NCBI GenBank assembly: GCA_963708295.1
Contig: CAVPSJ010000004.1
Span: forward strand, 960,001-1,024,000
Direction of reading: 5' to 3'
DNA length: 64,000 bases
Source of the DNA: an uncultured delta proteobacterium
GTDB lineage: Bacteria; Desulfobacterota; BSN033; UBA1163
In this document: piece after piece, positions 1-64,000 of the stretch
Numbering within the stretch: position 1 is the first letter of the stretch
How the letters are laid out: every line of letters begins with the position of its first letter
Notes under the pieces: model-generated
Database searches by the model: none
What the model was told of the DNA's origin: nothing
What the model saw: only the letters and a program-made list of their open reading frames with translations
Position numbers and translations under genes: made by a program

Positions 1-360
1 CCTGAAGAGAAGTCTGTGGGGCGCCTCAAGCTCGATCTTTTCATTCTTCAACAGGGAGCGGAAGAGGAGGATTTCGAGCGCCAGTCGCTTCACCACACCT
101 CCTGTCGTGAAAGGACTGTTGATGTTATCCGGTTTTATCCAGGAAAGGGATTTTTGCTGTCCCGAGACCGTCGGGATATGGAACGGAACCGGAGCGCTTG
201 CCCATTTCAACACCCGGTAGATAAAACCGATGATGAAGAGAAGAACGGCGGCATAAGGGATGAAGATGGTAAACAGAGCGTACAGGCTCATCCCGCCTGC
301 GCCGACGATGACGAAAAGGAGAAGCACAAGAATCCCGAAGATCGAGTACCAAAGACCCAT
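1..360 (-). CDS. dsrM: DsrM membrane cytochrome b subunit, 5' part (runs off window; apparent frameshift near 90)
   Basis: Manual translation from ATG 360: MGLWYSIFG...YRVLKWASAPVPFHIPTVSGQQKSLSWIK...GGVV, then after a 1-nt shift KRLALEILFFRSLLKN; DsrM signature; follows dsrT. Not in the ORF track. Confidence 0.85.
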   Translation of the reverse strand, partial: MGLWYSIFGILVLLLFVIVGAGGMSLYALFTIFIPYAAVLLFIIGFIYRVLKWASAPVPFHIPTVSGQQKSLSWIKPDNINSPFTTGGVVKRLALEILLFRSLLKNEKIELEAPHRLLFR

Positions 361-380
361 ATTTTTCTCGAAGTGTCTAA

Positions 381-468
381 ATCCCCATCCCCCTCCTAAC
401 CTCCCCCTTGAAGGGAGAGGAACACATTGATTTCCCTCCCTTCAGGGGGAGGGAAGGGTGGGGGTGGA
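381..468. repeat. C-rich/G-rich palindromic intergenic repeat (family A)
   Basis: CCTCCCCCTTGAAGGGAGAGG-type hairpins; related copies near 5855, 20468, 30858, 33720, 46150, 52753. Confidence 0.65.
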
Positions 469-521
469 GTTAATCAGATGTCTATTCAATTATGGACCGA
501 CTGATAATTAACTCATTTTAG

Positions 522-1028
522 TCACTTTTTGGTCATTCTTTCCATCATCCGAAGCGCCATTTCCTTCTCGGCTTTAGCCTGGTTGACCCGAATCTCGCAG
601 ATCTTCTCCCGGCAATTCATATAAGCATCGAAAGCCTGAAGAGCCAATGCATCGATTCTCGACTGAAAGGCTCGCCATGCCTCGATATTCTGTTCTCTGC
701 AAATCTCACTCTTGAGCGTTTCCTCAATCGCCTTCTTCAGTTGGAAAATAAATCCCACCGCCTTCGAGGGAGAAAAATCCTGAACCGATCGGATTTTTAA
801 AATTGCATCCAAAGAGGGCTGACACTGTCCATTTTGAACCCCTTCGCAGAGCTGTTTAAAAAGAGTATCTATCTCGCGAGAAAAGGTGGCGCCCACCGGG
901 TTCTTAAACTGATTCTGCTCTTTTCTCATCAGGGTGACGGTATCGGCCGGATAGGTTTCCAGGATGAGATCGAGCCATCTCTTGAGAATGGTGGTTTTAT
1001 TCTGTAATAGAAGGTTTTCAAGCACCAT
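522..1028 (-). CDS. dsrT: DsrT (RsbRD N-terminal domain protein)
   Basis: ILKRWLDLILETYP...QFKNPVG...KIRSVQDFSPSKAVGFIF...AFDAYMNCREKI; directly upstream of dsrM. Confidence 0.9.
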   Translation of the reverse strand: MVLENLLLQNKTTILKRWLDLILETYPADTVTLMRKEQNQFKNPVGATFSREIDTLFKQLCEGVQNGQCQPSLDAILKIRSVQDFSPSKAVGFIFQLKKAIEETLKSEICREQNIEAWRAFQSRIDALALQAFDAYMNCREKICEIRVNQAKAEKEMALRMMERMTKK

Positions 1029-1108
1029 AGAATCTAAAGATTGACGACCTCAACCCGCCCCCTCGGAACTGAGCAGTAGGACTTTTCCGGTTGGCGGCTT
1101 CATGCCTC

Positions 1109-2737
1109 TCATTGCTCCCATTCGATAAATGGCTTCGGGAGGTCGGTCATTGCGTTGACAATGAGTTCCACGAGGCCACCGTAGCGGATCCCGTATTTTT
1201 CCTGAAGACCATACGTATTAATAAGATCTCTCATTTGTCCTTTACAGTTTGAACAAGGGGCACAGACGTATTTTTCTATTTGAGGCCCTTTAACATTCTC
1301 AAAGACCTCCAGTATCTGCTTCAGTTTCATCCTCCCGGAGATATGGATCCTCCAATCTGGAAAATTCCGCCCCCCCATGACCGCAAACCCGCTCCCGCCA
1401 CCGCAGCAATAATTCTCCACGCCGTGAGGTTCCATTTCCATGAATTGCGGGCAGATCTTGCGAAGTATCCGACGCTGCGGCTCGACGATTCCCATCAGTC
1501 TCACCACGTTGCAAGGGTCGTGTAGCGTCACAGGGAAATTGTTCCGATTGGGATCGAGGCCGATTTTCCCGCTCAGAACCAGATTCTCCAGAAGAGGGAA
1601 AGCACTTTCTCTCGGTATATTCAGATCCCCGGTAAGCACCCGGTCTGCGATGACAATGAATGCCTTATGGGCGTGTCCGCATTCTCCAACGTTAATCTTC
1701 TTCACCTGAAGTTCTTTGGCTACCTGGGCATGCTTCACTGCGACCCTTGCCATCTGAACGTCATCGTACCAAACACCATAATTGACGGCATCGTACCCGC
1801 CCAATTCACTCGAAAGGGTCCAATTGATGTTTGCAGCGTCGAAAAGGATGGCGAATGCCTCAATATTCTCCGGCCAGGAGATAAATTCTCCCGCATTGTG
1901 AAGGAGGAGAACATCAGCCCCTTTCTTGTCAAGGGGAATCTTGATCTCTTTGCCTGTTTTCTCCTTGATCTCTTCCTCTATGAAGTTTAAGAGATCTTTG
2001 AGGGCCGGCGGTGTAATCCCTGTCGTGGATCCAACTTTCAATTGTTGAACGGTCCCGAGCTCATGGATCTCGCGCGGGGCAATCCCCATTTCTTGACTGA
2101 AGAGTTTCCTGATTTCTCTGCTGATCAAAGCATTGTCAACGCCGATAGGACAAACCTGCGCACATCTCCGGCAGAGGGTGCACCGATAAGCTAATTCGGC
2201 AAGTCTTGCGATGACAGTAAAATTGAGTTCCATGTCGCTTCGCGTCAACTTTGCAACCAGTGCCCCTTGTTTTTTAATGTATTTGTTTATAATCCTCCTC
2301 AACAGTTCTGGCCGGAAGGTGGGCCGATAAATCTCCTTTTTCCCACTGGCAACGTAGACCGGACAGGAATCACTGCAAAGTTGGCACTTGACACAATATT
2401 CAAGAGAGTGGACAAGAGGTTGGAGGAAAGTCCAATTGTTTTCTTTGGAAAACAGTTTTCTGAGGCCGTTCAGGAATTTCCTGACAAGCTCCTCTTCTTC
2501 CTGTTTGTTCTTAGGGCGAGGCAATCCGATGGCGACAAAGCCGTCGAGGGAACCTTCATACTGCTGTTTTTGTTCCTCTGTCAATCTTTTGAGGGAGGGC
2601 TCCTGAATCGAGTTATCAGAAATGTTTGGAAGAGGCATCAGATCCGTGCTTTTGATCTCGACCAAGGGGTCATCCGCACGGTTGATGTCTTCTATCTTCT
2701 CACATATACTCATTTGCTCACCTGTTTTTTTCTCCAA
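1109..2737 (-). CDS. dsrK: DsrK-like Fe-S/CCG-domain heterodisulfide-reductase subunit (DsrK2-type)
   Basis: CVKCQLCSDSCP, CTLCRRCAQVCP, VGECGH, HDPCN, CCGGGSG, CAPCSNCK; paired with a NarI-like gene next to dsrC. Confidence 0.85.
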   Translation of the reverse strand: MEKKTGEQMSICEKIEDINRADDPLVEIKSTDLMPLPNISDNSIQEPSLKRLTEEQKQQYEGSLDGFVAIGLPRPKNKQEEEELVRKFLNGLRKLFSKENNWTFLQPLVHSLEYCVKCQLCSDSCPVYVASGKKEIYRPTFRPELLRRIINKYIKKQGALVAKLTRSDMELNFTVIARLAELAYRCTLCRRCAQVCPIGVDNALISREIRKLFSQEMGIAPREIHELGTVQQLKVGSTTGITPPALKDLLNFIEEEIKEKTGKEIKIPLDKKGADVLLLHNAGEFISWPENIEAFAILFDAANINWTLSSELGGYDAVNYGVWYDDVQMARVAVKHAQVAKELQVKKINVGECGHAHKAFIVIADRVLTGDLNIPRESAFPLLENLVLSGKIGLDPNRNNFPVTLHDPCNVVRLMGIVEPQRRILRKICPQFMEMEPHGVENYCCGGGSGFAVMGGRNFPDWRIHISGRMKLKQILEVFENVKGPQIEKYVCAPCSNCKGQMRDLINTYGLQEKYGIRYGGLVELIVNAMTDLPKPFIEWEQ

Positions 2738-3644
2738 CGATCGCTTCTGATGCGATTTCTTTCCAGGTTAGGTCGGGCTTAATATGCGGACCCTCCCAGC
2801 CTACTTTCAGGCGAACCATCTCTTCAACTTCCTTCTCCAACTCACTTCCTCTTAGGTTTGGCTTGTCATCCCACCGTATGAGTAAGAAGCCAAAAAGTCT
2901 GGTGACATAGTGCAGGGACCTGGTAAAAGGAAGATAAATGAGAAGAAAGGCAAAAAGTAAGATATGGGAAGCCGTTGCAGGCTCGACGTCGATCGGCTTG
3001 AAGGTGATCAGACCCTTCCAAAAGTTCGTGTATTCTGAAAATGCAGGATCGAGATACCACGAATACAAACCGCTCAGGAAGACGGCCAGCAAGAGGATAT
3101 AGGTGAAATAGTTCTGCGGGGTAGCGTAATTTCTCAAGTCTTTATCGGTCAATCGTTTGATCAATATGCCGATACTTCCGAAAAGGCCCGATATGAAACT
3201 TACGACCCCGGTGGCCAAGGTCAGACCGTAGATGATATTTCCAAAGATGGAGGGTGATCCATAGGCAACAGGAATTCCGAGCAGAGAAACAAGGGCTCCG
3301 AAGAAACAAAAAATGTGGAAGGTGATGATCAATATAAAGCCGATATGCCAGGGGTAAAGGAAAAGCCAGTAACTCCTGTCTCGACGAAAGTACTCCCTTA
3401 AGAGGAAATAATCGCTGAAAAGGAACCAACCACGCTGAAGCAGATGATGCCGTCGAGGTCTCGTCCACCAGTCGAGATCTTCATAGTAGGATCTTTCCTT
3501 GGAAGTTGGGTCTCCCGGGATGACAGGGTAGACCTCTGACCGCAGGTGCATTGGGAGGTGAAGGTACTTAACCAGTTTCGCGGAATACATCGCAATGATG
3601 AAGATGTATCCGAAATATGTGGCGACGGCCAATAGAAATCTCAC
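2718..3644 (-). CDS. dsrM: DsrM-like NarI-family membrane heme b subunit (DsrM2-type)
   Basis: Multiple TM helices with His in WHIG, FHIF, SHIL, YLPFTRSLHY; C-terminal GPHI...TWKE; overlaps the dsrK-like gene. Confidence 0.8.
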   Translation of the reverse strand: MRFLLAVATYFGYIFIIAMYSAKLVKYLHLPMHLRSEVYPVIPGDPTSKERSYYEDLDWWTRPRRHHLLQRGWFLFSDYFLLREYFRRDRSYWLFLYPWHIGFILIITFHIFCFFGALVSLLGIPVAYGSPSIFGNIIYGLTLATGVVSFISGLFGSIGILIKRLTDKDLRNYATPQNYFTYILLLAVFLSGLYSWYLDPAFSEYTNFWKGLITFKPIDVEPATASHILLFAFLLIYLPFTRSLHYVTRLFGFLLIRWDDKPNLRGSELEKEVEEMVRLKVGWEGPHIKPDLTWKEIASEAIVGEKNR

Positions 3645-3679
3645 TCTTGCTACCTCTCGGCGGGAGAATCAAAAACCAC

Positions 3680-3736
3680 TCTCAACAAACAGACCCGCCT
3701 TCCCAGCCCCGCTAATAAATGGGCGGGTTTGTTGAG
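3680..3736 (-). terminator. Hairpin after dsrC (putative terminator/attenuator)
   Basis: CTCAACAAAC..ACCCGCC / GGCGGGTTTGTTGAG inverted repeat between dsrC and the dsrM-like gene. Confidence 0.45.
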
Positions 3737-3755
3737 CAGTTGCAAAATATGCCTT

Positions 3756-4073
3756 TCAGACGCAACCCGTTGGTTTCGGCAACCCTGCCACCTTACAGGC
3801 GCCCTTCGCAGGACCGCCGGGGAACAGCTGGTAAATCTTCTTTAGGTCGAATCCCGTCTGTTTCACGACCATCCGGACCGGGGGAGCAATTCCAAACTTT
3901 AGATAATAGTCTCGGAGATAATGGACCAGTTTCCAGTGTTCTTCGCTCATGGGGAAAGCATTTTCGCCCTTGGCCAGGTCCTCAGCAACTCCATGACTCC
4001 ATTTCTCCGGTTCTTGAATAAACCCGTCCTCATCCACTTCAACTTCCACTCCACCCAATGCTGCCTTGGCCAT
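3756..4073 (-). CDS. dsrC: DsrC sulfur-carrier protein
   Basis: C-terminal GACKVAGLPKPTGCV with both conserved Cys. Confidence 0.97.
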   Translation of the reverse strand: MAKAALGGVEVEVDEDGFIQEPEKWSHGVAEDLAKGENAFPMSEEHWKLVHYLRDYYLKFGIAPPVRMVVKQTGFDLKKIYQLFPGGPAKGACKVAGLPKPTGCV

Positions 4074-4152
4074 GTTCTTACCTCCCGCTTAAAATAAATT
4101 GAAAAAGATGACTTCTTTAATTCTAATATCTCGAAACCTAATCCGCCATGCG

Positions 4153-5616
4153 CTAATGATAAACCTCCCCTTTCAAAGAGCTACCCCAGGGATTGGATCG
4201 CTTCTCCTTAGAAACTAAGGACACAAACCCGCTCGCCCATTCGGGCGTTCCCAGGGCATGCAAATGAATATAGGAAGCGAAAAGGTTTTTATAAACAATC
4301 CCGTCGCGTTGGTTCCGGACGCCTTGCCCTCTTTTGACCTGATAGGCAAATCGAAAATCTCCCGGACGCGAAAGGCTGGAATGGTGAAATTCATGACCGC
4401 GAAGGGTTAACCCAACCGGGAAAAATGGATTTTCATCAATGACTTCGACAACGGCGTAGCCATGCCCTTCAGGTTTCTTTGAGAGTTGAACCTCAGCGGG
4501 AATGATTCCGACCATTTCATACGATCTCCCCTGCCAGTGAATACTCCGGCAGAGATACATGAGACCTGCACACTCTGCATAGACTGGAAGACCCGCTTCA
4601 ATCTCCCGGGCGATATCCTCTCGTAACTCACGGTTTTTTTCCAAATCCTCAAGGAAGAACTCAGGAAACCCCCCTCCGAAATAAAGCCCGTCAACCTCGG
4701 GTAACCGATCCACAAAAGAATTGATGAAGATCAGTTGGGCGCCCTCTTTTCTCAGCGCCTCAAGGTTTTCCGGGTAATAGAAATTAAAGGCGCGGTCACG
4801 CATGACACCGATCCTGGCTTTGACGAGTTGGGCCTCCCTCTCTTCGTTTCTGTCATCGGATGGTCTCTCCCCGGGAGGGAGAGAGACAGACCGAGCGGGG
4901 CGAGACCCCTTGGCGATCGCCAAAATCCTCTCCAGATCGAGGTAGGGCTCAAGCTTCTTTCCGACTCGTTCGACGAGCGACATCGCTCCGTTGGATTCAA
5001 GAGAAGGAATGAGGCCCAGGTGCCTTTCAGCGATCTGAAGATCGGGGTCACGAGGGATGCTTCCGACGACAGGAATCCCGCAGTGTTGCTCGACAGCTCC
5101 TCTCAGCTTTTCCTCATGCCGGCGGCCGGAGACATAATTGAGGATCACCCCTGCGATCTTGATATCCGTCTGAAAAAGCTGATATCCCTTTACCATAGCT
5201 GCAATGCTGGTTGTCATTCTGGTCGTATTGACCACCAGAAGGATTGGCAGATTCAAGAGAAAGGCGATCTCCGCCGTCGTCCCATACGAATCCAAGCCGT
5301 CATAGAGTCCCATCGCCCCTTCGACAACTGCTAAATCCACTCCTTCGCAACTCCGGTGGAAAGATTGGAGCAATCTGTCTTCGGGTATTAAAAAGAGGTC
5401 GAGATTACGGCAGCTTCGACCCGCAGCCACGGTAAGCCAAGACGGATCGATGTAATCGGGACCTTTTTTAAAGGGCTGAATCGAAAGACCCCGTTGCCTA
5501 AGCAATTTGCACAGGCCGACCGTGACAATGGTTTTGCCCGAATGACCCTGAGGCGAGGAAATCAGTAACGAATGGAAATGACGATCATTCTGAAGAAAGC
5601 GATCACGAGAGACCAT
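4153..5616 (-). CDS. dsrN: DsrN siroheme amidase (cobyrinate a,c-diamide synthase family)
   Basis: GHSGKT, FKKGPDYIDP, ERHLGL, YAECAGLMYL, GHEFH; inside the dsr operon. Confidence 0.92.
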   Translation of the reverse strand: MVSRDRFLQNDRHFHSLLISSPQGHSGKTIVTVGLCKLLRQRGLSIQPFKKGPDYIDPSWLTVAAGRSCRNLDLFLIPEDRLLQSFHRSCEGVDLAVVEGAMGLYDGLDSYGTTAEIAFLLNLPILLVVNTTRMTTSIAAMVKGYQLFQTDIKIAGVILNYVSGRRHEEKLRGAVEQHCGIPVVGSIPRDPDLQIAERHLGLIPSLESNGAMSLVERVGKKLEPYLDLERILAIAKGSRPARSVSLPPGERPSDDRNEEREAQLVKARIGVMRDRAFNFYYPENLEALRKEGAQLIFINSFVDRLPEVDGLYFGGGFPEFFLEDLEKNRELREDIAREIEAGLPVYAECAGLMYLCRSIHWQGRSYEMVGIIPAEVQLSKKPEGHGYAVVEVIDENPFFPVGLTLRGHEFHHSSLSRPGDFRFAYQVKRGQGVRNQRDGIVYKNLFASYIHLHALGTPEWASGFVSLVSKEKRSNPWGSSLKGEVYH

Positions 5617-5622
5617 GGTCCA

Positions 5623-5826
5623 TCAGGTCTGGTGTTTCCCGGGAAGGGCGATAAAGGTGATTCCCCCAAAACTCCGATACTCAATCTTCCCTTCTTTTGC
5701 CAGATCTCCAATAGCCTTGTCCACCAGCCCTTTCTCCATCCCGATGGCCCTCGCCACTTCTTTATTTCTTGCCTGGCTCACCGTATCCAGGTATTTGAGT
5801 ATCTTCTCCCTTATCTCCTCGCTCAT
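5623..5826 (-). CDS. dsrD: DsrD-like winged-helix protein (divergent)
   Basis: 67 aa directly after dsrB; KIEYRSFGGITFIALPG resembles the DsrD LEYWSSGSTTMYGL region. Confidence 0.7.
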   Translation of the reverse strand: MSEEIREKILKYLDTVSQARNKEVARAIGMEKGLVDKAIGDLAKEGKIEYRSFGGITFIALPGKHQT

Positions 5827-5897
5827 TTACCGCCTTCCCTTCTCACCTTCTCATTCCCCCTACCCCTCGTTACGCAACGAAGGGTAGGGGAAGATTA

Positions 5898-6962
5898 TTA
5901 CCATTTGAACTGGGTGGTGGTTCTGAAGGTCTCCCGTGCATAAGTAAAATCGTCAATATGTTGCTCGGTGAAAGGAATCGCCGTTAAACGGAAGAATGTC
6001 TCCCAGCCGACCCTTTCGATCCATTCGCCCATTCTCTCATATTTCTTTGCATTGGAGGCATAGACCTTCACGACCTTTTTGATCACATCAACGACTTCGG
6101 GCCATCGAGGGGGATTATTCGGAAGATAGGGAACGATCAACCGCGAAAACATGGGGGGCTTTCTGGCGTTGGACACTTTTCCCCCGGCATAGATAGCAAT
6201 CCCATCTCCCTGGGCATCTGCCAAAGGCATGGCCGGGCAGACGGTAAAACAGTTCCCGCAATACATGCAGAGATCTTCCTTGACGATCACGGCTTTGATG
6301 TCTTTGTCGGGGTGCCGCCGGATCGCCCCTGTCGGGCAGGACGCCATGACCGTCGGAATCTCGCAGACAGCCGCTAATTTTTCATTATTCACTTTTGGGA
6401 TCTTTGTATGCACTCCGACGATCGCTAAATCGGAGCAGTGAACGGCCCCGCACATGTTGATACAGCAGGCGAGGGAAACCCTCAATTTAGCCGGGAGTTT
6501 CATGCTGGTGAAGTACTTATAAAGCTCGTCCATGAGGGCCTTCACGATGGGGGAACTGTCCGTCGCTGCACTGTGACAGTGGACCCATCCCTGGGTGTGA
6601 ACAATGTTTGAAATCGCATCTCCTGTCCCGCCCGCCGGGAGGCCGATCTTTTTGGCGGCCTTGATGATCGGTTCCACATTCGTTTTCTTCGGCGTCAAAA
6701 ATTCGACGTTGTACCGGCTTGTAAACCGCAGATGGCCGTCACAATATTGATCCGCAATATCACAGAGGTCCCGAATGAAATCGACGCTGACGAGTCTGGG
6801 GGAGCCGACCCTGACGGTATAAAGCTCATCTCCGCCTTCAGCGACATGCCGGAGAACCCCTGGCTTTAAGATCTCATGATATTTCCACCGGCCGTAATTC
6901 TTGTTGATGACCTCAGGAATCATTTCTCTAAAATTGGGGGGACCGATATCTGTCTTTGACAT
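5898..6962 (-). CDS. dsrB: Dissimilatory sulfite reductase beta subunit
   Basis: [42 protein letters not shown]-terminal TTQFKW. Confidence 0.98.
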
Positions 6963-7075
6963 GACTACCTCCTATATCAAATCTATGATCTAGAGGTTTC
7001 GAGGTATGAGGACCTGAAGGGTCAAGAAAACGCTTCGCTCACCCAGACCTCTTGGCTCCTTGAATCCCTCCAATT

Positions 7076-8243
7076 TCAGTCAAAAAACACGTAAGGGTTT
7101 GTCCTGGGTGCCTTGATCATCTGGGGCACGGGCTTCAGTCCCACTGCCTTTAAGAAATTTCTCATTCCCGCCTTCTCGATCAACTCTCCTACCCTCTCTC
7201 TGGGTCTTCCGTTTTCATCCCACCAGTCCCATATCTTACGAAGAAGATCTTTGATCTCCGTGTAAGGGGGTTCCACCTTCATGAAGGGGACGATGACCGA
7301 GGAGAGCATCGCACCTTTGACAATCGGCGCTTTGCTGCCGATCAGGATGGTGGCCCCTTTATCCTTTCCGGGCCGGAGGGCTTTCGGCATTTTATTGATA
7401 CAATGCATGCATCGGACGCAATCCTTGGGAATGAGTTTGAGCTTCTTCGCCTTTTCGTCCCATTCCAGAGCATTCGTCGGGCAACGACCGACAATGTCAT
7501 TCTTGATATCCATTCCCCCCTTGGCGTATTCCCGGACCCCTTTCTGATCGATTTTCAGACTGTCCTTCCAGGTCCCGATGATTGTGAAATCCGCTCTTGC
7601 GATGGCAGCGACACAGTCGTTCGGGCATCCGGAAATCTTGATCTTGAATTTGTAAGGCCAGCGGGGCCGATGGATTTCATCCTGAAATTCCATCGTCAGA
7701 TCATGAACCATATCCAGGGTATTGATGTTTGTCCATTCACATCGAGCGGGTCCCACGCAGGCGGTGGGGGTTCTCAGGGCTGATCCCGACCCTCCGAGAT
7801 CGAACCCCGCCTCTGTCAGCGCGTCAAAGCAGGGCTGGAGGTTCGCCGTGTTGGTCCCGAGGAGGATGATATCCCCTGTGGACCCATGCATATTGGTCAG
7901 ACCGCTTCCGTGTTTCTCCCAGAGATCGCAAAGCTCCCTCAGCTTCGTCGTCGTGTAAAACCAGCCGGCAGGGTGATTGACACGCATCGTATGAAACGAT
8001 TCGACATTGGGGAAAAGCTCGGGCACATCGCTGTATCGGCCGATGACGCCTCCCCCATATCCGGTGACCCCCACAATTCCTCCGTGTTTCCAGTGGGTCA
8101 CTTTGTCATTAAAAGAAAGCTCCTGAACCCCAATCAAATCCTCGGCGGCCTTACTCTTCTTTGCCGCTCTCTTTAACTCCTTGACATAGCTGGGCCACGG
8201 GACCCTTCTCCAATTCATCTACTTTTGGAGTCTTATCTGACAT
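7076..8243 (-). CDS. dsrA: Dissimilatory sulfite reductase alpha subunit (1-nt frameshift near 8200)
   Basis: True start ATG 8243 ([25 protein letters not shown]) joins WPSYVKE; [32 protein letters not shown]. Confidence 0.97.
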
Positions 8244-8375
8244 CGATTTACCTCCTCTCGGTTTTGCATTCTCTTTCCGTCGGGTATAGATAATAGATCT
8301 AAAGAAAGCTTCTACTTGTGCGAGACAGGAATACAACCATTCTTAACATCCCGTCGAATAGTGTGTCAACCTCAA

Positions 8376-8391
8376 AGCAATAACTGTGCCA
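8376..8391 (-). promoter_or_regulatory. sigma54 (-24/-12) promoter of the dsr operon
   Basis: Minus strand TGGCACAGTTATTGCT = GG-N10-GC consensus, about 130 nt upstream of dsrA. Confidence 0.8.
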
Positions 8392-8469
8392 CGCGAAGAT
8401 AATCTAACAATAGTCGTTGAAAAATATGATAAATTTGATGTAACGTATGGAGGACCGTCTAATTTTAGA

Positions 8470-8506
8470 TGCAAAAATTATCTGGCAGTGCTATATTTTG
8501 TTTGCA
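8470..8506. promoter_or_regulatory. Putative tandem enhancer sites (TGC-N12-GCA x2)
   Basis: TGCAAAAATTATCTGGCA (8470-8487) and TGCTATATTTTGTTTGCA (8489-8506), 80-115 nt upstream of the sigma54 site. Confidence 0.45.
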
Positions 8507-8566
8507 CCGTCCACAAAAGATCTGTCTCCAAGCACTGCTACAGGCAGATCAAGGTCTCTCCTCCCT

Positions 8567-9012
8567 TCAACATGCGATGATCTTACTCGTTGTCTTGTTC
8601 TGAAGATGCTGAGCAAGAGTCTTTTTCGAATAACGGAAAAAGAGAGCGTTTCTTCTCGGAGACGAATATGGCCTCGTAGCCCTTTCTTGCCTCATTCACA
8701 GCAGCAGAAGAGGCGTCTTCGGATTCTACGGAAAGGATCTCCAGGCCGATTCCTTGCTGCCGGGCTCTGTCCATCAACATCGTTGCTTTCACCTGCGCGC
8801 GCTCTAAGACTTCATCCCGGATATGGAGCAGAAATTGCCGCTTCGAAGGCCGCGTTGCGATAACATCGTGATGACCGTAATGATACAGATTGGAAGTCAG
8901 GATCTGCAGGACAGTCAATGCTCTTCGATGTTGATTTGGCGTAGCTGAATGCAGACTCTTCTGCCCTGCCGTTGTCGTCACCCGTTAAAATGAGGAGGAC
9001 TTTGTTTTCCAT
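8567..9012 (-). CDS. Universal-stress-protein-like protein (two apparent frameshifts)
   Basis: Joined frames: MENKVLLILTG..AEESAFSYAK..ALTVLQIL..ARQQGIGLEILSVESED..GYEAIFVS..KTLAQHLQNKTTSKIIAC; USP-like fold pattern, next to YeiH. Confidence 0.6.
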
Positions 9013-9026
9013 CTGAACCCATGATC

Positions 9027-9197
9027 TTAATACAGGCCCATGGCCTGCAGAAACCAGAGAAATAAGACAGACCCTACGCCCAGGATAATGGCAATGTACT
9101 CGTCAAGCCGATGGCGCAACTGCTTTGCCGCTGATTCTCTTTCCACTTTCTGGAGATCGGCATCCACCGTCTTTTCCTGACTCAATATTTCCGCCAT
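9027..9197 (-). CDS. Small single-TM membrane protein (56 aa)
   Basis: RBS AAGGAG; MAEILSQEKTVDADLQKVERESAAKQLRHRLDEYIAIILGVGSVLFLWFLQAMGLY; below the ORF-track cutoff. Confidence 0.7.
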   Translation of the reverse strand: MAEILSQEKTVDADLQKVERESAAKQLRHRLDEYIAIILGVGSVLFLWFLQAMGLY

Positions 9198-9215
9198 AAA
9201 GATTCTCCTTCCCGC

Positions 9216-10376
9216 CTACTTAAAGATTCCCATCTTTGTCAGGATCAGGATGAACGCCAGACAGACGCCCACCCTCATGACACCCGGCAACGTATCCAAT
9301 CAGGATGCCCTTTGCCCCTGCCTTCTTCATATCCCCCAACCTCGTCTGCAGTCCGAGGCCGACAAAGCAGAGGGTGAAAAACCAGTTCATCACCTTCTCC
9401 ATGGCCTCACTGGCGGGCACCGGCCACAGGTGAAGGCAGTTGCCGATCCAGACGATCATGAAACCGAAGACAAAGATGGGAAACTTGTCTTTGAGAACCT
9501 GCCACACGTTGATCTTCGGTTGAGCGAAATTCCTGGGTCAGCGTCATGAAATAGACAAAGAGGACCCCGGCGGGAATCAATACCACCCTCCCGATATTCG
9601 CAAAGCCGGCCACCTTCCCCGCTGCAAAACTGAAGTTAAACCCGGTTGCAATCACCTGATTGGAATTCGGAACGCCCGCAGCGCACAGAATACCGAAGGC
9701 GTAATTCGAAAGGTCAAGAAGTCGTCGCAAAAAAAGGGAGCCCGAAGAGACAGAGAAAACCAAAGGTGACCGACACGGCGATGGCATAGGCCACCTCTTC
9801 GCTCTTGGCTCTCACCATCGGGGCGATGGCGACACAGGCTGACACGCCGCACATGGAAAAGGCGGCCGACAGGAGGGCGGTCAAGCTGGTCCCCAGCTTG
9901 AAGTAGCGGCCCAGGAAGATGAAGATGAGCGCTCCCCCGAAGACCATCACCACCATGAGCAGGATACTGACGAGCCCCAGCTTCACCAGATCACTCAGCA
10001 TGTACTGAGATCCCAGCATGATGATTCCGACATTCATGAAGACGCCCGTGTAGCTCAAACCGGGCTCCCAGCTCCTGGGAACCCCGAACACGTTCCGGAT
10101 CAAGATCCCAACGGTTAATCCGATAACCACATAGTTGAAATGAAGAAGATCGACAAAGAGACCCTTTGTGTAGATGGGCGGCAGAACGGCGTCGATGTAT
10201 TTCAAGAGGGCCTCGACGGTAAAGGGCCATGGAATTCCCGGAACGCCGCAGAAGATAGCTATGACAATAAGGGCAATCAACCCGGGCAGACTCTGCCGGA
10301 AAGTCGGCAAGGCGCTCCACATACTGATCTTGCGCGTAAGCGCTGAATCACTGGTTGTCACCGTTCCGTTCGTCAT
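9216..10376 (-). CDS. YeiH/putative sulfate exporter family transporter (frameshifts near 9730, 9525, 9285)
   Basis: GIIMLG, FSMCGVSACVAIAP, QVIATG, KFPIFVFGF, FTLCFVGLGLQT motifs distributed over successive frames. Confidence 0.85.
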
Positions 10377-10403
10377 GGATGAATTCTCCTCTTAAAGGCA
10401 TTC

Positions 10404-13253
10404 TTACTTCAGCCTCCATACTTCCCGGTAGGACAATCGCTTGAGCAGTGTCTTGCGGAGAAACGTTTCCGTTGTTCCGTTGACGCCCACCATCACATCC
10501 AGGTTTTTCCGCGGGTACTCCGCCAGATTGGCGGTCTTCATCCCGGTCCGGTCCTCGATATGCCAGGCATTGATCTTTTCCCCGTCGAAATCGTCAACAA
10601 CGATCTTGAAATATCCATTTGGCCCGGTATACGTATTGTTCTTCTCGTCCAGTATAATGGGCTTCCCGTTGTCGAGGATCAATTCGTTGAGCATGTAACA
10701 GTGGCCGCAGACCTCCGGCCTCACCACGAACCGCGGATCATCCGGCCAGGGTTTGTCTCGTTGAAGTTTCTTGATACCCGATGCAGCATAAAGAGGAACC
10801 TTTCCACCGGAGAAGTCGGACGATAGATCCAGCTCCACATGGACATCGTCATGCTGAAGCATAACCTTTTGCTGGGATTCGCTGTGCTGCGGAAGGGTAT
10901 CAAGAAGCTCTTTCGTCAGGGGCCCAAGGCTCTTTTCGACTGCCATCTTGCCTTTTGAATCGATAAGGATTAGTTTTGCCTTCTTGGTTGCCGGATCAAC
11001 GGCCGCGATTCTCAGCCGGTACTTCCCCAATTCGGTCTCCTCTCCGGCCTTCATGGCGAGCTGCCGGGGTTCTTCGTAGGAAATCGTAAAGGAATCCATA
11101 CCCGGGGTCCCCATCTCCGCCACCTCCACATAGTCCGGACTGACCCACTTGGGTATCAGATAGGTTGCCCCCTCGGCAAACACCTCCGGAAGAGAATACT
11201 TCTCCTCCATCGATGAGGAGGAAGAAGTTGAGTTGGAAGCCACGGGAGAATCGGAATACCCCCGGAATCCCGGAGCAACGATAATATTCGAACCCCAGGG
11301 GTTCCCGGAGTATTTGACCACCCGCAACACCCCGACAGGACGTCCCATCAGAATGGAAGATTCGATATACCGCAAGGCCTTGCTTCCGTCTCCCAGAGGC
11401 ACATCCTGCCAGAAAAGAAGATTCCCGTCTCCCATGGGCATCTCCTTCCACAGATCGATCCGGAAATTCTTCTTGACGACGAGGTAGCTCTCGGTGCTCA
11501 TCAGGTAGGCCTTCTTCCCGAGAACATAAAATGCTTCCCCCGCCAGGGGCCGGATGTTTCTTCCGTTGCGGCTCGTATAGTAGAGGCCTCCCGGAGGGAT
11601 GATGATCTGCCTCTTCCTGTAATCCACATAGCTTGCTCGGATCACGATCGCCTCCGAAGAGACAAGCTTTTCTCCTTTCCGGTTCTGGATGAACTGACGA
11701 ACGAGCCCTTTCATCTTCGGAACAAAAGCGCAGTCAGGATCAGGAGCAAACCACTTGGCCGACGGGATGACCGGCGGATAAGAGGTAAACTTCGACTTGA
11801 CCACTGGAATACCATAGGTCGGATCGGCCAGACGCTGAAGAAACGTATCTTCCATGACCGAGACAACGAGCTCGCTCATTCCGATGAAGAAATCGATATT
11901 CTCTCTCCCCTCTTTCCAGAGGATGAGATTATCGGTCCGGCGGAAGAAGGAGTCCCGCACATAGCAGCTCTTCACCACCTCATTCTCGATTTTGCCGACC
12001 ACGAGATTGAAATATTTTCTGTCCCACACGTCCGAGATCTTGATGGGACCGGCATAAGTTGTCTTTTCCCCAGTCAACTCAAAGGGTTCCCTGTTTTCAA
12101 GGACCACCCGCTTCAGCATTCCTGTCATCAAGTGCGGTTCGAGCCGGACGAGGTAACGGTTGTCTCTGGGCCATGGGTCGCCGTCCTTCAGTTTGACGAG
12201 ATCATGATAGATCATGAAAGAGATCGTTCCTTCCTTCCATCCGTAAGGAACATCGTTGGCCCAGGGAGCATAATCGGACCCCTTATACCAGGATGGATCG
12301 ACGACCAGTTCGATGTGCATATCCAGATCGAAAAGGGTCAGGCCCATCTTCTCCTGTTCTTCGAGCTTGTATTGCTGCTGGGTTGCCGGGACGAGAAGCT
12401 TTGACGCCAGTACCTTCCTGCCTGTCCAGTTGCGAACCTCCACCAGGATTCCGTTCTCCTTCCGGAAAGCATAGATCCTCTTGTTCCGCCACCAGCGGTA
12501 GCTTTCCTGCCGAACCTGTACCACGTAGGGCCGGTCCAGTGAAAAGACAGCCTCCGGGATGGTGGGATACTCGATCTTCGAAAAATGAGCCTCCTCGTGC
12601 GTGACTTTCTTTGCCTGGAACCGGGTCAACCCGTAAAGGGCAATACTGGAGAGAAAGAACTCCTTCTGCTGGGGATTGATCCCTTCTTTCACCTTCAACG
12701 CGTTCAATTTCACCGGCTCGGGAAAGGACGTGGAGACGGGCAATTCGATCTGCCAGCCTCCCGAAGGGGGCAGCAGCGCGAACTCCCCATAGGGTTTCCC
12801 GTAGTGGTCCGTGGCATATTCGTACCAGATCCGATATCCGGACGGATCGATAAGTCTCTTCCCTCCCTTTTTCACCCTCACGTCTGTTTTCGTGGCTGAA
12901 GAGGGTCTCAAGCTGAGGAGATACGCCTCCTCGCCGAGGATCAGGAACGGATCTCTCATCAGAGGCCTGGCGTCCTCCGAGGTACTCGAGGCATAGAAAA
13001 GTCCTCCTGCCGGCACATGGACCTTTCCTTCTTTCACAGAACTGCCGCGGAGGACAACACATTCGGCAAGATCCTTTTTCTGACCGTAATGATTATGCAT
13101 CGTCTTGTTTAACAAACCACCCAGCTTCGGGATGTACGTCGCCTGGTCTGACGGAGGCAATCCCCGGGAACTGTCCTCTCCCGTTGATGGAGAGGCGATC
13201 AGAAAGATCAGAAGGATTGTTGCGAAATGTAGAAACCCCCTTTTGCTCATCAT
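10404..13253 (-). CDS. Secreted 949-aa protein with internal tandem duplication and a CGHC motif
   Basis: Signal peptide MMSKRGFLHFATILLIFLIASPSTG; two homologous halves; VCGHCY at 10698-10709. Confidence 0.85.
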   Translation of the reverse strand: MMSKRGFLHFATILLIFLIASPSTGEDSSRGLPPSDQATYIPKLGGLLNKTMHNHYGQKKDLAECVVLRGSSVKEGKVHVPAGGLFYASSTSEDARPLMRDPFLILGEEAYLLSLRPSSATKTDVRVKKGGKRLIDPSGYRIWYEYATDHYGKPYGEFALLPPSGGWQIELPVSTSFPEPVKLNALKVKEGINPQQKEFFLSSIALYGLTRFQAKKVTHEEAHFSKIEYPTIPEAVFSLDRPYVVQVRQESYRWWRNKRIYAFRKENGILVEVRNWTGRKVLASKLLVPATQQQYKLEEQEKMGLTLFDLDMHIELVVDPSWYKGSDYAPWANDVPYGWKEGTISFMIYHDLVKLKDGDPWPRDNRYLVRLEPHLMTGMLKRVVLENREPFELTGEKTTYAGPIKISDVWDRKYFNLVVGKIENEVVKSCYVRDSFFRRTDNLILWKEGRENIDFFIGMSELVVSVMEDTFLQRLADPTYGIPVVKSKFTSYPPVIPSAKWFAPDPDCAFVPKMKGLVRQFIQNRKGEKLVSSEAIVIRASYVDYRKRQIIIPPGGLYYTSRNGRNIRPLAGEAFYVLGKKAYLMSTESYLVVKKNFRIDLWKEMPMGDGNLLFWQDVPLGDGSKALRYIESSILMGRPVGVLRVVKYSGNPWGSNIIVAPGFRGYSDSPVASNSTSSSSSMEEKYSLPEVFAEGATYLIPKWVSPDYVEVAEMGTPGMDSFTISYEEPRQLAMKAGEETELGKYRLRIAAVDPATKKAKLILIDSKGKMAVEKSLGPLTKELLDTLPQHSESQQKVMLQHDDVHVELDLSSDFSGGKVPLYAASGIKKLQRDKPWPDDPRFVVRPEVCGHCYMLNELILDNGKPIILDEKNNTYTGPNGYFKIVVDDFDGEKINAWHIEDRTGMKTANLAEYPRKNLDVMVGVNGTTETFLRKTLLKRLSYREVWRLK

Positions 13254-13322
13254 CGTCGATATCCTCGGCAGAAAACGTCTGTTATTCTGCCACCTGCTTT
13301 TCAGGCCATGTTCTATACTGTT

Positions 13323-13658
13323 TCAGCAGGTGCAGTCTTTTCCTCCGATCCCTTCGAGGAGGAGAAAAGGCTTGATCCTCCTCAACAGATTCCGGTCAAA
13401 CCCATCCACCTGCAGAAGCTCTTCGAGAGTCTGGAAGTTGCCATTGTCCTTCCGGTACTTGACAATCTTCTTGGCAAGTTCGGGAGAGATTAACGGCACG
13501 CTCTTGACCAGCTCGTCTTCAGTCGCCTTGTTGATGTTGACTGTCTTTCCCTTCACAGGTTGTGATTTTTCCGGGGCTGCCGCATTCACGCCGCTGACTG
13601 TGAAGCAGACCCAAAGGGCTACGAAAAGCACCATCCATTGACGAGTCTTTCTACTCAT
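13323..13658 (-). CDS. Secreted ComEA-type helix-hairpin-helix protein with C-terminal DCTC tail
   Basis: RBS GGAGGT, signal peptide, VNINKATEDEL..LAKKIVKYRKDNGNFQTLEELLQVDG; ends GIGGKDCTC. Confidence 0.85.
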   Translation of the reverse strand: MSRKTRQWMVLFVALWVCFTVSGVNAAAPEKSQPVKGKTVNINKATEDELVKSVPLISPELAKKIVKYRKDNGNFQTLEELLQVDGFDRNLLRRIKPFLLLEGIGGKDCTC

Positions 13659-13825
13659 AGAACTACCTCCCACAAAATAGAGTCTGTTCACAAATTGCCG
13701 CATCGGTCGAATCGTCATTCCGGCCCCGTATCAAGTACGGGGCAGGCTCCTCAGGTCCAGAAGGCATGACTGAAGAGGCTGTCTATGGCCAGACACTAAA
13801 TCTTAAGTTAACAGTTGCTTTCCTC

Positions 13826-14731
13826 TCATAGGGCTCCCTGACCGGCAAAAACAAGAACGAACCGGAGCAGAAACCCTCCAACCAGCGCCGATGCGAAGAG
13901 GGGCCACGCCCTGTTCACTTCTATCGCCTGCCGCCTCATCACGAGGGCCCAGGGCACAACCATGCCGATACCGATCGCCCCAACCCACCAGATCAGGCCA
14001 CTCCAGCCTGTCATCAGATGAATCGCTGCGGGCTTTGACGCCGGAGACAGGATCCTCGTCGCCCCGTACCCCAGAGCTACCAGAAGCAGGCATGGGAGAA
14101 TCACCCGGTAGCTTCTCTTCACGAACTGAAGGGGTCCCTTCATGGCATCGGCGTCCTTTTTTTCCACGAACAGGATTGCCAGCATCCCTCCTCCCGAAAA
14201 CCCGGTTGCCAGGGCAGACAGAAAAAAGAAGAGGGGCAGACTGAAGCCCCGCCAGAGAGGGGTTCCTGTGACGGAAAGCAGCACGCCTGTGTAGACCGAC
14301 ACGCCAAGGGCCAAGAGCGTCCCGACCCACCCGATCCTGCCCCGGATGTCCGTGCGCTCCCAGAGGGACAATGCACCGATTCCCGGCAGACGTTTCCTGA
14401 TAGGGGTCGGAATCCAGTATAAGGCAAAAGCAACGGACACAATCAAAAAGAGACTGAACAGCCATGCCCCGATAGACATGGGTGAATAGGGATTGAACAC
14501 GCTGACCGTCATCCAGAAACGAGACTTATATCCCAGATCAGCGATCAGCATCGCCATCCCGATCACAAGGGCGACAGGCGCCAGGAACAAAGACATCCGA
14601 GAACAGGATTCCCAGCCTTTTCCTTCGCGCCTTGAGGTCATTGCACCGAAACAAAAGCTGCCTGCCCCCAAGCCGGCGAAGAAGAGGTCCAGTACCACAG
14701 GAATCCCCCATGTGACCTCACTCATCGGCAT
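13826..14731 (-). CDS. NrfD/PsrC-family membrane anchor (quinol-interacting)
   Basis: WGIPVVLDLFFAGLGAG, DLG, SPMSIGAW, YTGVLL, GGFLLRF. Confidence 0.92.
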   Translation of the reverse strand: MPMSEVTWGIPVVLDLFFAGLGAGSFCFGAMTSRREGKGWESCSRMSLFLAPVALVIGMAMLIADLGYKSRFWMTVSVFNPYSPMSIGAWLFSLFLIVSVAFALYWIPTPIRKRLPGIGALSLWERTDIRGRIGWVGTLLALGVSVYTGVLLSVTGTPLWRGFSLPLFFFLSALATGFSGGGMLAILFVEKKDADAMKGPLQFVKRSYRVILPCLLLVALGYGATRILSPASKPAAIHLMTGWSGLIWWVGAIGIGMVVPWALVMRRQAIEVNRAWPLFASALVGGFLLRFVLVFAGQGAL

Positions 14732-15377
14732 CCCCCTGATTCTCTATCTTCCTCCACAGCCAGGCAAGCAATACTCCACCCGGAATGACTCCGCTCACCC
14801 ATTTCCAGGCCTGAAGCGATGTCGTCGTATTCAGTGGCACCGGCTCAGGCAACGCATAGTCTTCCGGTCTGCCTTCCAACGAGTACACCATGTGAAGACG
14901 TTCATTTCTTCCATAAGCTCCAAGATTTCCCCTTTTGTTTTGGTCAGGGTTATAGCTGAGCGCATCGGTTGTGCACTTGGCCACACACGCTGGCTCTTTC
15001 CCGCGGTCAATCCGTTGGATGCAGAAGCTGCATTTCCTCATCGTGTGTTGGGTCGGGCTCAATTTCGGCACGCCGAATGGGCACGCCTTGATGCAGTAGG
15101 CGCAGCCGATGCACCTGTTTCTCAGGTGTTCTACCACGCCGTCCGGCCTCTTCCGCAGCGCTCCCGCAGGACACGCTGAAACGCACGATGGATCATCACA
15201 GTGGAAGCATGCAGTCGATATGGAACGCAGCTTCGAATCTGGAAACCTGCTCGCAGTATGGCTCCTAACCCAGCGAAGCTGCACACCCGGCGGGGCATTA
15301 TTCTCCAGCTGGCAGGCCACCTCGCAGGAGTGACACCGGATGCACTTCTTAGAATCAAACAGAATTAATGGTTCCAT
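14718..15377 (-). CDS. 4x[4Fe-4S] electron-transfer subunit (PsrB/DmsB-like) with C-terminal TM helix
   Basis: CIRCHSCEVAC, CFHCDDPSCVSACP, CIGCAYCIKACP, KCSFC..PACVAKC; hydrophobic C-terminal segment. Confidence 0.92.
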   Translation of the reverse strand: MEPLILFDSKKCIRCHSCEVACQLENNAPPGVQLRWVRSHTASRFPDSKLRSISTACFHCDDPSCVSACPAGALRKRPDGVVEHLRNRCIGCAYCIKACPFGVPKLSPTQHTMRKCSFCIQRIDRGKEPACVAKCTTDALSYNPDQNKRGNLGAYGRNERLHMVYSLEGRPEDYALPEPVPLNTTTSLQAWKWVSGVIPGGVLLAWLWRKIENQGDADE

Positions 15378-15481
15378 CTCATCAATCAGGTTCAGGCTGA
15401 GGTTAAGGTTAAGGTTAAGAATTCCTCAAACCCCCCGGCAGCTCATTTCCACTGAATCTCGATGCTTAAGCTTTAGATGCT

Positions 15482-17692
15482 CTAAACCTCAGCCTTGACC
15501 TTAACCTTCTTCTCCTGTATCTTTTCTAGCCGGCACCCAAACCCATTGAACTGGGCTGACACTTCGTCCCAGTACCCCGGGATGATCGTATTAATTGATT
15601 CTCCTGCATTGCCCCGATAAGGGCTGGCTGGTTCCGGATGGGAGGGTGTCCAGACGACGCCGGGAAGGATCAACTCGCTCAGTCTCACCTTTCCAGCGAT
15701 TCTTCCCTTCTCCGTTTCGAGGATCGCCCGATCTCCATCCGCCAATGCAAGACCCTTCGCCGTCTCCGGATGAATATGAATCACGTTCTCTTCCGAAAAC
15801 TGGGCCATATAGGCCGACCAATTCGTATACGTCTGCTGCCAGTGCTGTACCACCTTTCCCTGGAGGAAGATTAACGGAAACCCCTTTGCCTCCGAGCCTT
15901 CCCCCTTCGGACTCCCTTGCGGTTCAGACCAGGAGATAGGACCCAGAATATCAGACCGCAGTTCCACCTTGCGGTCCCGGGTGAGAAACCGATCGTTCGG
16001 GTAGAGAGTGCCTCTCGTCCCGAGGTGGTCCGCCGAGGGACACGGCCAGGATATCCCCGTCGGATTTTTCTTCAGGCGGTCCAGCGTTAACCCTGTCCAG
16101 CTTGAAGATTTCTGTCTGAACATCTCATAGATCTCTTCCGTCGTTTCAAAGGATGGATATCTGCTTCCGGCGATCTTCTTCCCCAGGTCCCGGTAAAAAC
16201 GCCAGTCCTCCACTGTTTCTTCGGGCGGAGCAACGGCGCTTTCCCGCCACACCACCTGCCGCTGGGCACCGTACTGGGACCCCGAGCTTTCAAAGACCAT
16301 GGTTGCGGGGATCACAAGATGGGCGAGTTTGGCCTCCTCGTCCATGAAAAATCCGCGGTAGACGACCAGTTCCACTTTCTCGATCGCCTTCTTTACCCGG
16401 TTCGCGTCCGGGTAGCGCCTGTAGCTTGAATTGAGGAGAAGCACCTTCACCCGGCTGCGCTCCATATTGTAGAGAATCTTCCGGAATGTGAGACCCGGCG
16501 CAAGATCAGGAGCACGATATGTCTCCTCAAAAGCCTCACCGCCTCCGGGCTTTCCGGCCTGGACAGCCATCAATCCCTTCCCGTGCCCGGACAGCTGTCC
16601 CATGATGGCTTGAAGGGCAATGATCGCCCGGACGGTCTGGATCGAGTTGGTGTAGCGCGAGAGCGCTCCCCCCAGCCAGACCATGGTCGCCTTGCTCCCT
16701 GCAAGGCTCTCCGCAAAATCGACCATTCGCCGTCGAGAGATCCCGGTAATCTTTTCCACTTCTTCCGGGCTGTACCGCTCGGTTGCCCCGATGAGATCTT
16801 TAAAACCATTGACATATCTTTCTACATACTTTTCGTCGTACCGTTTCCCTTTGATCAGATGCCTGATGACGCCCAGAGCAAAAGCGCCATCGGTTCCCGG
16901 CCTCGGGGTCCACTGGTCATCGCAGTGACTGCTGGTCGGAGTCCTTCTTGGATCGACGTAGAGGACCTTGATCCCCTTGGCCCTCGCTCTGTCGATCCAC
17001 CGTACATATAAGGGATAAACCTCGGCAATATTGGCGCCCCACAAAACGAGACGATCCGAGTTCAATGCCTCATCCAGGGTCGTCGGGGTAATCGGGCTGC
17101 CCAGACAGAGCCGCAGCGCCGCTCCCGTGTTCCCAATGCAGGCATCTCCGGGATGGCAGATATCCGGCAACCCTGATAGATTCAGGGCCATCGTAGCAGC
17201 CAGCTCGCTTTCATGCGACTCCCACAGGGGTGCGAAGAGGACAACCTGATGGGCGTAGTCTTCGGGGGAATCTTCCTTGACCTTGAGGATCCGGCCGGCA
17301 ACGAGATCGATCGCCTCCTGATAGGAGATTCTTTTCCAGCCGTCGCCTTCTCGCTTGATAGGATACAGGAGCCGGTGAGGGCTGTACGTCAATTCCACCA
17401 TGGACTGGCCCTTCGGACACATTCCGCCTTGGGTCCAAGCGTTATCCGGATTTCCATAGACATTGATCACTCTTCCGTTTTTCACCTGCACCTTGGTCGT
17501 GCATCGGACCTGGCAGAACTGACAGCAGCCGTTGACTTCCGAATCAAACAGCTTTTCTTCCCGGGCGTCTGTGGAAGGATGCGCTTCCGTACAGAAAGCC
17601 AGGGGCGCCCCCAGGCCGCCCGCTGCCAGCGCACCCGCCTTCAGAAAATCCCGCCGGTTCATTCCGCTTACCGGCTCATCCTTTTTTCGCAT
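15482..17692 (-). CDS. Tat-exported Mo/W-bisPGD oxidoreductase catalytic subunit (DMSO reductase superfamily)
   Basis: Tat signal NRRDFLK; CCQFCQVRC..MCPKG Fe-S site; RLLYP, WGAN, PRPGTDG; probable metal-ligand Cys in HPGDACIG; likely start ATG 17692. Confidence 0.92.
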   Translation of the reverse strand: MRKKDEPVSGMNRRDFLKAGALAAGGLGAPLAFCTEAHPSTDAREEKLFDSEVNGCCQFCQVRCTTKVQVKNGRVINVYGNPDNAWTQGGMCPKGQSMVELTYSPHRLLYPIKREGDGWKRISYQEAIDLVAGRILKVKEDSPEDYAHQVVLFAPLWESHESELAATMALNLSGLPDICHPGDACIGNTGAALRLCLGSPITPTTLDEALNSDRLVLWGANIAEVYPLYVRWIDRARAKGIKVLYVDPRRTPTSSHCDDQWTPRPGTDGAFALGVIRHLIKGKRYDEKYVERYVNGFKDLIGATERYSPEEVEKITGISRRRMVDFAESLAGSKATMVWLGGALSRYTNSIQTVRAIIALQAIMGQLSGHGKGLMAVQAGKPGGGEAFEETYRAPDLAPGLTFRKILYNMERSRVKVLLLNSSYRRYPDANRVKKAIEKVELVVYRGFFMDEEAKLAHLVIPATMVFESSGSQYGAQRQVVWRESAVAPPEETVEDWRFYRDLGKKIAGSRYPSFETTEEIYEMFRQKSSSWTGLTLDRLKKNPTGISWPCPSADHLGTRGTLYPNDRFLTRDRKVELRSDILGPISWSEPQGSPKGEGSEAKGFPLIFLQGKVVQHWQQTYTNWSAYMAQFSEENVIHIHPETAKGLALADGDRAILETEKGRIAGKVRLSELILPGVVWTPSHPEPASPYRGNAGESINTIIPGYWDEVSAQFNGFGCRLEKIQEKKVKVKAEV

Positions 17693-19731
17693 ACGGTGAG
17701 TTCGGTTCGAACATTTCATACATGATCCGGCCTTCGAAGTTAGAAGGCGGAACCAGTCCAAACATGTGCATGATCGTTGGCATCACGTTCATCATATGGC
17801 CGTTCTTGGAGATATCGTTGTTCTTTCTGATGCCGGGGCCGGCTGCAATGAACGTGATCAGTGCATTCCCATGAAACCCTGTAAAATGTCTCCTCGGGTT
17901 GTCCCAGATCTCGCCATCACGGCCGAAACCGCCGAAGTTAATCTGGTAGAGCCCATCGTTCTTTTTCCCGGGCACCTTGATCCCGGATGAATCCCGATAG
18001 CCGCAGAATTGTACATCCCCGGCATACCAGCCATAGTCCCCCTTGTAAAGGTTTTCGACGCGGTCGGCGATATGGGTCCACTGCTGTCCTTCAGCATCTT
18101 TCACCTTCTTCAGCTCGGCAATGATGAAATCGCGCAGCTTTTCATATTCCGAAAACTCCACGATCCCGGTTGGTTCGCGATTCTTCAGATTGATAAAGAT
18201 GCCGGGGTTCCATCCGCTGTAGGCCTTTGTTCTGGACCAATCGATATCCTCGTAGTCATAGGTCCGTTTCTGGCCTTCCACCTCGGGTTTGACGTGAAGC
18301 AGTCCAAGCTGCATCAGCCAGGAATTGGGCTGAAAGTCTTTCTTCACCGCTCCCCATCCGTGGTCTGAGATCATCATGAAGATCGCGTCTTTCGGAAGCT
18401 CCTTCAGGATTCGCGCCAGCTCCTTATCGATATACTCCGTGAAATCGATCATGACTTTCCCGCCACCGTATTTCGCTTCGTATTCCGCGGACCAGTCAGG
18501 GTTGCCCTCGACGCGTGTCATGTTGTGGTTCAAACGGTCATAGGGCATATTCGAAAACCAGAAGAAGTCCCAGGGCTTGTTCTTCATCAACCACAGGACG
18601 ATATCGTCCTGTTCCCGCGTCGCATCATAGCAGTCCTCAATGAGGGTCTCCTCTTCCTGAACGTAAGCGACGAAGGACGAATAGTCGTATTCAAAGGGAA
18701 GGTTGGGCGTCCGGTAATAACCGAATGCATCGTAAACTTCCCTGGCGAGTGAGGCGGGATAGGTCCATCGGTCCGTGGGAACACAAGCCCCATCGAAAAA
18801 CACATCGATCGGTTCATGACGTTCAGGAGCGGTCGGATCCTGGAGAAGCCGATATCGGTAGAGTTGCAACTCCCCGTTGGCGGAATTGAGGCGCTCAGGT
18901 TTCCATTTGACAATTGCCCTTCGCCCGTTCGGGAACTGAATCGGCACATACTTCGACCACTCACCCTTTTTCAGCGTGAGTTTCACATCCTGATAGGCCA
19001 CCGTAACGGTATCTCCCGAATTGAGAGTGAGTTCCAGAGGGATCTTCATGTCTTTGAATTTGATGACGGTGGAGACCTTCCCGTTCTCGAATGTAATCTT
19101 TGTCTTGAGTGCGGATGCCGCCTTGTGCCTCTGCTGTGTGAAATAGACATGCCCCTTGCAATCGGCGCTATCTCCCAGACCGGGGGCACCTTTTCCCGAC
19201 ATCATAAAACCGCCCTTCAAACGTTCCGGAGGAAAAGACATGGCCGTGCCGCAGAGGCCGACCCTTACACCGCCCTCTGCCAGCATGAAGGGTACAGTAG
19301 CCGTGTGGAGTCTAAAGAGGCGGTTGATGCCCGAGGTCTGGTAGGCAACCTTGTCATAAAGCTGCCATGGATGGGACCCGAAGAAATTGTTCTGCCCCGG
19401 CCCTACGCCGGTGTTATAAGCGGCCCAGGCATCCACGGACATACCCCGGAAGATATTCTCGAACTCGCCGTAACTCCCCTGGCTCAGCAATTTCTTGAAG
19501 GTGGGCAACTTTCCCTGGTTTGCCCATTCGATAATATTTGCCATCTGGCAGGAATCGAGCCCCATGAGGACGATCTTGGGTTTCCGACCGCCTTTGAACC
19601 GCTCGCCTTGACCAGGTTGCCCTTCAGAAGACGCTCTCGCTCAACCCGACGATCGACGCACCGACCAGCCCACCGGCGATCGTCTTCAGCGCGTTGCGTC
19701 TTGACAGGTCTTTCTTGCTTGTATCATCCAT
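17676..19731 (-). CDS. Tat-exported alkaline-phosphatase-superfamily (NPP/phosphodiesterase-like) hydrolase, frameshift near 19640
   Basis: MDDTSKKDLSRRNALK Tat leader joins ARA/SSEG..KIVLMGLDS; GMSVDAW..TG, DRLNH, SDHG, GFHG, DIDWSRTKAY. Confidence 0.85.
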
Positions 19732-20039
19732 CTCGGTTTGTCTCCTTTCGGTGGCGCCCTGCGAAGAGTCTCTCACTCCGTTGCGGTCGGGGAAGAAGGT
19801 AACAGGAAATTTCCAAATATGTCTTCTGACAAAAAAAGTCTGACAAATTCGTTCCCAGCATTCTCTGAAGACCCAAAAAGGCATCATGCTGAACTCCGAT
19901 TATTCACGTTCATTCATCACTAAGTGTCAGCATCTCACCAACTGGACCCATTTGTCCTTCGGATGAGATCCCGGATCGGCGTCCGGGATGACAGGTCTCG
20001 GATAACATGACGGGTCTATGGAATTTCAGATATGTTTAT

Positions 20040-20414
20040 TCAACACTTCGACGGTTTCAAATCCGGTTCGTCATCGTCATCCGCAGGAGTGATATAAAGC
20101 GACCCCTTCTCCATTTTCGGATTGAGTTTGTTGAAGAGTTCTTTGTTCATCCCTTTCACTTTCATCAAATCCTCGGGACTCTTGAAAGGACCTGACTTCT
20201 CCCGATATTCCACAATGCCTTTCGCAAGCGTGGCGCTGATACCGCATTTGGTCAACTGGTCAGCGGTCGCTTTGTTCACGTCGATCTTTGTCGCCTCAGG
20301 TGCCTTCGCAGGCGGCTTGGCAGGCGTTTTCGTTTGAGCAATCCCTATGCCCCCGATCACGAATGCCATTCCGAGGACCATAATTAAAACAAACATCCCC
20401 ACACTTTTTTTCAT
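20040..20414 (-). CDS. Second secreted ComEA-type HhH protein with acidic linker and C-terminal Cys
   Basis: Signal peptide; IDVNKATADQL..LAKGIVEYREKSGPFKSPEDLMKVKG; ends ADDDDEPDLKPSKC. Confidence 0.85.
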   Translation of the reverse strand: MKKSVGMFVLIMVLGMAFVIGGIGIAQTKTPAKPPAKAPEATKIDVNKATADQLTKCGISATLAKGIVEYREKSGPFKSPEDLMKVKGMNKELFNKLNPKMEKGSLYITPADDDDEPDLKPSKC

Positions 20415-20605
20415 TTCCAATGACCTCCTTTTGTCGCATCTGCATCAAATAAAAGAAAAGCCTCTTATCTCCCTCTCCCCTGGCGGGAGAGGGCGGGGGT
20501 GAGGGGGGACGTAGCGTTTCCACCCCCACCTCAATCCTCCCCCGTCGAGGGGGAGGAGGACTACCAGATATTCTCATGGTTTGTGGGCGCCCTTGGCATG
20601 GGGCA

Positions 20606-21104
20606 TCAGTAAGCCGAAAGACCTGCGGTCGAAATGTCGATATTGAACCAGTCATTGAGATACCCGATCCACTTGGCCCGGTTGCCTGTACGGGCCTTCA
20701 CGGCCGTCTCTTTGTCCGAACCCGCGAAGATCAGGACCTTCTGGCCTTCTCTCCAGACGTTCTCCTTGAGATACATCCTGGCGTTTCCCGGTTTGCTTAC
20801 CCATTCCAGTTCTTCCTTGGTGAGCAGCTGCTTCACGATGTCGCCAAGGCCGCCGGGTTCATTCGGCCCTCCAAGGATTACAATCAATTTCTCTTTCTTG
20901 TTCGCCTCAAATTCGGCTCGGTATTGTCTGTTTGTATGGCACAGATTCGTTCTTCAGGAACTCAAACCAATTCTCCGACAGTCGATATCCATCTTGATTG
21001 GCAACAACGGTCAAGCGCAACTCCTGGCCCATCGCCTGAAAGGCGAATAACACACAAAGACCTATTCCGCCGATGACGATGAATACTCCTTTGACTCGTT
21101 TCAT
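20606..21104 (-). CDS. Secreted hypothetical protein ending GLSAY (frameshift near 20910)
   Basis: RBS GGAGG, MKRVKGVFIVIGG signal; joined frames contain IVILGGP and VLIFAGSDKET; first gene after the sigma54 promoter. Confidence 0.75.
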
Positions 21105-21218
21105 CTTTCCTCCGTGTGCAATCTTCTTGGTTATCTCGCGCTCACTTGGGGCTGTACTTTCTTCACTTATTTTTTTGTTGAGATTCCTCGCCTCCTGAAC
21201 TCTGTTCCTCTTCAAGAT

Positions 21219-21234
21219 TGCAACCCTTGTGCCA
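21219..21234 (-). promoter_or_regulatory. sigma54 promoter of the HhH/AlkP/Mo-enzyme operon
   Basis: Minus strand TGGCACAAGGGTTGCA (GG-N10-GC). Confidence 0.85.
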
Positions 21235-21319
21235 TGATCCAATGAATGACTAACTGTTCAGTTTTATTTGCGTATTTCTCTTTGAGCCCGAGAATCATAC
21301 GCAAATACACCCTCCTGTT

Positions 21320-21357
21320 TGTTACGGTTGACGCACACATGTAAAGCAGACTGCACA
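21320..21357. promoter_or_regulatory. Tandem enhancer sites (TGT-N12-ACA x2, 20-bp period)
   Basis: Minus strand TGTGCAGTCTGCTTTACA and TGTGCGTCAACCGTAACA; same layout at 26367-26404. Confidence 0.7.
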
Positions 21358-21400
21358 ATGAGGAAGCAGACCTTGTTTCGTGGATCTTGTGGGGGCGGGA

Positions 21401-22771
21401 TCATTGGAGGGAAGATGTGTCCAGATTGTACTGGGCCAGCTTGTCGTAGAAGGCGCGGCGGCTGATTCCAAGAAGCTGGGCGGCCTGACTGCGGTTGTTG
21501 TTCGCGGCTTTCAGGGCTTGAACGATCGCCTTCCTTTCAGCCTCTTCAACAACCTGCCTGAGTAGCAGAGGAGGAGTGTCCGTCATGCCGGTTCTTTCCG
21601 CAGGACGGCAGTCGACGTTCAGGCAATCGAGGGTAAGGGTCTCATTTTCCGCCAGAAGCACCCCCCGCTCAAGAATATTGCCCAGCTCCCTGATATTTCC
21701 CTTCCACGGAGAGTTGCTCATTGCCTCCAGGACGTTGGGTTTAATGCTGCTGATCTTCTTCTTGTACATCTTGCAAAACTTATTCAGGAAGTGATCGATC
21801 AGCAAGGGGATATCCTCTTGACGTTCTCTCAGGGGAGGAAGATAAAGAGGCACAACTGCCAGGCGGTAATAGAGGTCTTCTCGGAATTCGCCTTCCTCGA
21901 TGGCCTTTCTAAGGTCGCGATTCGTCGCCGAGATAAAGCGGACATCGATCTGAATAGTAGAATTCCCGCCGACAGGCCGAATCTCTCTTTCCTGAATGGC
22001 CCGGAGCAGCTTTACCTGGGTGGAGGGTTTGATGTCGGATATTTCATCGAGGAAGACCGTGCCTCCCTGGGCTTCCTCCAGAAGTCCCCGTTTGGCCTTG
22101 ATCGCACCCGTAAACGCTCCTTTCACATGGCCGAAGAGTTCGCTCTCAAGAAGCGTCTCCGTCAGGGCGCCGCAATCGATGGGCATCAAGGGGCGGTCTC
22201 TTCGGGAACTGTTCTGGTGAATGAGGCGGGCGAGGAGCTCTTTTCCCGTGCCGCTCTCTCCCTGGATGAGCACAGAGGCCTGAGAATCGGAGATCTTTTC
22301 CACCCGTCTCATCAGGTCGTGCATCGACTTGCTCGACCCGATCACCATCTTCGGATAACGGTCCTCTTCCTCCTGAAGGCGCAGGGGGGTCAGCTTCCGG
22401 TTCAGCTTTCCGTATTCGAGGGCCCTCCGCACAAGGATCTCCATGTCTCTGAGCTTGAAGGGCTTCGTGATATAGTGAAAGGCCCCGAGTTTGATCGCCT
22501 CCACAGCGGTTTCAATCGTTCCCACGCCCGTCAGGATAATAAACGGAAGCGTGGCATCGCTCGCTCGGACCCGTTCCAGCAACTCCAGACCGGTCAAGTC
22601 CTCCATCGCCAGATCGGAGATGACCAGATCGAACATCGTTTCTTCAATGGCCCGCCAACCCTGTTCCCCTGACTCCGCCTCTCTGACTTGATAGTTCAGG
22701 CGCGTCAGGAACCGGGACAAGGCCTGCCTCATCTCCGCTTCGTCCTCGACGATCAGAATCTTTTCAGACAA
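21401..22771 (-). CDS. sigma54-dependent response regulator (NtrC family bEBP)
   Basis: REC domain, [38 protein letters not shown], Fis-HTH; start uncertain (TTG 22771 or 22807). Confidence 0.95.
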
Positions 22772-22884
22772 TTCCGGATCTCCGTTCGTATTCCCAAAAC
22801 AAGACAATGGAATAATAAACGCTCACGTAGCAAAAAGCCAGCCCTACGAACCCGGCGAGGATGTGATCAAGAGGGCTGCTGGAC

Positions 22885-24237
22885 TCACCTTGAGAGTACA
22901 TCAAAAGAGTTCAGGACCTTACCTTCAGGGAGGCGGGGATCCGGTGCGATGAAGGAGATTTTTACCCGGTCTTCGGAGACGTCCGCCCAGGTGTATCCCG
23001 AGGGCGTCCAGTACTTCTTATATGCGGTCACAGATTCAGGAAACTTCCAGGGCGCGCCTGCGCTTCCCACGCAAATATAATGAATTCCATCCACCTCGAC
23101 GTCAGTAAAGACATGATCATGCCCGTAAAAAAAAGCCTGGACGCCGAACTGCTTCATCCATCCATGAAGGATGGCCTGCTCCCCTATTTGGGCGGCCTGC
23201 CCCCCGCCTCGCCCGTAGCGGGAGTTGACTTCATCGCCGGCCTTCCCGGCAACGGTATGATGGGCCAGCAGAAACTTCCATCGTGCCTTCGATTTCGAAA
23301 GCTGTTCGAAGAGCCACTTTTTCTGCTTTTCGCCGAGTGTCCAGTCATCCGCCTTTCCAACAGGAGACCCGAGCCCATGATCCAATGGGGTGTACCCTGT
23401 GACGTTCAGGACCAGGAAAAGGACATCCCCCCATGTGAACCCGTAGTAGTCCTGGTCTTCGTTTCCCCCTTCAGGGTAGGTGTCGGAACCCGGATTAGGA
23501 ATAAAGGACTTACGGGCTTGCCTGGCCCATCCCCGCTCCCGCGCAGGGTGCCACCCATTTTCCCCCTCCCAGTTTCCATTGACCAGAAATGTCGGGACGG
23601 ATGAGGGAAGCGTTCCCAGGCCGCGCCTTAACAGCGAATAGAGCTGAGAACCGAATCTCTCCTCCGTCATCGGCCCCCCATGGGAGGTGAAGGTCTGGAT
23701 ATTGTCTCCGAGCATGAAGAAAAGATCCGGCTTTCGAGCAAGAATGGATGAACCCGCCTGAGAAATGATCTCGAAGCGGTCCCGGTCGAAGGGCGTAATG
23801 TGTGAATCAGAAATGAGCGCGAACGAAAAAGCAGAAGGCCCCGACTTCTGAGACCTGAATCTCTCTTCGGCCACCTTTTCGAACTCCCTGCCATCCTTCA
23901 AACGGGCGTAGACCTGATAGAGGTATGTGTTATCAGGCGTAAGGGATTCAAGCTTGATCTCAGCAGCGGAAAGGGCCCGGATGGGGACCTCTCTGGTTTT
24001 TTGCCATGACGCTGCGTCCGATAGCCCTTCTTTCCTGTATGCCACGTAGCAGACAATCTCTTTTTCACCCGCCATCAGGTTGAGCGTCACTGAGGATGGC
24101 GTGGGCCTGCCCAGATAAGGCGCTAAGGGAAGTAACGGAGATCCTGAACTTTGACAGAGGATTATCTGAGGCAACAAACAAACAAGGAAAACCAGGAGGG
24201 AAACAAAAACAGATTTTCCCGCAGCACCTTTCATCAC
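22885..24237 (-). CDS. Secreted metallophosphoesterase (purple-acid-phosphatase-like)
   Basis: Signal peptide; SDSH, GDN, GNWE, AHH, GHDH motifs. Confidence 0.85.
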   Translation of the reverse strand: MMKGAAGKSVFVSLLVFLVCLLPQIILCQSSGSPLLPLAPYLGRPTPSSVTLNLMAGEKEIVCYVAYRKEGLSDAASWQKTREVPIRALSAAEIKLESLTPDNTYLYQVYARLKDGREFEKVAEERFRSQKSGPSAFSFALISDSHITPFDRDRFEIISQAGSSILARKPDLFFMLGDNIQTFTSHGGPMTEERFGSQLYSLLRRGLGTLPSSVPTFLVNGNWEGENGWHPARERGWARQARKSFIPNPGSDTYPEGGNEDQDYYGFTWGDVLFLVLNVTGYTPLDHGLGSPVGKADDWTLGEKQKKWLFEQLSKSKARWKFLLAHHTVAGKAGDEVNSRYGRGGGQAAQIGEQAILHGWMKQFGVQAFFYGHDHVFTDVEVDGIHYICVGSAGAPWKFPESVTAYKKYWTPSGYTWADVSEDRVKISFIAPDPRLPEGKVLNSFDVLSR

Positions 24238-26237
24238 AGGCTCGTCTGAGGATAAGCAGGGAAATCAACAAAGAAGGTCGTCCCTCGGCCGACGTCCGAT
24301 TTTACGCGAATCGATCCGTAATGTTTCTCCACAATACGTTTCGAGATGGAGAGGCCGAGACCAAACCCCTTATTCTTCCTGGCGGTATAGAAAGGATCGA
24401 AGATCTTGGGCAGATCCTTCTCCGGAATTCCAATCCCAGTGTCGGTCACTTCCAGACACACTTTTTCAGCGCCGTTGTCCTTTGCTTTGGCGACACGGAT
24501 CTCAATGGTACCCTTTTCGGATATGGCTTGAATTGAATTCAAGATCAGGTTGACGATGAGCTGCTGAATCTGATTATCGTCCCCTTCGCAGAAAACCGCC
24601 TCCCCCGGCAAATGTTTTTCAACCCTGATGCCCTTCTGCCTGAGCTGCTGTTTGCACAGGGATAAGGACTCTTCAATCAACGCAAGCAGGTTAATCCGGA
24701 CTTTTGCGGGAGGCGCGGGTCGAGTGAAGGTTAGAAGATCGTCGATGAACTTTCCTGCCCGAAGGGCGTTTCGCTCGATCGTCTCAAGGTTTTCCCGGAC
24801 GTTCTGTTTCCCATTCGCCTCATGGAGCATCTCTTCCGTGTTGGCCAGGATGATGCCGAGAGGATTGTTGATCTCGTGGGCGATCCCTGCCGCCATTTCG
24901 CCCATGATCGCAAGCCGTTCGGATTGCATCAACTCGGCTTCGAGTCGCTTGTGTTCAGTCACGTCCCGCGAAAAGCAGCACGCCAGCAGAGTATCCGCCC
25001 CCTTGATAAGGGTCGCATTCATGTCCACATCGATCCGCCTTCCGTCCTTTGCACAGAAGGAGAAGCTTTATGACACTGACCCCGCAAGATGGAGTGAATA
25101 AAGAGGATGATCTCTTCTCGGCTCTCGGGCGGAACAAGGTCGAATATCTTTCGCGCCAAGACCTCCTCTCTGCAATATCCCAGGGTCTGAATGGCCATCT
25201 TGTTCGCGTGGATTACCTGGCCGTCCGCCCCCACCAGGTGGATCATCTCCGGGGAAAACTCAATCAGGTCTTTGTGCCTCTGCCTTAAACCTTAAGGCAA
25301 AGGTATTGCCGCACTTTTCGTTTCAACATGCGGGTCCAGACGAGAAACCCCAGCAGAACCACGACTAAGACCCCGGCGCCGCGATGATGAATTTAAGGTA
25401 TTTTTCCAGGCCGGCAAAGGGAATGTTCTGGCCGAACCACTTGCGATAGATGATATCGTAATTTTTGTTCTCCGTGATCTTTCCGAAGGCAACGCTGAAT
25501 ATGCCAAAACCCACGGACCTCCTGTGAATCTAGATAGCCAAGGGACGGATTAAGCAACCGCAATTATTTAAGTGGTTTTGAAACTCCGGAATGACCAAGA
25601 TTCCGTTTTTCGATATATTCGACACACCTGTAAACCGGACTTTACAATTTCCAGGCCTTTCTTGAGTCTCTGCTTCGATAAATCTGATCTTGTCTTGATC
25701 AGGGATCAAGCGTCTGAGATCATCTCCTTTCAGAATAACCACCGAATGGCCGGGCAGGTCCCGGACGCAGGTGATCGTAATGCAGCACGTGTTCACAAAC
25801 AGCTTTCTGTCCAGATGGGTCGGAAGTTGAAGAAATTGGAGGCTGGGGTTAGAGATCGACTTTTCCTTGATAATCAGATCGAGTTTTCCCTCTGCCAGCC
25901 GGCGTTCGAGGTCATGGCCGTCCATGGGTAAAAACCTGATCTTTGCCCCCATGCTTCCGGCCAGCATCTTGATCAAATCGATGTTGAATCCACGAACGGA
26001 ACTTGACCCGGAATCAACAAAGGAAAAGGGCGGGAGACTGCTATCGATTCCTGCCCGGAGGGTTCTCTGACCGGATGCGAGACCGGGAAGGATCAGGAGT
26101 AAAGACAGAACAAGGGCTGCTTTCCTTGGAAAGTGTGTATAGCGCCGCCTGGAATTGAAGTCGATCGTTCTGTTAGACCTGACTTTTTCCATAAACTGAA
26201 GCTTGGTCTCTCCCTTTCCACAATCCCTGAAGACCAT
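24234..26237 (-). CDS. Sensor histidine kinase (periplasmic SBP-TM-PAS-HisKA-HATPase), broken by multiple frameshifts at 25050-25660
   Basis: N-terminal LPPFSF..GFNIDL PBP domain; mid-region frames give YDIIYRKWFGQ and TM VLVVVLLGFLVWTRMLKRKV; PAS; AHEINNPL, GFGLGLS. Confidence 0.8.
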
Positions 26238-26366
26238 TCTTTTTTGGTATCGTAGATAAAATCGAGGATTCTGTCAAGCAGAGCGCTTGGGAAGCCTTGG
26301 GAGGTAAAGATTCAAGATGGTGAAAGAATCCTTTGAATGGGCCAAAGAATGAAGGGCCGGCCGGGG

Positions 26367-26404
26367 TGTGCGGATTTCTTTACAAATGTGTGTTTTTTCG
26401 TACA
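26367..26404. promoter_or_regulatory. Tandem enhancer sites (TGT-N12-ACA x2, 20-bp period)
   Basis: TGTGCGGATTTCTTTACA (26367-26384) and TGTGTGTTTTTTCGTACA (26387-26404). Confidence 0.7.
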
Positions 26405-26475
26405 CGTTGATTACCGACCATCAGCGGTTTTGTAGGCAACTGGTTGAGAATTCCCACATTTCCGATTGCGAAGCG

Positions 26476-26491
26476 TTGGCATATTAATCGC
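26476..26491 (+). promoter_or_regulatory. sigma54 promoter of the aryl-sulfate sulfotransferase gene
   Basis: TTGGCATATTAATCGC (GG-N10-GC). Confidence 0.7.
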
Positions 26492-26715
26492 GTCGCAAAC
26501 CAGTTCAATTGGGTCAGAAGCAAGGTGCAGCAGAAATAAGGGTATCCAATTCTATCAAACTGGCGGCTTCAGTCCGAAGCAGAAAAGGAGGTGTCTGGAA
26601 AAGAGATCGAATTGTGGACAAGAAATCTTGGATGTCGCTTGGTAAATTAAATGCCACTGTCAATCGGAGCGAGACTTTTCACTAATTCAAATCTGAAAAG
26701 AATAGGAGGGGGAAA

Positions 26716-28114
26716 ATGCGAAAACAGATCGTAGTACTCACGGCTGCCGTTGTAGCAATTTTATTCCTTGGGGCGAACACCTCAGATGCCCTTGAACAAC
26801 TGGTGGGCCCGACCGGCGTGATCCGTTATTCCGGCGAAAAGGCACTCGACGGCTATACCTTGGTTTCTCCGGGCTCTTCAAAAACTTCTTACTTGTTGGA
26901 CATGGAAGGAAATGTCGTTCACAAATGGGTAACCCCATACACTCCTGGGCTTTACGCGGAACTTCTGCCCAATGGGAATCTCCTCAGAGGAGGGCGTCTC
27001 GACGGAGTTCCTGTGATGTTTGGGGGGTCTTCCGGGATCGTGCAGGAGATCGATTGGAACGGAAAGGTCGTCTGGGAATGGAAGGAGATGTCTCCCACGT
27101 ATGTTCAGCATCACTGTTTTTTCCGCATGCCCAACGGGAACACGTTGGTCCTTGGCTGGGAGTATAAGAGCAATGAAGAGGCCATTGCCAGGGGCCGCGA
27201 CCCCAAAACTCTTCTCTGGGATGGCTACCTCTACAATGGGATCGTCCACAAGGGCATCTGGCCGGATTATGTCAGGGAAGTGAGCAAGGAAGGCAAGGTC
27301 GTTTGGGAATGGCATGTCTGGGACCATATTCGGCAAGGGGCCTAACAAGATCGATATCAATTTCATATTGCCCCAGACCGACATGGTTTCGTACATGCGC
27401 GTTGCAGACTGGACTCATTACAACACCGTGGGCTACATCCCGGAGACCGATCAGATCATTCTCAATTCGCGGAATTTTGGCGAGTTCTATCTGATCAATC
27501 ACAAGACGGGCAAGATTGAATATCGATGGGGAAATCCCTGCGCTTATGGCAAGGGACGATGCCCCTCATGGATCGATGACGGCGACCAGCAACTCTTCGG
27601 TCCCCATCATGTCACCCGGCTGGACAACGGCAATTTTCTGATCTTCGATAACGGCTGGTTCCGGCCGGAGGGCAATCGTTCCCGCGTGCTCGAACTCGAT
27701 CCGAAGACCGACAAGGTCGTTTGGGAATACAAGCCCAAGATCGGAAACAGCTTCTTCTCCCGTTACCAGGGGGCGGCGCAGCGTCTGCCCAATGGCAATA
27801 CCCTCATCACGTCAAGCAGTCAGGGCCATGTCTTTGAAGTGACCGGCGGCAAGAACCCGGAAGTTGTCTGGGAATGGATTAATCCCGTCGTCGGTGATAA
27901 CGAGGCCAAATGCTTCCTGGAAGATTCGAAAGATATCCGAAGCGTCGTCGAGGAGGTCATGCTGACTACACTTCACCGCGCATACAGGTACGGCAAGGAC
28001 TACCCAGGCCTTGCGGGCAAAGATCTGACTAAGAAAGAGCCTCTGGCCAAGGGCTGCCTGGAGATGTGGAAGCATTACAGAGATTTTGAAGCCGCAACGA
28101 AGAAAGCGAAATAG
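26716..28114 (+). CDS. Periplasmic aryl-sulfate sulfotransferase (ASST family), frameshift near 27340
   Basis: Signal peptide; YLLDMEGNVVHKW, LPNGNLL, QHH, VVWEWHVWDH, DWTHYN, GPHH, FDNG, AQRLPNGNTLIT beta-propeller motifs. Confidence 0.88.
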
Positions 28115-28130
28115 GAGAATGATCTTGTTC

Positions 28131-28176
28131 TCTCACCCGTATGGTTTCAATGCGGTACGAAACCGTACGGGTGAGA
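28131..28176. terminator. Long hairpin between convergent genes
   Basis: TCTCACCCGTATGGTTTC / GAAACCGTACGGGTGAGA. Confidence 0.65.
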
Positions 28177-28256
28177 AGGATATGGGTCTTTGTCCCTCCG
28201 GCTGTATCTGCCTTTGGGTTACCTGAGCCATCTGCTGGACAACTCGTGGAGGAATT

Positions 28257-29027
28257 CTATATTTTCTTATGAGCAGTTCCGAGATTAAAATGGCAAGGAC
28301 TACAATCTATTTTACCCCTGGTATTCTCGAGGATCCCGCCTTTGTCATGACAGGTTCTGCACTGCTTTACACTTTCCGGGATCAGGAATACAGGTTTAAA
28401 GGTTCCTGCTAATTGTTGGTTCAAAAGCTCTACGGACTTTTTTGTAACATCCGCGGTTAACCGGCCACATCTCTCCTCACGTTCCTTTGAAAAGGCTTTA
28501 AATTTTGATGCCTTGCACCACCGAGAGACAGAAACGTGGCAAAGCGTTGAGCGCGAAACTGAGGGAACGATTTCGAGTTTAGACTCCTTTGGTTGGTAAA
28601 CGGGAAGCTTTTCCTGTTGAAACCAGCCAAAGAGCTCATCAACGACAGGCTCAGGTTTGTTCGAAACCAGATAAATAGCAGCTGCGGCACCGTTTAAGGC
28701 TCCACAGAGTGTTGCCCAATCCGCGACGCCTCCTTTACCGTACTTCATCATGAGAAAAGGAAAGCTATTGTAGGGTGCCCCCTTTTCCTCAGCCAGTCTC
28801 CCTATGATTCCCAAGAAAGTTCCGTACATGCACCGTCCCACCTCATATCCCTTATAGGAGATGTCTGCGGAAATGTCCGGATCAAGTTTTGAATATGGCC
28901 ATGGGAAATCAACAGGCTTGATCGGTTCCTTCTCTGCTGAGACTCCACAGGGAATAAGAGGACTAATCACCGCTGTTCCTGCAGCTACCCCCAGCATCTG
29001 AATTATTTCCCTTCTTGTTGTCTTCAT
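28257..29027 (-). CDS. Split-Soret cytochrome c-like protein (C-GCAxxG-C-C family), diheme
   Basis: Tat-like TRRE leader; PWPY, CGALNGA, STLCHVSV, ERCGRL, CRTCH and CSPCH. Confidence 0.85.
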   Translation of the reverse strand: MKTTRREIIQMLGVAAGTAVISPLIPCGVSAEKEPIKPVDFPWPYSKLDPDISADISYKGYEVGRCMYGTFLGIIGRLAEEKGAPYNSFPFLMMKYGKGGVADWATLCGALNGAAAAIYLVSNKPEPVVDELFGWFQQEKLPVYQPKESKLEIVPSVSRSTLCHVSVSRWCKASKFKAFSKEREERCGRLTADVTKKSVELLNQQLAGTFKPVFLIPESVKQCRTCHDKGGILENTRGKIDCSPCHFNLGTAHKKI

Positions 29028-29126
29028 TTGCACGGGCTCCTTTCTTCTTCGATAAAGTTTGGAATTATTGATTACCATTTAAAGAAAAGACAGTCAAGAA
29101 AGAAATATCCCTGTGAAAAAAAGGAC

Positions 29127-29155
29127 TTGACCCGTTTTTATCTTTTTAGTATAGT
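29127..29155 (+). promoter_or_regulatory. sigma70-type promoter for the second YeiH gene
   Basis: TTGACC-N17-TATAGT. Confidence 0.6.
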
Positions 29156-29310
29156 TCTTAACGGAAATTCATTAAGAGAAGGTTTTTGTAGATAATTTTA
29201 TCAAGGGAGGTGGAAAAAAGATATAAGTAATGTGGAGTAAAAATGAATAGGGGAGATAGGGACTTTAGGTGATTCGGAAGCAAATAAATTAAAGAGAAGG
29301 GGGGACACAA

Positions 29311-30846
29311 ATGGCAGAAACAAAACAAGGCATCAATTGGACAACGCTCTGGAAGAAAGATGACTGGGTGTCCGTTTGGATAGGGTTTCTCATTCTAATC
29401 ATTTTCATAGCAGGAGCCACTATCAAATTTCCAGGGTGGAAGTGGATGACGGACGGGGCGTTCGGTGACAAGATATCTGGTTATAGCAAGAAGGTAGACG
29501 CTCTTGCGAAGGAGGCGGAGGCAAAGGGGGAGGAAGGGTTAAAGGCGGCCGCGGCCGAACTCAAGACAGCCTTCGACGCAAAGGATAGGAAGGCAATCGG
29601 AGAGGCCACAGGAAAGTTTGAGAAAGCCATAAAGGATGTAAAAGATAAGGATTTCAGTAAGAAGGCGGAAAAGTTCGCCAAAGACACCAAGGGTGACATA
29701 ACGAGTACGTTTGGAAAGGTATTGTCAGGTCAAAATTTGCTAAGGATGCTCTATCTACTGATCGGTTTCTGGATTTTTGCACTGATCGGGATCCTCATGA
29801 TGGGAATGCCAGCGGGTAAATTTACCGCAGGGTTCCCTATTGTGTTTATCCTTTCGGTCATTGCCGCCATTATTGGGGGAAACTCAACGATTTCCTATTA
29901 TGGTCTCGAGACGGTGTTCTGGGCCCTGATTTTAGGCCTCTTGGTCAGTAACACCATCGGTGTACCGGGATGGCTCAAGGAGGCGGTAAAAACCGAGTAC
30001 TTTATCAAGATCGGCCTGGTTCTCCTGGGCGCGGAAATTCTCTTTACCACCATGGTAAAAGTCGGTGCCTACGGAATGGTTCAATCGATCATTGTGATTG
30101 CTGTGGTTTTCTATGTCTGCTTCTGGTTGGCAAAGAAGTTAGGCCTTGATGATGAATTTGCCTCCATCCTCGGAACAGCCGTTTCCATCTGCGGTGTCTC
30201 CGCTGCCATTGCAGCAGGAGGTGCCGTGAAGGGGGATCCCAAGAAGGTGAGTCACACCATCTCTCTGGTACTCCTCTGTGCAATTCCAATGTTGATATTC
30301 GAACCTTACATCGCAAAAGCGATGGGATGGCTCCCAGCGATGACCGGGGCATGGTTGGGTGGTACCATTGACACCACCGGTGCAGTCGTGGCCGCAGGCG
30401 CCATTGCCGGGCCGGAAGCCATGTCAGTGGCTGTTGTGGTAAAGATGGCGCAGAACGTCCTCATCGGAGTGGCTGCATTTCTGCTGGCCATCTGGTTTGT
30501 CTTCAAAGGAAAGGAAGGCGGGGAAAAACCCGGGGCCGCGGAGATTTGGTTCAGATTCCCGAAGTTTGTCGTTGGCTTCATTATCGCTTCCATTGTCTTC
30601 TCTTTCTTCATGACAGAGGCATCTGCAAAAGCGGTCACAGGGATTACAGCCCCCATCCGGGCATGGTGGTTCAACCTTGCCTTCATCTGTATTGGTCTGG
30701 ATACAAAATTCAAGGACCTTGTGGCCATGGGGGGTGGACGACCTGCGGCTGTCTTTTTGATCGCTCAGGCGTTCAACATCCTGTGGACATTATTGCTCGC
30801 TTGGCTGATCTTCGGCGGTGTACTCTTCCCAATTCCGAAGTTTTAG
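29311..30846 (+). CDS. YeiH/putative sulfate exporter family transporter (second paralog)
   Basis: DDWVSVWIG, TEYFIKIGLVLLG, SICGVSAAIA, GGTIDTTGAV, RFPKFVVGF. Confidence 0.92.
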   Translation: MAETKQGINWTTLWKKDDWVSVWIGFLILIIFIAGATIKFPGWKWMTDGAFGDKISGYSKKVDALAKEAEAKGEEGLKAAAAELKTAFDAKDRKAIGEATGKFEKAIKDVKDKDFSKKAEKFAKDTKGDITSTFGKVLSGQNLLRMLYLLIGFWIFALIGILMMGMPAGKFTAGFPIVFILSVIAAIIGGNSTISYYGLETVFWALILGLLVSNTIGVPGWLKEAVKTEYFIKIGLVLLGAEILFTTMVKVGAYGMVQSIIVIAVVFYVCFWLAKKLGLDDEFASILGTAVSICGVSAAIAAGGAVKGDPKKVSHTISLVLLCAIPMLIFEPYIAKAMGWLPAMTGAWLGGTIDTTGAVVAAGAIAGPEAMSVAVVVKMAQNVLIGVAAFLLAIWFVFKGKEGGEKPGAAEIWFRFPKFVVGFIIASIVFSFFMTEASAKAVTGITAPIRAWWFNLAFICIGLDTKFKDLVAMGGGRPAAVFLIAQAFNILWTLLLAWLIFGGVLFPIPKF

Positions 30847-30906
30847 ACGATAGACCTACCCCTCGCCCTTTCCCTCCCCTCTGAGGGGAGAGGGTGGGGT
30901 GAGGGG

Positions 30907-32010
30907 TTAGACCCCAAGAATCTTATGGCAGGTTTTACAAGGCGTGGGCGGTTCTGGAAGGTTGGGCTCACCAATATTTTTCATTTTCGGACTATCCCAA
31001 AGGGATAGGTAGGACTCTCTGATCGTTTTCTCCCTTTCCACAAAAAGATCTCTGAATCCGACGTAATGACGGTCCTCCCATATTTCTGAGAATGATCTCT
31101 TCATGATATCACCGAAATCCACCTTTTCCACCCAGCATTCTCTGCCACAAAAAATTCTTTTGAAAGGGGAAGCCAAAGGGGGATAAAGATAGACGCAGGG
31201 CGATACTTTCCCGTCTGCAGAGATGTAAAGATTCCTCAGTGGGTTCTCTTCACAGACGGGTACATCGATAGCAGATAGGGACGGTCTCTTAAGTCGAATG
31301 CTCAATTTCCGTGCATTGACTTCTGCCTGTTTTACGATCTCTTCGTATTTGTTCCTAACGCTCTCCCAGACAAAGATCCTCTCTGTTTCCTGCCAGGCGT
31401 TGATCGTATGACAGATATTGGTTAGGGCGACCTCTTCAATTCCTGCTTCTTTAGCAAAAGAGGGAACTGAGGGGACCTCCTCGATATTGTCTTTGACCAT
31501 GAGAAAGACGAGGTGCATCTTGGGTCGAGAAAGACCCTGGCGCTTTTTCTCTTCATGAAAGAGACGAATGGCGTTTAGCACCTCAGGAAGATGGGAGTTG
31601 ACCCGGATGGCATCGTGTGTTTCCGGCGTTGTTCCTGCAATTGAAAAACCAACGAAATCAAGGCCTGCCTCAATGAGCTCCGAGACCCGGCCTTTTGTCA
31701 ATCCTTTCCCGCTGGTGACAAACCCGACCTGGGCTCCCTCTTTTTTAACAAGCCTGATGCATTCGGAAAGATCCTTATGAAGTAGAGATTCCCCCCAACC
31801 TTCGAGAACAACGCTTTCAACCTCCCTCAGGTAGGGAAGGAGTTTTCTGAAATCCTCAAGGGCCATGTCCTGGTATTGCCAGTCGGCGTTTTCTCTGCGG
31901 ATACACATTTTGCATTGAAGAGGACATCGGGTCGTCAACTCAATTTGCCAAGCCGAAAAGGGTTTTCTTATTCCTCTTCGCAGGAACTTTCCAAAAATCT
32001 TTTCAATCAT
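30907..32010 (-). CDS. Radical SAM/SPASM-domain protein
   Basis: CPLQCKMC, GWGE, C-terminal VC..VSPC..CKTC. Confidence 0.9.
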   Translation of the reverse strand: MIEKIFGKFLRRGIRKPFSAWQIELTTRCPLQCKMCIRRENADWQYQDMALEDFRKLLPYLREVESVVLEGWGESLLHKDLSECIRLVKKEGAQVGFVTSGKGLTKGRVSELIEAGLDFVGFSIAGTTPETHDAIRVNSHLPEVLNAIRLFHEEKKRQGLSRPKMHLVFLMVKDNIEEVPSVPSFAKEAGIEEVALTNICHTINAWQETERIFVWESVRNKYEEIVKQAEVNARKLSIRLKRPSLSAIDVPVCEENPLRNLYISADGKVSPCVYLYPPLASPFKRIFCGRECWVEKVDFGDIMKRSFSEIWEDRHYVGFRDLFVEREKTIRESYLSLWDSPKMKNIGEPNLPEPPTPCKTCHKILGV

Positions 32011-32015
32011 TGCCT

Positions 32016-32855
32016 TTATAATTTCTGGAGAAGGGCATCCAGATTTTCCTTTCTTTGGGGACGATAAAAGCAGGAGGCATAAGGAAGAAAGGGGACGCCA
32101 CCCCACTTCTTTTTAAAGAAAGTGACCCCCGTATTAATTCCCAGGCCCAGGTTAATATATTTCTTACTCTCTGTTTTTGCCTGTTTGATCACTTCGGAAA
32201 GAAGAAGATCTGAGGCGCCCGGGACATAAAGGGCGTCTGAACTGAAATTAAACATATAGATGGAATAGTCCCTTGGTTTAAATTCTGCTATATCGAAAGC
32301 AACGAGTTCCCTTCTCTTATTTCTGGCATCGAAGACCCATGCGGTGGGTGAGGATGAGAGATATTCATTGATCTTATTAAAGATGAAACCGGTTTCCTCA
32401 TCCACAGGATGGGTCTTCAGGAATTGCGCGATCATCTTCCTGTGTTCCTCATCAAATGTATTGCTTCTTTCCACAGAGAGTTCTCTGTCCGCCCGTTTTA
32501 ACATATTCCTTAATTTTTGAGAAATGGAGATGGCTGAAAGGTCCAGACGATAGTAATGGTCCGAAGGAGGATGCATGCGATCATTGATGGAAGAAGGGAC
32601 AGAAGGTGCAATCAAGGAGACACTCTCCGGATGGAGGCGCTTGATCCCATCCTCGAGAGCACTTCTCAACCTGTTTTCTTCGAAGGGTTCCTTTAAAGGA
32701 TATCCGACGAAAGTGAAATGGCCTTTCTTAGCATAGCCGAGGAAGTCTCCGAAGAGAAACGGTTCGGCCTGCGAAATGGCGGTGACATATCGCGGAATAT
32801 GCTCCGGGATAAAGGCGTGATCTGAAATATAGTTCTGTTGGGAAGCCGTGATCAT
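32016..32855 (-). CDS. GNAT/Fem-like fold protein
   Basis: AFIPEHI, GASDLL, YINLGLGINTGVTFFKKKWGG; paralog of 33908-34786. Confidence 0.65.
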   Translation of the reverse strand: MITASQQNYISDHAFIPEHIPRYVTAISQAEPFLFGDFLGYAKKGHFTFVGYPLKEPFEENRLRSALEDGIKRLHPESVSLIAPSVPSSINDRMHPPSDHYYRLDLSAISISQKLRNMLKRADRELSVERSNTFDEEHRKMIAQFLKTHPVDEETGFIFNKINEYLSSSPTAWVFDARNKRRELVAFDIAEFKPRDYSIYMFNFSSDALYVPGASDLLLSEVIKQAKTESKKYINLGLGINTGVTFFKKKWGGVPFLPYASCFYRPQRKENLDALLQKL

Positions 32856-33681
32856 GACTCTTCCTGTGTGACTTGATATCCTTCTTCAAGAAATAACTTT
32901 CGAATCCCCGGGATATGGGCCACTCCCACGAAGGCCACCGTCCGTCCCTCTTGAAGAGAGGCCTGGATCCCTTTAAAAAAGATGGGATCTCGCTTCGCAA
33001 GGATGGACTCGCAGCGGGTGGGAAATTCTCCAGTCATGGAGAAGAACTGCCGGATATCTCCTTCCAGGAAAGCCTTCTTGAAGACTTCTTTATGGACTCT
33101 CCAGTTCTTAAAGTGATTGAGATAGTTCACAATGACGCTCAAAGGGGATTCCATCGAGCGCGACCAGTTGGTCCTCGATGGTTTCAAGATATGGCAATTT
33201 TTTTCCCGAGTTTCCGGGCGATGTGAAAAGCTTCCATATCCATCGAGTGTTTCCAGTTCAAAAAGGCGGACCAGATGGCAAAAAAGGTCATCCAGGGACG
33301 GACGCCTCGTGCAAGTTCCTCCAGAGGATCTGAAACGTGTTGGACGGAACATCTCCAAATAGGAGCCGGCCGTCGTGGAAGCCCCCGACTGGGTGGACAG
33401 AAGCAGGTTGATCTCCTTGATGGCGGCCGGCTGAAGGGCCTCGTAAAGAGAGGGAGCATCCTCTCCTTGCTGGCCGTATTGAACGACCCTGGCCATGCTC
33501 TTCTCGTCGAGGGGACCTTCAAAGAGAACTGTTTCCACGCTCTTGAATCAACTTGGTCAGTGATTTCTTAAAACTGTACGGGGAGAAATGGGCTGTTCCG
33601 ACGAGGAAGGAAGTACGATCCATCCTTCTCGACTCTCCATACGGTCCTTAAAGGTTTTTCCTTCCACCAGAAAAGATTCAT
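32852..33681 (-). CDS. TraB/GumN-like protein (frameshifts at 33540-33620)
   Basis: Joined N-terminus VWRVEKDG-RTSFLVGTAHF, then VLFEGP, RD and FVGVAH, a TraB/GumN-like pattern. Confidence 0.6.
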
Positions 33682-33907
33682 ATGAGTTCCTACCCGCTAA
33701 CCATGATAATTACCCAGGTTCATCCTCCCCCTTGAGGGGGTGTCGTCAGGGTGAAGGGTGGGCGGTTGGTCATAAGGATGGGTCCCCCATGCACGGCCCC
33801 GCCCTCATCCCCTGCCTTCGCCGAGAGCGGCTTCGCGCAGGCAGGCGCCAGGGGAGAGGGGGATTGCGCGGTTATTTTCGATATTCGAATTTTGAATTCA
33901 TTTCCCG

Positions 33908-34786
33908 CTAGAGTTTTCCTTCGAGACTTTTGATCAGCGAGAGCGTCCTTGTCGTCCCATAATCACGCTCGCAGAATTCATAGTTGAGGGATGGCATTCC
34001 TCCCCACTTTTCCTTGAATCTTCGTATGCCCTCATTCACTCCCAGTCCGAGATGGATGGTGTGTTTCCCGTGTTCGCGCGTGAGGTTGATCATTTCGAGA
34101 AAGAGAAGGTCAGAGGCATGAGCCACATAATGCTTTTTTGAATGGCAGCCAAGGACATAGGTCGAAAAATTCTTTGCCCCCACTTCAACGACATAGAAGG
34201 CACAGAGCCTCTTCTTCTGGTCCCGCGCGCTCAGGACAACGGCGCCCGAAGAATGAGCCACGTAATCGGGCATCGCACGGTAAAGCTCTCTCACTCTCGG
34301 TGGCAATTTTTCCCTTTTCAGGAGCTCTGCGCCGAGCGCCCGATGTTCCTTTGAAAACGAGCGGGACGTTTCTACCGTCAACTCCTTGGAGACCTTGTCG
34401 GCGATCCGTTGGAGCGAAGGCTTCAACTTCGTCCGCTCGATGTCAAGCGTGTAGTATCGGTCCGTCTCTCTCTCTTTACAGGAGTCCAGAAGAGAAGGGA
34501 GAATCTCAGGCCCGATGAACCAGAGGACCTCCGGTCGGAATGTTTCGACGGCCTGTTTCAAAACCCTCTCGCTTCTCGCCTGAGAAAGATTTCCATCCAG
34601 GGGATATCCGACCAAGATGAGCCAGTTGTCCTTTACAAAACCCAGATGGTCCTCTTTGAGAAAAGGCTCTCCTTTTGAGATGGGCACCATGAGGTTGATG
34701 ATGTGCTCCGGAATATAGGCCCTCTCCAAGACGTATGCTTCCTCTTGAGGGGTAATCACTTTGTCTCTCTCCTCGTACAGGCCCAT
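33908..34786 (-). CDS. GNAT/Fem-like fold protein (paralog)
   Basis: AYIPEHI, HASDLL, IHLGLGVNEGIRRFKEKWGG. Confidence 0.65.
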   Translation of the reverse strand: MGLYEERDKVITPQEEAYVLERAYIPEHIINLMVPISKGEPFLKEDHLGFVKDNWLILVGYPLDGNLSQARSERVLKQAVETFRPEVLWFIGPEILPSLLDSCKERETDRYYTLDIERTKLKPSLQRIADKVSKELTVETSRSFSKEHRALGAELLKREKLPPRVRELYRAMPDYVAHSSGAVVLSARDQKKRLCAFYVVEVGAKNFSTYVLGCHSKKHYVAHASDLLFLEMINLTREHGKHTIHLGLGVNEGIRRFKEKWGGMPSLNYEFCERDYGTTRTLSLIKSLEGKL

Positions 34787-34924
34787 TCTATCTCAGTTTT
34801 GTCCAAATTTCTAAAGGATTTTAATAGAGGTCAGCAGGGAAATGAAAACTCTCCTTTCAAAAATTGGTTGATTTCTTAATTTGATTGCGATTAGATAATA
34901 AAAGGAGGTGAGAAGGATTTGTTC

Positions 34925-34958
34925 AAAAGAAAAGAGGCCAGCCTCCATGACTGGCCCC
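34925..34958 (-). terminator. Rho-independent terminator after the tRNA
   Basis: Minus strand GGGGCCAG..CTGGCCTC followed by TTTTCTTTT. Confidence 0.6.
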
Positions 34959-34968
34959 CTTGAATTTT

Positions 34969-35044
34969 TGGTGGAGCAGACCGGGATCGAACCGGCGGCC
35001 TCCAGAGTGCGATTCTGGCGCTCTCCCAGCTGAGCTACTGCCCC
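34969..35044 (-). tRNA. tRNA-Ala(CGC)
   Basis: GGGGCAGTAGCTCAGCTGGGAGAGCG-CCAGA-AT CGC AC-TCTGG..GGTTCGATCCC..CTGCTCCACCA; 76 nt, G3:U70 pair, encoded CCA. Confidence 0.95.
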
Positions 35045-35175
35045 CTTAATAAAAAACCGCAAAGCGCATGGCGCACAGAGCATAGCGCGTAGAAGAAAAT
35101 AGACACAACTCAAAGAACATTCTCAAAGCGAAAGGTGATCGAAAAACCGCACCCACTAAAACACTTTTTTGAATT

Positions 35176-35532
35176 TCACGATGATCCCAAAAGCTTTCGA
35201 ATCGTGCATTTGAAGTTTGTTAAGTCTGCGCATTTGACAACGTAGGCATCCGAAGCCCAGGTGGTGAGATCCTGCTTGTACTCTCCGTAGGCGGAGCAGA
35301 GGATGATGGGAAGTTGCCTTTCTCTTTCGCGGATGCGTTTCAGGGCTTCCAGGCCGTCCATCCCGGGCATCTTGATATCGAGAGAGATGAGGTCCGGTTT
35401 GAAGGCAAAGAGCTTTTCGAGCGCCTCTTCCCCGTTTCCGGCACACTCCACAATATACCCTTCCTCCTCCAGCTCCTCTTTATAAAGGAAGCGGATACTT
35501 TCCTCATCGTCCACAACTAAGATCTTTTTCAT
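35176..35532 (-). CDS. Single-domain response regulator
   Basis: KILVVDDE, LDIKMPGMDG; start ATG 35532. Confidence 0.9.
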   Translation of the reverse strand: MKKILVVDDEESIRFLYKEELEEEGYIVECAGNGEEALEKLFAFKPDLISLDIKMPGMDGLEALKRIRERERQLPIILCSAYGEYKQDLTTWASDAYVVKCADLTNFKCTIRKLLGSS

Positions 35533-35587
35533 GGGTTTGACTCCTGGACGGGCTCGGCTCCTGCCGTACCCTGCAATGATTCCCACG

Positions 35588-37951
35588 TCAAATAGGTCTG
35601 TCGTTTGCCTCCGCATTCCTGGCTTTTTTCTCTATTCCCACACATGCCGGTAGAGTAACGATGAAATTCACTCCATTGCCTGGGCGATTGTCTACTTCGA
35701 TCTGGCCCCCATGGGAAGTGATAATTCTGTGGACAATCGGCAAGCCCAAACCCAGGCTGGATTCTTTAGTGGAATAGAAGGGGTTAAAGATATTGTGGAG
35801 GTTTTTCGGATCGACCCCCTTCCCGGTATCCTCCACCTCTACCCTCGCATAGGATGAACCATTCTTTGAAAAGGAATGGACGCGCACGGAAAGGATGCCT
35901 TTCTCTTTCATCGCCTGACAGGCGTTATAGATCAGGTTAAGGAAGCTCTGTCTTAATTGAAGCCGATCTCCGAAGACCTTGGGAACCTCTTCTCCAAACT
36001 CCTTGACCAGTTGAATCCTCTGCGAAAGGATTTGCTCTGTAACCGTGGAAAGGCTTTCTTCCAGGACGTCCCGAAGGTCTAATTCTTTGAAGATCAACGA
36101 TTCCTCTCGCGTATACTTGAGGAGGTCGTCGAGAACCCGTTCGAGTCGGCTGACCTCTTTGATAATCGTCTCAGAGTACTTTTTTTCTTGGGACCCCTCC
36201 GGTACGGTCCGATCCAGGCGGCGTGCGAATCCGCCGATGGAGGTGAGAGGATTCTTGATCTCATGCGCAATGCTCGTAGACATTTCGCCCAGAGCCACCA
36301 TCTTTTCCAAATGGATCAATAGCGTCTGGGTTTCTTTGAGCTCCTGATGGACCTCCTCCAGATTTCGATATAGACTGGCGTTTTCGATGGCCAATCCGGC
36401 CTGGTTCGCGAACATGCTCAAAAAATGGATGTCTTCTTCCGTGATAGGATGCTGGTTATAAAGATTGTCCACCAGAATCACACCGATCACTTTTCCTTTT
36501 CCGATCAGGGGGACCGTCGCAAAAGAATAAACCTTGGGGCTTCGACCGAGGTGTCCACCCACATAACATCCCACTTCTGATCCGATATGGCAACCCCTTT
36601 CACACGGGGTTCGAAGGTTTCCCTCTTCGGACGGAGGAAGTTGAATATTGAACGGTTTTCTTTCAAGAACGGTACGCGAAAGAATGCAATGTTCCTGTGT
36701 CAGCGGAATCTGAATTTCTTTGACGGTGGAGTTTAAAGTGGAATGGTCTTCGGGAGAAATTTGGGCGATCAGGTCGGAGGCGCTTCCCTTTCTCTGAGAC
36801 AGGGAACCCCAAATCTTCCCCGCTTCTTCAGCGCTGTCTGGACCGACACCCATCATCCCGTCTAGTACTCGATCTTTCTCCCGGACCAGAAAGAGCATCG
36901 CTCGATTAAACTTCAAGCCTTCTCCGATCGTGATCGCGGTCAGCGTTAAATGCAGGATCCGCTCAAAATTCACGGTGGTCAAAAGGGCCTTATTGAGTTC
37001 CCAGAGGGTGGAAAGCTCTCTCACTCTCTTCTCATGCTCCTGGGCCATCTTGGAGGTTTCATAATGAATCATCGCGTTTTCAATCGCATAGGACATGTGG
37101 GTCGTCATCATCGATAAGAGTTGAAGATCTTTCTCATTGAATTTTGAAGAATCGGAATTCTTATCATAAAAGGCCAGGGTTCCCAACGTCTTCCCTTTCG
37201 AGAAAAACGGGGCGCAAAGGATGGAAAAAGCCGGTTTTTCTTCGCCGAAGTGATCGAAAGAGAGAGGGGTTCGAGTATGGAAGACCCTTTCTGCCACCTT
37301 CTCATCGAGAGGATTTTGATCATAACCCCCCAGGCTGCATTTGACTTCCAACTCCCCGGTCCTTCTGTCTTCGAATCTCAGCACCCCTCCTTTGGCTTTT
37401 AGAATTCTTAAGCCGGTCGTGACGATGAGTTCGAAGAGGTTCTCCAGTTTTAAGGTAGAGGTCACGGCTTCTGCCATTTCACGAAGAGCGGTCAATTCTG
37501 AAATGGTCTCTTCAGTCTTTTGACGGAGATTATCGCTTTTGATCGCTCCTCCGATCACCTCCCCGGCCAGGAGAAGAAGCTCCGTCTCTTCGGGGGAAAA
37601 CCGGTAGTCCTTTGAGAAACCCACGTAGAGAATCCCTTCAAAGGAGGTCCCATCATACAAGGGAATGCAGGCGAAGGTTGGGCGGAGAAGGTCTTCCTCT
37701 TCGAAGGAGATGTTCTCTTTAGGAAGGGAGGCGCCATTTTCTCGCCAGAACGGTTTCTTCTCCGAGGCCACACGGGAAAGAAAACCGGTTTTGTCAATTT
37801 TGTCTGGCTTGAGGAAGAGACATCGTTCCGACGGAAAGGCGCCTGAGATGGCTTGAAGCATCCGATCCAGTTTCATATCGATCGGGAGAGATGAATTGGA
37901 AAGGTGGAGAATCGAATTGAGCAGATCACGGGTATGAAGTGGACCGGACAT
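35588..37951 (-). CDS. Multi-GAF sensor histidine kinase
   Basis: Three GAF-like segments, AHEIKNPL, FNPFYSTK, GLGL. Confidence 0.9.
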   Translation of the reverse strand: MSGPLHTRDLLNSILHLSNSSLPIDMKLDRMLQAISGAFPSERCLFLKPDKIDKTGFLSRVASEKKPFWRENGASLPKENISFEEEDLLRPTFACIPLYDGTSFEGILYVGFSKDYRFSPEETELLLLAGEVIGGAIKSDNLRQKTEETISELTALREMAEAVTSTLKLENLFELIVTTGLRILKAKGGVLRFEDRRTGELEVKCSLGGYDQNPLDEKVAERVFHTRTPLSFDHFGEEKPAFSILCAPFFSKGKTLGTLAFYDKNSDSSKFNEKDLQLLSMMTTHMSYAIENAMIHYETSKMAQEHEKRVRELSTLWELNKALLTTVNFERILHLTLTAITIGEGLKFNRAMLFLVREKDRVLDGMMGVGPDSAEEAGKIWGSLSQRKGSASDLIAQISPEDHSTLNSTVKEIQIPLTQEHCILSRTVLERKPFNIQLPPSEEGNLRTPCERGCHIGSEVGCYVGGHLGRSPKVYSFATVPLIGKGKVIGVILVDNLYNQHPITEEDIHFLSMFANQAGLAIENASLYRNLEEVHQELKETQTLLIHLEKMVALGEMSTSIAHEIKNPLTSIGGFARRLDRTVPEGSQEKKYSETIIKEVSRLERVLDDLLKYTREESLIFKELDLRDVLEESLSTVTEQILSQRIQLVKEFGEEVPKVFGDRLQLRQSFLNLIYNACQAMKEKGILSVRVHSFSKNGSSYARVEVEDTGKGVDPKNLHNIFNPFYSTKESSLGLGLPIVHRIITSHGGQIEVDNRPGNGVNFIVTLPACVGIEKKARNAEANDRPI

Positions 37952-37959
37952 AAGGGTTT

Positions 37960-38146
37960 ACCCCGTTAGAAGGCCCCGCTGCTTGCCCCGTGAGAGGTTT
38001 ATCTCTAAACGGGACGAGCAGCGGGGATGAAAAGTATTCCTTTTTGAGCGAACCCCGTTAGAGATTCATCTCTAAACGGGACGAATACAGAGGTTAAGGC
38101 CCATGTTTGCCTTCCCGTTGGAAAGTAGAGGACTTTCTAACGGGGT
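37960..38146. mobile_element. MITE-like element with terminal inverted repeats and nested internal copies
   Basis: ACCCCGTTAGAA at 37960 and TTCTAACGGGGT ending at 38146; internal CCCG..AGAG..TCTCTAAACGGG copies. Confidence 0.55.
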
Positions 38147-39142
38147 TTATTTCGCCTCCCGCATATACTCTGCCGCTTCCTCGGGAGGGGTGGGATTTAT
38201 ATAGAACCCCGTTCCCCACTCAAATCCTGCCACTTTGGTCAACTTCGGCATGATTTCAATATGCCAATGATAGTGGTCCGCGTCGATCTCCGGGGAGGAG
38301 GAGGTATGAATCACGTAATTGTAAGGAGGATCCGTGAGCACCCGATTCATTCTGTTGAGGGTTTCGGATAGGATTTGAGCGGCGTGCTCATACTGGGAAA
38401 CCTCCATGTGCTCGAAATCGGGGGAATGGGTTTTTGGAAGAATCCATGTTTCAAACGGAAATCGAGAGGCAAAGGGGGCGATGGAGACAAAAAACCTGTT
38501 CTCGGTGATGATGCGATGTTTCTGCTGGAGCTCTTGTCGGATGATATCGCAGAAGACGCACCGGTCTTTATAATGAAAATAGGTTTTTGCCCCTTCAATC
38601 TCTTCGGTCACCCGTTTCGGGACAATCGGGAGAGCAATGATTTGAGAATGGGAATGTTCCAACGAAGCCCCCGCCGCGACGCCATGGTTTTTGAAGACAA
38701 GGACATGTCGAAGGCGCGGGTCGCGCCTCAGATCGATGATCCGATCACGGTAAGCCAGTAGGATATTCTTTACATTCTTGAGCGGCAGGGTGACCAAGGT
38801 CTCTTCATGCCGGGGCGTTTCAACCACGACTTCATGGGCACCGATACCGTTCATTTTATCATAGATCCCTTCCCCTTCACGGTTCAGTTCTCCTTCTATT
38901 CTGAGAGCGGGGAACTTGTTGGAAACGACCCGAAGGGTCCAGCCCGGAGAATTGGGAGGAGTTCCATTGTCTCGGAACGCAAGGACTTCCGGAGGAGTTC
39001 GATCTTCGTTGCCTTCACAGAGGGGGCAGAATCCGCCGGCGGATCTTCGTTCTTCTGGAGGAAAATCCGAGGGTCGCCGGCTCCTCTCGGTGGAGATGAT
39101 CACCCATCTTCCATGGATAGGATCTTTTCTCAGTTCGGGCAT
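38147..39142 (-). CDS. galT: Galactose-1-phosphate uridylyltransferase
   Basis: ELRKDP, CPLCEGNE, NKFPAL, GASLEHSHSQ, AGFEWGTG. Confidence 0.93.
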   Translation of the reverse strand: MPELRKDPIHGRWVIISTERSRRPSDFPPEERRSAGGFCPLCEGNEDRTPPEVLAFRDNGTPPNSPGWTLRVVSNKFPALRIEGELNREGEGIYDKMNGIGAHEVVVETPRHEETLVTLPLKNVKNILLAYRDRIIDLRRDPRLRHVLVFKNHGVAAGASLEHSHSQIIALPIVPKRVTEEIEGAKTYFHYKDRCVFCDIIRQELQQKHRIITENRFFVSIAPFASRFPFETWILPKTHSPDFEHMEVSQYEHAAQILSETLNRMNRVLTDPPYNYVIHTSSSPEIDADHYHWHIEIMPKLTKVAGFEWGTGFYINPTPPEEAAEYMREAK

Positions 39143-39172
39143 AGGGACTCGTCTTGAGAAGGAAAGGTGGGC

Positions 39173-39571
39173 TTAGGAGGGAAAACTTCTTTTGACCTTT
39201 GTCCCTCTTTGCCTCTCCATTCGTTCTTGATTTTCTCCTTCGGTTTTGCATTCAATACACAGCGTGGTCACCGGTCTCGCCATCAGTCTTTTTTCAGAGA
39301 TAGGCTTCCCACAGGACTCGCAAATTCCAAATGTTCCGTTATCCACCCGGTCCATGGCTTCTTTGACTTTCGTGATCAACTTTCTCTCACGGTCCTTAAT
39401 TCTCAGGAGGAAATTCCGGTCCGATTCCAAAGAGGCCCGGTCGGTCGGGTCGGGAAAGTCCCCTTTGCTGTCCTGGCGCATATCCGTAGCTGTCTTTCCG
39501 GCTTCCACCAGGAGGTCATGGAGCATTCCCTCGAGCAATCCCTTAAAATAAAGAAGCTTTTCTTGATCCAT
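39173..39571 (-). CDS. dksA: RNA polymerase-binding protein DksA
   Basis: PDPTDRA, CESC..RLMARPVTTLCIECK. Confidence 0.93.
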   Translation of the reverse strand: MDQEKLLYFKGLLEGMLHDLLVEAGKTATDMRQDSKGDFPDPTDRASLESDRNFLLRIKDRERKLITKVKEAMDRVDNGTFGICESCGKPISEKRLMARPVTTLCIECKTEGENQERMERQRGTKVKRSFPS

Positions 39572-39849
39572 TCAAACTCTCCCGAGGGGCTCGGACCCTC
39601 AAAAGAAGCAAGGGTTAAACGTCTAATCTACTTATATTAATATATCTTTTCGAGAAAAATCAAATGATAAATGAAGCGGTTCCCCGGCTGATCGACCTCA
39701 TGGCTTCACGAAAATGGAAATAGGGAATATTCCTTCTTAACGTTCGATTTGACACAGGTTTGTGAATCGAATACTATTCCTATGATCAGGTTAAACAAAG
39801 CAGGGACGGCCTTCTTCGACGTCCAACGACACGAAGGTGAAATAAATCC

Positions 39850-41985
39850 GTGACCATCCGCAAAATACTCCTCATCGTCCCGATTTTGGTTATCGTCTTC
39901 CTGCTCCAGTCCTATTTCTGGGTTCCCACCTACGAGGAACAGTCTCAAGGCAATCCCGACCGGCTGAAGGAGTATATTTCAGGCTCGATCGGAGACGCCG
40001 CCATTCTGAACCCGATCCTTTCCGCGGACTCGCCAAGCAGCACCATAGAAAGCCTCGTTTTCGAGGGACTGATCGATTATGACGAGAACCTGCGATTTAG
40101 GGGACGGTTGGCGACCTCCTGGGAAATCCATGAGGAGGCTTTCTTCTGTATCAACGAGGATGCCACGATCCCGAATACAGGAACGATGGAGGCGGAGGGA
40201 GTCCTGAAGATCCTTCAGAACAGAAAGAAAGAATCTGGCTCATTGAGTCGTCGGGCGAGATCGTCGTTCGATAACATTCGGGAAATTTCGATCGTCCCCG
40301 CGAGGGAATACGAATTCAGCCGGCAAGAGAAAGCACCCAAGGAGGGCGCGCCGGAAAGAGAAGTGAAGATTCGGGTGAGAAGCCCTTCCAGAATCAAGCT
40401 TGTTCTGGAGAACGTGGACCAGTTCCTGTTTGAAAGCCTTTCTGAGATTCTGGGAAAGAATTACTTCAATACATTCAGGGCCCAGAGATATGTTCAGTTC
40501 GATCCCGATGGGGACCCGAAGAAGAAGGCCGAGTACGCAAGCGAGGTGTTGCCCGCAACGGAACACAATCCGATCATCGTCTTTCACCTGCGGCCAGGCG
40601 TGAAATTTCATGACGGCCATCCCTTCGAAGCCGAGGATGTGAAGTTCACCTATGAGGCCATCATGAATCCTAAGAATCTCTCTCCACGCGTCGCCGATTA
40701 CGAACCCGTCAAAGAAGTGGAAGTCGTTGATCCCCTCACGATCCGCGTCGTTTACAAACGGCTCTATTCTCCGGCGCTGGGAACCTGGCAGATGGGCATC
40801 CTGCCCGAGCATCTTCTGAGCGACGAGGTCTTGAGGAAAGAGGCCGCCCAATCCGGGAAAAAGCCTGAAAAATTCTCCATGCGCGACACCCGGTTTAATC
40901 GAAACCCGATCGGGTGCGGTCCGTTCGTCTTCAAGGAATGGAAACCTGACCAGTTCATCAAGCTGAATCGCTACGCACATTATTGGGAAGGCCCGCCGAA
41001 TTACGACCAGTACTTTTTCCGGATCATTCCCGATCCTCTGACTCAGGAGATGGAGTTCTATGCAGGCACGGTAGACGCCTACGACGTTCGCCCCCACCAG
41101 GTGGCGCGTTTTCAAAAGGACCCTAAGTATCAGAGCTTCTCGGGTCTCGCGTTCGGGTACACCTACATCGGTTACAATGAGAGGCGCGAGCCGTTCAACG
41201 ACCGCAGGGTACGGACAGCCCTTGGCATGGCCATCGACGTGAACAAGATCATCCAGTATGTGCTTTTCGGCCAGGGAGAACGGATTACCGGACCTTTTCC
41301 CAAACAGACAGACTATTACAATGCCGGGGTGAAACCTCTCCCCTATGACCCCCAAGGGGCTCTGAAGCTCTTGGAGGAGGCAGGCTGGAAGCGAAACAGG
41401 GAAGGCTGGCTGGAAAAAAACGGGAAGCGACTTCAGTTCACGCTGATCACGAACAACGGAAATGATCTCCGGAAGGCCATCCTGACCGTCGCCCAGGACG
41501 AATGGAGGAAGATCGGGATCGACGTGCGGACCGACCTCCTGGAATGGGCGGTTTTCATCCAGGAACGAGTGGATAAGGCCGATTTCGATGCCCTGGTTCT
41601 TGGCTGGAGCATGGGAATCGAGCCGGACCTCTTCCAGATATGGCACTCGAGCCAGACCCATCCGTTCCAGCTCAATTTTGTGGGGTTTAAGAATGAGGAG
41701 GCCGATGATCTGATCGTCAAGATCAGACAGGAGTACAATCACGAACGTCAGGTGGCCTACTGCCACCAGCTTCATGAGATCATCGCCCGGGAGCAGCCGT
41801 ATACCTTTCTCTATGTGACGAAATGGACGGCGGTCCTGGACAAACGGATTGTCATTCAGGAAAGGGACGGGGAAGGAAAGGTCGTCTACAAGAAGATTAC
41901 GCCCACGAAGACAGGAAATTATATGTTTTACTTTAACAAGTGGATCAAGCTTCCGCAGGTGCCCACCTTCGCAGCAGAGGGATAG
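39850..41985 (+). CDS. Peptide/nickel ABC transporter substrate-binding protein
   Basis: LNPIL, GVKFHDG, PIGCGPF, RVRTAL (SBP family 5). Confidence 0.9.
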   Translation: MTIRKILLIVPILVIVFLLQSYFWVPTYEEQSQGNPDRLKEYISGSIGDAAILNPILSADSPSSTIESLVFEGLIDYDENLRFRGRLATSWEIHEEAFFCINEDATIPNTGTMEAEGVLKILQNRKKESGSLSRRARSSFDNIREISIVPAREYEFSRQEKAPKEGAPEREVKIRVRSPSRIKLVLENVDQFLFESLSEILGKNYFNTFRAQRYVQFDPDGDPKKKAEYASEVLPATEHNPIIVFHLRPGVKFHDGHPFEAEDVKFTYEAIMNPKNLSPRVADYEPVKEVEVVDPLTIRVVYKRLYSPALGTWQMGILPEHLLSDEVLRKEAAQSGKKPEKFSMRDTRFNRNPIGCGPFVFKEWKPDQFIKLNRYAHYWEGPPNYDQYFFRIIPDPLTQEMEFYAGTVDAYDVRPHQVARFQKDPKYQSFSGLAFGYTYIGYNERREPFNDRRVRTALGMAIDVNKIIQYVLFGQGERITGPFPKQTDYYNAGVKPLPYDPQGALKLLEEAGWKRNREGWLEKNGKRLQFTLITNNGNDLRKAILTVAQDEWRKIGIDVRTDLLEWAVFIQERVDKADFDALVLGWSMGIEPDLFQIWHSSQTHPFQLNFVGFKNEEADDLIVKIRQEYNHERQVAYCHQLHEIIAREQPYTFLYVTKWTAVLDKRIVIQERDGEGKVVYKKITPTKTGNYMFYFNKWIKLPQVPTFAAEG

Positions 41986-41987
41986 CG

Positions 41988-42947
41988 ATGCTTTCATTCA
42001 TGGCCCGCAGCGCGGTTCAAAAGATCATCACGTTGTTCTTTGTTTCGGTGATCTCCTTTCTGGTCATTTACCTGGCTCCGGGCAAACCCAGCCAGGTGGA
42101 CCCTTTGAACCCTAAGTTCACCCCGGAGATGGTGGAGCGGTTTCGGAAGCAGTTTCATCTCGACGAGCCCCTCTATGCCCAATATGTTTATTTTTACCAG
42201 GATTTTTTTACAGGGAAGAGTGTTTCCTGGAAAGACAATGAGCCGGTTCTCAAGAAGATCTGGGATCGGTTCAAGAACAGCCTCTTGCTCTTTGTGGTGG
42301 GGACCCTCTTGACCTGGACTCTGTCGTTCCCGATCGGGATCCGTTCGGCGCTTTTCAGGGGTGGAGCCTATGATCGCAGTATGACCTTTCTCTCCTATTT
42401 CCTGATCTCCATCCCGGGTTTCTTTTTCGCCTATATCCTTATCATCCTGGTGGTCGAAGGCCTTCACATCCCTGTCATCGGGATGCAGACCTTCGGGCTG
42501 GGAGACGTCCCCTGGTACCGTCAGGGGATGGACCGGATCTGGCATCTCCTCCTTCCTTCTGTACTGGGGGCGACCGGCGGGATCGCGATCCTTTCACGAT
42601 ACGTGCGGAGCCAGATGCTCGAGGTGGAGAGCCAGGACTATATCAGGACGGCTCGCGCCAAAGGGCTTCCCGAGGAAAAGGTTCATTATAAACACGCCCT
42701 TCGCAATGCCCTGTTACCCTTTGTCACCATGTTCGGCCTGATTCTGCCGGGGTTGATTGGCGGATCCGTCATTATCGAGTATATCTTCTCCTGGCCCGGG
42801 ATGGGACGGATGGCGTACGAAGCCATTCTGGCCCGGGACTATCCGATCATTCTGGCGGAGAACTTCATCGCCGCGGTATTGGTACTGATCGGGACCTTCG
42901 TCTCGGATGTGCTCTACATGATTGTGGACCCGAGGATACGGCTGTGA
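41988..42947 (+). CDS. Peptide ABC transporter permease (OppB/DppB-like)
   Basis: DYIRTARAKGL, HALRNAL, DPRIR. Confidence 0.92.
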   Translation: MLSFMARSAVQKIITLFFVSVISFLVIYLAPGKPSQVDPLNPKFTPEMVERFRKQFHLDEPLYAQYVYFYQDFFTGKSVSWKDNEPVLKKIWDRFKNSLLLFVVGTLLTWTLSFPIGIRSALFRGGAYDRSMTFLSYFLISIPGFFFAYILIILVVEGLHIPVIGMQTFGLGDVPWYRQGMDRIWHLLLPSVLGATGGIAILSRYVRSQMLEVESQDYIRTARAKGLPEEKVHYKHALRNALLPFVTMFGLILPGLIGGSVIIEYIFSWPGMGRMAYEAILARDYPIILAENFIAAVLVLIGTFVSDVLYMIVDPRIRL

Positions 42948-44117
42948 TTCGAACGGAGATGGAAACCTTCCGTAAGGAGCCTATTGAAAAGCCCCTGGCG
43001 CCCAGGGAGTCGAGGTGGCGGGAGTTCTGGCGCCTCTTCAGGAAAAACCAGCTCGCCTTCGTCGGTCTCCTTATCTTTGTTGTCTTCTTTTTCACTGCGC
43101 TGGTCGGGCTCGTCACTGACATGGGGTTCGAAACCTGTTTTCGATCCTGCGATGGTGCGGCTGGAGGAGAAATTGCGCCCCCCGCTCTCCAGCCCGAACC
43201 ATGAAACCCTGGCTCCCGAGGCGATCCCCCGCCTGGGCATTTATCTCTTCGGGACCGACGACCTGGGGCGCGACGTCTTTGCCAGGATGATGCAGGGGGC
43301 TTGGGTCTCTCTCACGGTGGGATTCGTGGCGGTCGGCATATCGGTGCTGATCGGGATCATTCTCGGAGGTATCTCCGGGTATTACGGGCAGAACGCGGCG
43401 ACGGCCGACCAGGTGATTGCCTCCGCCATAGGTATCGCTGGTGCCATTTTGCTGGTAGCCAGGGAGACCACCCTCGGGGCATTGCTCCTGATCGCCGGAG
43501 TGATCTTTTTTGTCCTATCCCAGGGCTTGAAGCGAAAGGTCCGGACACGAGCAAAGGCCGGGTGGGCAAGGATCCTTTCGACTCCAGTGGTCTCGTTCGA
43601 CACGCTCATCATGCGGTTTGTCGATATCATGCTCTGTTTTCCAAGCTTCTTCCTGATCCTGACCGTGGTCGCCCTCCTTCCTCCCAGCATCTACAACATC
43701 ATGATCGTGATCGGCCTGACCAGCTGGATGGGGACCACGCGTTTCGTCCGGGCGGAGTTTCTGTCGCTCCGGGATCAGGATTTTGTGACAGCGGCCCGCG
43801 CGCTCGGCATCGGCAATTGGCGGATCATCTTCCGTCACATGGTGCCCAATGCCATCGCCCCGGTGCTTGTCTCAGCGACGATCGGCATCGCATCGGCGAT
43901 TTTGACCGAGTCGGCCCTGAGCTTTCTGGGTTTGGGCGTGCCTCCTCCGCATGCCACCTGGGGGAACATTCTTTCCGACGGGAAAAATTACATCTTCGAT
44001 GCGCCCTGGCTGACCTTTGTCCCGGGGATTGCCATCCTGATTGTGGTCCTCTCTTTCAACCTTTTCGGCGAAGGCCTGCGCGATATTCTCAATCCGCGGC
44101 TCCGGGAGCGGTCGTGA
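42944..44117 (+). CDS. Peptide ABC transporter permease (OppC/DppC-like), frameshift near 43120
   Basis: FRKNQLA in the first frame; GTDDLGRD, FVTAARALG, GEGLRD in the second. Confidence 0.88.
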
Positions 44118-45133
44118 TGCTTTCCGTTCAGGATTTGAAGGTCTATTTCTTCAGCGATGAGAGAATTGCCCGGGCCGTAGATGGGGTCAGCTATGAGGTC
44201 CGGAAAGGGGAGACCGTTTGTCTGGTGGGGGAGTCCGGGTGTGGAAAGACGGTCTCGGCGCTGACCATTCTGCGAATCCTCCCGATGCCCCCGGGCAGGA
44301 TCATGGGCGGAAAAATCCTCTTCAAGGGCCGAAATATCATGGATCTTGATGAAGAGGAGATGCAGAAAGTCCGGGGAAAACAAATTGCCATGATCTTCCA
44401 GGAGCCAATGACCTCTCTCAATCCCGTGTTCACCATTGAGGATCAGATCGGAGAGGCCATCATGGTCCACGAAACCATCGGTCAGGAAGAAGTCCGTCGC
44501 AGATGCATTCAGCTTCTGAGAGATGTGGGCATCCCGTCGCCGGAACAGCGTTTGAAGGATTACCCCCATCAACTCAGTGGCGGGCAAAGGCAGCGTGTGA
44601 TGATCGCCATGGCCCTCGCATGCAACCCCGATCTTGTGATTGCCGACGAGCCGACGACGGCTCTGGACGTGACGATCCAGGCCCAGATCCTGAACCTGTT
44701 TCGGGAGCTGAAGAAGAAACGTGATATGTCGCTTCTCTACATTACGCATGATCTCGGGGTGGTTTCGACGATTGCCGACCGGATCTATGTGATGTATGCA
44801 GGGATCATTGCAGAGCAGGGAACCACCACGCACATTTTCCGCGAACCGAAGCATCCTTATACTCAGAGCCTCTTGGCCTCGCTGCCGAGCCGCGCAAAGA
44901 GAGGAAAGACGCTTTACAGCATTCCCGGCGCCGTGCCCAATCCTGCCTACAAACCGGCGGGGTGTCCTTTCCATCCCCGATGCCCTCACGCCATCGATCC
45001 TTGCAGAAGCGCTTATCCGGCATTATGTGATTATGGAAAAGGGCACCTAAGCCGCTGCCCTGTCCTGTACCAGCGAGAGAATCCCGGTAATGGAAAAGAG
45101 CCATCAGCATACTCATGCCCTCCTCAAGGTTGA
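44117..45133 (+). CDS. Peptide ABC transporter ATPase (OppD-like)
   Basis: Start MLSVQDL at 44117; [32 protein letters not shown]. Confidence 0.93.
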
Positions 45134-46076
45134 AGGGCTCCAAAAGTACTTTCCCGTGAGAAGAGGTTTTCTTCAGAAGGTCATCGGCTGGGTGAAGGCC
45201 GTTGACGGCGTGGACCTGGAGATTTTGCCCGGGAAGACCCTCGGGCTGGTGGGTGAGAGCGGCTGCGGCAAGTCCACGGTCGGCCGACTCATCTTGAGAC
45301 TCCTGGAGCCCGATCAGGGAACAATCATTCACAAGGGCCGGGATATCCGCGGGCTGACGCAGGATGAGCTGAAACCCTTACGGAAAGAGATGCAGATCAT
45401 CTTCCAGGATCCCTTTGGCTCTCTTAACCCCAGGATGACCGTGGGGCAATCAATCGGAGAGGGCCTTCGGACCTGGGGGGTGAAGGACCTTCATAAGAGG
45501 AAGGCCCGGGTGAGGGAACTCTTAGAGACGGTGGGCATCGCTCCTGAGGCGGCGGACTTCTATCCTCATGAATTCAGCGGCGGACAAAGACAGAGGATTG
45601 GTATCGCCCGGGCCCTGAGTTTGGAGCCCGGCCTGATTGTCTGTGATGAGCCCGTGTCAGCGCTCGATGTGTCTATCCAATCCCAGATCCTCAATCTCCT
45701 CAAGGAACTGCAAGGCCGACTGGGTTTGAGCTATCTCTTCATCTCTCATGATCTAAACGTGGTGGGCTATATGAGTGACACCGTCGCCGTCATGTATCTG
45801 GGCCACATCATGGAATACGCTCCGGCCGACGAGCTTTACGAACATTACTTGAACCCTTACACCGTGGCGTTGTTCTCCTCCGTGCCTTCCACGGACCCGG
45901 ATAAGCAGCATGAACCACAAGCGCTGTCAGGCGAGGTGCCCAGCGCTTTCGACCCGCCCCCGGGGTGCAAATTTCAGGGAAGGTGCCCCATCGTTGAAGA
46001 CCGCTGCCGGGTCGGGGTGATTGAAATGTATAAAGTAGGTGAGGACCACGGGGTACGGTGCTGGAAGGTGGTTTGA
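45090..46076 (+). CDS. Peptide ABC transporter ATPase (OppF-like)
   Basis: [24 protein letters not shown]. Confidence 0.93.
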
Positions 46077-46320
46077 TCCGAAACGCAGAGCGCGCGGCGA
46101 TTTTCCAAAGTTACGGATCAGTCCTTTTGCATGGATGCTGTAGACTAAATCCCTCCTCACCTCCCTTTGCAAAAGGGGGGAATTCCCCCTCTTTGGCAAA
46201 GAGGGGTTGGGGGAGATTTTCACAACGACATGTCTTCTTAACTGTGAACTCCTAAGTAAAAGATTGTTAGAGGGTAAGACGCTATGCGCTATGCTCCATG
46301 CGCCTTGCGGTTTTCTATAT

Positions 46321-47004
46321 TTATCGGCTGGTGACCATGACGTTGAACCCCATCCGGGCAAGTTTTTCCGCGATGACCAAAGCGGATTCTCTCGTGTCGA
46401 ATTGCCCCACTCTCACCCGGTGATATTTCTGGGTCTGTGTTTCCAGAGCCATGACGGAGACGTTGTCAAAGTTTTTTCGAAGCTGTTCTGCTAGTCTCTG
46501 AGCATTGGGTTCATCCACAAAGGAGCCGACCTGGAGGGTGAATCGCTGAACCAGCTCGGGGGCAAAGCCAATCACCTCCACTTTGACGGAAGCCGTTCCT
46601 TTTTCCCACATCCCGAGCATCCGGGCGGCGGCATAGGAGACATCGATAATCCGCTCCTTAACAAAAGGACCCCGGTCATTGACCTTCAATTCAAGGGACT
46701 TTCCGTTTTCGACATTGGTCACCATGACCATTGTTCCCAAAGGAAGGGTCTGATGGGCACAGGTCAGTTGGTACATATCATAAACTTCACCGCTCGAGGT
46801 GGCTTTGCCGTGAAAGTCGGCTCCATACCAGGAGGCGACTCCATATTGGGGTTCTCTGCTCTCTCCCTTCCTTATTTCTCTTTTCTCCGGAGGGGGCATT
46901 CTTCTCTCATAAACAACGCGACGTTCGGAAGCACAGGCCGTCATCAGAAAAAAGACGATGATCAATAAAGTAGGTATAGGAACCGTTCGCCTCTCGCGAT
47001 TCAT
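46321..47004 (-). CDS. rlpA: Septal ring lytic transglycosylase RlpA (DPBB + SPOR lipoprotein)
   Basis: Lipobox MTAC, GVASWYG, VNDRGPF, RIIDVS, C-terminal SPOR domain. Confidence 0.92.
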   Translation of the reverse strand: MNRERRTVPIPTLLIIVFFLMTACASERRVVYERRMPPPEKREIRKGESREPQYGVASWYGADFHGKATSSGEVYDMYQLTCAHQTLPLGTMVMVTNVENGKSLELKVNDRGPFVKERIIDVSYAAARMLGMWEKGTASVKVEVIGFAPELVQRFTLQVGSFVDEPNAQRLAEQLRKNFDNVSVMALETQTQKYHRVRVGQFDTRESALVIAEKLARMGFNVMVTSR

Positions 47005-47200
47005 CTATATTTAACCGCCCTGTTTTCTTTTAACACAATTTGCTCGATATCACCCGTCCAGAGGACTTCTCACATTCAGGCAGATTTCCCGCAAAAATGT
47101 GTTCCAGTGTATGAACTAAAACCTATTTTGTTACCCCCGTTTGCTGTAAGCCTAAGTGCCCGCAGTCACCAGGAGATACATATTACGGTCAATGCTGTTT

Positions 47201-47412
47201 ATTAAGATCGCACCTGAAAACCCCGTCCTGTGGACGGGGATGAAAGGTGTGTCTGCTGAAAGCAGAAAAAATAAATCAGATGCTGAAACAAGTTCAGCAT
47301 GACAGGACGGTTCGGTTCTGATCTTTTTGTCATCCCGAACTTGTTTCGGGATCTCGGTTTTTGGCTTTAGAATTTAAGCTTTAAAGCCCCGCCCTGTGGG
47401 CGGGGTTCTTTG
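47201..47412. mobile_element. Non-autonomous palindrome-bounded element (IS200/IS605-like ends) with nested REP-like doublet
   Basis: CCCCGTCC-TGT-GGACGGGG (47221-47239) and CCCCGCCC-TGT-GGGCGGGG (47387-47405); internal doublet 47278-47355 also present at 57410-57474. Confidence 0.55.
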
Positions 47413-47615
47413 CTAATGTAAAGATTGTCCAGGGGGCTTTTGGGAACGCTCACCCTATCTCTTATCACATGGGTGTAGATCATGGTGGTTTCAAGATGTT
47501 TATGACCCAATAAATTCTGGATCTCCCTGATATTCACCCCATTCAGTAAAAGATGCGTCGCAAAACTGTGTCTGAGTGTATGTACGGACGCGTGCTTGGC
47601 AATGCCCGCTTTCTT
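47367..47615 (-). pseudogene. intI: Integron integrase, C-terminal remnant
   Basis: [56 protein letters not shown]; no start codon; divergent from the attC array. Confidence 0.88.
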
Positions 47616-47773
47616 GTGAATTCCATTATTTCAGGTTTATCGATCTAGGAGTGAAGCAAGATTACAGAGTAAGACGTGATGAACTGGAAATACACGAGAC
47701 CTACCCTTTGAGCAAAAAGCAAAATGAATGGCGTGTGATGCCTTGGGGGCCTCAAGCTATGATGAAGAAGGAG

Positions 47774-47862
47774 TCATAACAAGAAAATCAACCCGACCGG
47801 GGATAGCCCGGTAGGGTTTTAGCGAGGGGGGGTGCCCCGGCGGGTTATTTACTTCGTTAAGC
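47774..47862 (+). repeat. attC site 1
   Basis: TCATAAC...GTTAAGC with imperfect internal palindrome. Confidence 0.75.
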
Positions 47863-47883
47863 CCAAAATATAAATAGAGAGAA

Positions 47884-48195
47884 ATGAGAGATCGACCACC
47901 TCCATTACTCGATAGTGCTAAAGTACTTAAGTACGCGATTGTTAACACCTCAGTCGAATTCACAGGACGATTATGCCTTTACGTGGACGGAAAGCTTCTG
48001 GGAAAAGTCCCAAAGCTCGCAATTTGTCAAAATTATAAGGCGAAAGATTATCTATTATTGTTCTGCAACAAGAAATGGAAAGTTTTGGGAGTGGCGGGGT
48101 ATAAATCCATTCAAGAAACCAAAGAAAAAGCAGAAAGGGCATACAAAGGAATAACAAAAAAATGGATGACAAAAACTAGGGGACGTTGGTTCTAA
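47884..48195 (+). CDS. Cassette-encoded hypothetical protein (3' end replaced by the element TIR)
   Basis: AT-rich ORF starting right after attC1; its stop lies within the transposon left IR. Confidence 0.7.
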   Translation: MRDRPPPLLDSAKVLKYAIVNTSVEFTGRLCLYVDGKLLGKVPKLAICQNYKAKDYLLLFCNKKWKVLGVAGYKSIQETKEKAERAYKGITKKWMTKTRGRWF

Positions 48196-49249
48196 AACAC
48201 CTTGACAGGTTGACCCAAAAAGAGTAACGTATTTCTATGCCAAGACAGCCACGGCTAGATGCTCCTGGAGCTTTGCATCATATCATGGGGCGGGGTATTG
48301 AGCGGGCGAGCATATTCCGCACGGATCGAGACCGTGAGGATTTTCTTAAGAGGTTGGCAGATTTGTCAATGGCGAGGGAGCTAATCGTCTATGCCTGGTC
48401 CCTGATGCCTAATCACTTTCATTTATTAGTTCGGACAGGGCGGCAGTCAATTTCGAAGAGTATGCGGAAACTTCTTACGGGGTACGTCGTTAATTTTAAC
48501 CTGCGACACAAGAGGCATGGTCATTTATTTCAGGACAGATATAAATCGATCATATGTGAAGACGACCCCTATCTGCTGGAATTGACGAGATACATTCATT
48601 TGAATCCCCTGAGAGCAGGTATAGTAAGGAGCTTGGAGGAATTGAGAGGCTATCGTTGGACAGGCCATGCTGCGATCCTGGGGAGGGTGAGGCAGGAATG
48701 GCAGGATATCAAGGCCATTAGGGCCTATTTTGGTAAGGGACGCCGGGCGGTTGAAAAATACGAGCAGTATGTGAGAGAAGGGCTGTCCCTCGGGAAGAGG
48801 CCAGAATTGGTGGGAGGTGGGCTAATACGGAGTTTAGGGGGATGGTCGCAGGTGCTGTCGTTAAAGAGAAAGGGGATGAGGGTAGCCTCGGATGACAGGG
48901 TTTTAGGAAGGGACGAATTTGTACAAAGATTGATGTCTGAGGCTGAGGAGAAGGAAAAGGAAACGTTGAGACTGGGTCGCGAAGTGCCAGGACTAGCGAT
49001 GTTAGTGGACAGAATCTCAAGAGGGGAGGGGATAGAGGAATCGGAGTTACGTTCGGGGACGCGAAAGAGAGAGGCGGTCAGAGCAAGGAGGCTGTTTTGT
49101 CAGTTGGCGATAGGGAGGATGGGTTATCCTGGGGCTGAGGTTGCCCGTTTTCTTGGAGTGACGACTTCTTCGGTGAATCGGCTGGCTGTTTCCGAGGAAG
49201 TGCCCCATCTAAAGAAATATCTTAAGTTGCTTTAGAACCAACGTCCCCT
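48178..49249 (+). mobile_element. Y1/RAYT-type transposase element with perfect 19-bp terminal inverted repeats
   Basis: AGGGGACGTTGGTTCTAAA (48178-48196) and TTTAGAACCAACGTCCCCT (49231-49249). Confidence 0.8.
48237..49235 (+). CDS. REP-associated-type tyrosine (HUH/Y1) transposase with C-terminal HTH
   Basis: MPRQPR, HHIMGRG, LMPNHFHLL, GHLFQDRYKS, YIHLNP; TTGACA-N17-TAACGT promoter ends 6 nt before the ATG. Confidence 0.9.
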   Translation: MPRQPRLDAPGALHHIMGRGIERASIFRTDRDREDFLKRLADLSMARELIVYAWSLMPNHFHLLVRTGRQSISKSMRKLLTGYVVNFNLRHKRHGHLFQDRYKSIICEDDPYLLELTRYIHLNPLRAGIVRSLEELRGYRWTGHAAILGRVRQEWQDIKAIRAYFGKGRRAVEKYEQYVREGLSLGKRPELVGGGLIRSLGGWSQVLSLKRKGMRVASDDRVLGRDEFVQRLMSEAEEKEKETLRLGREVPGLAMLVDRISRGEGIEESELRSGTRKREAVRARRLFCQLAIGRMGYPGAEVARFLGVTTSSVNRLAVSEEVPHLKKYLKLL

Positions 49250-49344
49250 CTTCCTGCTTACCGTATTATTCTCAATGGTGTCGGTGCTGGGCTCGGAATC
49301 TTATTCGTTTTGGGTGAATGCAATGGAAAATGAAGAAATAGAGC

Positions 49345-49432
49345 GTACAACAAGACAATCAAGGCGACGGGTGATAGCCCGTCGCCTTCTAGCGGAGGTC
49401 AGTGCCCCCGCGCCTTATTTCTTTCGTTGGCC
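49345..49432 (+). repeat. attC site 2
   Basis: GTACAAC...GTTGGCC. Confidence 0.75.
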
Positions 49433-49448
49433 GTAATAGGATTCTAAG

Positions 49449-49574
49449 ATGAATTGCTGGCTTTGTGACCGATCTCAATACGAGTATCTTGAATACGACG
49501 GTATTCGTGTATCGCGATTGATATTTGAGTGTGAGCATACGTTTGGAGTGATTCCACAAGAGTTCTCAGCATGA
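49449..49574 (+). CDS. Cassette-encoded 41-aa peptide with CxxC...CxH
   Basis: MNCWLCDRSQ...FECEHTF...; only ORF between attC2 and attC3. Confidence 0.4.
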   Translation: MNCWLCDRSQYEYLEYDGIRVSRLIFECEHTFGVIPQEFSA

Positions 49575-49580
49575 AGATTC

Positions 49581-49669
49581 AGCCAACAATTTAATGAAGG
49601 CGAAGGGCCATAATCCTCATGGTTTTCTGCAAACGCGGATTGCCCCGCGCCTGATTTTTGTCGTTAGGC
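49581..49669 (+). repeat. attC site 3
   Basis: AGCCAAC...GTTAGGC. Confidence 0.75.
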
Positions 49670-49680
49670 TACTAAGATCA

Positions 49681-50121
49681 ATGATGTATCTTGAGAAACA
49701 CGAAATGCTGGAACAGATACTGTTGCGGGCTGCGAGGTGATGTTTCCGGATAGGAGACAATTTACTGCCGTTCGCATGCGAGACTCGGATGGAGATACTG
49801 TTTTACACAAGGTAGCCTTTGGGAGATCGCTATGCAGCTTCGCTCTTGATTGAATCTGGAGCGGAGATTGATGCTAAAGGTGATAAAGGTTGTACACCAT
49901 TGTATTTCGCCGTAATGGGCGGCCATATTGGAACAGCTAAACTACTGTTGAATCTTGGTGCAGACCCCGATGCCCAAACGAACCTCGGGTTCAGTCCGAG
50001 GACATTGGCACTTTCCCAGGGAAAAACATTAATGGTCCGACTTTCAAACAGAAGCCAAAGAAAAGGGGACCCAAGAAAGCCTAACAAGCGGGCGGAGGCG
50101 AGCGTGAATCGCCCTGTTTGA
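49681..50121 (+). CDS. Ankyrin-repeat protein cassette (frameshifted)
   Basis: DGDTVLHK (upstream frame), GAEIDAKGDKGCTPLYFA, LGADPD. Confidence 0.7.
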
Positions 50122-50160
50122 ATTGGGGATGAGTACCCGCCGCCTCACCCAACATTCGGC
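50079..50160 (+). repeat. attC site 4 (degenerate core ATT)
   Basis: GCCTAAC...ATTCGGC. Confidence 0.6.
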
Positions 50161-50170
50161 AGGAGAGGAA

Positions 50171-50368
50171 ATGAGAGTCATAGAGGAAAACTACCAGCGT
50201 ATCACGGATGACAGGCGTTCATTCGATATTCACTTTTGGCAATCCCAAGGTGATCGTGCCATTTTTGAGGCAGTATCGGAAATGCTGCGTGACTACTTCT
50301 TGATTCGAGGTAAAGATGCTGACGAATTCCGACTTCAGAGAACTGTTGAATCTTTTCGAAAAGCATAA
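50171..50368 (+). CDS. Small partner protein of the nucleotidyltransferase
   Basis: RBS AGGAG; FDIHFWQSQ..AIFEA..RLQRTV; overlaps the next gene. Confidence 0.7.
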   Translation: MRVIEENYQRITDDRRSFDIHFWQSQGDRAIFEAVSEMLRDYFLIRGKDADEFRLQRTVESFRKA

Positions 50369-50789
50369 GATTCGCTATCTTGTTGTGGGCGCCTATGCAG
50401 TAATGAAATACAGCGAGCCACGATTCACGAAAGATCTTGATCTATGGATAGCGACTGACCCAGAGAATGCAAATTCGGTGTATGTGGCGTTGAAGGAATT
50501 TGGTGCTCCACTGGCAAATCTTACAACAGATGACTTCACCCACCAGGATTACTTCTATCAGATGGGAATACCGCCTTTGCGGGTTGATATTATGATGTCG
50601 ATTCCGGGAGTCGAATTTGAAGAGGCATGGAAGAACCGTGAGGTCGTTGAATTGGATAACCTTAAGATTCCGTTTATTTCGAGATCTGACCTGATCCGGG
50701 CAAAGGAAGCGAGCGGAAGGCCGCAAGACAAGATTGATGTCGATAGACTCAAGGAAGCCGAACAATTGGATGCACTCGACGAGAAATAG
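50316..50789 (+). CDS. Minimal nucleotidyltransferase (DUF6036-like)
   Basis: YLVVGAYAV..RFTKDLDLW, KEASGRPQD. Confidence 0.8.
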   Translation: MLTNSDFRELLNLFEKHKIRYLVVGAYAVMKYSEPRFTKDLDLWIATDPENANSVYVALKEFGAPLANLTTDDFTHQDYFYQMGIPPLRVDIMMSIPGVEFEEAWKNREVVELDNLKIPFISRSDLIRAKEASGRPQDKIDVDRLKEAEQLDALDEK

Positions 50790-50840
50790 CGCACCGCTTC
50801 GCTTTGCGCCATTTCTCGCGAGTGATCCATGCCGTTCTGC
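50757..50840 (+). repeat. attC site 5
   Basis: GCCGAAC...GTTCTGC. Confidence 0.78.
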
Positions 50841-50904
50841 TCAAAGAAAGGTTTGCTTCTTGGCATGGATTGTGCTTGAATATGTATGAATGGAGGATGT
50901 TAAT

Positions 50905-51138
50905 ATGCCCGTTGTCGCCAAGAAAGTATTGGATGAAGCTTTGCAACTTCCGGCAGATGCCAGGGTGAATTTGGTAGAACACCTACTCACCAGCCTTAAC
51001 CTTCCCACGCAACCGGAAATTGACCAACTATGGGCCGAGGAAGCCGAAAAACGTATTGCCCAAATTGACAAAGGCGAAACAAAGCTTGTCCCAGGAAGGA
51101 AGGTTTTTTCTAATATCCGTAAGAAATACAGGCGATGA
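50905..51138 (+). CDS. Putative addiction-module antitoxin
   Basis: ALQLP..RVNLVEHLL..WAEEAEKR; upstream of a ParE/RelE toxin. Confidence 0.85.
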   Translation: MPVVAKKVLDEALQLPADARVNLVEHLLTSLNLPTQPEIDQLWAEEAEKRIAQIDKGETKLVPGRKVFSNIRKKYRR

Positions 51139-51473
51139 GAGTCTACTTTCACCCCGATGCCGAAGATGAATTGGATAAGGCTATAGAGTATTATGAGCAA
51201 TTACAGCCTGGGCTCGGTATTGAATTTGCGGAAGAAATTTATGCCACCATTACTCGTATTATTGAGTATCCGGATGCTTGGTCATCATTGTCCAAGAACT
51301 CCCGCCGTTGTCTAGTCAATCGCTTTCCATATGGAGTGGTATATCAGATCAAATCTCGTTCTCTCCGAATTATTGCGGTAGCCCATCTTCATCGCCGGCC
51401 AAGCTATTGGAAAGAAAGACTGGAGCAGAACAAGCGGCTCCAGCGGATCGCCAATAAACATGGCTCCCGCTGA
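51135..51473 (+). CDS. RelE/ParE-family toxin
   Basis: FHPDAEDE, RFPYGVVY, IIAVAHLHRRPSYW. Confidence 0.88.
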   Translation: MRVYFHPDAEDELDKAIEYYEQLQPGLGIEFAEEIYATITRIIEYPDAWSSLSKNSRRCLVNRFPYGVVYQIKSRSLRIIAVAHLHRRPSYWKERLEQNKRLQRIANKHGSR

Positions 51474-51488
51474 GCCATAGCGTTCGTT
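51425..51488 (+). repeat. attC site 6
   Basis: GCAGAAC...GTTCGTT; similar to attC7. Confidence 0.78.
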
Positions 51489-51509
51489 TCTTATATTGAT
51501 ATTGAGCGG

Positions 51510-51538
51510 TTGACGTTTTGACGTTATGGTGTTATAGT
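51510..51538 (+). promoter_or_regulatory. Cassette-internal sigma70 promoter with TGACGTT direct repeats
   Basis: TTGACG-N17-TATAGT upstream of the RHH antitoxin; repeats are a probable operator. Confidence 0.6.
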
Positions 51539-51565
51539 TACATACCTACACCCGGAGGTAAGATC

Positions 51566-51799
51566 ATGATTACACAAACCAAAAGGGCTACAGTATATTT
51601 GGACCCCGATTTACATAAAGCGTTACGGCTGAAGGCCGTAGAGACCTCCCGATCAATATCAGAGCTTGTCAATAATGCCATCAGAGAAGCCCTTGCAGAA
51701 GATGCCGAGGATATTGCGGCGTTTGAAGAAAGGGCTAGAGAGCCATTGATTAGCTATGACGAAATGGTCAAAAGGCTAAAGAGAGATGGCCGCATATAA
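51566..51799 (+). CDS. CopG/RHH antitoxin
   Basis: KRATVYLDPDLHKALRLKA..SISELVN. Confidence 0.88.
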   Translation: MITQTKRATVYLDPDLHKALRLKAVETSRSISELVNNAIREALAEDAEDIAAFEERAREPLISYDEMVKRLKRDGRI

Positions 51800-52043
51800 A
51801 GTTCATTTCAAAGCATCTGTTGAGAAAGACTTCACCACAATACCCAAGAAAGATTTGAAGAAGATCCTCAAGCGTATTGAGGGACTCGCCGAGAACCCAA
51901 GGCCATCGGGTTGCGAAAAGCTGACAGGTCAAGAAAGGTATCGACTCCGTCAAGGACGGTATCGAATCGTCTATTCGATCCAAGACGATGAACTCACAGT
52001 TTGGGTAGTCAAAGTGGGACATCGTAAAGACATTTATCGGTGA
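51786..52043 (+). CDS. RelE-family toxin
   Basis: NPRPSGCEKL, YRLRQGRYRIVY, VGHRKDIY. Confidence 0.92.
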   Translation: MAAYKVHFKASVEKDFTTIPKKDLKKILKRIEGLAENPRPSGCEKLTGQERYRLRQGRYRIVYSIQDDELTVWVVKVGHRKDIYR

Positions 52044-52107
52044 AGCGAACAAACGGCTGCACCGGATCGCCAATAAATCCGGCTTCCGATGATGCCCATC
52101 GTTGCCC
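52044..52107 (+). repeat. attC site 7
   Basis: AGCGAAC...GTTGCCC. Confidence 0.7.
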
Positions 52108-52155
52108 GCGCACGTCATGCATATCTTAGAGGCCGTAAACAAAGTGCTGGATAAG

Positions 52156-52722
52156 ATGACCGGACAGAAGATGGTTTGCCCGTGGTGGTTGTGTTTCACC
52201 TTTGACAATCCCTTGCGTAAACTTCTTCATAATCCCGAAGCCATACTCAGCCCCTATGTCCGCCCCGGGAACACCGTTATCGATATCGGCCCCGGCATGG
52301 GTTATTTCTCCATTCCCCTTGCGAGATTGGTCGGGCCAACAGGCCGTGTGATTGCGATTGACGTTCAGGCCAAAATGCTCGAAGCACTCGCAAACCGAGC
52401 CCGCAGAAGTGGAGTCTCAGAAAGAATCCAACCCCATCTCGCATCCCCGGATTCTCTCGGTAATCATCCGAAGGTCGATTTTGTTATGGCCTTTTGGATG
52501 GTTCACGAGGTTCCGGATCAACGAACATTTCTCGCAGAAATATTGGGGTTTCTAAAATCCAAGGGGCTCTTCCTTCTCGCGGAACCCATTTTCCACGTGC
52601 CTAAGAAGAGCTTTCTTCGGACCGTACAAACCGCAAATGAAATCGGTTTCATCGTAAAAGATATGCCGAAAATACGCCTAAGTCATAGTGTTCTTTTTAC
52701 GCGCAATGGAAACAGCCTCTAA
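52156..52722 (+). CDS. Class I SAM-dependent methyltransferase
   Basis: VCPWW, VIDIGPGMG, VHEVPD; start uncertain. Confidence 0.88.
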   Translation: MTGQKMVCPWWLCFTFDNPLRKLLHNPEAILSPYVRPGNTVIDIGPGMGYFSIPLARLVGPTGRVIAIDVQAKMLEALANRARRSGVSERIQPHLASPDSLGNHPKVDFVMAFWMVHEVPDQRTFLAEILGFLKSKGLFLLAEPIFHVPKKSFLRTVQTANEIGFIVKDMPKIRLSHSVLFTRNGNSL

Positions 52723-52752
52723 TCTAAAGCAAACATAATAAATGAAATGACA

Positions 52753-53847
52753 TCACCCCCTCCCTAGCCCTCCCCCCTCGAGGGGGAGGGGAGGGTGGGG
52801 GGAGAAGCCAACGGACTTCCTGTGGATTGAAAGTTCTTCTCCTTGAGTTTGAAGCCCGAGGGTGCCTCTCGGTAATTCCTTTCTCCCATCGATCAAGATA
52901 TCGCTAAGGTTGAAGCGTTTCTTCAGCTTTAGAATATTTTCATTCTTCTGGCCCCTGAGATTTGAAATCTCTTTGGGATGGCAAAAGAACAGGGCTGGCT
53001 CTTTTTTATGAGAGATTTGGAGTAGGGACGCCGCCATGTCAAAAAAAATAGCCGCATCAACAAGCTGGCGGAGAGCTGGATGATAAGGGCCAGCAAGAAA
53101 ATTCCTCTCTAACTCATCGGTGGGCTGGAGACCCATGCGGGCGACTGAGAGGGATGAATTTTCAAGCCTCGCCAGTCCTCTCTTCAGCCAATCGATCGTT
53201 TCATCCATTGAAAGAGGAGTATATCTGCCTTCCCTCCAGAGGTCTTCAAGAGGAGCCCCGTTGAGGACCAGTGTGGGATGGATTCTCACGAAATCGGGTT
53301 TGAGCTCGATGACCCGGTCGAGGGTTTGGAGGAAGCGATCGCAAGTGTCACCCGGTAATCCAATCATGAGCTGATGGCCAACCTCGAATCCCCATTGCTT
53401 TAGTCGTAACGTAGCAGAAGCCGTATCTTCTGCGCGATGGCCCCGAAGGGCGAGGGAAAGGACTTCATCGATCATGGACTGCACTCCGACTTCAATCGTC
53501 TTGATCCCATATTCCTTGAGCAGGAAGAGGGTCTCTTCATCTAGGGCATCGGGTCGGGTGGAGACGCGGATGGAATCGATCAAACCGGAGGCGATGAAAG
53601 GCTGAACTTCTGTCAGATAACGAATCTGATCATCCCGATCGATGGCCGTGAAACTTCCGCCATAGAAGGCAACCTGTTTTTCTCTGTTTTTCTTATTGGA
53701 AGGGATTTGGACCAGGGAAGTCTCTATAAAGTTTCGAACGGAAGAGGGGGAGAAGAGCCGTTCGCTCGAAGCCTTCTGATTGCAGAAAAGACAGCGCTCA
53801 CGACAACCGAGATTGGGAAGGAAAATGGGGATAATCAAAGGCGGCAT
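52753..53847 (-). CDS. Elp3-like radical SAM protein
   Basis: GCRERCLFCNQ, AFYGGSFT, STRPD, AGPYHPA. Confidence 0.88.
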   Translation of the reverse strand: MPPLIIPIFLPNLGCRERCLFCNQKASSERLFSPSSVRNFIETSLVQIPSNKKNREKQVAFYGGSFTAIDRDDQIRYLTEVQPFIASGLIDSIRVSTRPDALDEETLFLLKEYGIKTIEVGVQSMIDEVLSLALRGHRAEDTASATLRLKQWGFEVGHQLMIGLPGDTCDRFLQTLDRVIELKPDFVRIHPTLVLNGAPLEDLWREGRYTPLSMDETIDWLKRGLARLENSSLSVARMGLQPTDELERNFLAGPYHPALRQLVDAAIFFDMAASLLQISHKKEPALFFCHPKEISNLRGQKNENILKLKKRFNLSDILIDGRKELPRGTLGLQTQGEELSIHRKSVGFSPHPPLPLEGGGLGRG

Positions 53848-53854
53848 CGCTACT

Positions 53855-53996
53855 TTTCAAATCCTAAATCCGAGTATCGAAACCCGAAACAATTACCAAA
53901 TCCAAATAACCAATCTCGAAATTCTCTATTCGTTTGGATGATTGGTATTTCGGACATTCGAATTTGTTTCGGATTTCGTGCTTAGAGTTTCGAATT
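53855..53996. repeat. CGAAAT/TTTCGA-rich palindromic repeat (family B)
   Basis: AAATCCGA..CGAAAC..TTTCGGATTTCG arms; related copy at 62550-62710. Confidence 0.6.
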
Positions 53997-54687
53997 TTTT
54001 CATTGCGTCTTTGGCAGCTTCCTGCTCCGCCTCTTTCTTGCTTTTTCCCCATCCCAGCCCCTTCACCTCATCCCCGATCGAAACGGATGCCTGGAATCTC
54101 TTATCGTGATCCGGTCCGGACTCATTCATCACCCGATACTGGGGAGACAATCCATGAAACTGCTGGGAATATATCTGCAGAAGGCTTTTGAAATCATCGA
54201 ACAGTTCGGAGGGCGTGTTGGTTTGAAGATAAGTCTCGAAATGTCCTTTGATAAGGTCTAACGCCTGATCGAAACCTGAATCCATAAAGATGGCTCCCAC
54301 CAGGGCTTCGTAGGTATTGGCCAGGATGGAGGATTTTTGCGTCCCTCCGTTCAGCTGCTGGCTTTTCCCGAGGAGAAGGTAGCCTTCCAACTGAAGTTCC
54401 CTGGAGAGAGACGCGAGGGAGCTCCTTTTGACCAATTGGGACCTGAGCATGGAGAGGGTTCCTTCCTGGGCCTCAGGAGATTTGAGGAAGAGGAGGTAGC
54501 TGACCGCGAGATTGAGGACCGAATCCCCGAGAAATTCCAAAACCTCATTGGCCGTTTTTTCAGGATGATTGGTCTCATAGATAAACGACTTATGAGTCAG
54601 CGCCTGATCGAGCCATTTGATTTCTTTGAACCGATAACCCAGACGGCACTCCAACGCTTGAAGGGTTGCCAGCCTTTCTTCGTCCAC
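53926..54687 (-). CDS. rnc: Ribonuclease III
   Basis: ALTHKS, NEVLEFLGDSVL, EALVGAI, dsRBD GKSKKEAEQ. Confidence 0.95.
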   Translation of the reverse strand: MDEERLATLQALECRLGYRFKEIKWLDQALTHKSFIYETNHPEKTANEVLEFLGDSVLNLAVSYLLFLKSPEAQEGTLSMLRSQLVKRSSLASLSRELQLEGYLLLGKSQQLNGGTQKSSILANTYEALVGAIFMDSGFDQALDLIKGHFETYLQTNTPSELFDDFKSLLQIYSQQFHGLSPQYRVMNESGPDHDKRFQASVSIGDEVKGLGWGKSKKEAEQEAAKDAMKKFETLSTKSETNSNVRNTNHPNE

Positions 54688-54688
54688 G

Positions 54689-56038
54689 TTATTTCTCCAA
54701 GACTTTTCCGATCACACCTTTTTCAGACAGTCTGGTTACCCGAACGGTGCATTCCTGATTACCCCCGTCCCCCCCATCCCGATGTTTTCCCGCTCCGTTT
54801 CCATTGTCGAGCAGAACAGGAATGTAATTCCTGGAAAGCCCCTTTCCTCTCCCGGTTTCTTTTTCTTCACGGTTTTCGACCAGGACACTCAACTCTTGAT
54901 TAAGAAACTGGCGATAGAAGGTCTGGCGTTTCTCTCTCCCCAACCCCCTCATCGCTTCAGCCCTCCTTTTGATCTCTTTCTCATTTACCCTCTGTGGATA
55001 TTCGAATGCAGGGGTTCCCTTTCTCCTGGAAAAGGGGAAGACGTGAAGATAGGAGAAGGGCAGAGAGTCAACCAGATCATAGGTGTGCTTAAATTTCTCC
55101 TCTGTCTCTCCAGGAAATCCTACGATCACATCCGCTCCGATTGAGATCTTTGAGATTCTCAGGTGAAGTTCCCGGGCGAGATCCGAGAGGAAAGAACGGT
55201 CATAGTCTCTATACATCCTTTTCAATACGTCGTCGTCTCCGCTCTGGATGGGGATGTGAAGGTGGGGGCAGATCTTCTGGGATTCCGAAAGAGCGGAGAT
55301 CAATTCTGGAGAGAAGTCTCCCGGCTCGATCGAACTGAATCGGACTCGATCAGGAGTCTCTTCTTTCTCGATCTGCCTGATCAACTTTTCCAAAGAGAAG
55401 GGAGGGTGGAGGTCCAATCCGTAAGCGCCCAGGTGGATGCCGGTGAGGACGACTTCTATAAATCCCTTCGCTTTCAATATCCTCAGGTTTTCAGTCACTC
55501 TGTCCGGCGGGAGGCTTCTCGACCGACCCCTGGCATGAGGAACAATACAATAAGAACAGCGGGCATTACAGCCATCCTGGATTTTTAGAAAGGCACGGGT
55601 GTGGAGATGGAAGGAATCAAGAGGGGTCTCCGAAAAGAGTCTCTCTTTCTGAATATCATCCACGTGCACCCTTGGAAATTCACCTTCTTGCATCAAAGGG
55701 AGAAGTTCCGGAATCCGGCCCTTTTCTCCGTTTCCCACCAGGTAATGCACGCCCGGCATGTTCAAAAAAACATCCGTTTCCACCTGTGGGTAACATCCGG
55801 TGACAATGATCAAAGAATTCGGATTGGTTCGGGAGGCCCTCCGCACCAGCTGCCTCGATTGAAAATCGGCCCGGTGGGTGACGGTGCACGTATTGATCAG
55901 GGTGATGTCCGCGCCTTCCTCGAAGGGCACGACCGTATACGCTCTCTGCACGAGGGCATCGATCAGAGCCTCGGACTCGAACTGATTCACTTTACATCCG
56001 AGCGTGGCAACAGAAACAGTAGTCATTTTCGAATTCAA
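54689..56038 (-). CDS. mtaB: tRNA t6A methylthiotransferase MtaB
   Basis: TLGCKVNQFES, NTCTVT, KIQDGCNARCSYC, HVFPFSRRKGT. Confidence 0.92.
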   Translation of the reverse strand: MNSKMTTVSVATLGCKVNQFESEALIDALVQRAYTVVPFEEGADITLINTCTVTHRADFQSRQLVRRASRTNPNSLIIVTGCYPQVETDVFLNMPGVHYLVGNGEKGRIPELLPLMQEGEFPRVHVDDIQKERLFSETPLDSFHLHTRAFLKIQDGCNARCSYCIVPHARGRSRSLPPDRVTENLRILKAKGFIEVVLTGIHLGAYGLDLHPPFSLEKLIRQIEKEETPDRVRFSSIEPGDFSPELISALSESQKICPHLHIPIQSGDDDVLKRMYRDYDRSFLSDLARELHLRISKISIGADVIVGFPGETEEKFKHTYDLVDSLPFSYLHVFPFSRRKGTPAFEYPQRVNEKEIKRRAEAMRGLGREKRQTFYRQFLNQELSVLVENREEKETGRGKGLSRNYIPVLLDNGNGAGKHRDGGDGGNQECTVRVTRLSEKGVIGKVLEK

Positions 56039-56059
56039 GCGGAACGAATTCTAACGGTG

Positions 56060-56782
56060 TCAAATCCGGGTCAGCCTGATCTTTCCCCAGACCCCCATCT
56101 TTTCCTCAACGATGATGAGCGTTCCCAATATCCCTTCGATTTCTCTGGCCCTCCCCAGACCGAGGGAAATATCGTTTTTTCCCTTGACGACGTTTCCGAC
56201 CGCCGTGGCCGCTGCATCGGCGAGGGCGGAAGATTTCGAGAGAATGCAAACCGCATTCGCCTTTCCAAAGCTGAGGGAAGGGCCTACCGTTCCTGAAGAG
56301 GTGCAGACACCGAGGGGGGTCTCCTCGGGCGAGATCACAATCCCTATTTTAAGACTGAGGGGAGAATCTCCCGCATAGATCCCGATGGTCCGCTCCTTGG
56401 AGCTGGCGAGATAGATATCCCCGCCATTTTCAACGATTACCTCGTTAGAGAGATTCAGCAGATCTTTTGAAACCAGATCGGCCATGGCTCCGGCAACAGT
56501 AGCCATCGGACCCACACCGGCCCGTTGGGAGGCCCGGAACATCTCTTTGACGATTTCCGGAGCATAAGGATCTTCTGGAAGAGGAACGAGGCTTTGTTGA
56601 AATCCGGGGTTCACCGCGACGTACGTTTCGAGCTGGTGACGATACTTCAATACGGACTCTCTCGTCTCCTTGGAAAGGTCGCGCTCTGCCCGGACGAGGA
56701 GGTCGGTTTCCTTGACAACGACCTCAAATTTAATAAGATCATCGGTTTTCACCAAATCCCGGTAGGTTCTTTTTTCATACAT
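56060..56782 (-). CDS. UPF0280 (ApbE-like) protein
   Basis: VGPMATVAGA, ENGGD, CTSSGTVG, ADAAAT. Confidence 0.88.
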   Translation of the reverse strand: MYEKRTYRDLVKTDDLIKFEVVVKETDLLVRAERDLSKETRESVLKYRHQLETYVAVNPGFQQSLVPLPEDPYAPEIVKEMFRASQRAGVGPMATVAGAMADLVSKDLLNLSNEVIVENGGDIYLASSKERTIGIYAGDSPLSLKIGIVISPEETPLGVCTSSGTVGPSLSFGKANAVCILSKSSALADAAATAVGNVVKGKNDISLGLGRAREIEGILGTLIIVEEKMGVWGKIRLTRI

Positions 56783-56907
56783 CTTGATCTTTCTTCGACC
56801 CCTTTAACGATGAATGAACCATTATGATACCCAAACACATTGGGTGTCAAATGATTTGAAGGTTTGATTTCTTGCATTCGACACCTCACAGGATATAAAA
56901 TTTCGTT

Positions 56908-57435
56908 ATGGACACAGGTCTCCTTCCGGCAGATAAAGTATTAAGAAAAAAAGTTATCCTCTTCCTTCTAGTGGTCATACTCGCCTCCATTGTCCTTGAA
57001 CCTCATTTCAAAGCTTATATGCACCAAATCGATCAATTATCTGAGAAAGACCCGGAACGAGCCCTTGAGAAAACGATGCTCCTGCTCAAATGGAGTTTGA
57101 GAATCGTCTTTTTCTCTCTCTTGGGCATGGGAGCTTATCTCATCCTCCTTGCAAGGAGAACCTTGAGATCAGGCCAATACCCCCCACCCGGCATGAGGGT
57201 GATCAGGGATACGAGACTGCGAACAGAGAATCAAGCCAAAAGGGCAGCCCTCTCTCTGATCGCCCTTGCCTCCTTCCTTATTGTCGCTGCCTTTTTATTC
57301 TTATATTGGCCATACGCCTTTGAAAAAACGTTATTGAAAAAGAAAGGCTCCAATGAGAAAATAAACATATCCTTACAAACGCAATTAACTCATCGTCGTT
57401 CCCAAATTCGAGATTCCGAAACAAGTTCGGAATGA
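56908..57435 (+). CDS. Hypothetical membrane protein
   Basis: Three hydrophobic segments; GQYPPPG. Confidence 0.7.
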   Translation: MDTGLLPADKVLRKKVILFLLVVILASIVLEPHFKAYMHQIDQLSEKDPERALEKTMLLLKWSLRIVFFSLLGMGAYLILLARRTLRSGQYPPPGMRVIRDTRLRTENQAKRAALSLIALASFLIVAAFLFLYWPYAFEKTLLKKKGSNEKINISLQTQLTHRRSQIRDSETSSE

Positions 57436-57517
57436 CATACTTTTTCTTGTCCTGCTAAACTGGTTTCAGCATCTTATTTAATGCGTTTGTATAAGTTAAG
57501 AAAGGAGGCGATTTCAA

Positions 57518-57832
57518 ATGAAGGGATTAAGAATGGCTGTGTTTGGTCTGGTTTGTTTCGGTCTTATGTTTGCACTTGCCTTTGCAGCCGGTAATGCGGA
57601 GAAGGGAAAGGCTCTTTTTAACGATCCGAAGCTCGGCGGAAGCACCGCCGGATTGTCATGCAACGCATGCCATCAGGATGGAAAAGGAGTGGAAAAAGCT
57701 GCTGACAGGAAGGACCTCGAGAAGCAGGTCAACGCGTGTATCAAGAATGCGCTCAAAGGGAAGGGAATCGATCCGAAATCCGCTGAGATGGCAGATATCG
57801 TTGCCTACATCAGGTCTCTAAGAAAGAAATAG
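57518..57832 (+). CDS. Monoheme cytochrome c
   Basis: Signal peptide, GKALF, CNACH. Confidence 0.88.
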   Translation: MKGLRMAVFGLVCFGLMFALAFAAGNAEKGKALFNDPKLGGSTAGLSCNACHQDGKGVEKAADRKDLEKQVNACIKNALKGKGIDPKSAEMADIVAYIRSLRKK

Positions 57833-57834
57833 CG

Positions 57835-58797
57835 TCAAACCGGGGTGCGGGCGGAAAAAGTTTCCAGGGCCCAGGCCACTCTCGTCTCCGGTGTCGCAAA
57901 AACTCCGGGACGTGCTTTATCGATGAGATCGAGACGCCTGAGGAGCCCCGTCTGGTTTGCAATCTGAATCTGGAGCCCTGGCCGTGCATTCATCTCGAGC
58001 AGAAGGGGCCCTTGCTCCTGATCGATCACCAGATCCACACCCAGGTAATTAAGGCCGGTCATATCAACCGCTTTAGCCGCGATGACGAGCATCCTCTCCC
58101 AGTGAGGCACCTGTATCCCCGTCACGGGCTTATGGGTGTCGGGGTGGTGAGTCACGACGCCGGATCGATGAACGCCAGCCAGGGTGGTTCCCCCCGCCAT
58201 ATCGATTCCAACGCCGATCGCCCCGCGATGAAGATTGGCCTTCCCGTCGGAAGCTTGTGTCGGAAGGCGAACCATACTCATCGCCGGCACGCCGCGATAG
58301 ACGATGATTCTTATGTCCGGGACGCCGCAATAGGTCACCGCATCGAAGATCGTATCGGGATGAACGAGTCCTTCGATGAAGGCCCGGTCCTCGAGCCCTT
58401 CGAGAGAATAGATTCCCGACAGGATGTCGGAGATGTGGTAAGAAAGGTCTTTCATCAGGATGATCTCACCGTTTTGCTTGACAAAACCTCCTGCCGAACG
58501 CTCCTTGACAAGGACAATACCACTTCCCCCGGCGCCCCGAGCGGGTTTGATTACGAAATCTCGGTAGCTCACCAGCTCTCGTTCGAATGTGGAAATATCC
58601 CCATGATGCTCGATCACATGGTACAAACGCGGGGTTGGAATCTGATGCGCTTCTGCCAGTTGTTTTGTTTTGAGCTTGTCGTCCACAAGAGGGAAAAGGG
58701 ATCGGGGATTGGAACGCATGATGAATTGGGCATTCCGACAATTCATCCCGAGCACTCCCACCTTTCGAAGCCGGCGGATGGTTTCCAGGATGGTCAT
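57835..58797 (-). CDS. Alpha-L-glutamate ligase-like ATP-grasp protein (RimK-related)
   Basis: VLGMNCRN, VDDKL, GVPDIR, GKANLHRG, EMNARPGL. Confidence 0.9.
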   Translation of the reverse strand: MTILETIRRLRKVGVLGMNCRNAQFIMRSNPRSLFPLVDDKLKTKQLAEAHQIPTPRLYHVIEHHGDISTFERELVSYRDFVIKPARGAGGSGIVLVKERSAGGFVKQNGEIILMKDLSYHISDILSGIYSLEGLEDRAFIEGLVHPDTIFDAVTYCGVPDIRIIVYRGVPAMSMVRLPTQASDGKANLHRGAIGVGIDMAGGTTLAGVHRSGVVTHHPDTHKPVTGIQVPHWERMLVIAAKAVDMTGLNYLGVDLVIDQEQGPLLLEMNARPGLQIQIANQTGLLRRLDLIDKARPGVFATPETRVAWALETFSARTPV

Positions 58798-60320
58798 GAC
58801 TTCCAAAGCCTCCGGAAACGGAAGATCTCCAAAAGCCGATAGCCGGTATAGCGGCCCACAAGCACTTGAGCCGCTGCGACGGCAAACAGGAGTTCAGGAT
58901 AGACAAAGAAAGTGAGTTGAAGGGATTCAAATTGAAGAATCTTGTAGGTAATCACCGCAACCCCGGCACTCCCTGCTGCCATCCAGAGTCCTTCCCGAAC
59001 GCCTGACTCCTCTGTAATGACAAAGAAGCGTTCGATCGTCATCGTGAGAATGACAAAGGGGAGTAATCCAACCGCCATGAATTCCCGGAGGTCGAGCTTG
59101 TTTCCGATCAGGGCAAAGCCGGTAATGCAGATGATGACAAACGTCAGGATCACCGACAGCCGCGGGACAAGGAGCAGACGGAGCTTATCAATCCAGCGAC
59201 GGATCGCATATCCGATCAAGACGACTCCCCAGAAGATCCCGAGCCCGTAAGCCAGACCCGTATTTCGAAAAGCGAGGGCCATGAGAACGGGCAAAAAAAT
59301 CCCGAAGGTTGGAAAACCGACGATATTACGCAAGAGGCAAATCATCAGGGCGCCGATCGGAACCAGCATGAGAATGCGGAAAGTAGCCTGAAACTCTTCC
59401 GGCAGGCGAAACAGCGACCAGCGGTCGAGCCATCGATCTGAGCGCATGATGCGCTCGAACCGCATACGCCATTGATTAATGATCTGGCGGCTCAATGTCC
59501 AGCGGATCTGTGAAACTTCTCCGTGGAGTGCGCGGGCAGCGGGGTATCCCCCGGTGGTGAGCGGAAGCAGTGAAACAGGTTTTTGATAAACTTCTCCTTT
59601 CTCGGGATAGAGAGTCTCCCGGTCTTGCCCCGTCCATACTTCGATCCAGGTTACGGTTGTGTTTGTTACGGTCTCAGCGAGCGGCAAGCCCTCGACCACT
59701 TGGGCGGCTAGCCCGGCCGCCCGCAGCAAGACAAGAGAAGCTATGACCCGTCCGTGTTTATTCTGAAAGGCCGACCAGGCCTGGAGTTCTTGCGCATCCG
59801 GGAGCGGGGTTCCCCAGGATCCATTCAGTGCAGCAGCGATGTGTTGGACTCGGTCCGCCGGCGGCAGGGGGGCCCATTTTTCCACCAGACCCCTTGCCAG
59901 CTTCTGCTCCGCCTCCCCGACATTGCTTGGATAGGGCCCAAGCTTAGGCGGTTTGATTTTGAGGAGACGTTCAGGTCTGAACTGGATCGATGAACTGTAT
60001 CGTATGACCTCGCCTCTCGGGTCGATATGCCCGGACCAGACGCCAACCTGGTTTGGTCCGTCACGAAGAAGATTGAAATTGAGTGTCCCAGAGTGGATAT
60101 CCTCGGCAACCACGAGCAGCCCTTTCTGCGTGGAAGGGAGTCCGATCATCACCGTCGTTTCTTTTTCGCCACCCTTGACGTGGGCATCCATAGACAGTTG
60201 CCATACCTTCTCTGGTGCCGCAGGAAAGATGGGATATTTAAGCCAGAGGATACGGTAGCCGATGAGAGCGACGGAGAGGATCAGGAGTGCCACCGCCAGG
60301 AGGAGGGCAGGGCGCTTCAT
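58794..60320 (-). CDS. Inactive-transglutaminase/7TM membrane protein
   Basis: GFPTFGIFLPVL, LLVPRLS, TMTIER, GRYTGYRL. Confidence 0.88.
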   Translation of the reverse strand: MKRPALLLAVALLILSVALIGYRILWLKYPIFPAAPEKVWQLSMDAHVKGGEKETTVMIGLPSTQKGLLVVAEDIHSGTLNFNLLRDGPNQVGVWSGHIDPRGEVIRYSSSIQFRPERLLKIKPPKLGPYPSNVGEAEQKLARGLVEKWAPLPPADRVQHIAAALNGSWGTPLPDAQELQAWSAFQNKHGRVIASLVLLRAAGLAAQVVEGLPLAETVTNTTVTWIEVWTGQDRETLYPEKGEVYQKPVSLLPLTTGGYPAARALHGEVSQIRWTLSRQIINQWRMRFERIMRSDRWLDRWSLFRLPEEFQATFRILMLVPIGALMICLLRNIVGFPTFGIFLPVLMALAFRNTGLAYGLGIFWGVVLIGYAIRRWIDKLRLLLVPRLSVILTFVIICITGFALIGNKLDLREFMAVGLLPFVILTMTIERFFVITEESGVREGLWMAAGSAGVAVITYKILQFESLQLTFFVYPELLFAVAAAQVLVGRYTGYRLLEIFRFRRLWKS

Positions 60321-60853
60321 GGTGAGGGTACCTCCGGACAGCTGGGTGGAAGGCAGTTCGAGTGCATGCAATCAACCACAAATTTATCTCTTAGAACATT
60401 CCGCCCGATAATTAACGGGTAGCTGACAGTTGCGCGGTTGTTCAGAGTGACCTGGGTGCGTATTAACTTCGGACCCATGCAGAAGGTGATCTCTACGACT
60501 GGCCTCCGTTCCCTGAAATCAGCGCTTCGAATTTTCTGCCACTCAATCACCGGTAAGCGCAACTGGAAGCCACCATATTTTTTCGGCAACCTGAACTCAG
60601 CCATGTTATTCTTCACGTTGAGTTCCCTTGCGTCGAGGGAAGAGGTGGCTGCGCCCGTATCAATCCGAGCCGGCAATCTCACGCCCCATGGCATGAGAAC
60701 TACTTCCTCCACCTCTCCAACGGTCATCTTCTCTTCGGCGCTCGCCTCTCCCGCCCGGAGAAGAGGGATAATCAGCAAGAGAAGAAACATCAGGCCTACG
60801 GACAGGCTGACCGAACGTTTTTGAAATGGGTTCTGTCTGCTCACCATCTTCAT
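60317..60853 (-). CDS. RimB-like secreted retropepsin-type protease
   Basis: ARIDTGA..SSLDA, RRPVV, LIIGRN. Confidence 0.85.
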   Translation of the reverse strand: MKMVSRQNPFQKRSVSLSVGLMFLLLLIIPLLRAGEASAEEKMTVGEVEEVVLMPWGVRLPARIDTGAATSSLDARELNVKNNMAEFRLPKKYGGFQLRLPVIEWQKIRSADFRERRPVVEITFCMGPKLIRTQVTLNNRATVSYPLIIGRNVLRDKFVVDCMHSNCLPPSCPEVPSP

Positions 60854-60893
60854 CAGTGGATGGAACCGAGATGTTCCACCGGGGATTCCCCGT

Positions 60894-61388
60894 TCAAGGA
60901 TTGTCGGAGCAATTCGGTTTCGCGGTCCTCCGTCGTTTCACGTCCACAACAAAGTCTTCCTTGAGGAAATTGCGGCCCAAAATCAATGGGTATTTGACCA
61001 TGGAGCGGTCTGCAAGGTTCACCAGGGTGCGGATTCGCTTAGAGCCGAAGCAGATTTCTAACTCCACGATTGGCCTCCGCTCGAGCCCCTCAGGGGTTCG
61101 GACGTGTCGCCAGTCGACAATCGGCAGGCGTAAGTGCAGCCCGCCATACTTTCGAGGCAACTTGAATTCAACCCGATCCTCATGGATCTTAAGCTCCCGC
61201 GCATCGAGCGAGGATTTTGCCGCTCCGGTGTCAATGCGGGCCGGAAGCTGCACCTTCCAGGGCAGGAGAATGACATCCTCTATTGTTCCAATCGTAACTT
61301 TCCCTTCCGCGCTAACCATTTCAGGAATGAACAGAAAAAACGAAACTAAGACCGAGAGCGAGAACAGGCTCAATATTCTGTCCTTCAT
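60894..61388 (-). CDS. RimB-like secreted retropepsin-type protease (tandem paralog)
   Basis: ARIDTGA, RRPIV, LILGRNFL; closely similar to its neighbour. Confidence 0.85.
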   Translation of the reverse strand: MKDRILSLFSLSVLVSFFLFIPEMVSAEGKVTIGTIEDVILLPWKVQLPARIDTGAAKSSLDARELKIHEDRVEFKLPRKYGGLHLRLPIVDWRHVRTPEGLERRPIVELEICFGSKRIRTLVNLADRSMVKYPLILGRNFLKEDFVVDVKRRRTAKPNCSDNP

Positions 61389-61719
61389 AATGAAATCCCT
61401 TGGGTTTGTTTTTTTCTATCAGAAAGGATATCAAATGTCCATCCCGCAATGTGGACTGACGAAAGACTCTGTTCAAATTATACCAAATTCAATTCGAAGT
61501 GGGTAGTGAAGATTCGTCTGCGCCTTCGCCTTGAGCACGATGGAAACGACCTCGGATGCTGCATCAGGTCTTGCCATCCGTTTTACAGCCTGCTGCATTC
61601 TTAACAACCGCTTTTGATCGGCCAGGAGCGTATCGAACCCATGGCTGCAGCCTTGGATAAAACCATCACGGAATTCGGTTTCGGTGAAAAAGGTTCTTTC
61701 ATCTGAGCCTCCTCCGATA

Positions 61720-62472
61720 TCAGTCCTCACTTGATTGGGTAGAAAAGGACGATGGATTGTCTGTTTCTTCACCCAGACCCAGGGCCTTCACCTCCCGGCT
61801 CTCCATCAATGCCGATGCCGACCCCTCTTTGATCACCCGACCATTTCTCAGCAGATATCCCCGGCTGGAAATACTGAGGGAGAGAAGGACTTCCTGCTCC
61901 ACGATGAAGAGTGTAAGTCCGGTCCGGTTCATTTCCCCGAAGAGCGTGAAGATTTCATCCATCAGACGAGGGGCCAATCCTAAAGAAGGCTCATCCAGCA
62001 GGAGAAGCTTGGGGCGGCCCATCATGGCCCTTCCGATGGAGAGCATCTGTTGCTCGCCTCCGCTGAGGGTCCCCGCCCGTTGGTGAGTTCTCTCTTGCAG
62101 GACCGGCAGAAGCTGATAAATCCATTCCAAATCTTTTTCGATGTCCTTCTTTTTCCTTCGGTGTCGGTAGGCGCCCATCATCAGATTGTCGATGACGGAA
62201 AGGGTAGGGAAGATATGACGCCCTTGCGGGACGTGGCCGATCCCTTTGGAGACGATCCTATGGGGACGCAGATTGGTGATGTCCTCCCCTTCGAAGAGGA
62301 TTCTCCCCTCGGTGGTCTTCAGAATTCCGGAGAGGGTGAGCAAGAGGGTCGTCTTTCCCGCTCCATTGGGACCTAAGAGGGAGACGGCCTCTCCCTTTTT
62401 GACCTCCAAGGAAATTTCATATAATGCGGCGAGAGGTCCGTATTGGACGGTCAGTTTTTTTATCTTAAGCAT
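61720..62472 (-). CDS. livF: Branched-chain amino acid ABC ATPase
   Basis: GPNGAGKTT, LSGGEQQML, DEPSLGLAP. Confidence 0.88.
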   Translation of the reverse strand: MLKIKKLTVQYGPLAALYEISLEVKKGEAVSLLGPNGAGKTTLLLTLSGILKTTEGRILFEGEDITNLRPHRIVSKGIGHVPQGRHIFPTLSVIDNLMMGAYRHRRKKKDIEKDLEWIYQLLPVLQERTHQRAGTLSGGEQQMLSIGRAMMGRPKLLLLDEPSLGLAPRLMDEIFTLFGEMNRTGLTLFIVEQEVLLSLSISSRGYLLRNGRVIKEGSASALMESREVKALGLGEETDNPSSFSTQSSED

Positions 62473-62712
62473 CGGCCTTCCTACATGTTGGTCCCCTGCG
62501 AATGGGATTGTGCGCAAAATCGCACCAAAGTTATTCTCTTCACGCGGATTTAAATTCGAAGCACGAAATCCGAATTTCGAAACAATCTCAAAGGACCAAA
62601 TTTCAAATGTTCCAAAGAAGAAGGTTTAGAGATTTTGAATTTCGAAAATTCGCATTTGTTTCGGATTGGTCCGAGACGGACGCTTCGCCCGATATTCGGA
62701 TTTCGGATTTTG

Positions 62713-63501
62713 TCAACGACACCTACCACCCGTTTCATTCTTGCTACGTCGAGTTAAATATGCCTCGATCACTTGAGAGTCTTTTTTTACCGCCTCCGGT
62801 GTCCCTTCGGCGATCAGTTCCCCATTATGAAGGACCGCAATCTCGTCCGCGATCTCCATCACCATACCCATGTGATGCTCTACGATAAAGACCGTAACCC
62901 CCCCCTGTCTGACCTGTGAGATGTGTTGCGAGAGCTGCTCGATTTCTCCGAGGGTCAGCCCGGAGGCTGGTTCATCTAAAAGGAGAAGTTCCGGCTTCAT
63001 GGCAAGAGCCCGGCCTAACTCAAGGAGCTTTTGTTTACCGTACGGGAGTTGAGAGGCAAGGGATTCCCATTTGCCCAACAGGCCAAGGGAATCGAGAATT
63101 TCCCTGGCTTCCTTCAGGGCTTCTTTTTCCAACCTTCTTATCCGGGGGAGCCAGAGTCCGCAGGACAGGAGCCCTTCCTTAAGCCTCCGGCTCATTCCGG
63201 CCATGATATTTTCCACCACGGTCATGTTTCCCCAAATTTGTAATGTCTGAAACGTTCTCCCTATTCCAAGAATGGATCGCTCATGGGGCTCCATGGAGGT
63301 GATATTTTTTTCTTTGAAAAAGATTTTCCCTGAATCGGGCTTCTCGACGCCGCTGATCAGATGGAAGAGAGTGCTTTTCCCGGCTCCATTGGGTCCGATC
63401 AGTCCCTTGATACTCCCTTTTTCCAGTTTCAGCGAAACCCGGTCCAGAGCCCGTATTCCATCATACTCTTTGATGATCTCCTTAATTGAAAGCAGCGGCA
63501 T
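62713..63501 (-). CDS. livG: Branched-chain amino acid ABC ATPase
   Basis: GPNGAGKST, RTFQ, LPYG, DEPASG, VIEAYL. Confidence 0.88.
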   Translation of the reverse strand: MPLLSIKEIIKEYDGIRALDRVSLKLEKGSIKGLIGPNGAGKSTLFHLISGVEKPDSGKIFFKEKNITSMEPHERSILGIGRTFQTLQIWGNMTVVENIMAGMSRRLKEGLLSCGLWLPRIRRLEKEALKEAREILDSLGLLGKWESLASQLPYGKQKLLELGRALAMKPELLLLDEPASGLTLGEIEQLSQHISQVRQGGVTVFIVEHHMGMVMEIADEIAVLHNGELIAEGTPEAVKKDSQVIEAYLTRRSKNETGGRCR

Positions 63502-64000
63502 TAGAGTTTCCCTTTGTCTCTCTTTCTCTTCTTCGCCCAATAACCGATCAGGTAAATGACCCTGACATTCAAGCGGGTTGCAATCCCGTCCGGAAAAAAG
63601 ATGAGCAGCAGGATCAGGATAATGCTGTAGACGGGGAGACTGTATTCCTGGTATTTGCTCAAAGTGTCCATCAGCCAGGTGAGGAGAATGGCTCCGGCGA
63701 TGGGTCCGTAGAGATTTCCCATGCCTCCCAGCATCACCATCATGACGACCAGGATCGTGAATCCGAGGCTAAAGGCTTCGGGACTGGCTGTTGACATGAT
63801 GCAGGCAAAGAGGCTCCCGGCCCATCCGGCAAAGACTGCACCGAGGACAAAAGCCTCCAATTTCGTCTTGGAAACATCAATTCCCACGCTCGAGGCCGCA
63901 TCTTCACTCGCTGCCACAGCCAAAAGGGAACGGCCCACTTTAGACCGGACCAGGTTTTTTGAGAAGATGAATAGACCCGTGACGACTCCCCAGGCGAGAT
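63501..64000 (-). CDS. livM: Branched-chain amino acid ABC permease, 3' part
   Basis: GRSLLAV..AASSVGID, GGMGNLYG, FPDG; begins outside the window. Confidence 0.82.
   Translation of the reverse strand, partial: LAWGVVTGLFIFSKNLVRSKVGRSLLAVAASEDAASSVGIDVSKTKLEAFVLGAVFAGWAGSLFACIMSTASPEAFSLGFTILVVMMVMLGGMGNLYGPIAGAILLTWLMDTLSKYQEYSLPVYSIILILLLIFFPDGIATRLNVRVIYLIGYWAKKRKRDKGKL

Follow-up and report, generated by a model that had tools for sequence, protein, structure and literature searches.

Two secreted HhH proteins with conserved C-terminal cysteine tips in a molybdenum-enzyme gene cluster

Two small HhH proteins, designated HhH1 and HhH2, are encoded in the window (the whole stretch of DNA analysed, 64,000 nucleotides) as components of a redox gene cluster and not of a competence locus. 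Their tails end in Cys motifs kept throughout their families, their genes keep conserved neighbours, and their hairpins are degenerate. We propose, tentatively and with slightly less than even confidence, that both are Cys-armed periplasmic carriers, most plausibly sulfur-based, in a Mo/ASST cluster; covalent carriage, the sulfur chemistry and the enzyme that each arm would visit are what we infer. They are best read as founders of two so far unnamed HHH_3 subfamilies whose members are secreted and single-domain, and a literature search found no paper describing either family. Annotation pipelines label proteins of these types as the DNA-uptake protein ComEA.

HhH1, HhH2 and their tails

The longest ORF of HhH1 spans 13323-13718 on the minus strand, but translation probably begins at the ATG at 13658, which gives 111 aa, as in most homologues. 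HhH2 has an ORF of 20040-20420, also on the minus strand, and its likely start is the ATG at 20414, which has AGGAGG ahead of it. Pfam HHH_3 was matched by HhH1 at 70 bits and by HhH2 at 72 bits (cut-off 27). Both N-termini, read by eye, are signal-peptide-like, with a basic and then a hydrophobic stretch and A-x-A-like sites (VNA/AAP and GIA/QTK). HhH1 ends in ...KPFLLLEGIGGKDCTC (tail EGIGGKDCTC), and HhH2 ends in ...YITPADDDDEPDLKPSKC, an acidic linker followed by EPDLKPSKC. The earlier note's description of two HhH proteins with signal-peptide-like N-termini and Cys-ended tails was therefore confirmed.

Homologue lists for both proteins came from a word-based search, and 27 loci were fetched by peptide patterns outside the tail, so that tail sampling was unbiased. 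Every one of the 120 HhH1 homologues listed (the best of 378 hits) ends in CTC, and the mature proteins of these same best hits contain exactly two Cys, both in the CxC. HhH1-type ORFs from genome loci have a C-x-C end in 27/27 cases (25 CTC, 2 CGC). The representatives of the single-domain family in a 50%-identity library (7 of the 149 newly listed ones, and P0081) end in C-[TSG]-C, and two generic HHH_3 proteins from the same locus fetch (L033 and L034) have no terminal Cys. The tail L-E-G-x-G-G-x-x-C-T-C is invariant in 26/26 HhH1 genes, and the FLLLEG hydrophobic stretch ahead of the tip is invariant or nearly so. Tail codons in these 26 genes change synonymously (between TGC and TGT, and among all four codons each of Thr and Gly) while the residues stay fixed, and selection thus acts on the protein.

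A KPSKC end was found in 99 of 100 HhH2 homologues, the remaining one being KPSKF. Among HhH2-type ORFs from the loci, 16 of 18 end in PSKC; the other two are a third paralogue ending in KLPRY. Divergent clusters in two genomes retain ...SPSKC (G199) and ...APSKC (G171), and G199 also has a CNC end. HhH2 has a single invariant Cys, a second Cys being missing in 21/91. Its acidic tether (pI 4.1) varies in length (the mature protein has 19-27 residues beyond its first 62), and the tip is fixed. AF2 pLDDT is 83-91 in the core and ∼50 for residues 111-124, a tail modelled as disordered; in HhH2 these properties are what the swinging arm proposed by the earlier note would lead one to expect. Conservation of both tails is far beyond chance, and the terminal Cys motifs are kept almost without exception among syntenic homologues; that note had named a lack of such conservation as refuting its reading.

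Table 1. Genes of the cluster and its surroundings, in window coordinates
Feature	Position	Strand	Description
∼153-aa conserved gene	8622..9009	−	tblastn; two frame pieces in the window
YeiH-family (PF03601) membrane transporter	9220..10376	−	Pfam 93 bits; 3-4 frame pieces in the window
X949, secreted 949-aa beta-rich protein	10404..13253	−	internal duplication; invariant Cys65 and C849-G-H-C852
HhH1	13323..13658	−	secreted single-domain HHH_3 protein, 'HhH-CxC' family, tail LLEGIGGKDCTC
NrfD-type membrane anchor	13826..14731	−	Pfam NrfD 128.8 bits
Four-cluster ferredoxin, C-terminal hydrophobic segment	14718..15377	−	Pfam Fer4_11 and others; NCBIfam DmsB, NrfC and FDH-beta-like matches all below cut-offs
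Mo-bisPGD catalytic subunit, TAT signal	15482..17761	−	Pfam Molybdopterin, Molydop_binding, Molybdop_Fe4S4, TAT_signal
AlkP-superfamily protein	17676..19731	−	weak Pfam Metalloenzyme and Sulfatase matches
HhH2	20040..20414	−	secreted single-domain HHH_3 protein, acidic tether, invariant tip EP(D/S)LKPSKC
∼160-aa conserved secreted protein	20606..21242	−	two frame pieces in the window
Sigma-54-type response regulator	21401-22807	−	ORF
Secreted metallophosphoesterase, 450 aa	22885-24237	−	ORF; Pfam Metallophos and PhoD
Histidine kinase	24234-25028	−	ORF
Arylsulfotransferase-family (ASST) gene	26716..28114	+	tblastn, 56-63% identity to L007 ASST; two overlapping ORFs in the window

The gene cluster and its sulfur context

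Between HhH1 and HhH2 lie the genes for NrfD, the four-cluster ferredoxin, the TAT-signal Mo-bisPGD subunit and the AlkP-superfamily protein. The cluster that holds the two HhH genes is conserved and patchily distributed. Among the 27 loci, the Mo subunit was found in 24, ferredoxin in 21, YeiH in 19, X949 in 18 and ASST in 17 (31 ASST ORFs). HhH1 adjoins the Mo operon in every Mo-bearing locus, either directly after Mo or NrfD or, in layout b, between Mo and FeS. HhH2 lies directly before X949 or AlkP and often behind ASST. Two loci (L026 and L027) have Mo-HhH1-FeS and lack X949, HhH2 and YeiH; in two others (L031 and L032) no Mo gene was found within 10 kb, though an HhH1-like protein with a ...DCGC end is kept. 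Strong HhH1 matches occur in 3 of 301 sample genomes of the same phylum, all three among the 8 with X949. NrfD is swapped in other loci for cytochrome b561 or an NrfD-multihaem fusion.

The start of the Mo subunit is probably at 17692 or 17662. Among solved structures its best matches are to formate dehydrogenases (7bkb_D, E 1.8e-61), and nitrate reductases are also near; polysulfide and thiosulfate reductases are more distant (2vpw_A, E 2e-33), which counts against the sulfur-based reading. The 'CH' of FDH aligns to 'GDACIG', where Cys208 is invariant in 23/23 and the His of FDH is Ile in the window protein. The subunit is, by its sequence, FDH/Nas-like but non-FDH. Cys219 and Cys743 are also conserved in 23/23, and Cys65 and CGHC of X949 are kept in 19/19; further conserved periplasmic Cys are available for thiol chemistry.

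A complex prediction of Mo(58-759) with HhH1(19-103), of the kind that the earlier note had suggested, was run using alignments that we built. The score was 0.56 (runs of 0.56, 0.52 and 0.56) and the best of three controls scored 0.00; agreement of contacts between runs is at least 71%, with partner pLDDT of at least 75. Of 80 solved complexes, 58 passed the mark for this score, as did 2 of 110 mismatched pairs, but scores passing the mark at 0.60 or below came from only 7 of the 80 solved complexes and from both passing mismatches. The model, which gave a score and no list of contacts, lends weak support to an association of Mo with HhH1, and the suggested pairing stands at that level.

In the window, dsrA, dsrB, dsrN and dsrC lie directly downstream. 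dsrAB adjoins the cluster or lies within ∼4-6 kb of it in three genomes, being ∼4-6 kb away in G301 and G305. DsrA scores above its curated cut-off in 5/5 cluster-bearing Acidobacteriota genomes versus 25/201 in the phylum sample, which includes one of the five. The dsr link is nevertheless one-directional and confounded by kinship, because no dsrAB was found inside any fetched ±10 kb locus and X949 occurs in none of the other 24 DsrA-positive genomes of the Acidobacteriota sample. Rhodanese, TusA, DsrE and Sox genes were not found among conserved neighbours in the 27 loci. The earlier note's idea of a new sulfur-carrier class is partly supported: the sulfur links hold (ASST in 17/27 loci, dsrAB near in three genomes), and carriage itself is still something that we infer.

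A carrier model and its alternatives

HhH1 and HhH2 may have been recruited from the ComEA/PsbU fold to work in the periplasm solely for this cluster, which falls into two modules. One module comprises the TAT-exported Mo-bisPGD subunit, the four-cluster ferredoxin, an exchangeable quinol/haem anchor and HhH1; the other comprises HhH2, X949 with its invariant CGHC and the YeiH-type transporter, flanked usually by ASST-family genes and in some lineages by the AlkP-like enzyme. The HhH core would be a small docking body and the C-terminal arm the working part, a short Gly hinge ending C-T-C in HhH1 and a beta-hairpin, length-variable acidic tether and invariant tip LKPSKC in HhH2. The terminal thiol or thiols would most likely take up a small group in a covalent bond and offer it to partner enzymes. 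Most plausibly this group would be sulfur-based, either sulfane or a sulfuryl held as S-sulfocysteine; the HhH1 arm would serve the Mo active site, and the partner of the HhH2 arm would be ASST, X949 or the AlkP-like enzyme. The proposed model for both arms is the way in which SoxY and DsrC work. SoxY carries intermediates on the Cys of a C-terminal GGCGG and is a substrate of the Mo enzyme SoxCD; in DsrC the C-terminal arm bears the sulfur, and PAPS reductase forms S-sulfocysteine on its C-terminal tail.

It is very improbable that the two proteins are genuine ComEA-type DNA receptors, serving uptake or passing DNA to the AlkP-like phosphodiesterase and the metallophosphoesterase so that phosphate or nucleotides could be scavenged. 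The ComEA label has a basis: NCBIfam TIGR00426 'ComEA HhH repeat region' was passed by HhH1 (57.3 bits) and HhH2 (54.6 bits; cut-off 53.1), the source annotation of homologues is 'competence protein ComEA', among solved structures the nearest in sequence are the HhH domains of ComEA and EEPD1, and two phosphoesterase-type genes lie within the window. The full-length ComEA model TIGR01259, however, scored far under its cut-off of 152.35 (58.4 and 46.2 bits), and the mis-annotation foreseen by the earlier note does occur. That note had also described a redox operon without competence genes, which holds: none was found near HhH1 or HhH2, whose neighbours are those given above, and the genome's ComEC match and canonical ComEA are on other contigs (C17 and C1). 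The canonical protein has a membrane anchor, an SLBB-like part and two GIG hairpins (PGIG and RGIG), without a terminal Cys, whereas all four hairpins of HhH1 (VPLISP, DGFDR) and HhH2 (GISA, KGMNK) lack the second Gly of G-h-G, and the replacing residues are themselves invariant. The acidic linker, cited earlier against DNA binding, is present but is no argument alone, since the core of HhH2 is still basic (median pI 9.4) and HhH1 has a median pI of 8.6; the missing Gly would be the better argument. Of the 27 loci, just 7 contain AlkP and just 5 the phosphoesterase, whereas the HhH proteins consistently accompany Mo and X949, and DNA binding does not account for the invariant terminal Cys motifs.

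Rather unlikely is the reading of HhH1 and HhH2 as permanent, PsbU-like structural extrinsic subunits of the Mo enzyme and X949 that shuttle no substrate. The tail would then be a docking peptide, its Cys coordinating a metal or cofactor that belongs to the partner or linking to the partner by a disulfide, for example to X949 CGHC or to Mo Cys219 or Cys743, and these partners do have invariant Cys. PsbU is an HHH_3 relative that does not bind DNA; its chains were matched by profile A2 (E 8.5e-6 to 3.7e-3) and align to the predicted HhH2 model, and precomputed PF06514 is found on several homologues, but NF002708 (PsbU) reached 17 bits against a cut-off of 85. HhH1 sits within the Mo operon like a subunit gene, most clearly in layout b, its FLLLEG is conserved, and a score of 0.56 versus 0.00 is as compatible with a stable subunit as with a carrier. 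A variable acidic tether with a fixed tip, however, is easier to reconcile with a mobile arm than with a static dock; the paralogues, two or three in number, have differing nucleophilic tips (CTC, KC and the Y of KLPRY), which suggests chemistry at the last residue; and L031 and L032 retain the HhH1-like protein without Mo nearby. We give little credence to metal(loid) or chalcogen chaperones, whose tips would bind, for example, As(III), Sb(III), Se, Cu(I) or Hg(II), the soft ion being a substrate or product of the Mo enzyme that is passed on or sequestered in the periplasm. C-x-C motifs are soft-metal ligands in ArsR and CCS, and arsenate is a phosphate analogue. The Mo enzyme is not an FDH, the CxC pair supplies the only Cys of mature HhH1 in the best 120 of 378 hits, and phosphate-ester enzymes (AlkP-like, metallophosphoesterase) occur in some loci. 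Yet resistance genes (ars, mer, cop or others) were not found among conserved neighbours in the 27 loci, ArrA is only a distant match to the Mo subunit (6cz7_A, E 1.1e-12), the one invariant Cys of HhH2 would be a poor chelator, and the ASST and dsr links indicate sulfur. The Cys-armed carrier remains our preferred reading.

Other genes of the window

Several neighbours are in frame pieces in the window. The AlkP-like gene body spans 17676-19565, with its TAT signal peptide at 19624-19731 in a different frame; orthologues in 7 loci are intact, at 684-709 aa with a TAT signal. YeiH pieces were located at 9222-10352 by tblastn with the intact L007 orthologue. In the own-genome search, ASST was matched at one place only, window positions 27380-27832; PF05935 and PF14269 were matched by L007:4725-6122, an ASST paralogue from the same locus as the L007 query. 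The ∼153-aa gene and the ∼160-aa secreted protein have no Pfam match and were found in 15/27 and 12/27 loci. X949 has no match in Pfam, NCBIfam or PDB sequences; its AF2 model has a mean pLDDT of 61.4 and in fold most resembles the DUF1608 S-layer domain 3u2g (Foldseek E 5.8e-6; Z 9.4, rmsd 2.6, 91 residues). The response regulator, kinase and phosphoesterase are seen again in some of the other loci.

Domains and Cys-ended tails of HhH1 and HhH2

HhH1 and HhH2, two small secreted proteins encoded in a redox gene cluster, are very probably dedicated components of a system comprising a TAT-exported Mo-bisPGD enzyme (the Mo subunit), a 949-aa protein (X949) and arylsulfotransferase (ASST) family proteins, and not competence proteins. 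The earlier note had described both correctly, as single HHH_3 domains with signal-peptide-like N-termini and Cys-ended tails. PF12836 (HHH_3) scores are 70 bits for HhH1 and 72 bits for HhH2 (cut-off 27), and the two are 34% identical over the HhH core. HhH1 ends in ...LLEGIGGKDCTC and HhH2 in ...YITPADDDDEPDLKPSKC.

A CTC end was found in 120/120 HhH1 homologues (the best 120 of 378), 94 of which carry EGIGGKDCTC. KPSKC ended 99 of 100 HhH2 homologues, with the remaining one ending in KPSKF. Because the search that produced these lists depends on shared words, genome loci were fetched separately using peptide patterns located in the HhH core, outside the tail. An HhH1-family member was contained in 27/29 of these loci and ended in C-x-C in 27/27 (25 CTC, 2 CGC). 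Two generic HHH_3 proteins recovered in the same fetch (L033 and L034) were without terminal Cys. PSKC ended 16/18 HhH2-type ORFs, the other two being a third paralogue. The earlier note, which proposed the proteins as swinging-arm sulfur carriers, had named conservation of the terminal Cys among syntenic homologues as one point to check, and it holds. Divergent clusters reached via X949 kept ...SPSKC and ...APSKC (genomes G199 and G171), and a ...GCNC end is present in G199. Single-domain family members in a 1.84-billion-protein representative library end in C-[TSG]-C.

The HhH1 tail directly follows the last helix and consists of an invariant hydrophobic FLLLEG, then a GG hinge and two variable positions (usually K-D or x-E), and finally C-T-C, whose cysteines are the only two of the mature protein in 120/120 homologues (best 120 of 378). 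In 26/26 genes the residues L-E-G-x-G-G-x-x-C-T-C stay fixed while the tail codons change synonymously, and the tail is therefore constrained as protein. The HhH2 arm is built from a short beta-hairpin (KGxLYITP), a length-variable acidic tether and a fixed tip, EP(S/D)LKPSKC, with 19-27 residues beyond mature residue 62. In an AF2 model of HhH2 the core has pLDDT values of 83-91 and the last 14 residues ∼50, and the core fold is similar to the HhH domains of Tex, ComEA and PsbU.

The third paralogue is rare and lies upstream of HhH2. It has an acidic stretch and a KLPRY end in 3/3 examples, placing a terminal Tyr (a phenol) where HhH1 and HhH2 have Cys. A metagenome scan for it returned 39 loci, of which only L043 holds a true relative and the other 38 hold generic HHH_3 proteins. 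Among 265 candidates for longer or fused HhH1 forms there were two matches. One (P0221) is a multi-repeat HhH protein, and the other (P0222), a kinase abruptly joined to the last 39 HhH1 residues on a 1.8-kb contig, looks chimeric and was set aside.

Gene neighbourhood, distribution and partner proteins

The conserved gene set was obtained by clustering all ORFs from 27 loci (Table). Two layouts recur: HhH2 - AlkP - (ASST) - Mo - FeS - NrfD - HhH1 - X949 - YeiH, and ASST - HhH2 - X949 - YeiH - 153-aa gene - Mo - HhH1 - FeS - cytochrome b or NrfD-multihaem fusion (FeS, the four-cluster ferredoxin). Loci L026 and L027 hold Mo - HhH1 - FeS without the X949 module, and an HhH1-like gene is retained in L031 and L032, where a Mo gene is absent from the surrounding 10 kb. 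From these layouts, HhH1 is linked to the Mo enzyme, and HhH2 to X949, ASST or AlkP. Genes for an ABC ATPase, an ABC-2 permease, a 735-aa GldG-like protein and a 351-aa protein precede the HhH1-like genes of L031 and L032, and the same four stand ahead of Mo - HhH1 - FeS in L026 and L027. In L008 the two HhH genes directly adjoin each other, and the two tandem Mo copies are 60% and 56% identical to the Mo subunit of the window.

Table. Coordinates of features in the window and in homologous loci (L0xx), with the number of the 27 clustered loci that contain each gene. Window genes lie on the minus strand, the ASST gene excepted.
Feature	Coordinates	Strand	Loci (of 27)	Remarks
Sigma-54-type regulator, secreted metallophosphoesterase, histidine kinase	21401-25028	-	regulator 5; phosphoesterase 4-5	upstream of HhH2
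ASST-family gene	26716-28114	+	17 (31 ORFs)	only one in genome
Repeat stretch	20462-20575			just upstream of HhH2
HhH2	20040-20414	-		HHH_3
AlkP-superfamily protein	17676-19565	-	6-7	TAT signal peptide in another frame, 19624-19731
TAT-signal Mo-bisPGD subunit	15482-17761	-	24
Four-cluster ferredoxin	14718-15377	-	21
NrfD-type anchor	13826-14731	-	8
HhH1	13323-13658	-		HHH_3
X949	10404-13253	-	18	949 aa, no family
YeiH-family transporter	9220-10376	-	19	in pieces
∼153-aa protein			15
∼160-aa secreted protein			12
dsrA	7076-8218	-
dsrB	5898-6962	-
dsrN	4153-5616	-		CobB/CobQ-type
dsrC	3756-4073	-		ends GLPKPTGCV
ORF, may be dsrM	2718-3644	-		candidate, beyond dsrC
ORF, may be dsrK	1109-2737	-		candidate, beyond dsrC
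HhH1-like gene	L031:9857-10225			ends ...DCGC
HhH1-like gene	L032:9905-10213			ends ...DCGC
Third HhH paralogue	L011:3260-3583
Third HhH paralogue	L013:3141-3443
Third HhH paralogue	L043:3-299			metagenome contig
Mo subunit gene, two tandem copies	L008:15161-19608
Cytochrome b561 anchor	L020:11067-11822
NrfD-multihaem cytochrome fusion	L025:11367-14684			1105 aa
NrfD-multihaem cytochrome fusion	L023:3586-6924			1105 aa

The Mo/X949/ASST cluster is rare and patchy. X949 was found in 8/301 genomes sampled from the phylum to which the window belongs, in 0/9 genomes of the window's family and in 1/201 genomes of an Acidobacteriota sample. Strong HhH1 matches occurred in 3/301 own-phylum genomes, all three X949-positive. 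The hosts are dsr-bearing Desulfobacterota and Acidobacteriota of sediments, peat and groundwater. ASST-family genes belong to the cluster, and in the window a dsrABNC operon lies directly downstream of it (1109-8218, including the candidate dsrM and dsrK). In two Acidobacteriota genomes (G301, contig C13; G305, contig C7) the cluster and dsrAB share a contig and are ∼4-6 kb apart; dsrAB was not found within the fetched loci of ±10 kb. DsrA exceeded its curated cut-off in 5/5 cluster-bearing Acidobacteriota genomes versus 25/201 in the phylum sample, which includes one of the five and in which kin are not independent. The reverse link fails, with X949 in 0 of the other 24 DsrA-positive genomes of that sample.

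The closest solved relatives of the Mo subunit are formate dehydrogenases (E 1.8e-61). It is not itself one of them, because their Cys/Sec-His dyad aligns to Cys208-Ile (‘arichgps’ against ‘gdacignt’). The make-up is that of a CISM enzyme: the bisPGD subunit is TAT-exported and contains the FS0 Cys motif as well as a Cys ligand, and it is accompanied by a four-cluster ferredoxin and a membrane anchor. Cys80, 83, 87, 115 and 208 are invariant in 23/23 sequences, as are Cys219 and Cys743, and Cys202 is frequent (15/23). The anchor is exchangeable: the window has NrfD, L020 has cytochrome b561, and L025 and L023 have an NrfD-multihaem cytochrome fusion. In PMC12998232, the ‘MOLY cluster’ of sulfur disproportionators comprises MolyA, MolyB and a TorD-type chaperone, with no membrane anchor. 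The Mo cluster was not equated with it because the architecture so defined is different, and the Mo family could still figure among the ‘other OGs’ of that paper's supplementary orthogroup tables.

Complex prediction with mature Mo subunit and mature HhH1, run on custom alignments, gave scores of 0.56, 0.52 and 0.56, with 0.00 for three controls and a verdict of ‘weak support’. Contact agreement between the runs was at least 71% and partner pLDDT at least 75. The mark used is passed by 58/80 solved complexes and 2/110 mismatched pairs; passing scores no higher than 0.60 came from just 7 of the 80 solved complexes, and both passing mismatches lay in that range. Since conserved adjacency made HhH1-Mo binding a likely outcome from the start, the predicted complex is counted as modest support for it. 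Entry of the HhH1 tail into the Mo active site drew no support from the predictions.

X949 has no relative by sequence in Pfam, NCBIfam or the PDB (0 matches among solved structures at E up to 1), and a protein atlas gave no usable match. It is internally duplicated and beta-rich, with an invariant Cys65 and a C-G-H-C motif (residues 849-852) in the second repeat only. C-G-H-C is the active-site sequence of protein disulfide isomerases; the X949 fold at that place is beta-rich and not thioredoxin-like. With a pLDDT of 61.4, confidence in the model is low to middling. Its part-match to a DUF1608 S-layer domain (∼90 residues, Z 9.4), barely above class-II-fusion-like beta-sandwich rows (Z 8.2 or less), is a hint from the model and not an assignment. 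Against solved structures the AlkP-like protein gave only chance-level DHFR rows (E 0.31-0.88). ASST-family proteins match PF05935, PF14269 and a solved ‘sulfotransferase’ chain.

Possible roles of the HhH proteins

The proteins do resemble ComEA: they share the HhH2 fold and the Pfam family, are small and exported, and have a basic core (pI 8.6 for HhH1, 9.4 for HhH2), and their best PDB sequence matches are the ComEA chains 8dss and 8dfk. Since the cores stay basic, charge alone is no argument against DNA binding. Both pass TIGR00426, the NCBIfam model of the ComEA repeat region (57.3 bits for HhH1 and 54.6 for HhH2; cut-off 53.1), and JGI names their homologues ‘competence protein ComEA’, as expected from the earlier note's warning that pipelines would mislabel them. 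They are nevertheless unlike ComEA in several respects. The full-length model TIGR01259 is missed by a wide distance (58.4 and 46.2 bits against 152.35). None of the four hairpins retains the second Gly of G-h-G; other residues, conserved in their turn, stand there, giving PL(I)(S/T)P and G-F-(D/N) in HhH1 and G-(I/L)-(S/T) and G-(M/I/V)-(N/T) in HhH2, whereas the matching positions in ComEA chains and in the genome's own ComEA are GIG or GVG. That canonical ComEA, on contig C1, has a membrane anchor, an SLBB-like part and two GIG hairpins. It lacks the invariant Cys-ended extension of HhH1 and HhH2, as do the L033 and L034 proteins. The genome's ComEC is on contig C17 and the HhH1/HhH2 locus on C4. 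No competence gene was found among the conserved neighbours in the 27 loci, and the redox cluster is, as the earlier note observed, separate from competence genes. A role as true DNA receptors is thus very unlikely. Note that thousands of small HHH_3 proteins are automatically named ‘ComEA’, a name that, as HhH1 and HhH2 illustrate, can mask a quite different job.

We tentatively favor, at a likelihood just short of even, the reading that the tails are thiol arms carrying a covalently bound group, probably sulfur-based, between periplasmic enzymes. This model is drawn from SoxY, DsrC and PAPS reductase, the last of which carries S-sulfocysteine on its tail. SoxY is a small periplasmic protein with a Gly-rich hinge and a C-terminal Cys in the motif GGCGG, and in HhH1, a predicted periplasmic protein, the Gly-hinged C-terminal arm likewise bears an invariant Cys (26/26), in the motif GG-x-x-C-T-C. 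SoxY acts together with a Mo enzyme and hydrolases, which process the sulfur group bound to the carrier (PMC5336275). The two differ in fold (HhH, the only families matched, versus beta-sandwich), in the Mo partner (bisPGD family here, sulfite-oxidase family in the SoxY system) and in the hosts, here dsr-carrying anaerobes; the genes conserved around the HhH genes in the 27 loci include neither SoxZ nor other Sox genes. DsrC/TusE shares a flexible C-terminal arm with Cys at or beside the end, and dsr genes adjoin the HhH cluster, but DsrC is cytoplasmic, belongs to the TIGR03342 fold family, and has its Cys in the penultimate position with a second Cys ten residues upstream. The genome's sole TIGR03342 match is the true dsrC; HhH2 has neither that match nor a penultimate Cys, and shares only the L-K-P-S-x-C-like tip. 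The likeness of the DsrC end GLPKPTGCV to the HhH2 tip LKPSKC (∼six residues) is a lead only and may be chance. Sud/rhodanese-type proteins are periplasmic thiol proteins that pass a sulfur substrate to a membrane-bound Mo-bisPGD/FeS/NrfD-type reductase. They have a rhodanese fold with the Cys in an active-site loop, in place of an HhH fold with a terminal Cys, and a Psr-type partner, while the Mo enzyme here is nearer to formate dehydrogenase and Nas than to Psr or Phs. Alternatively, HhH1 and HhH2 could be static subunits whose Cys ligates or tethers a partner, which we consider a minority possibility of some weight. PsbU is the precedent, being an HHH_3-type extrinsic subunit that does not bind DNA and sits on a redox complex at the membrane's outer face. 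Matches to it by profile and fold are weak, the curated model NF002708 is missed (HhH2, 17 bits; cut-off 85), there is no photosystem context around HhH1 and HhH2, and PsbU is not known to have a Cys-ended tail. That the Cys-ended proteins are metal(loid) chaperones is distinctly unlikely.

Should the tails prove to be thiol arms, HhH would be added to SoxY, DsrC and Sud among the scaffolds that transfer protein-bound sulfur, and a molybdoenzyme of the CISM type would acquire a substrate tethered to a protein. A more specific scheme, which as a whole is unlikely, is that the cluster is a periplasmic protein-tethered sulfuryl relay by which dsr-bearing anaerobes could use organic sulfate esters for respiration with no need to activate sulfate at the expense of ATP. 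An ASST-family enzyme would take the sulfuryl group from an aryl sulfate and place it on the nucleophile that ends an HhH arm (the Cys of HhH1 or HhH2, or the Tyr of the KLPRY paralogue). The S-sulfocysteine arm would be brought to the Mo-bisPGD enzyme and cleaved reductively with quinol-derived electrons, by analogy with thiosulfate reductase, which cleaves S-SO3. The YeiH-type transporter would then import the freed sulfite, which DsrAB would reduce together with DsrC. If true, the relay would add a new carrier class (an HhH scaffold) and a new type of CISM substrate (a thiosulfonate bound to protein), and would open a new way into dissimilatory sulfite reduction.

A full-text literature search, which most subscription journals lie outside, found no description of Cys-tipped ComEA-like proteins or of an HhH subunit of a molybdoenzyme. 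The two proteins are best described as carriers or accessories with a C-terminal Cys, built on a scaffold new for that role and part of an uncharacterised enzyme system. The cluster, with its Mo enzyme, X949 with CGHC, YeiH transporter and ASST-family enzymes, is a conserved yet unstudied module, and knowledge of its function could explain the use of organic sulfur esters, or of other electron acceptors, by these anaerobes.

Frame changes and a repeat in the window

Five genes with intact orthologues elsewhere are broken by frame changes in the window (8622-10376, 17676-19731, 20606-21242 and 26716-28114). They are those for the YeiH transporter, the 153-aa protein, the AlkP-like protein (TAT signal in a different frame), the 160-aa protein and ASST. 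The splits look like assembly indels rather than decay. A contig of a related strain (run X2) has several 1-base indels at 19580-19723, at a depth of only 4. The genes for HhH1, HhH2, the Mo subunit, FeS, NrfD and X949 are whole.

The G/C-rich stretch at 20462-20575 has inverted-repeat character and has 42 matches across its own genome at 73-100% identity. In metagenome contigs a depth spike and numerous loose ends mark its position. The stretch is a short, dispersed repeat of the REP or MITE type.
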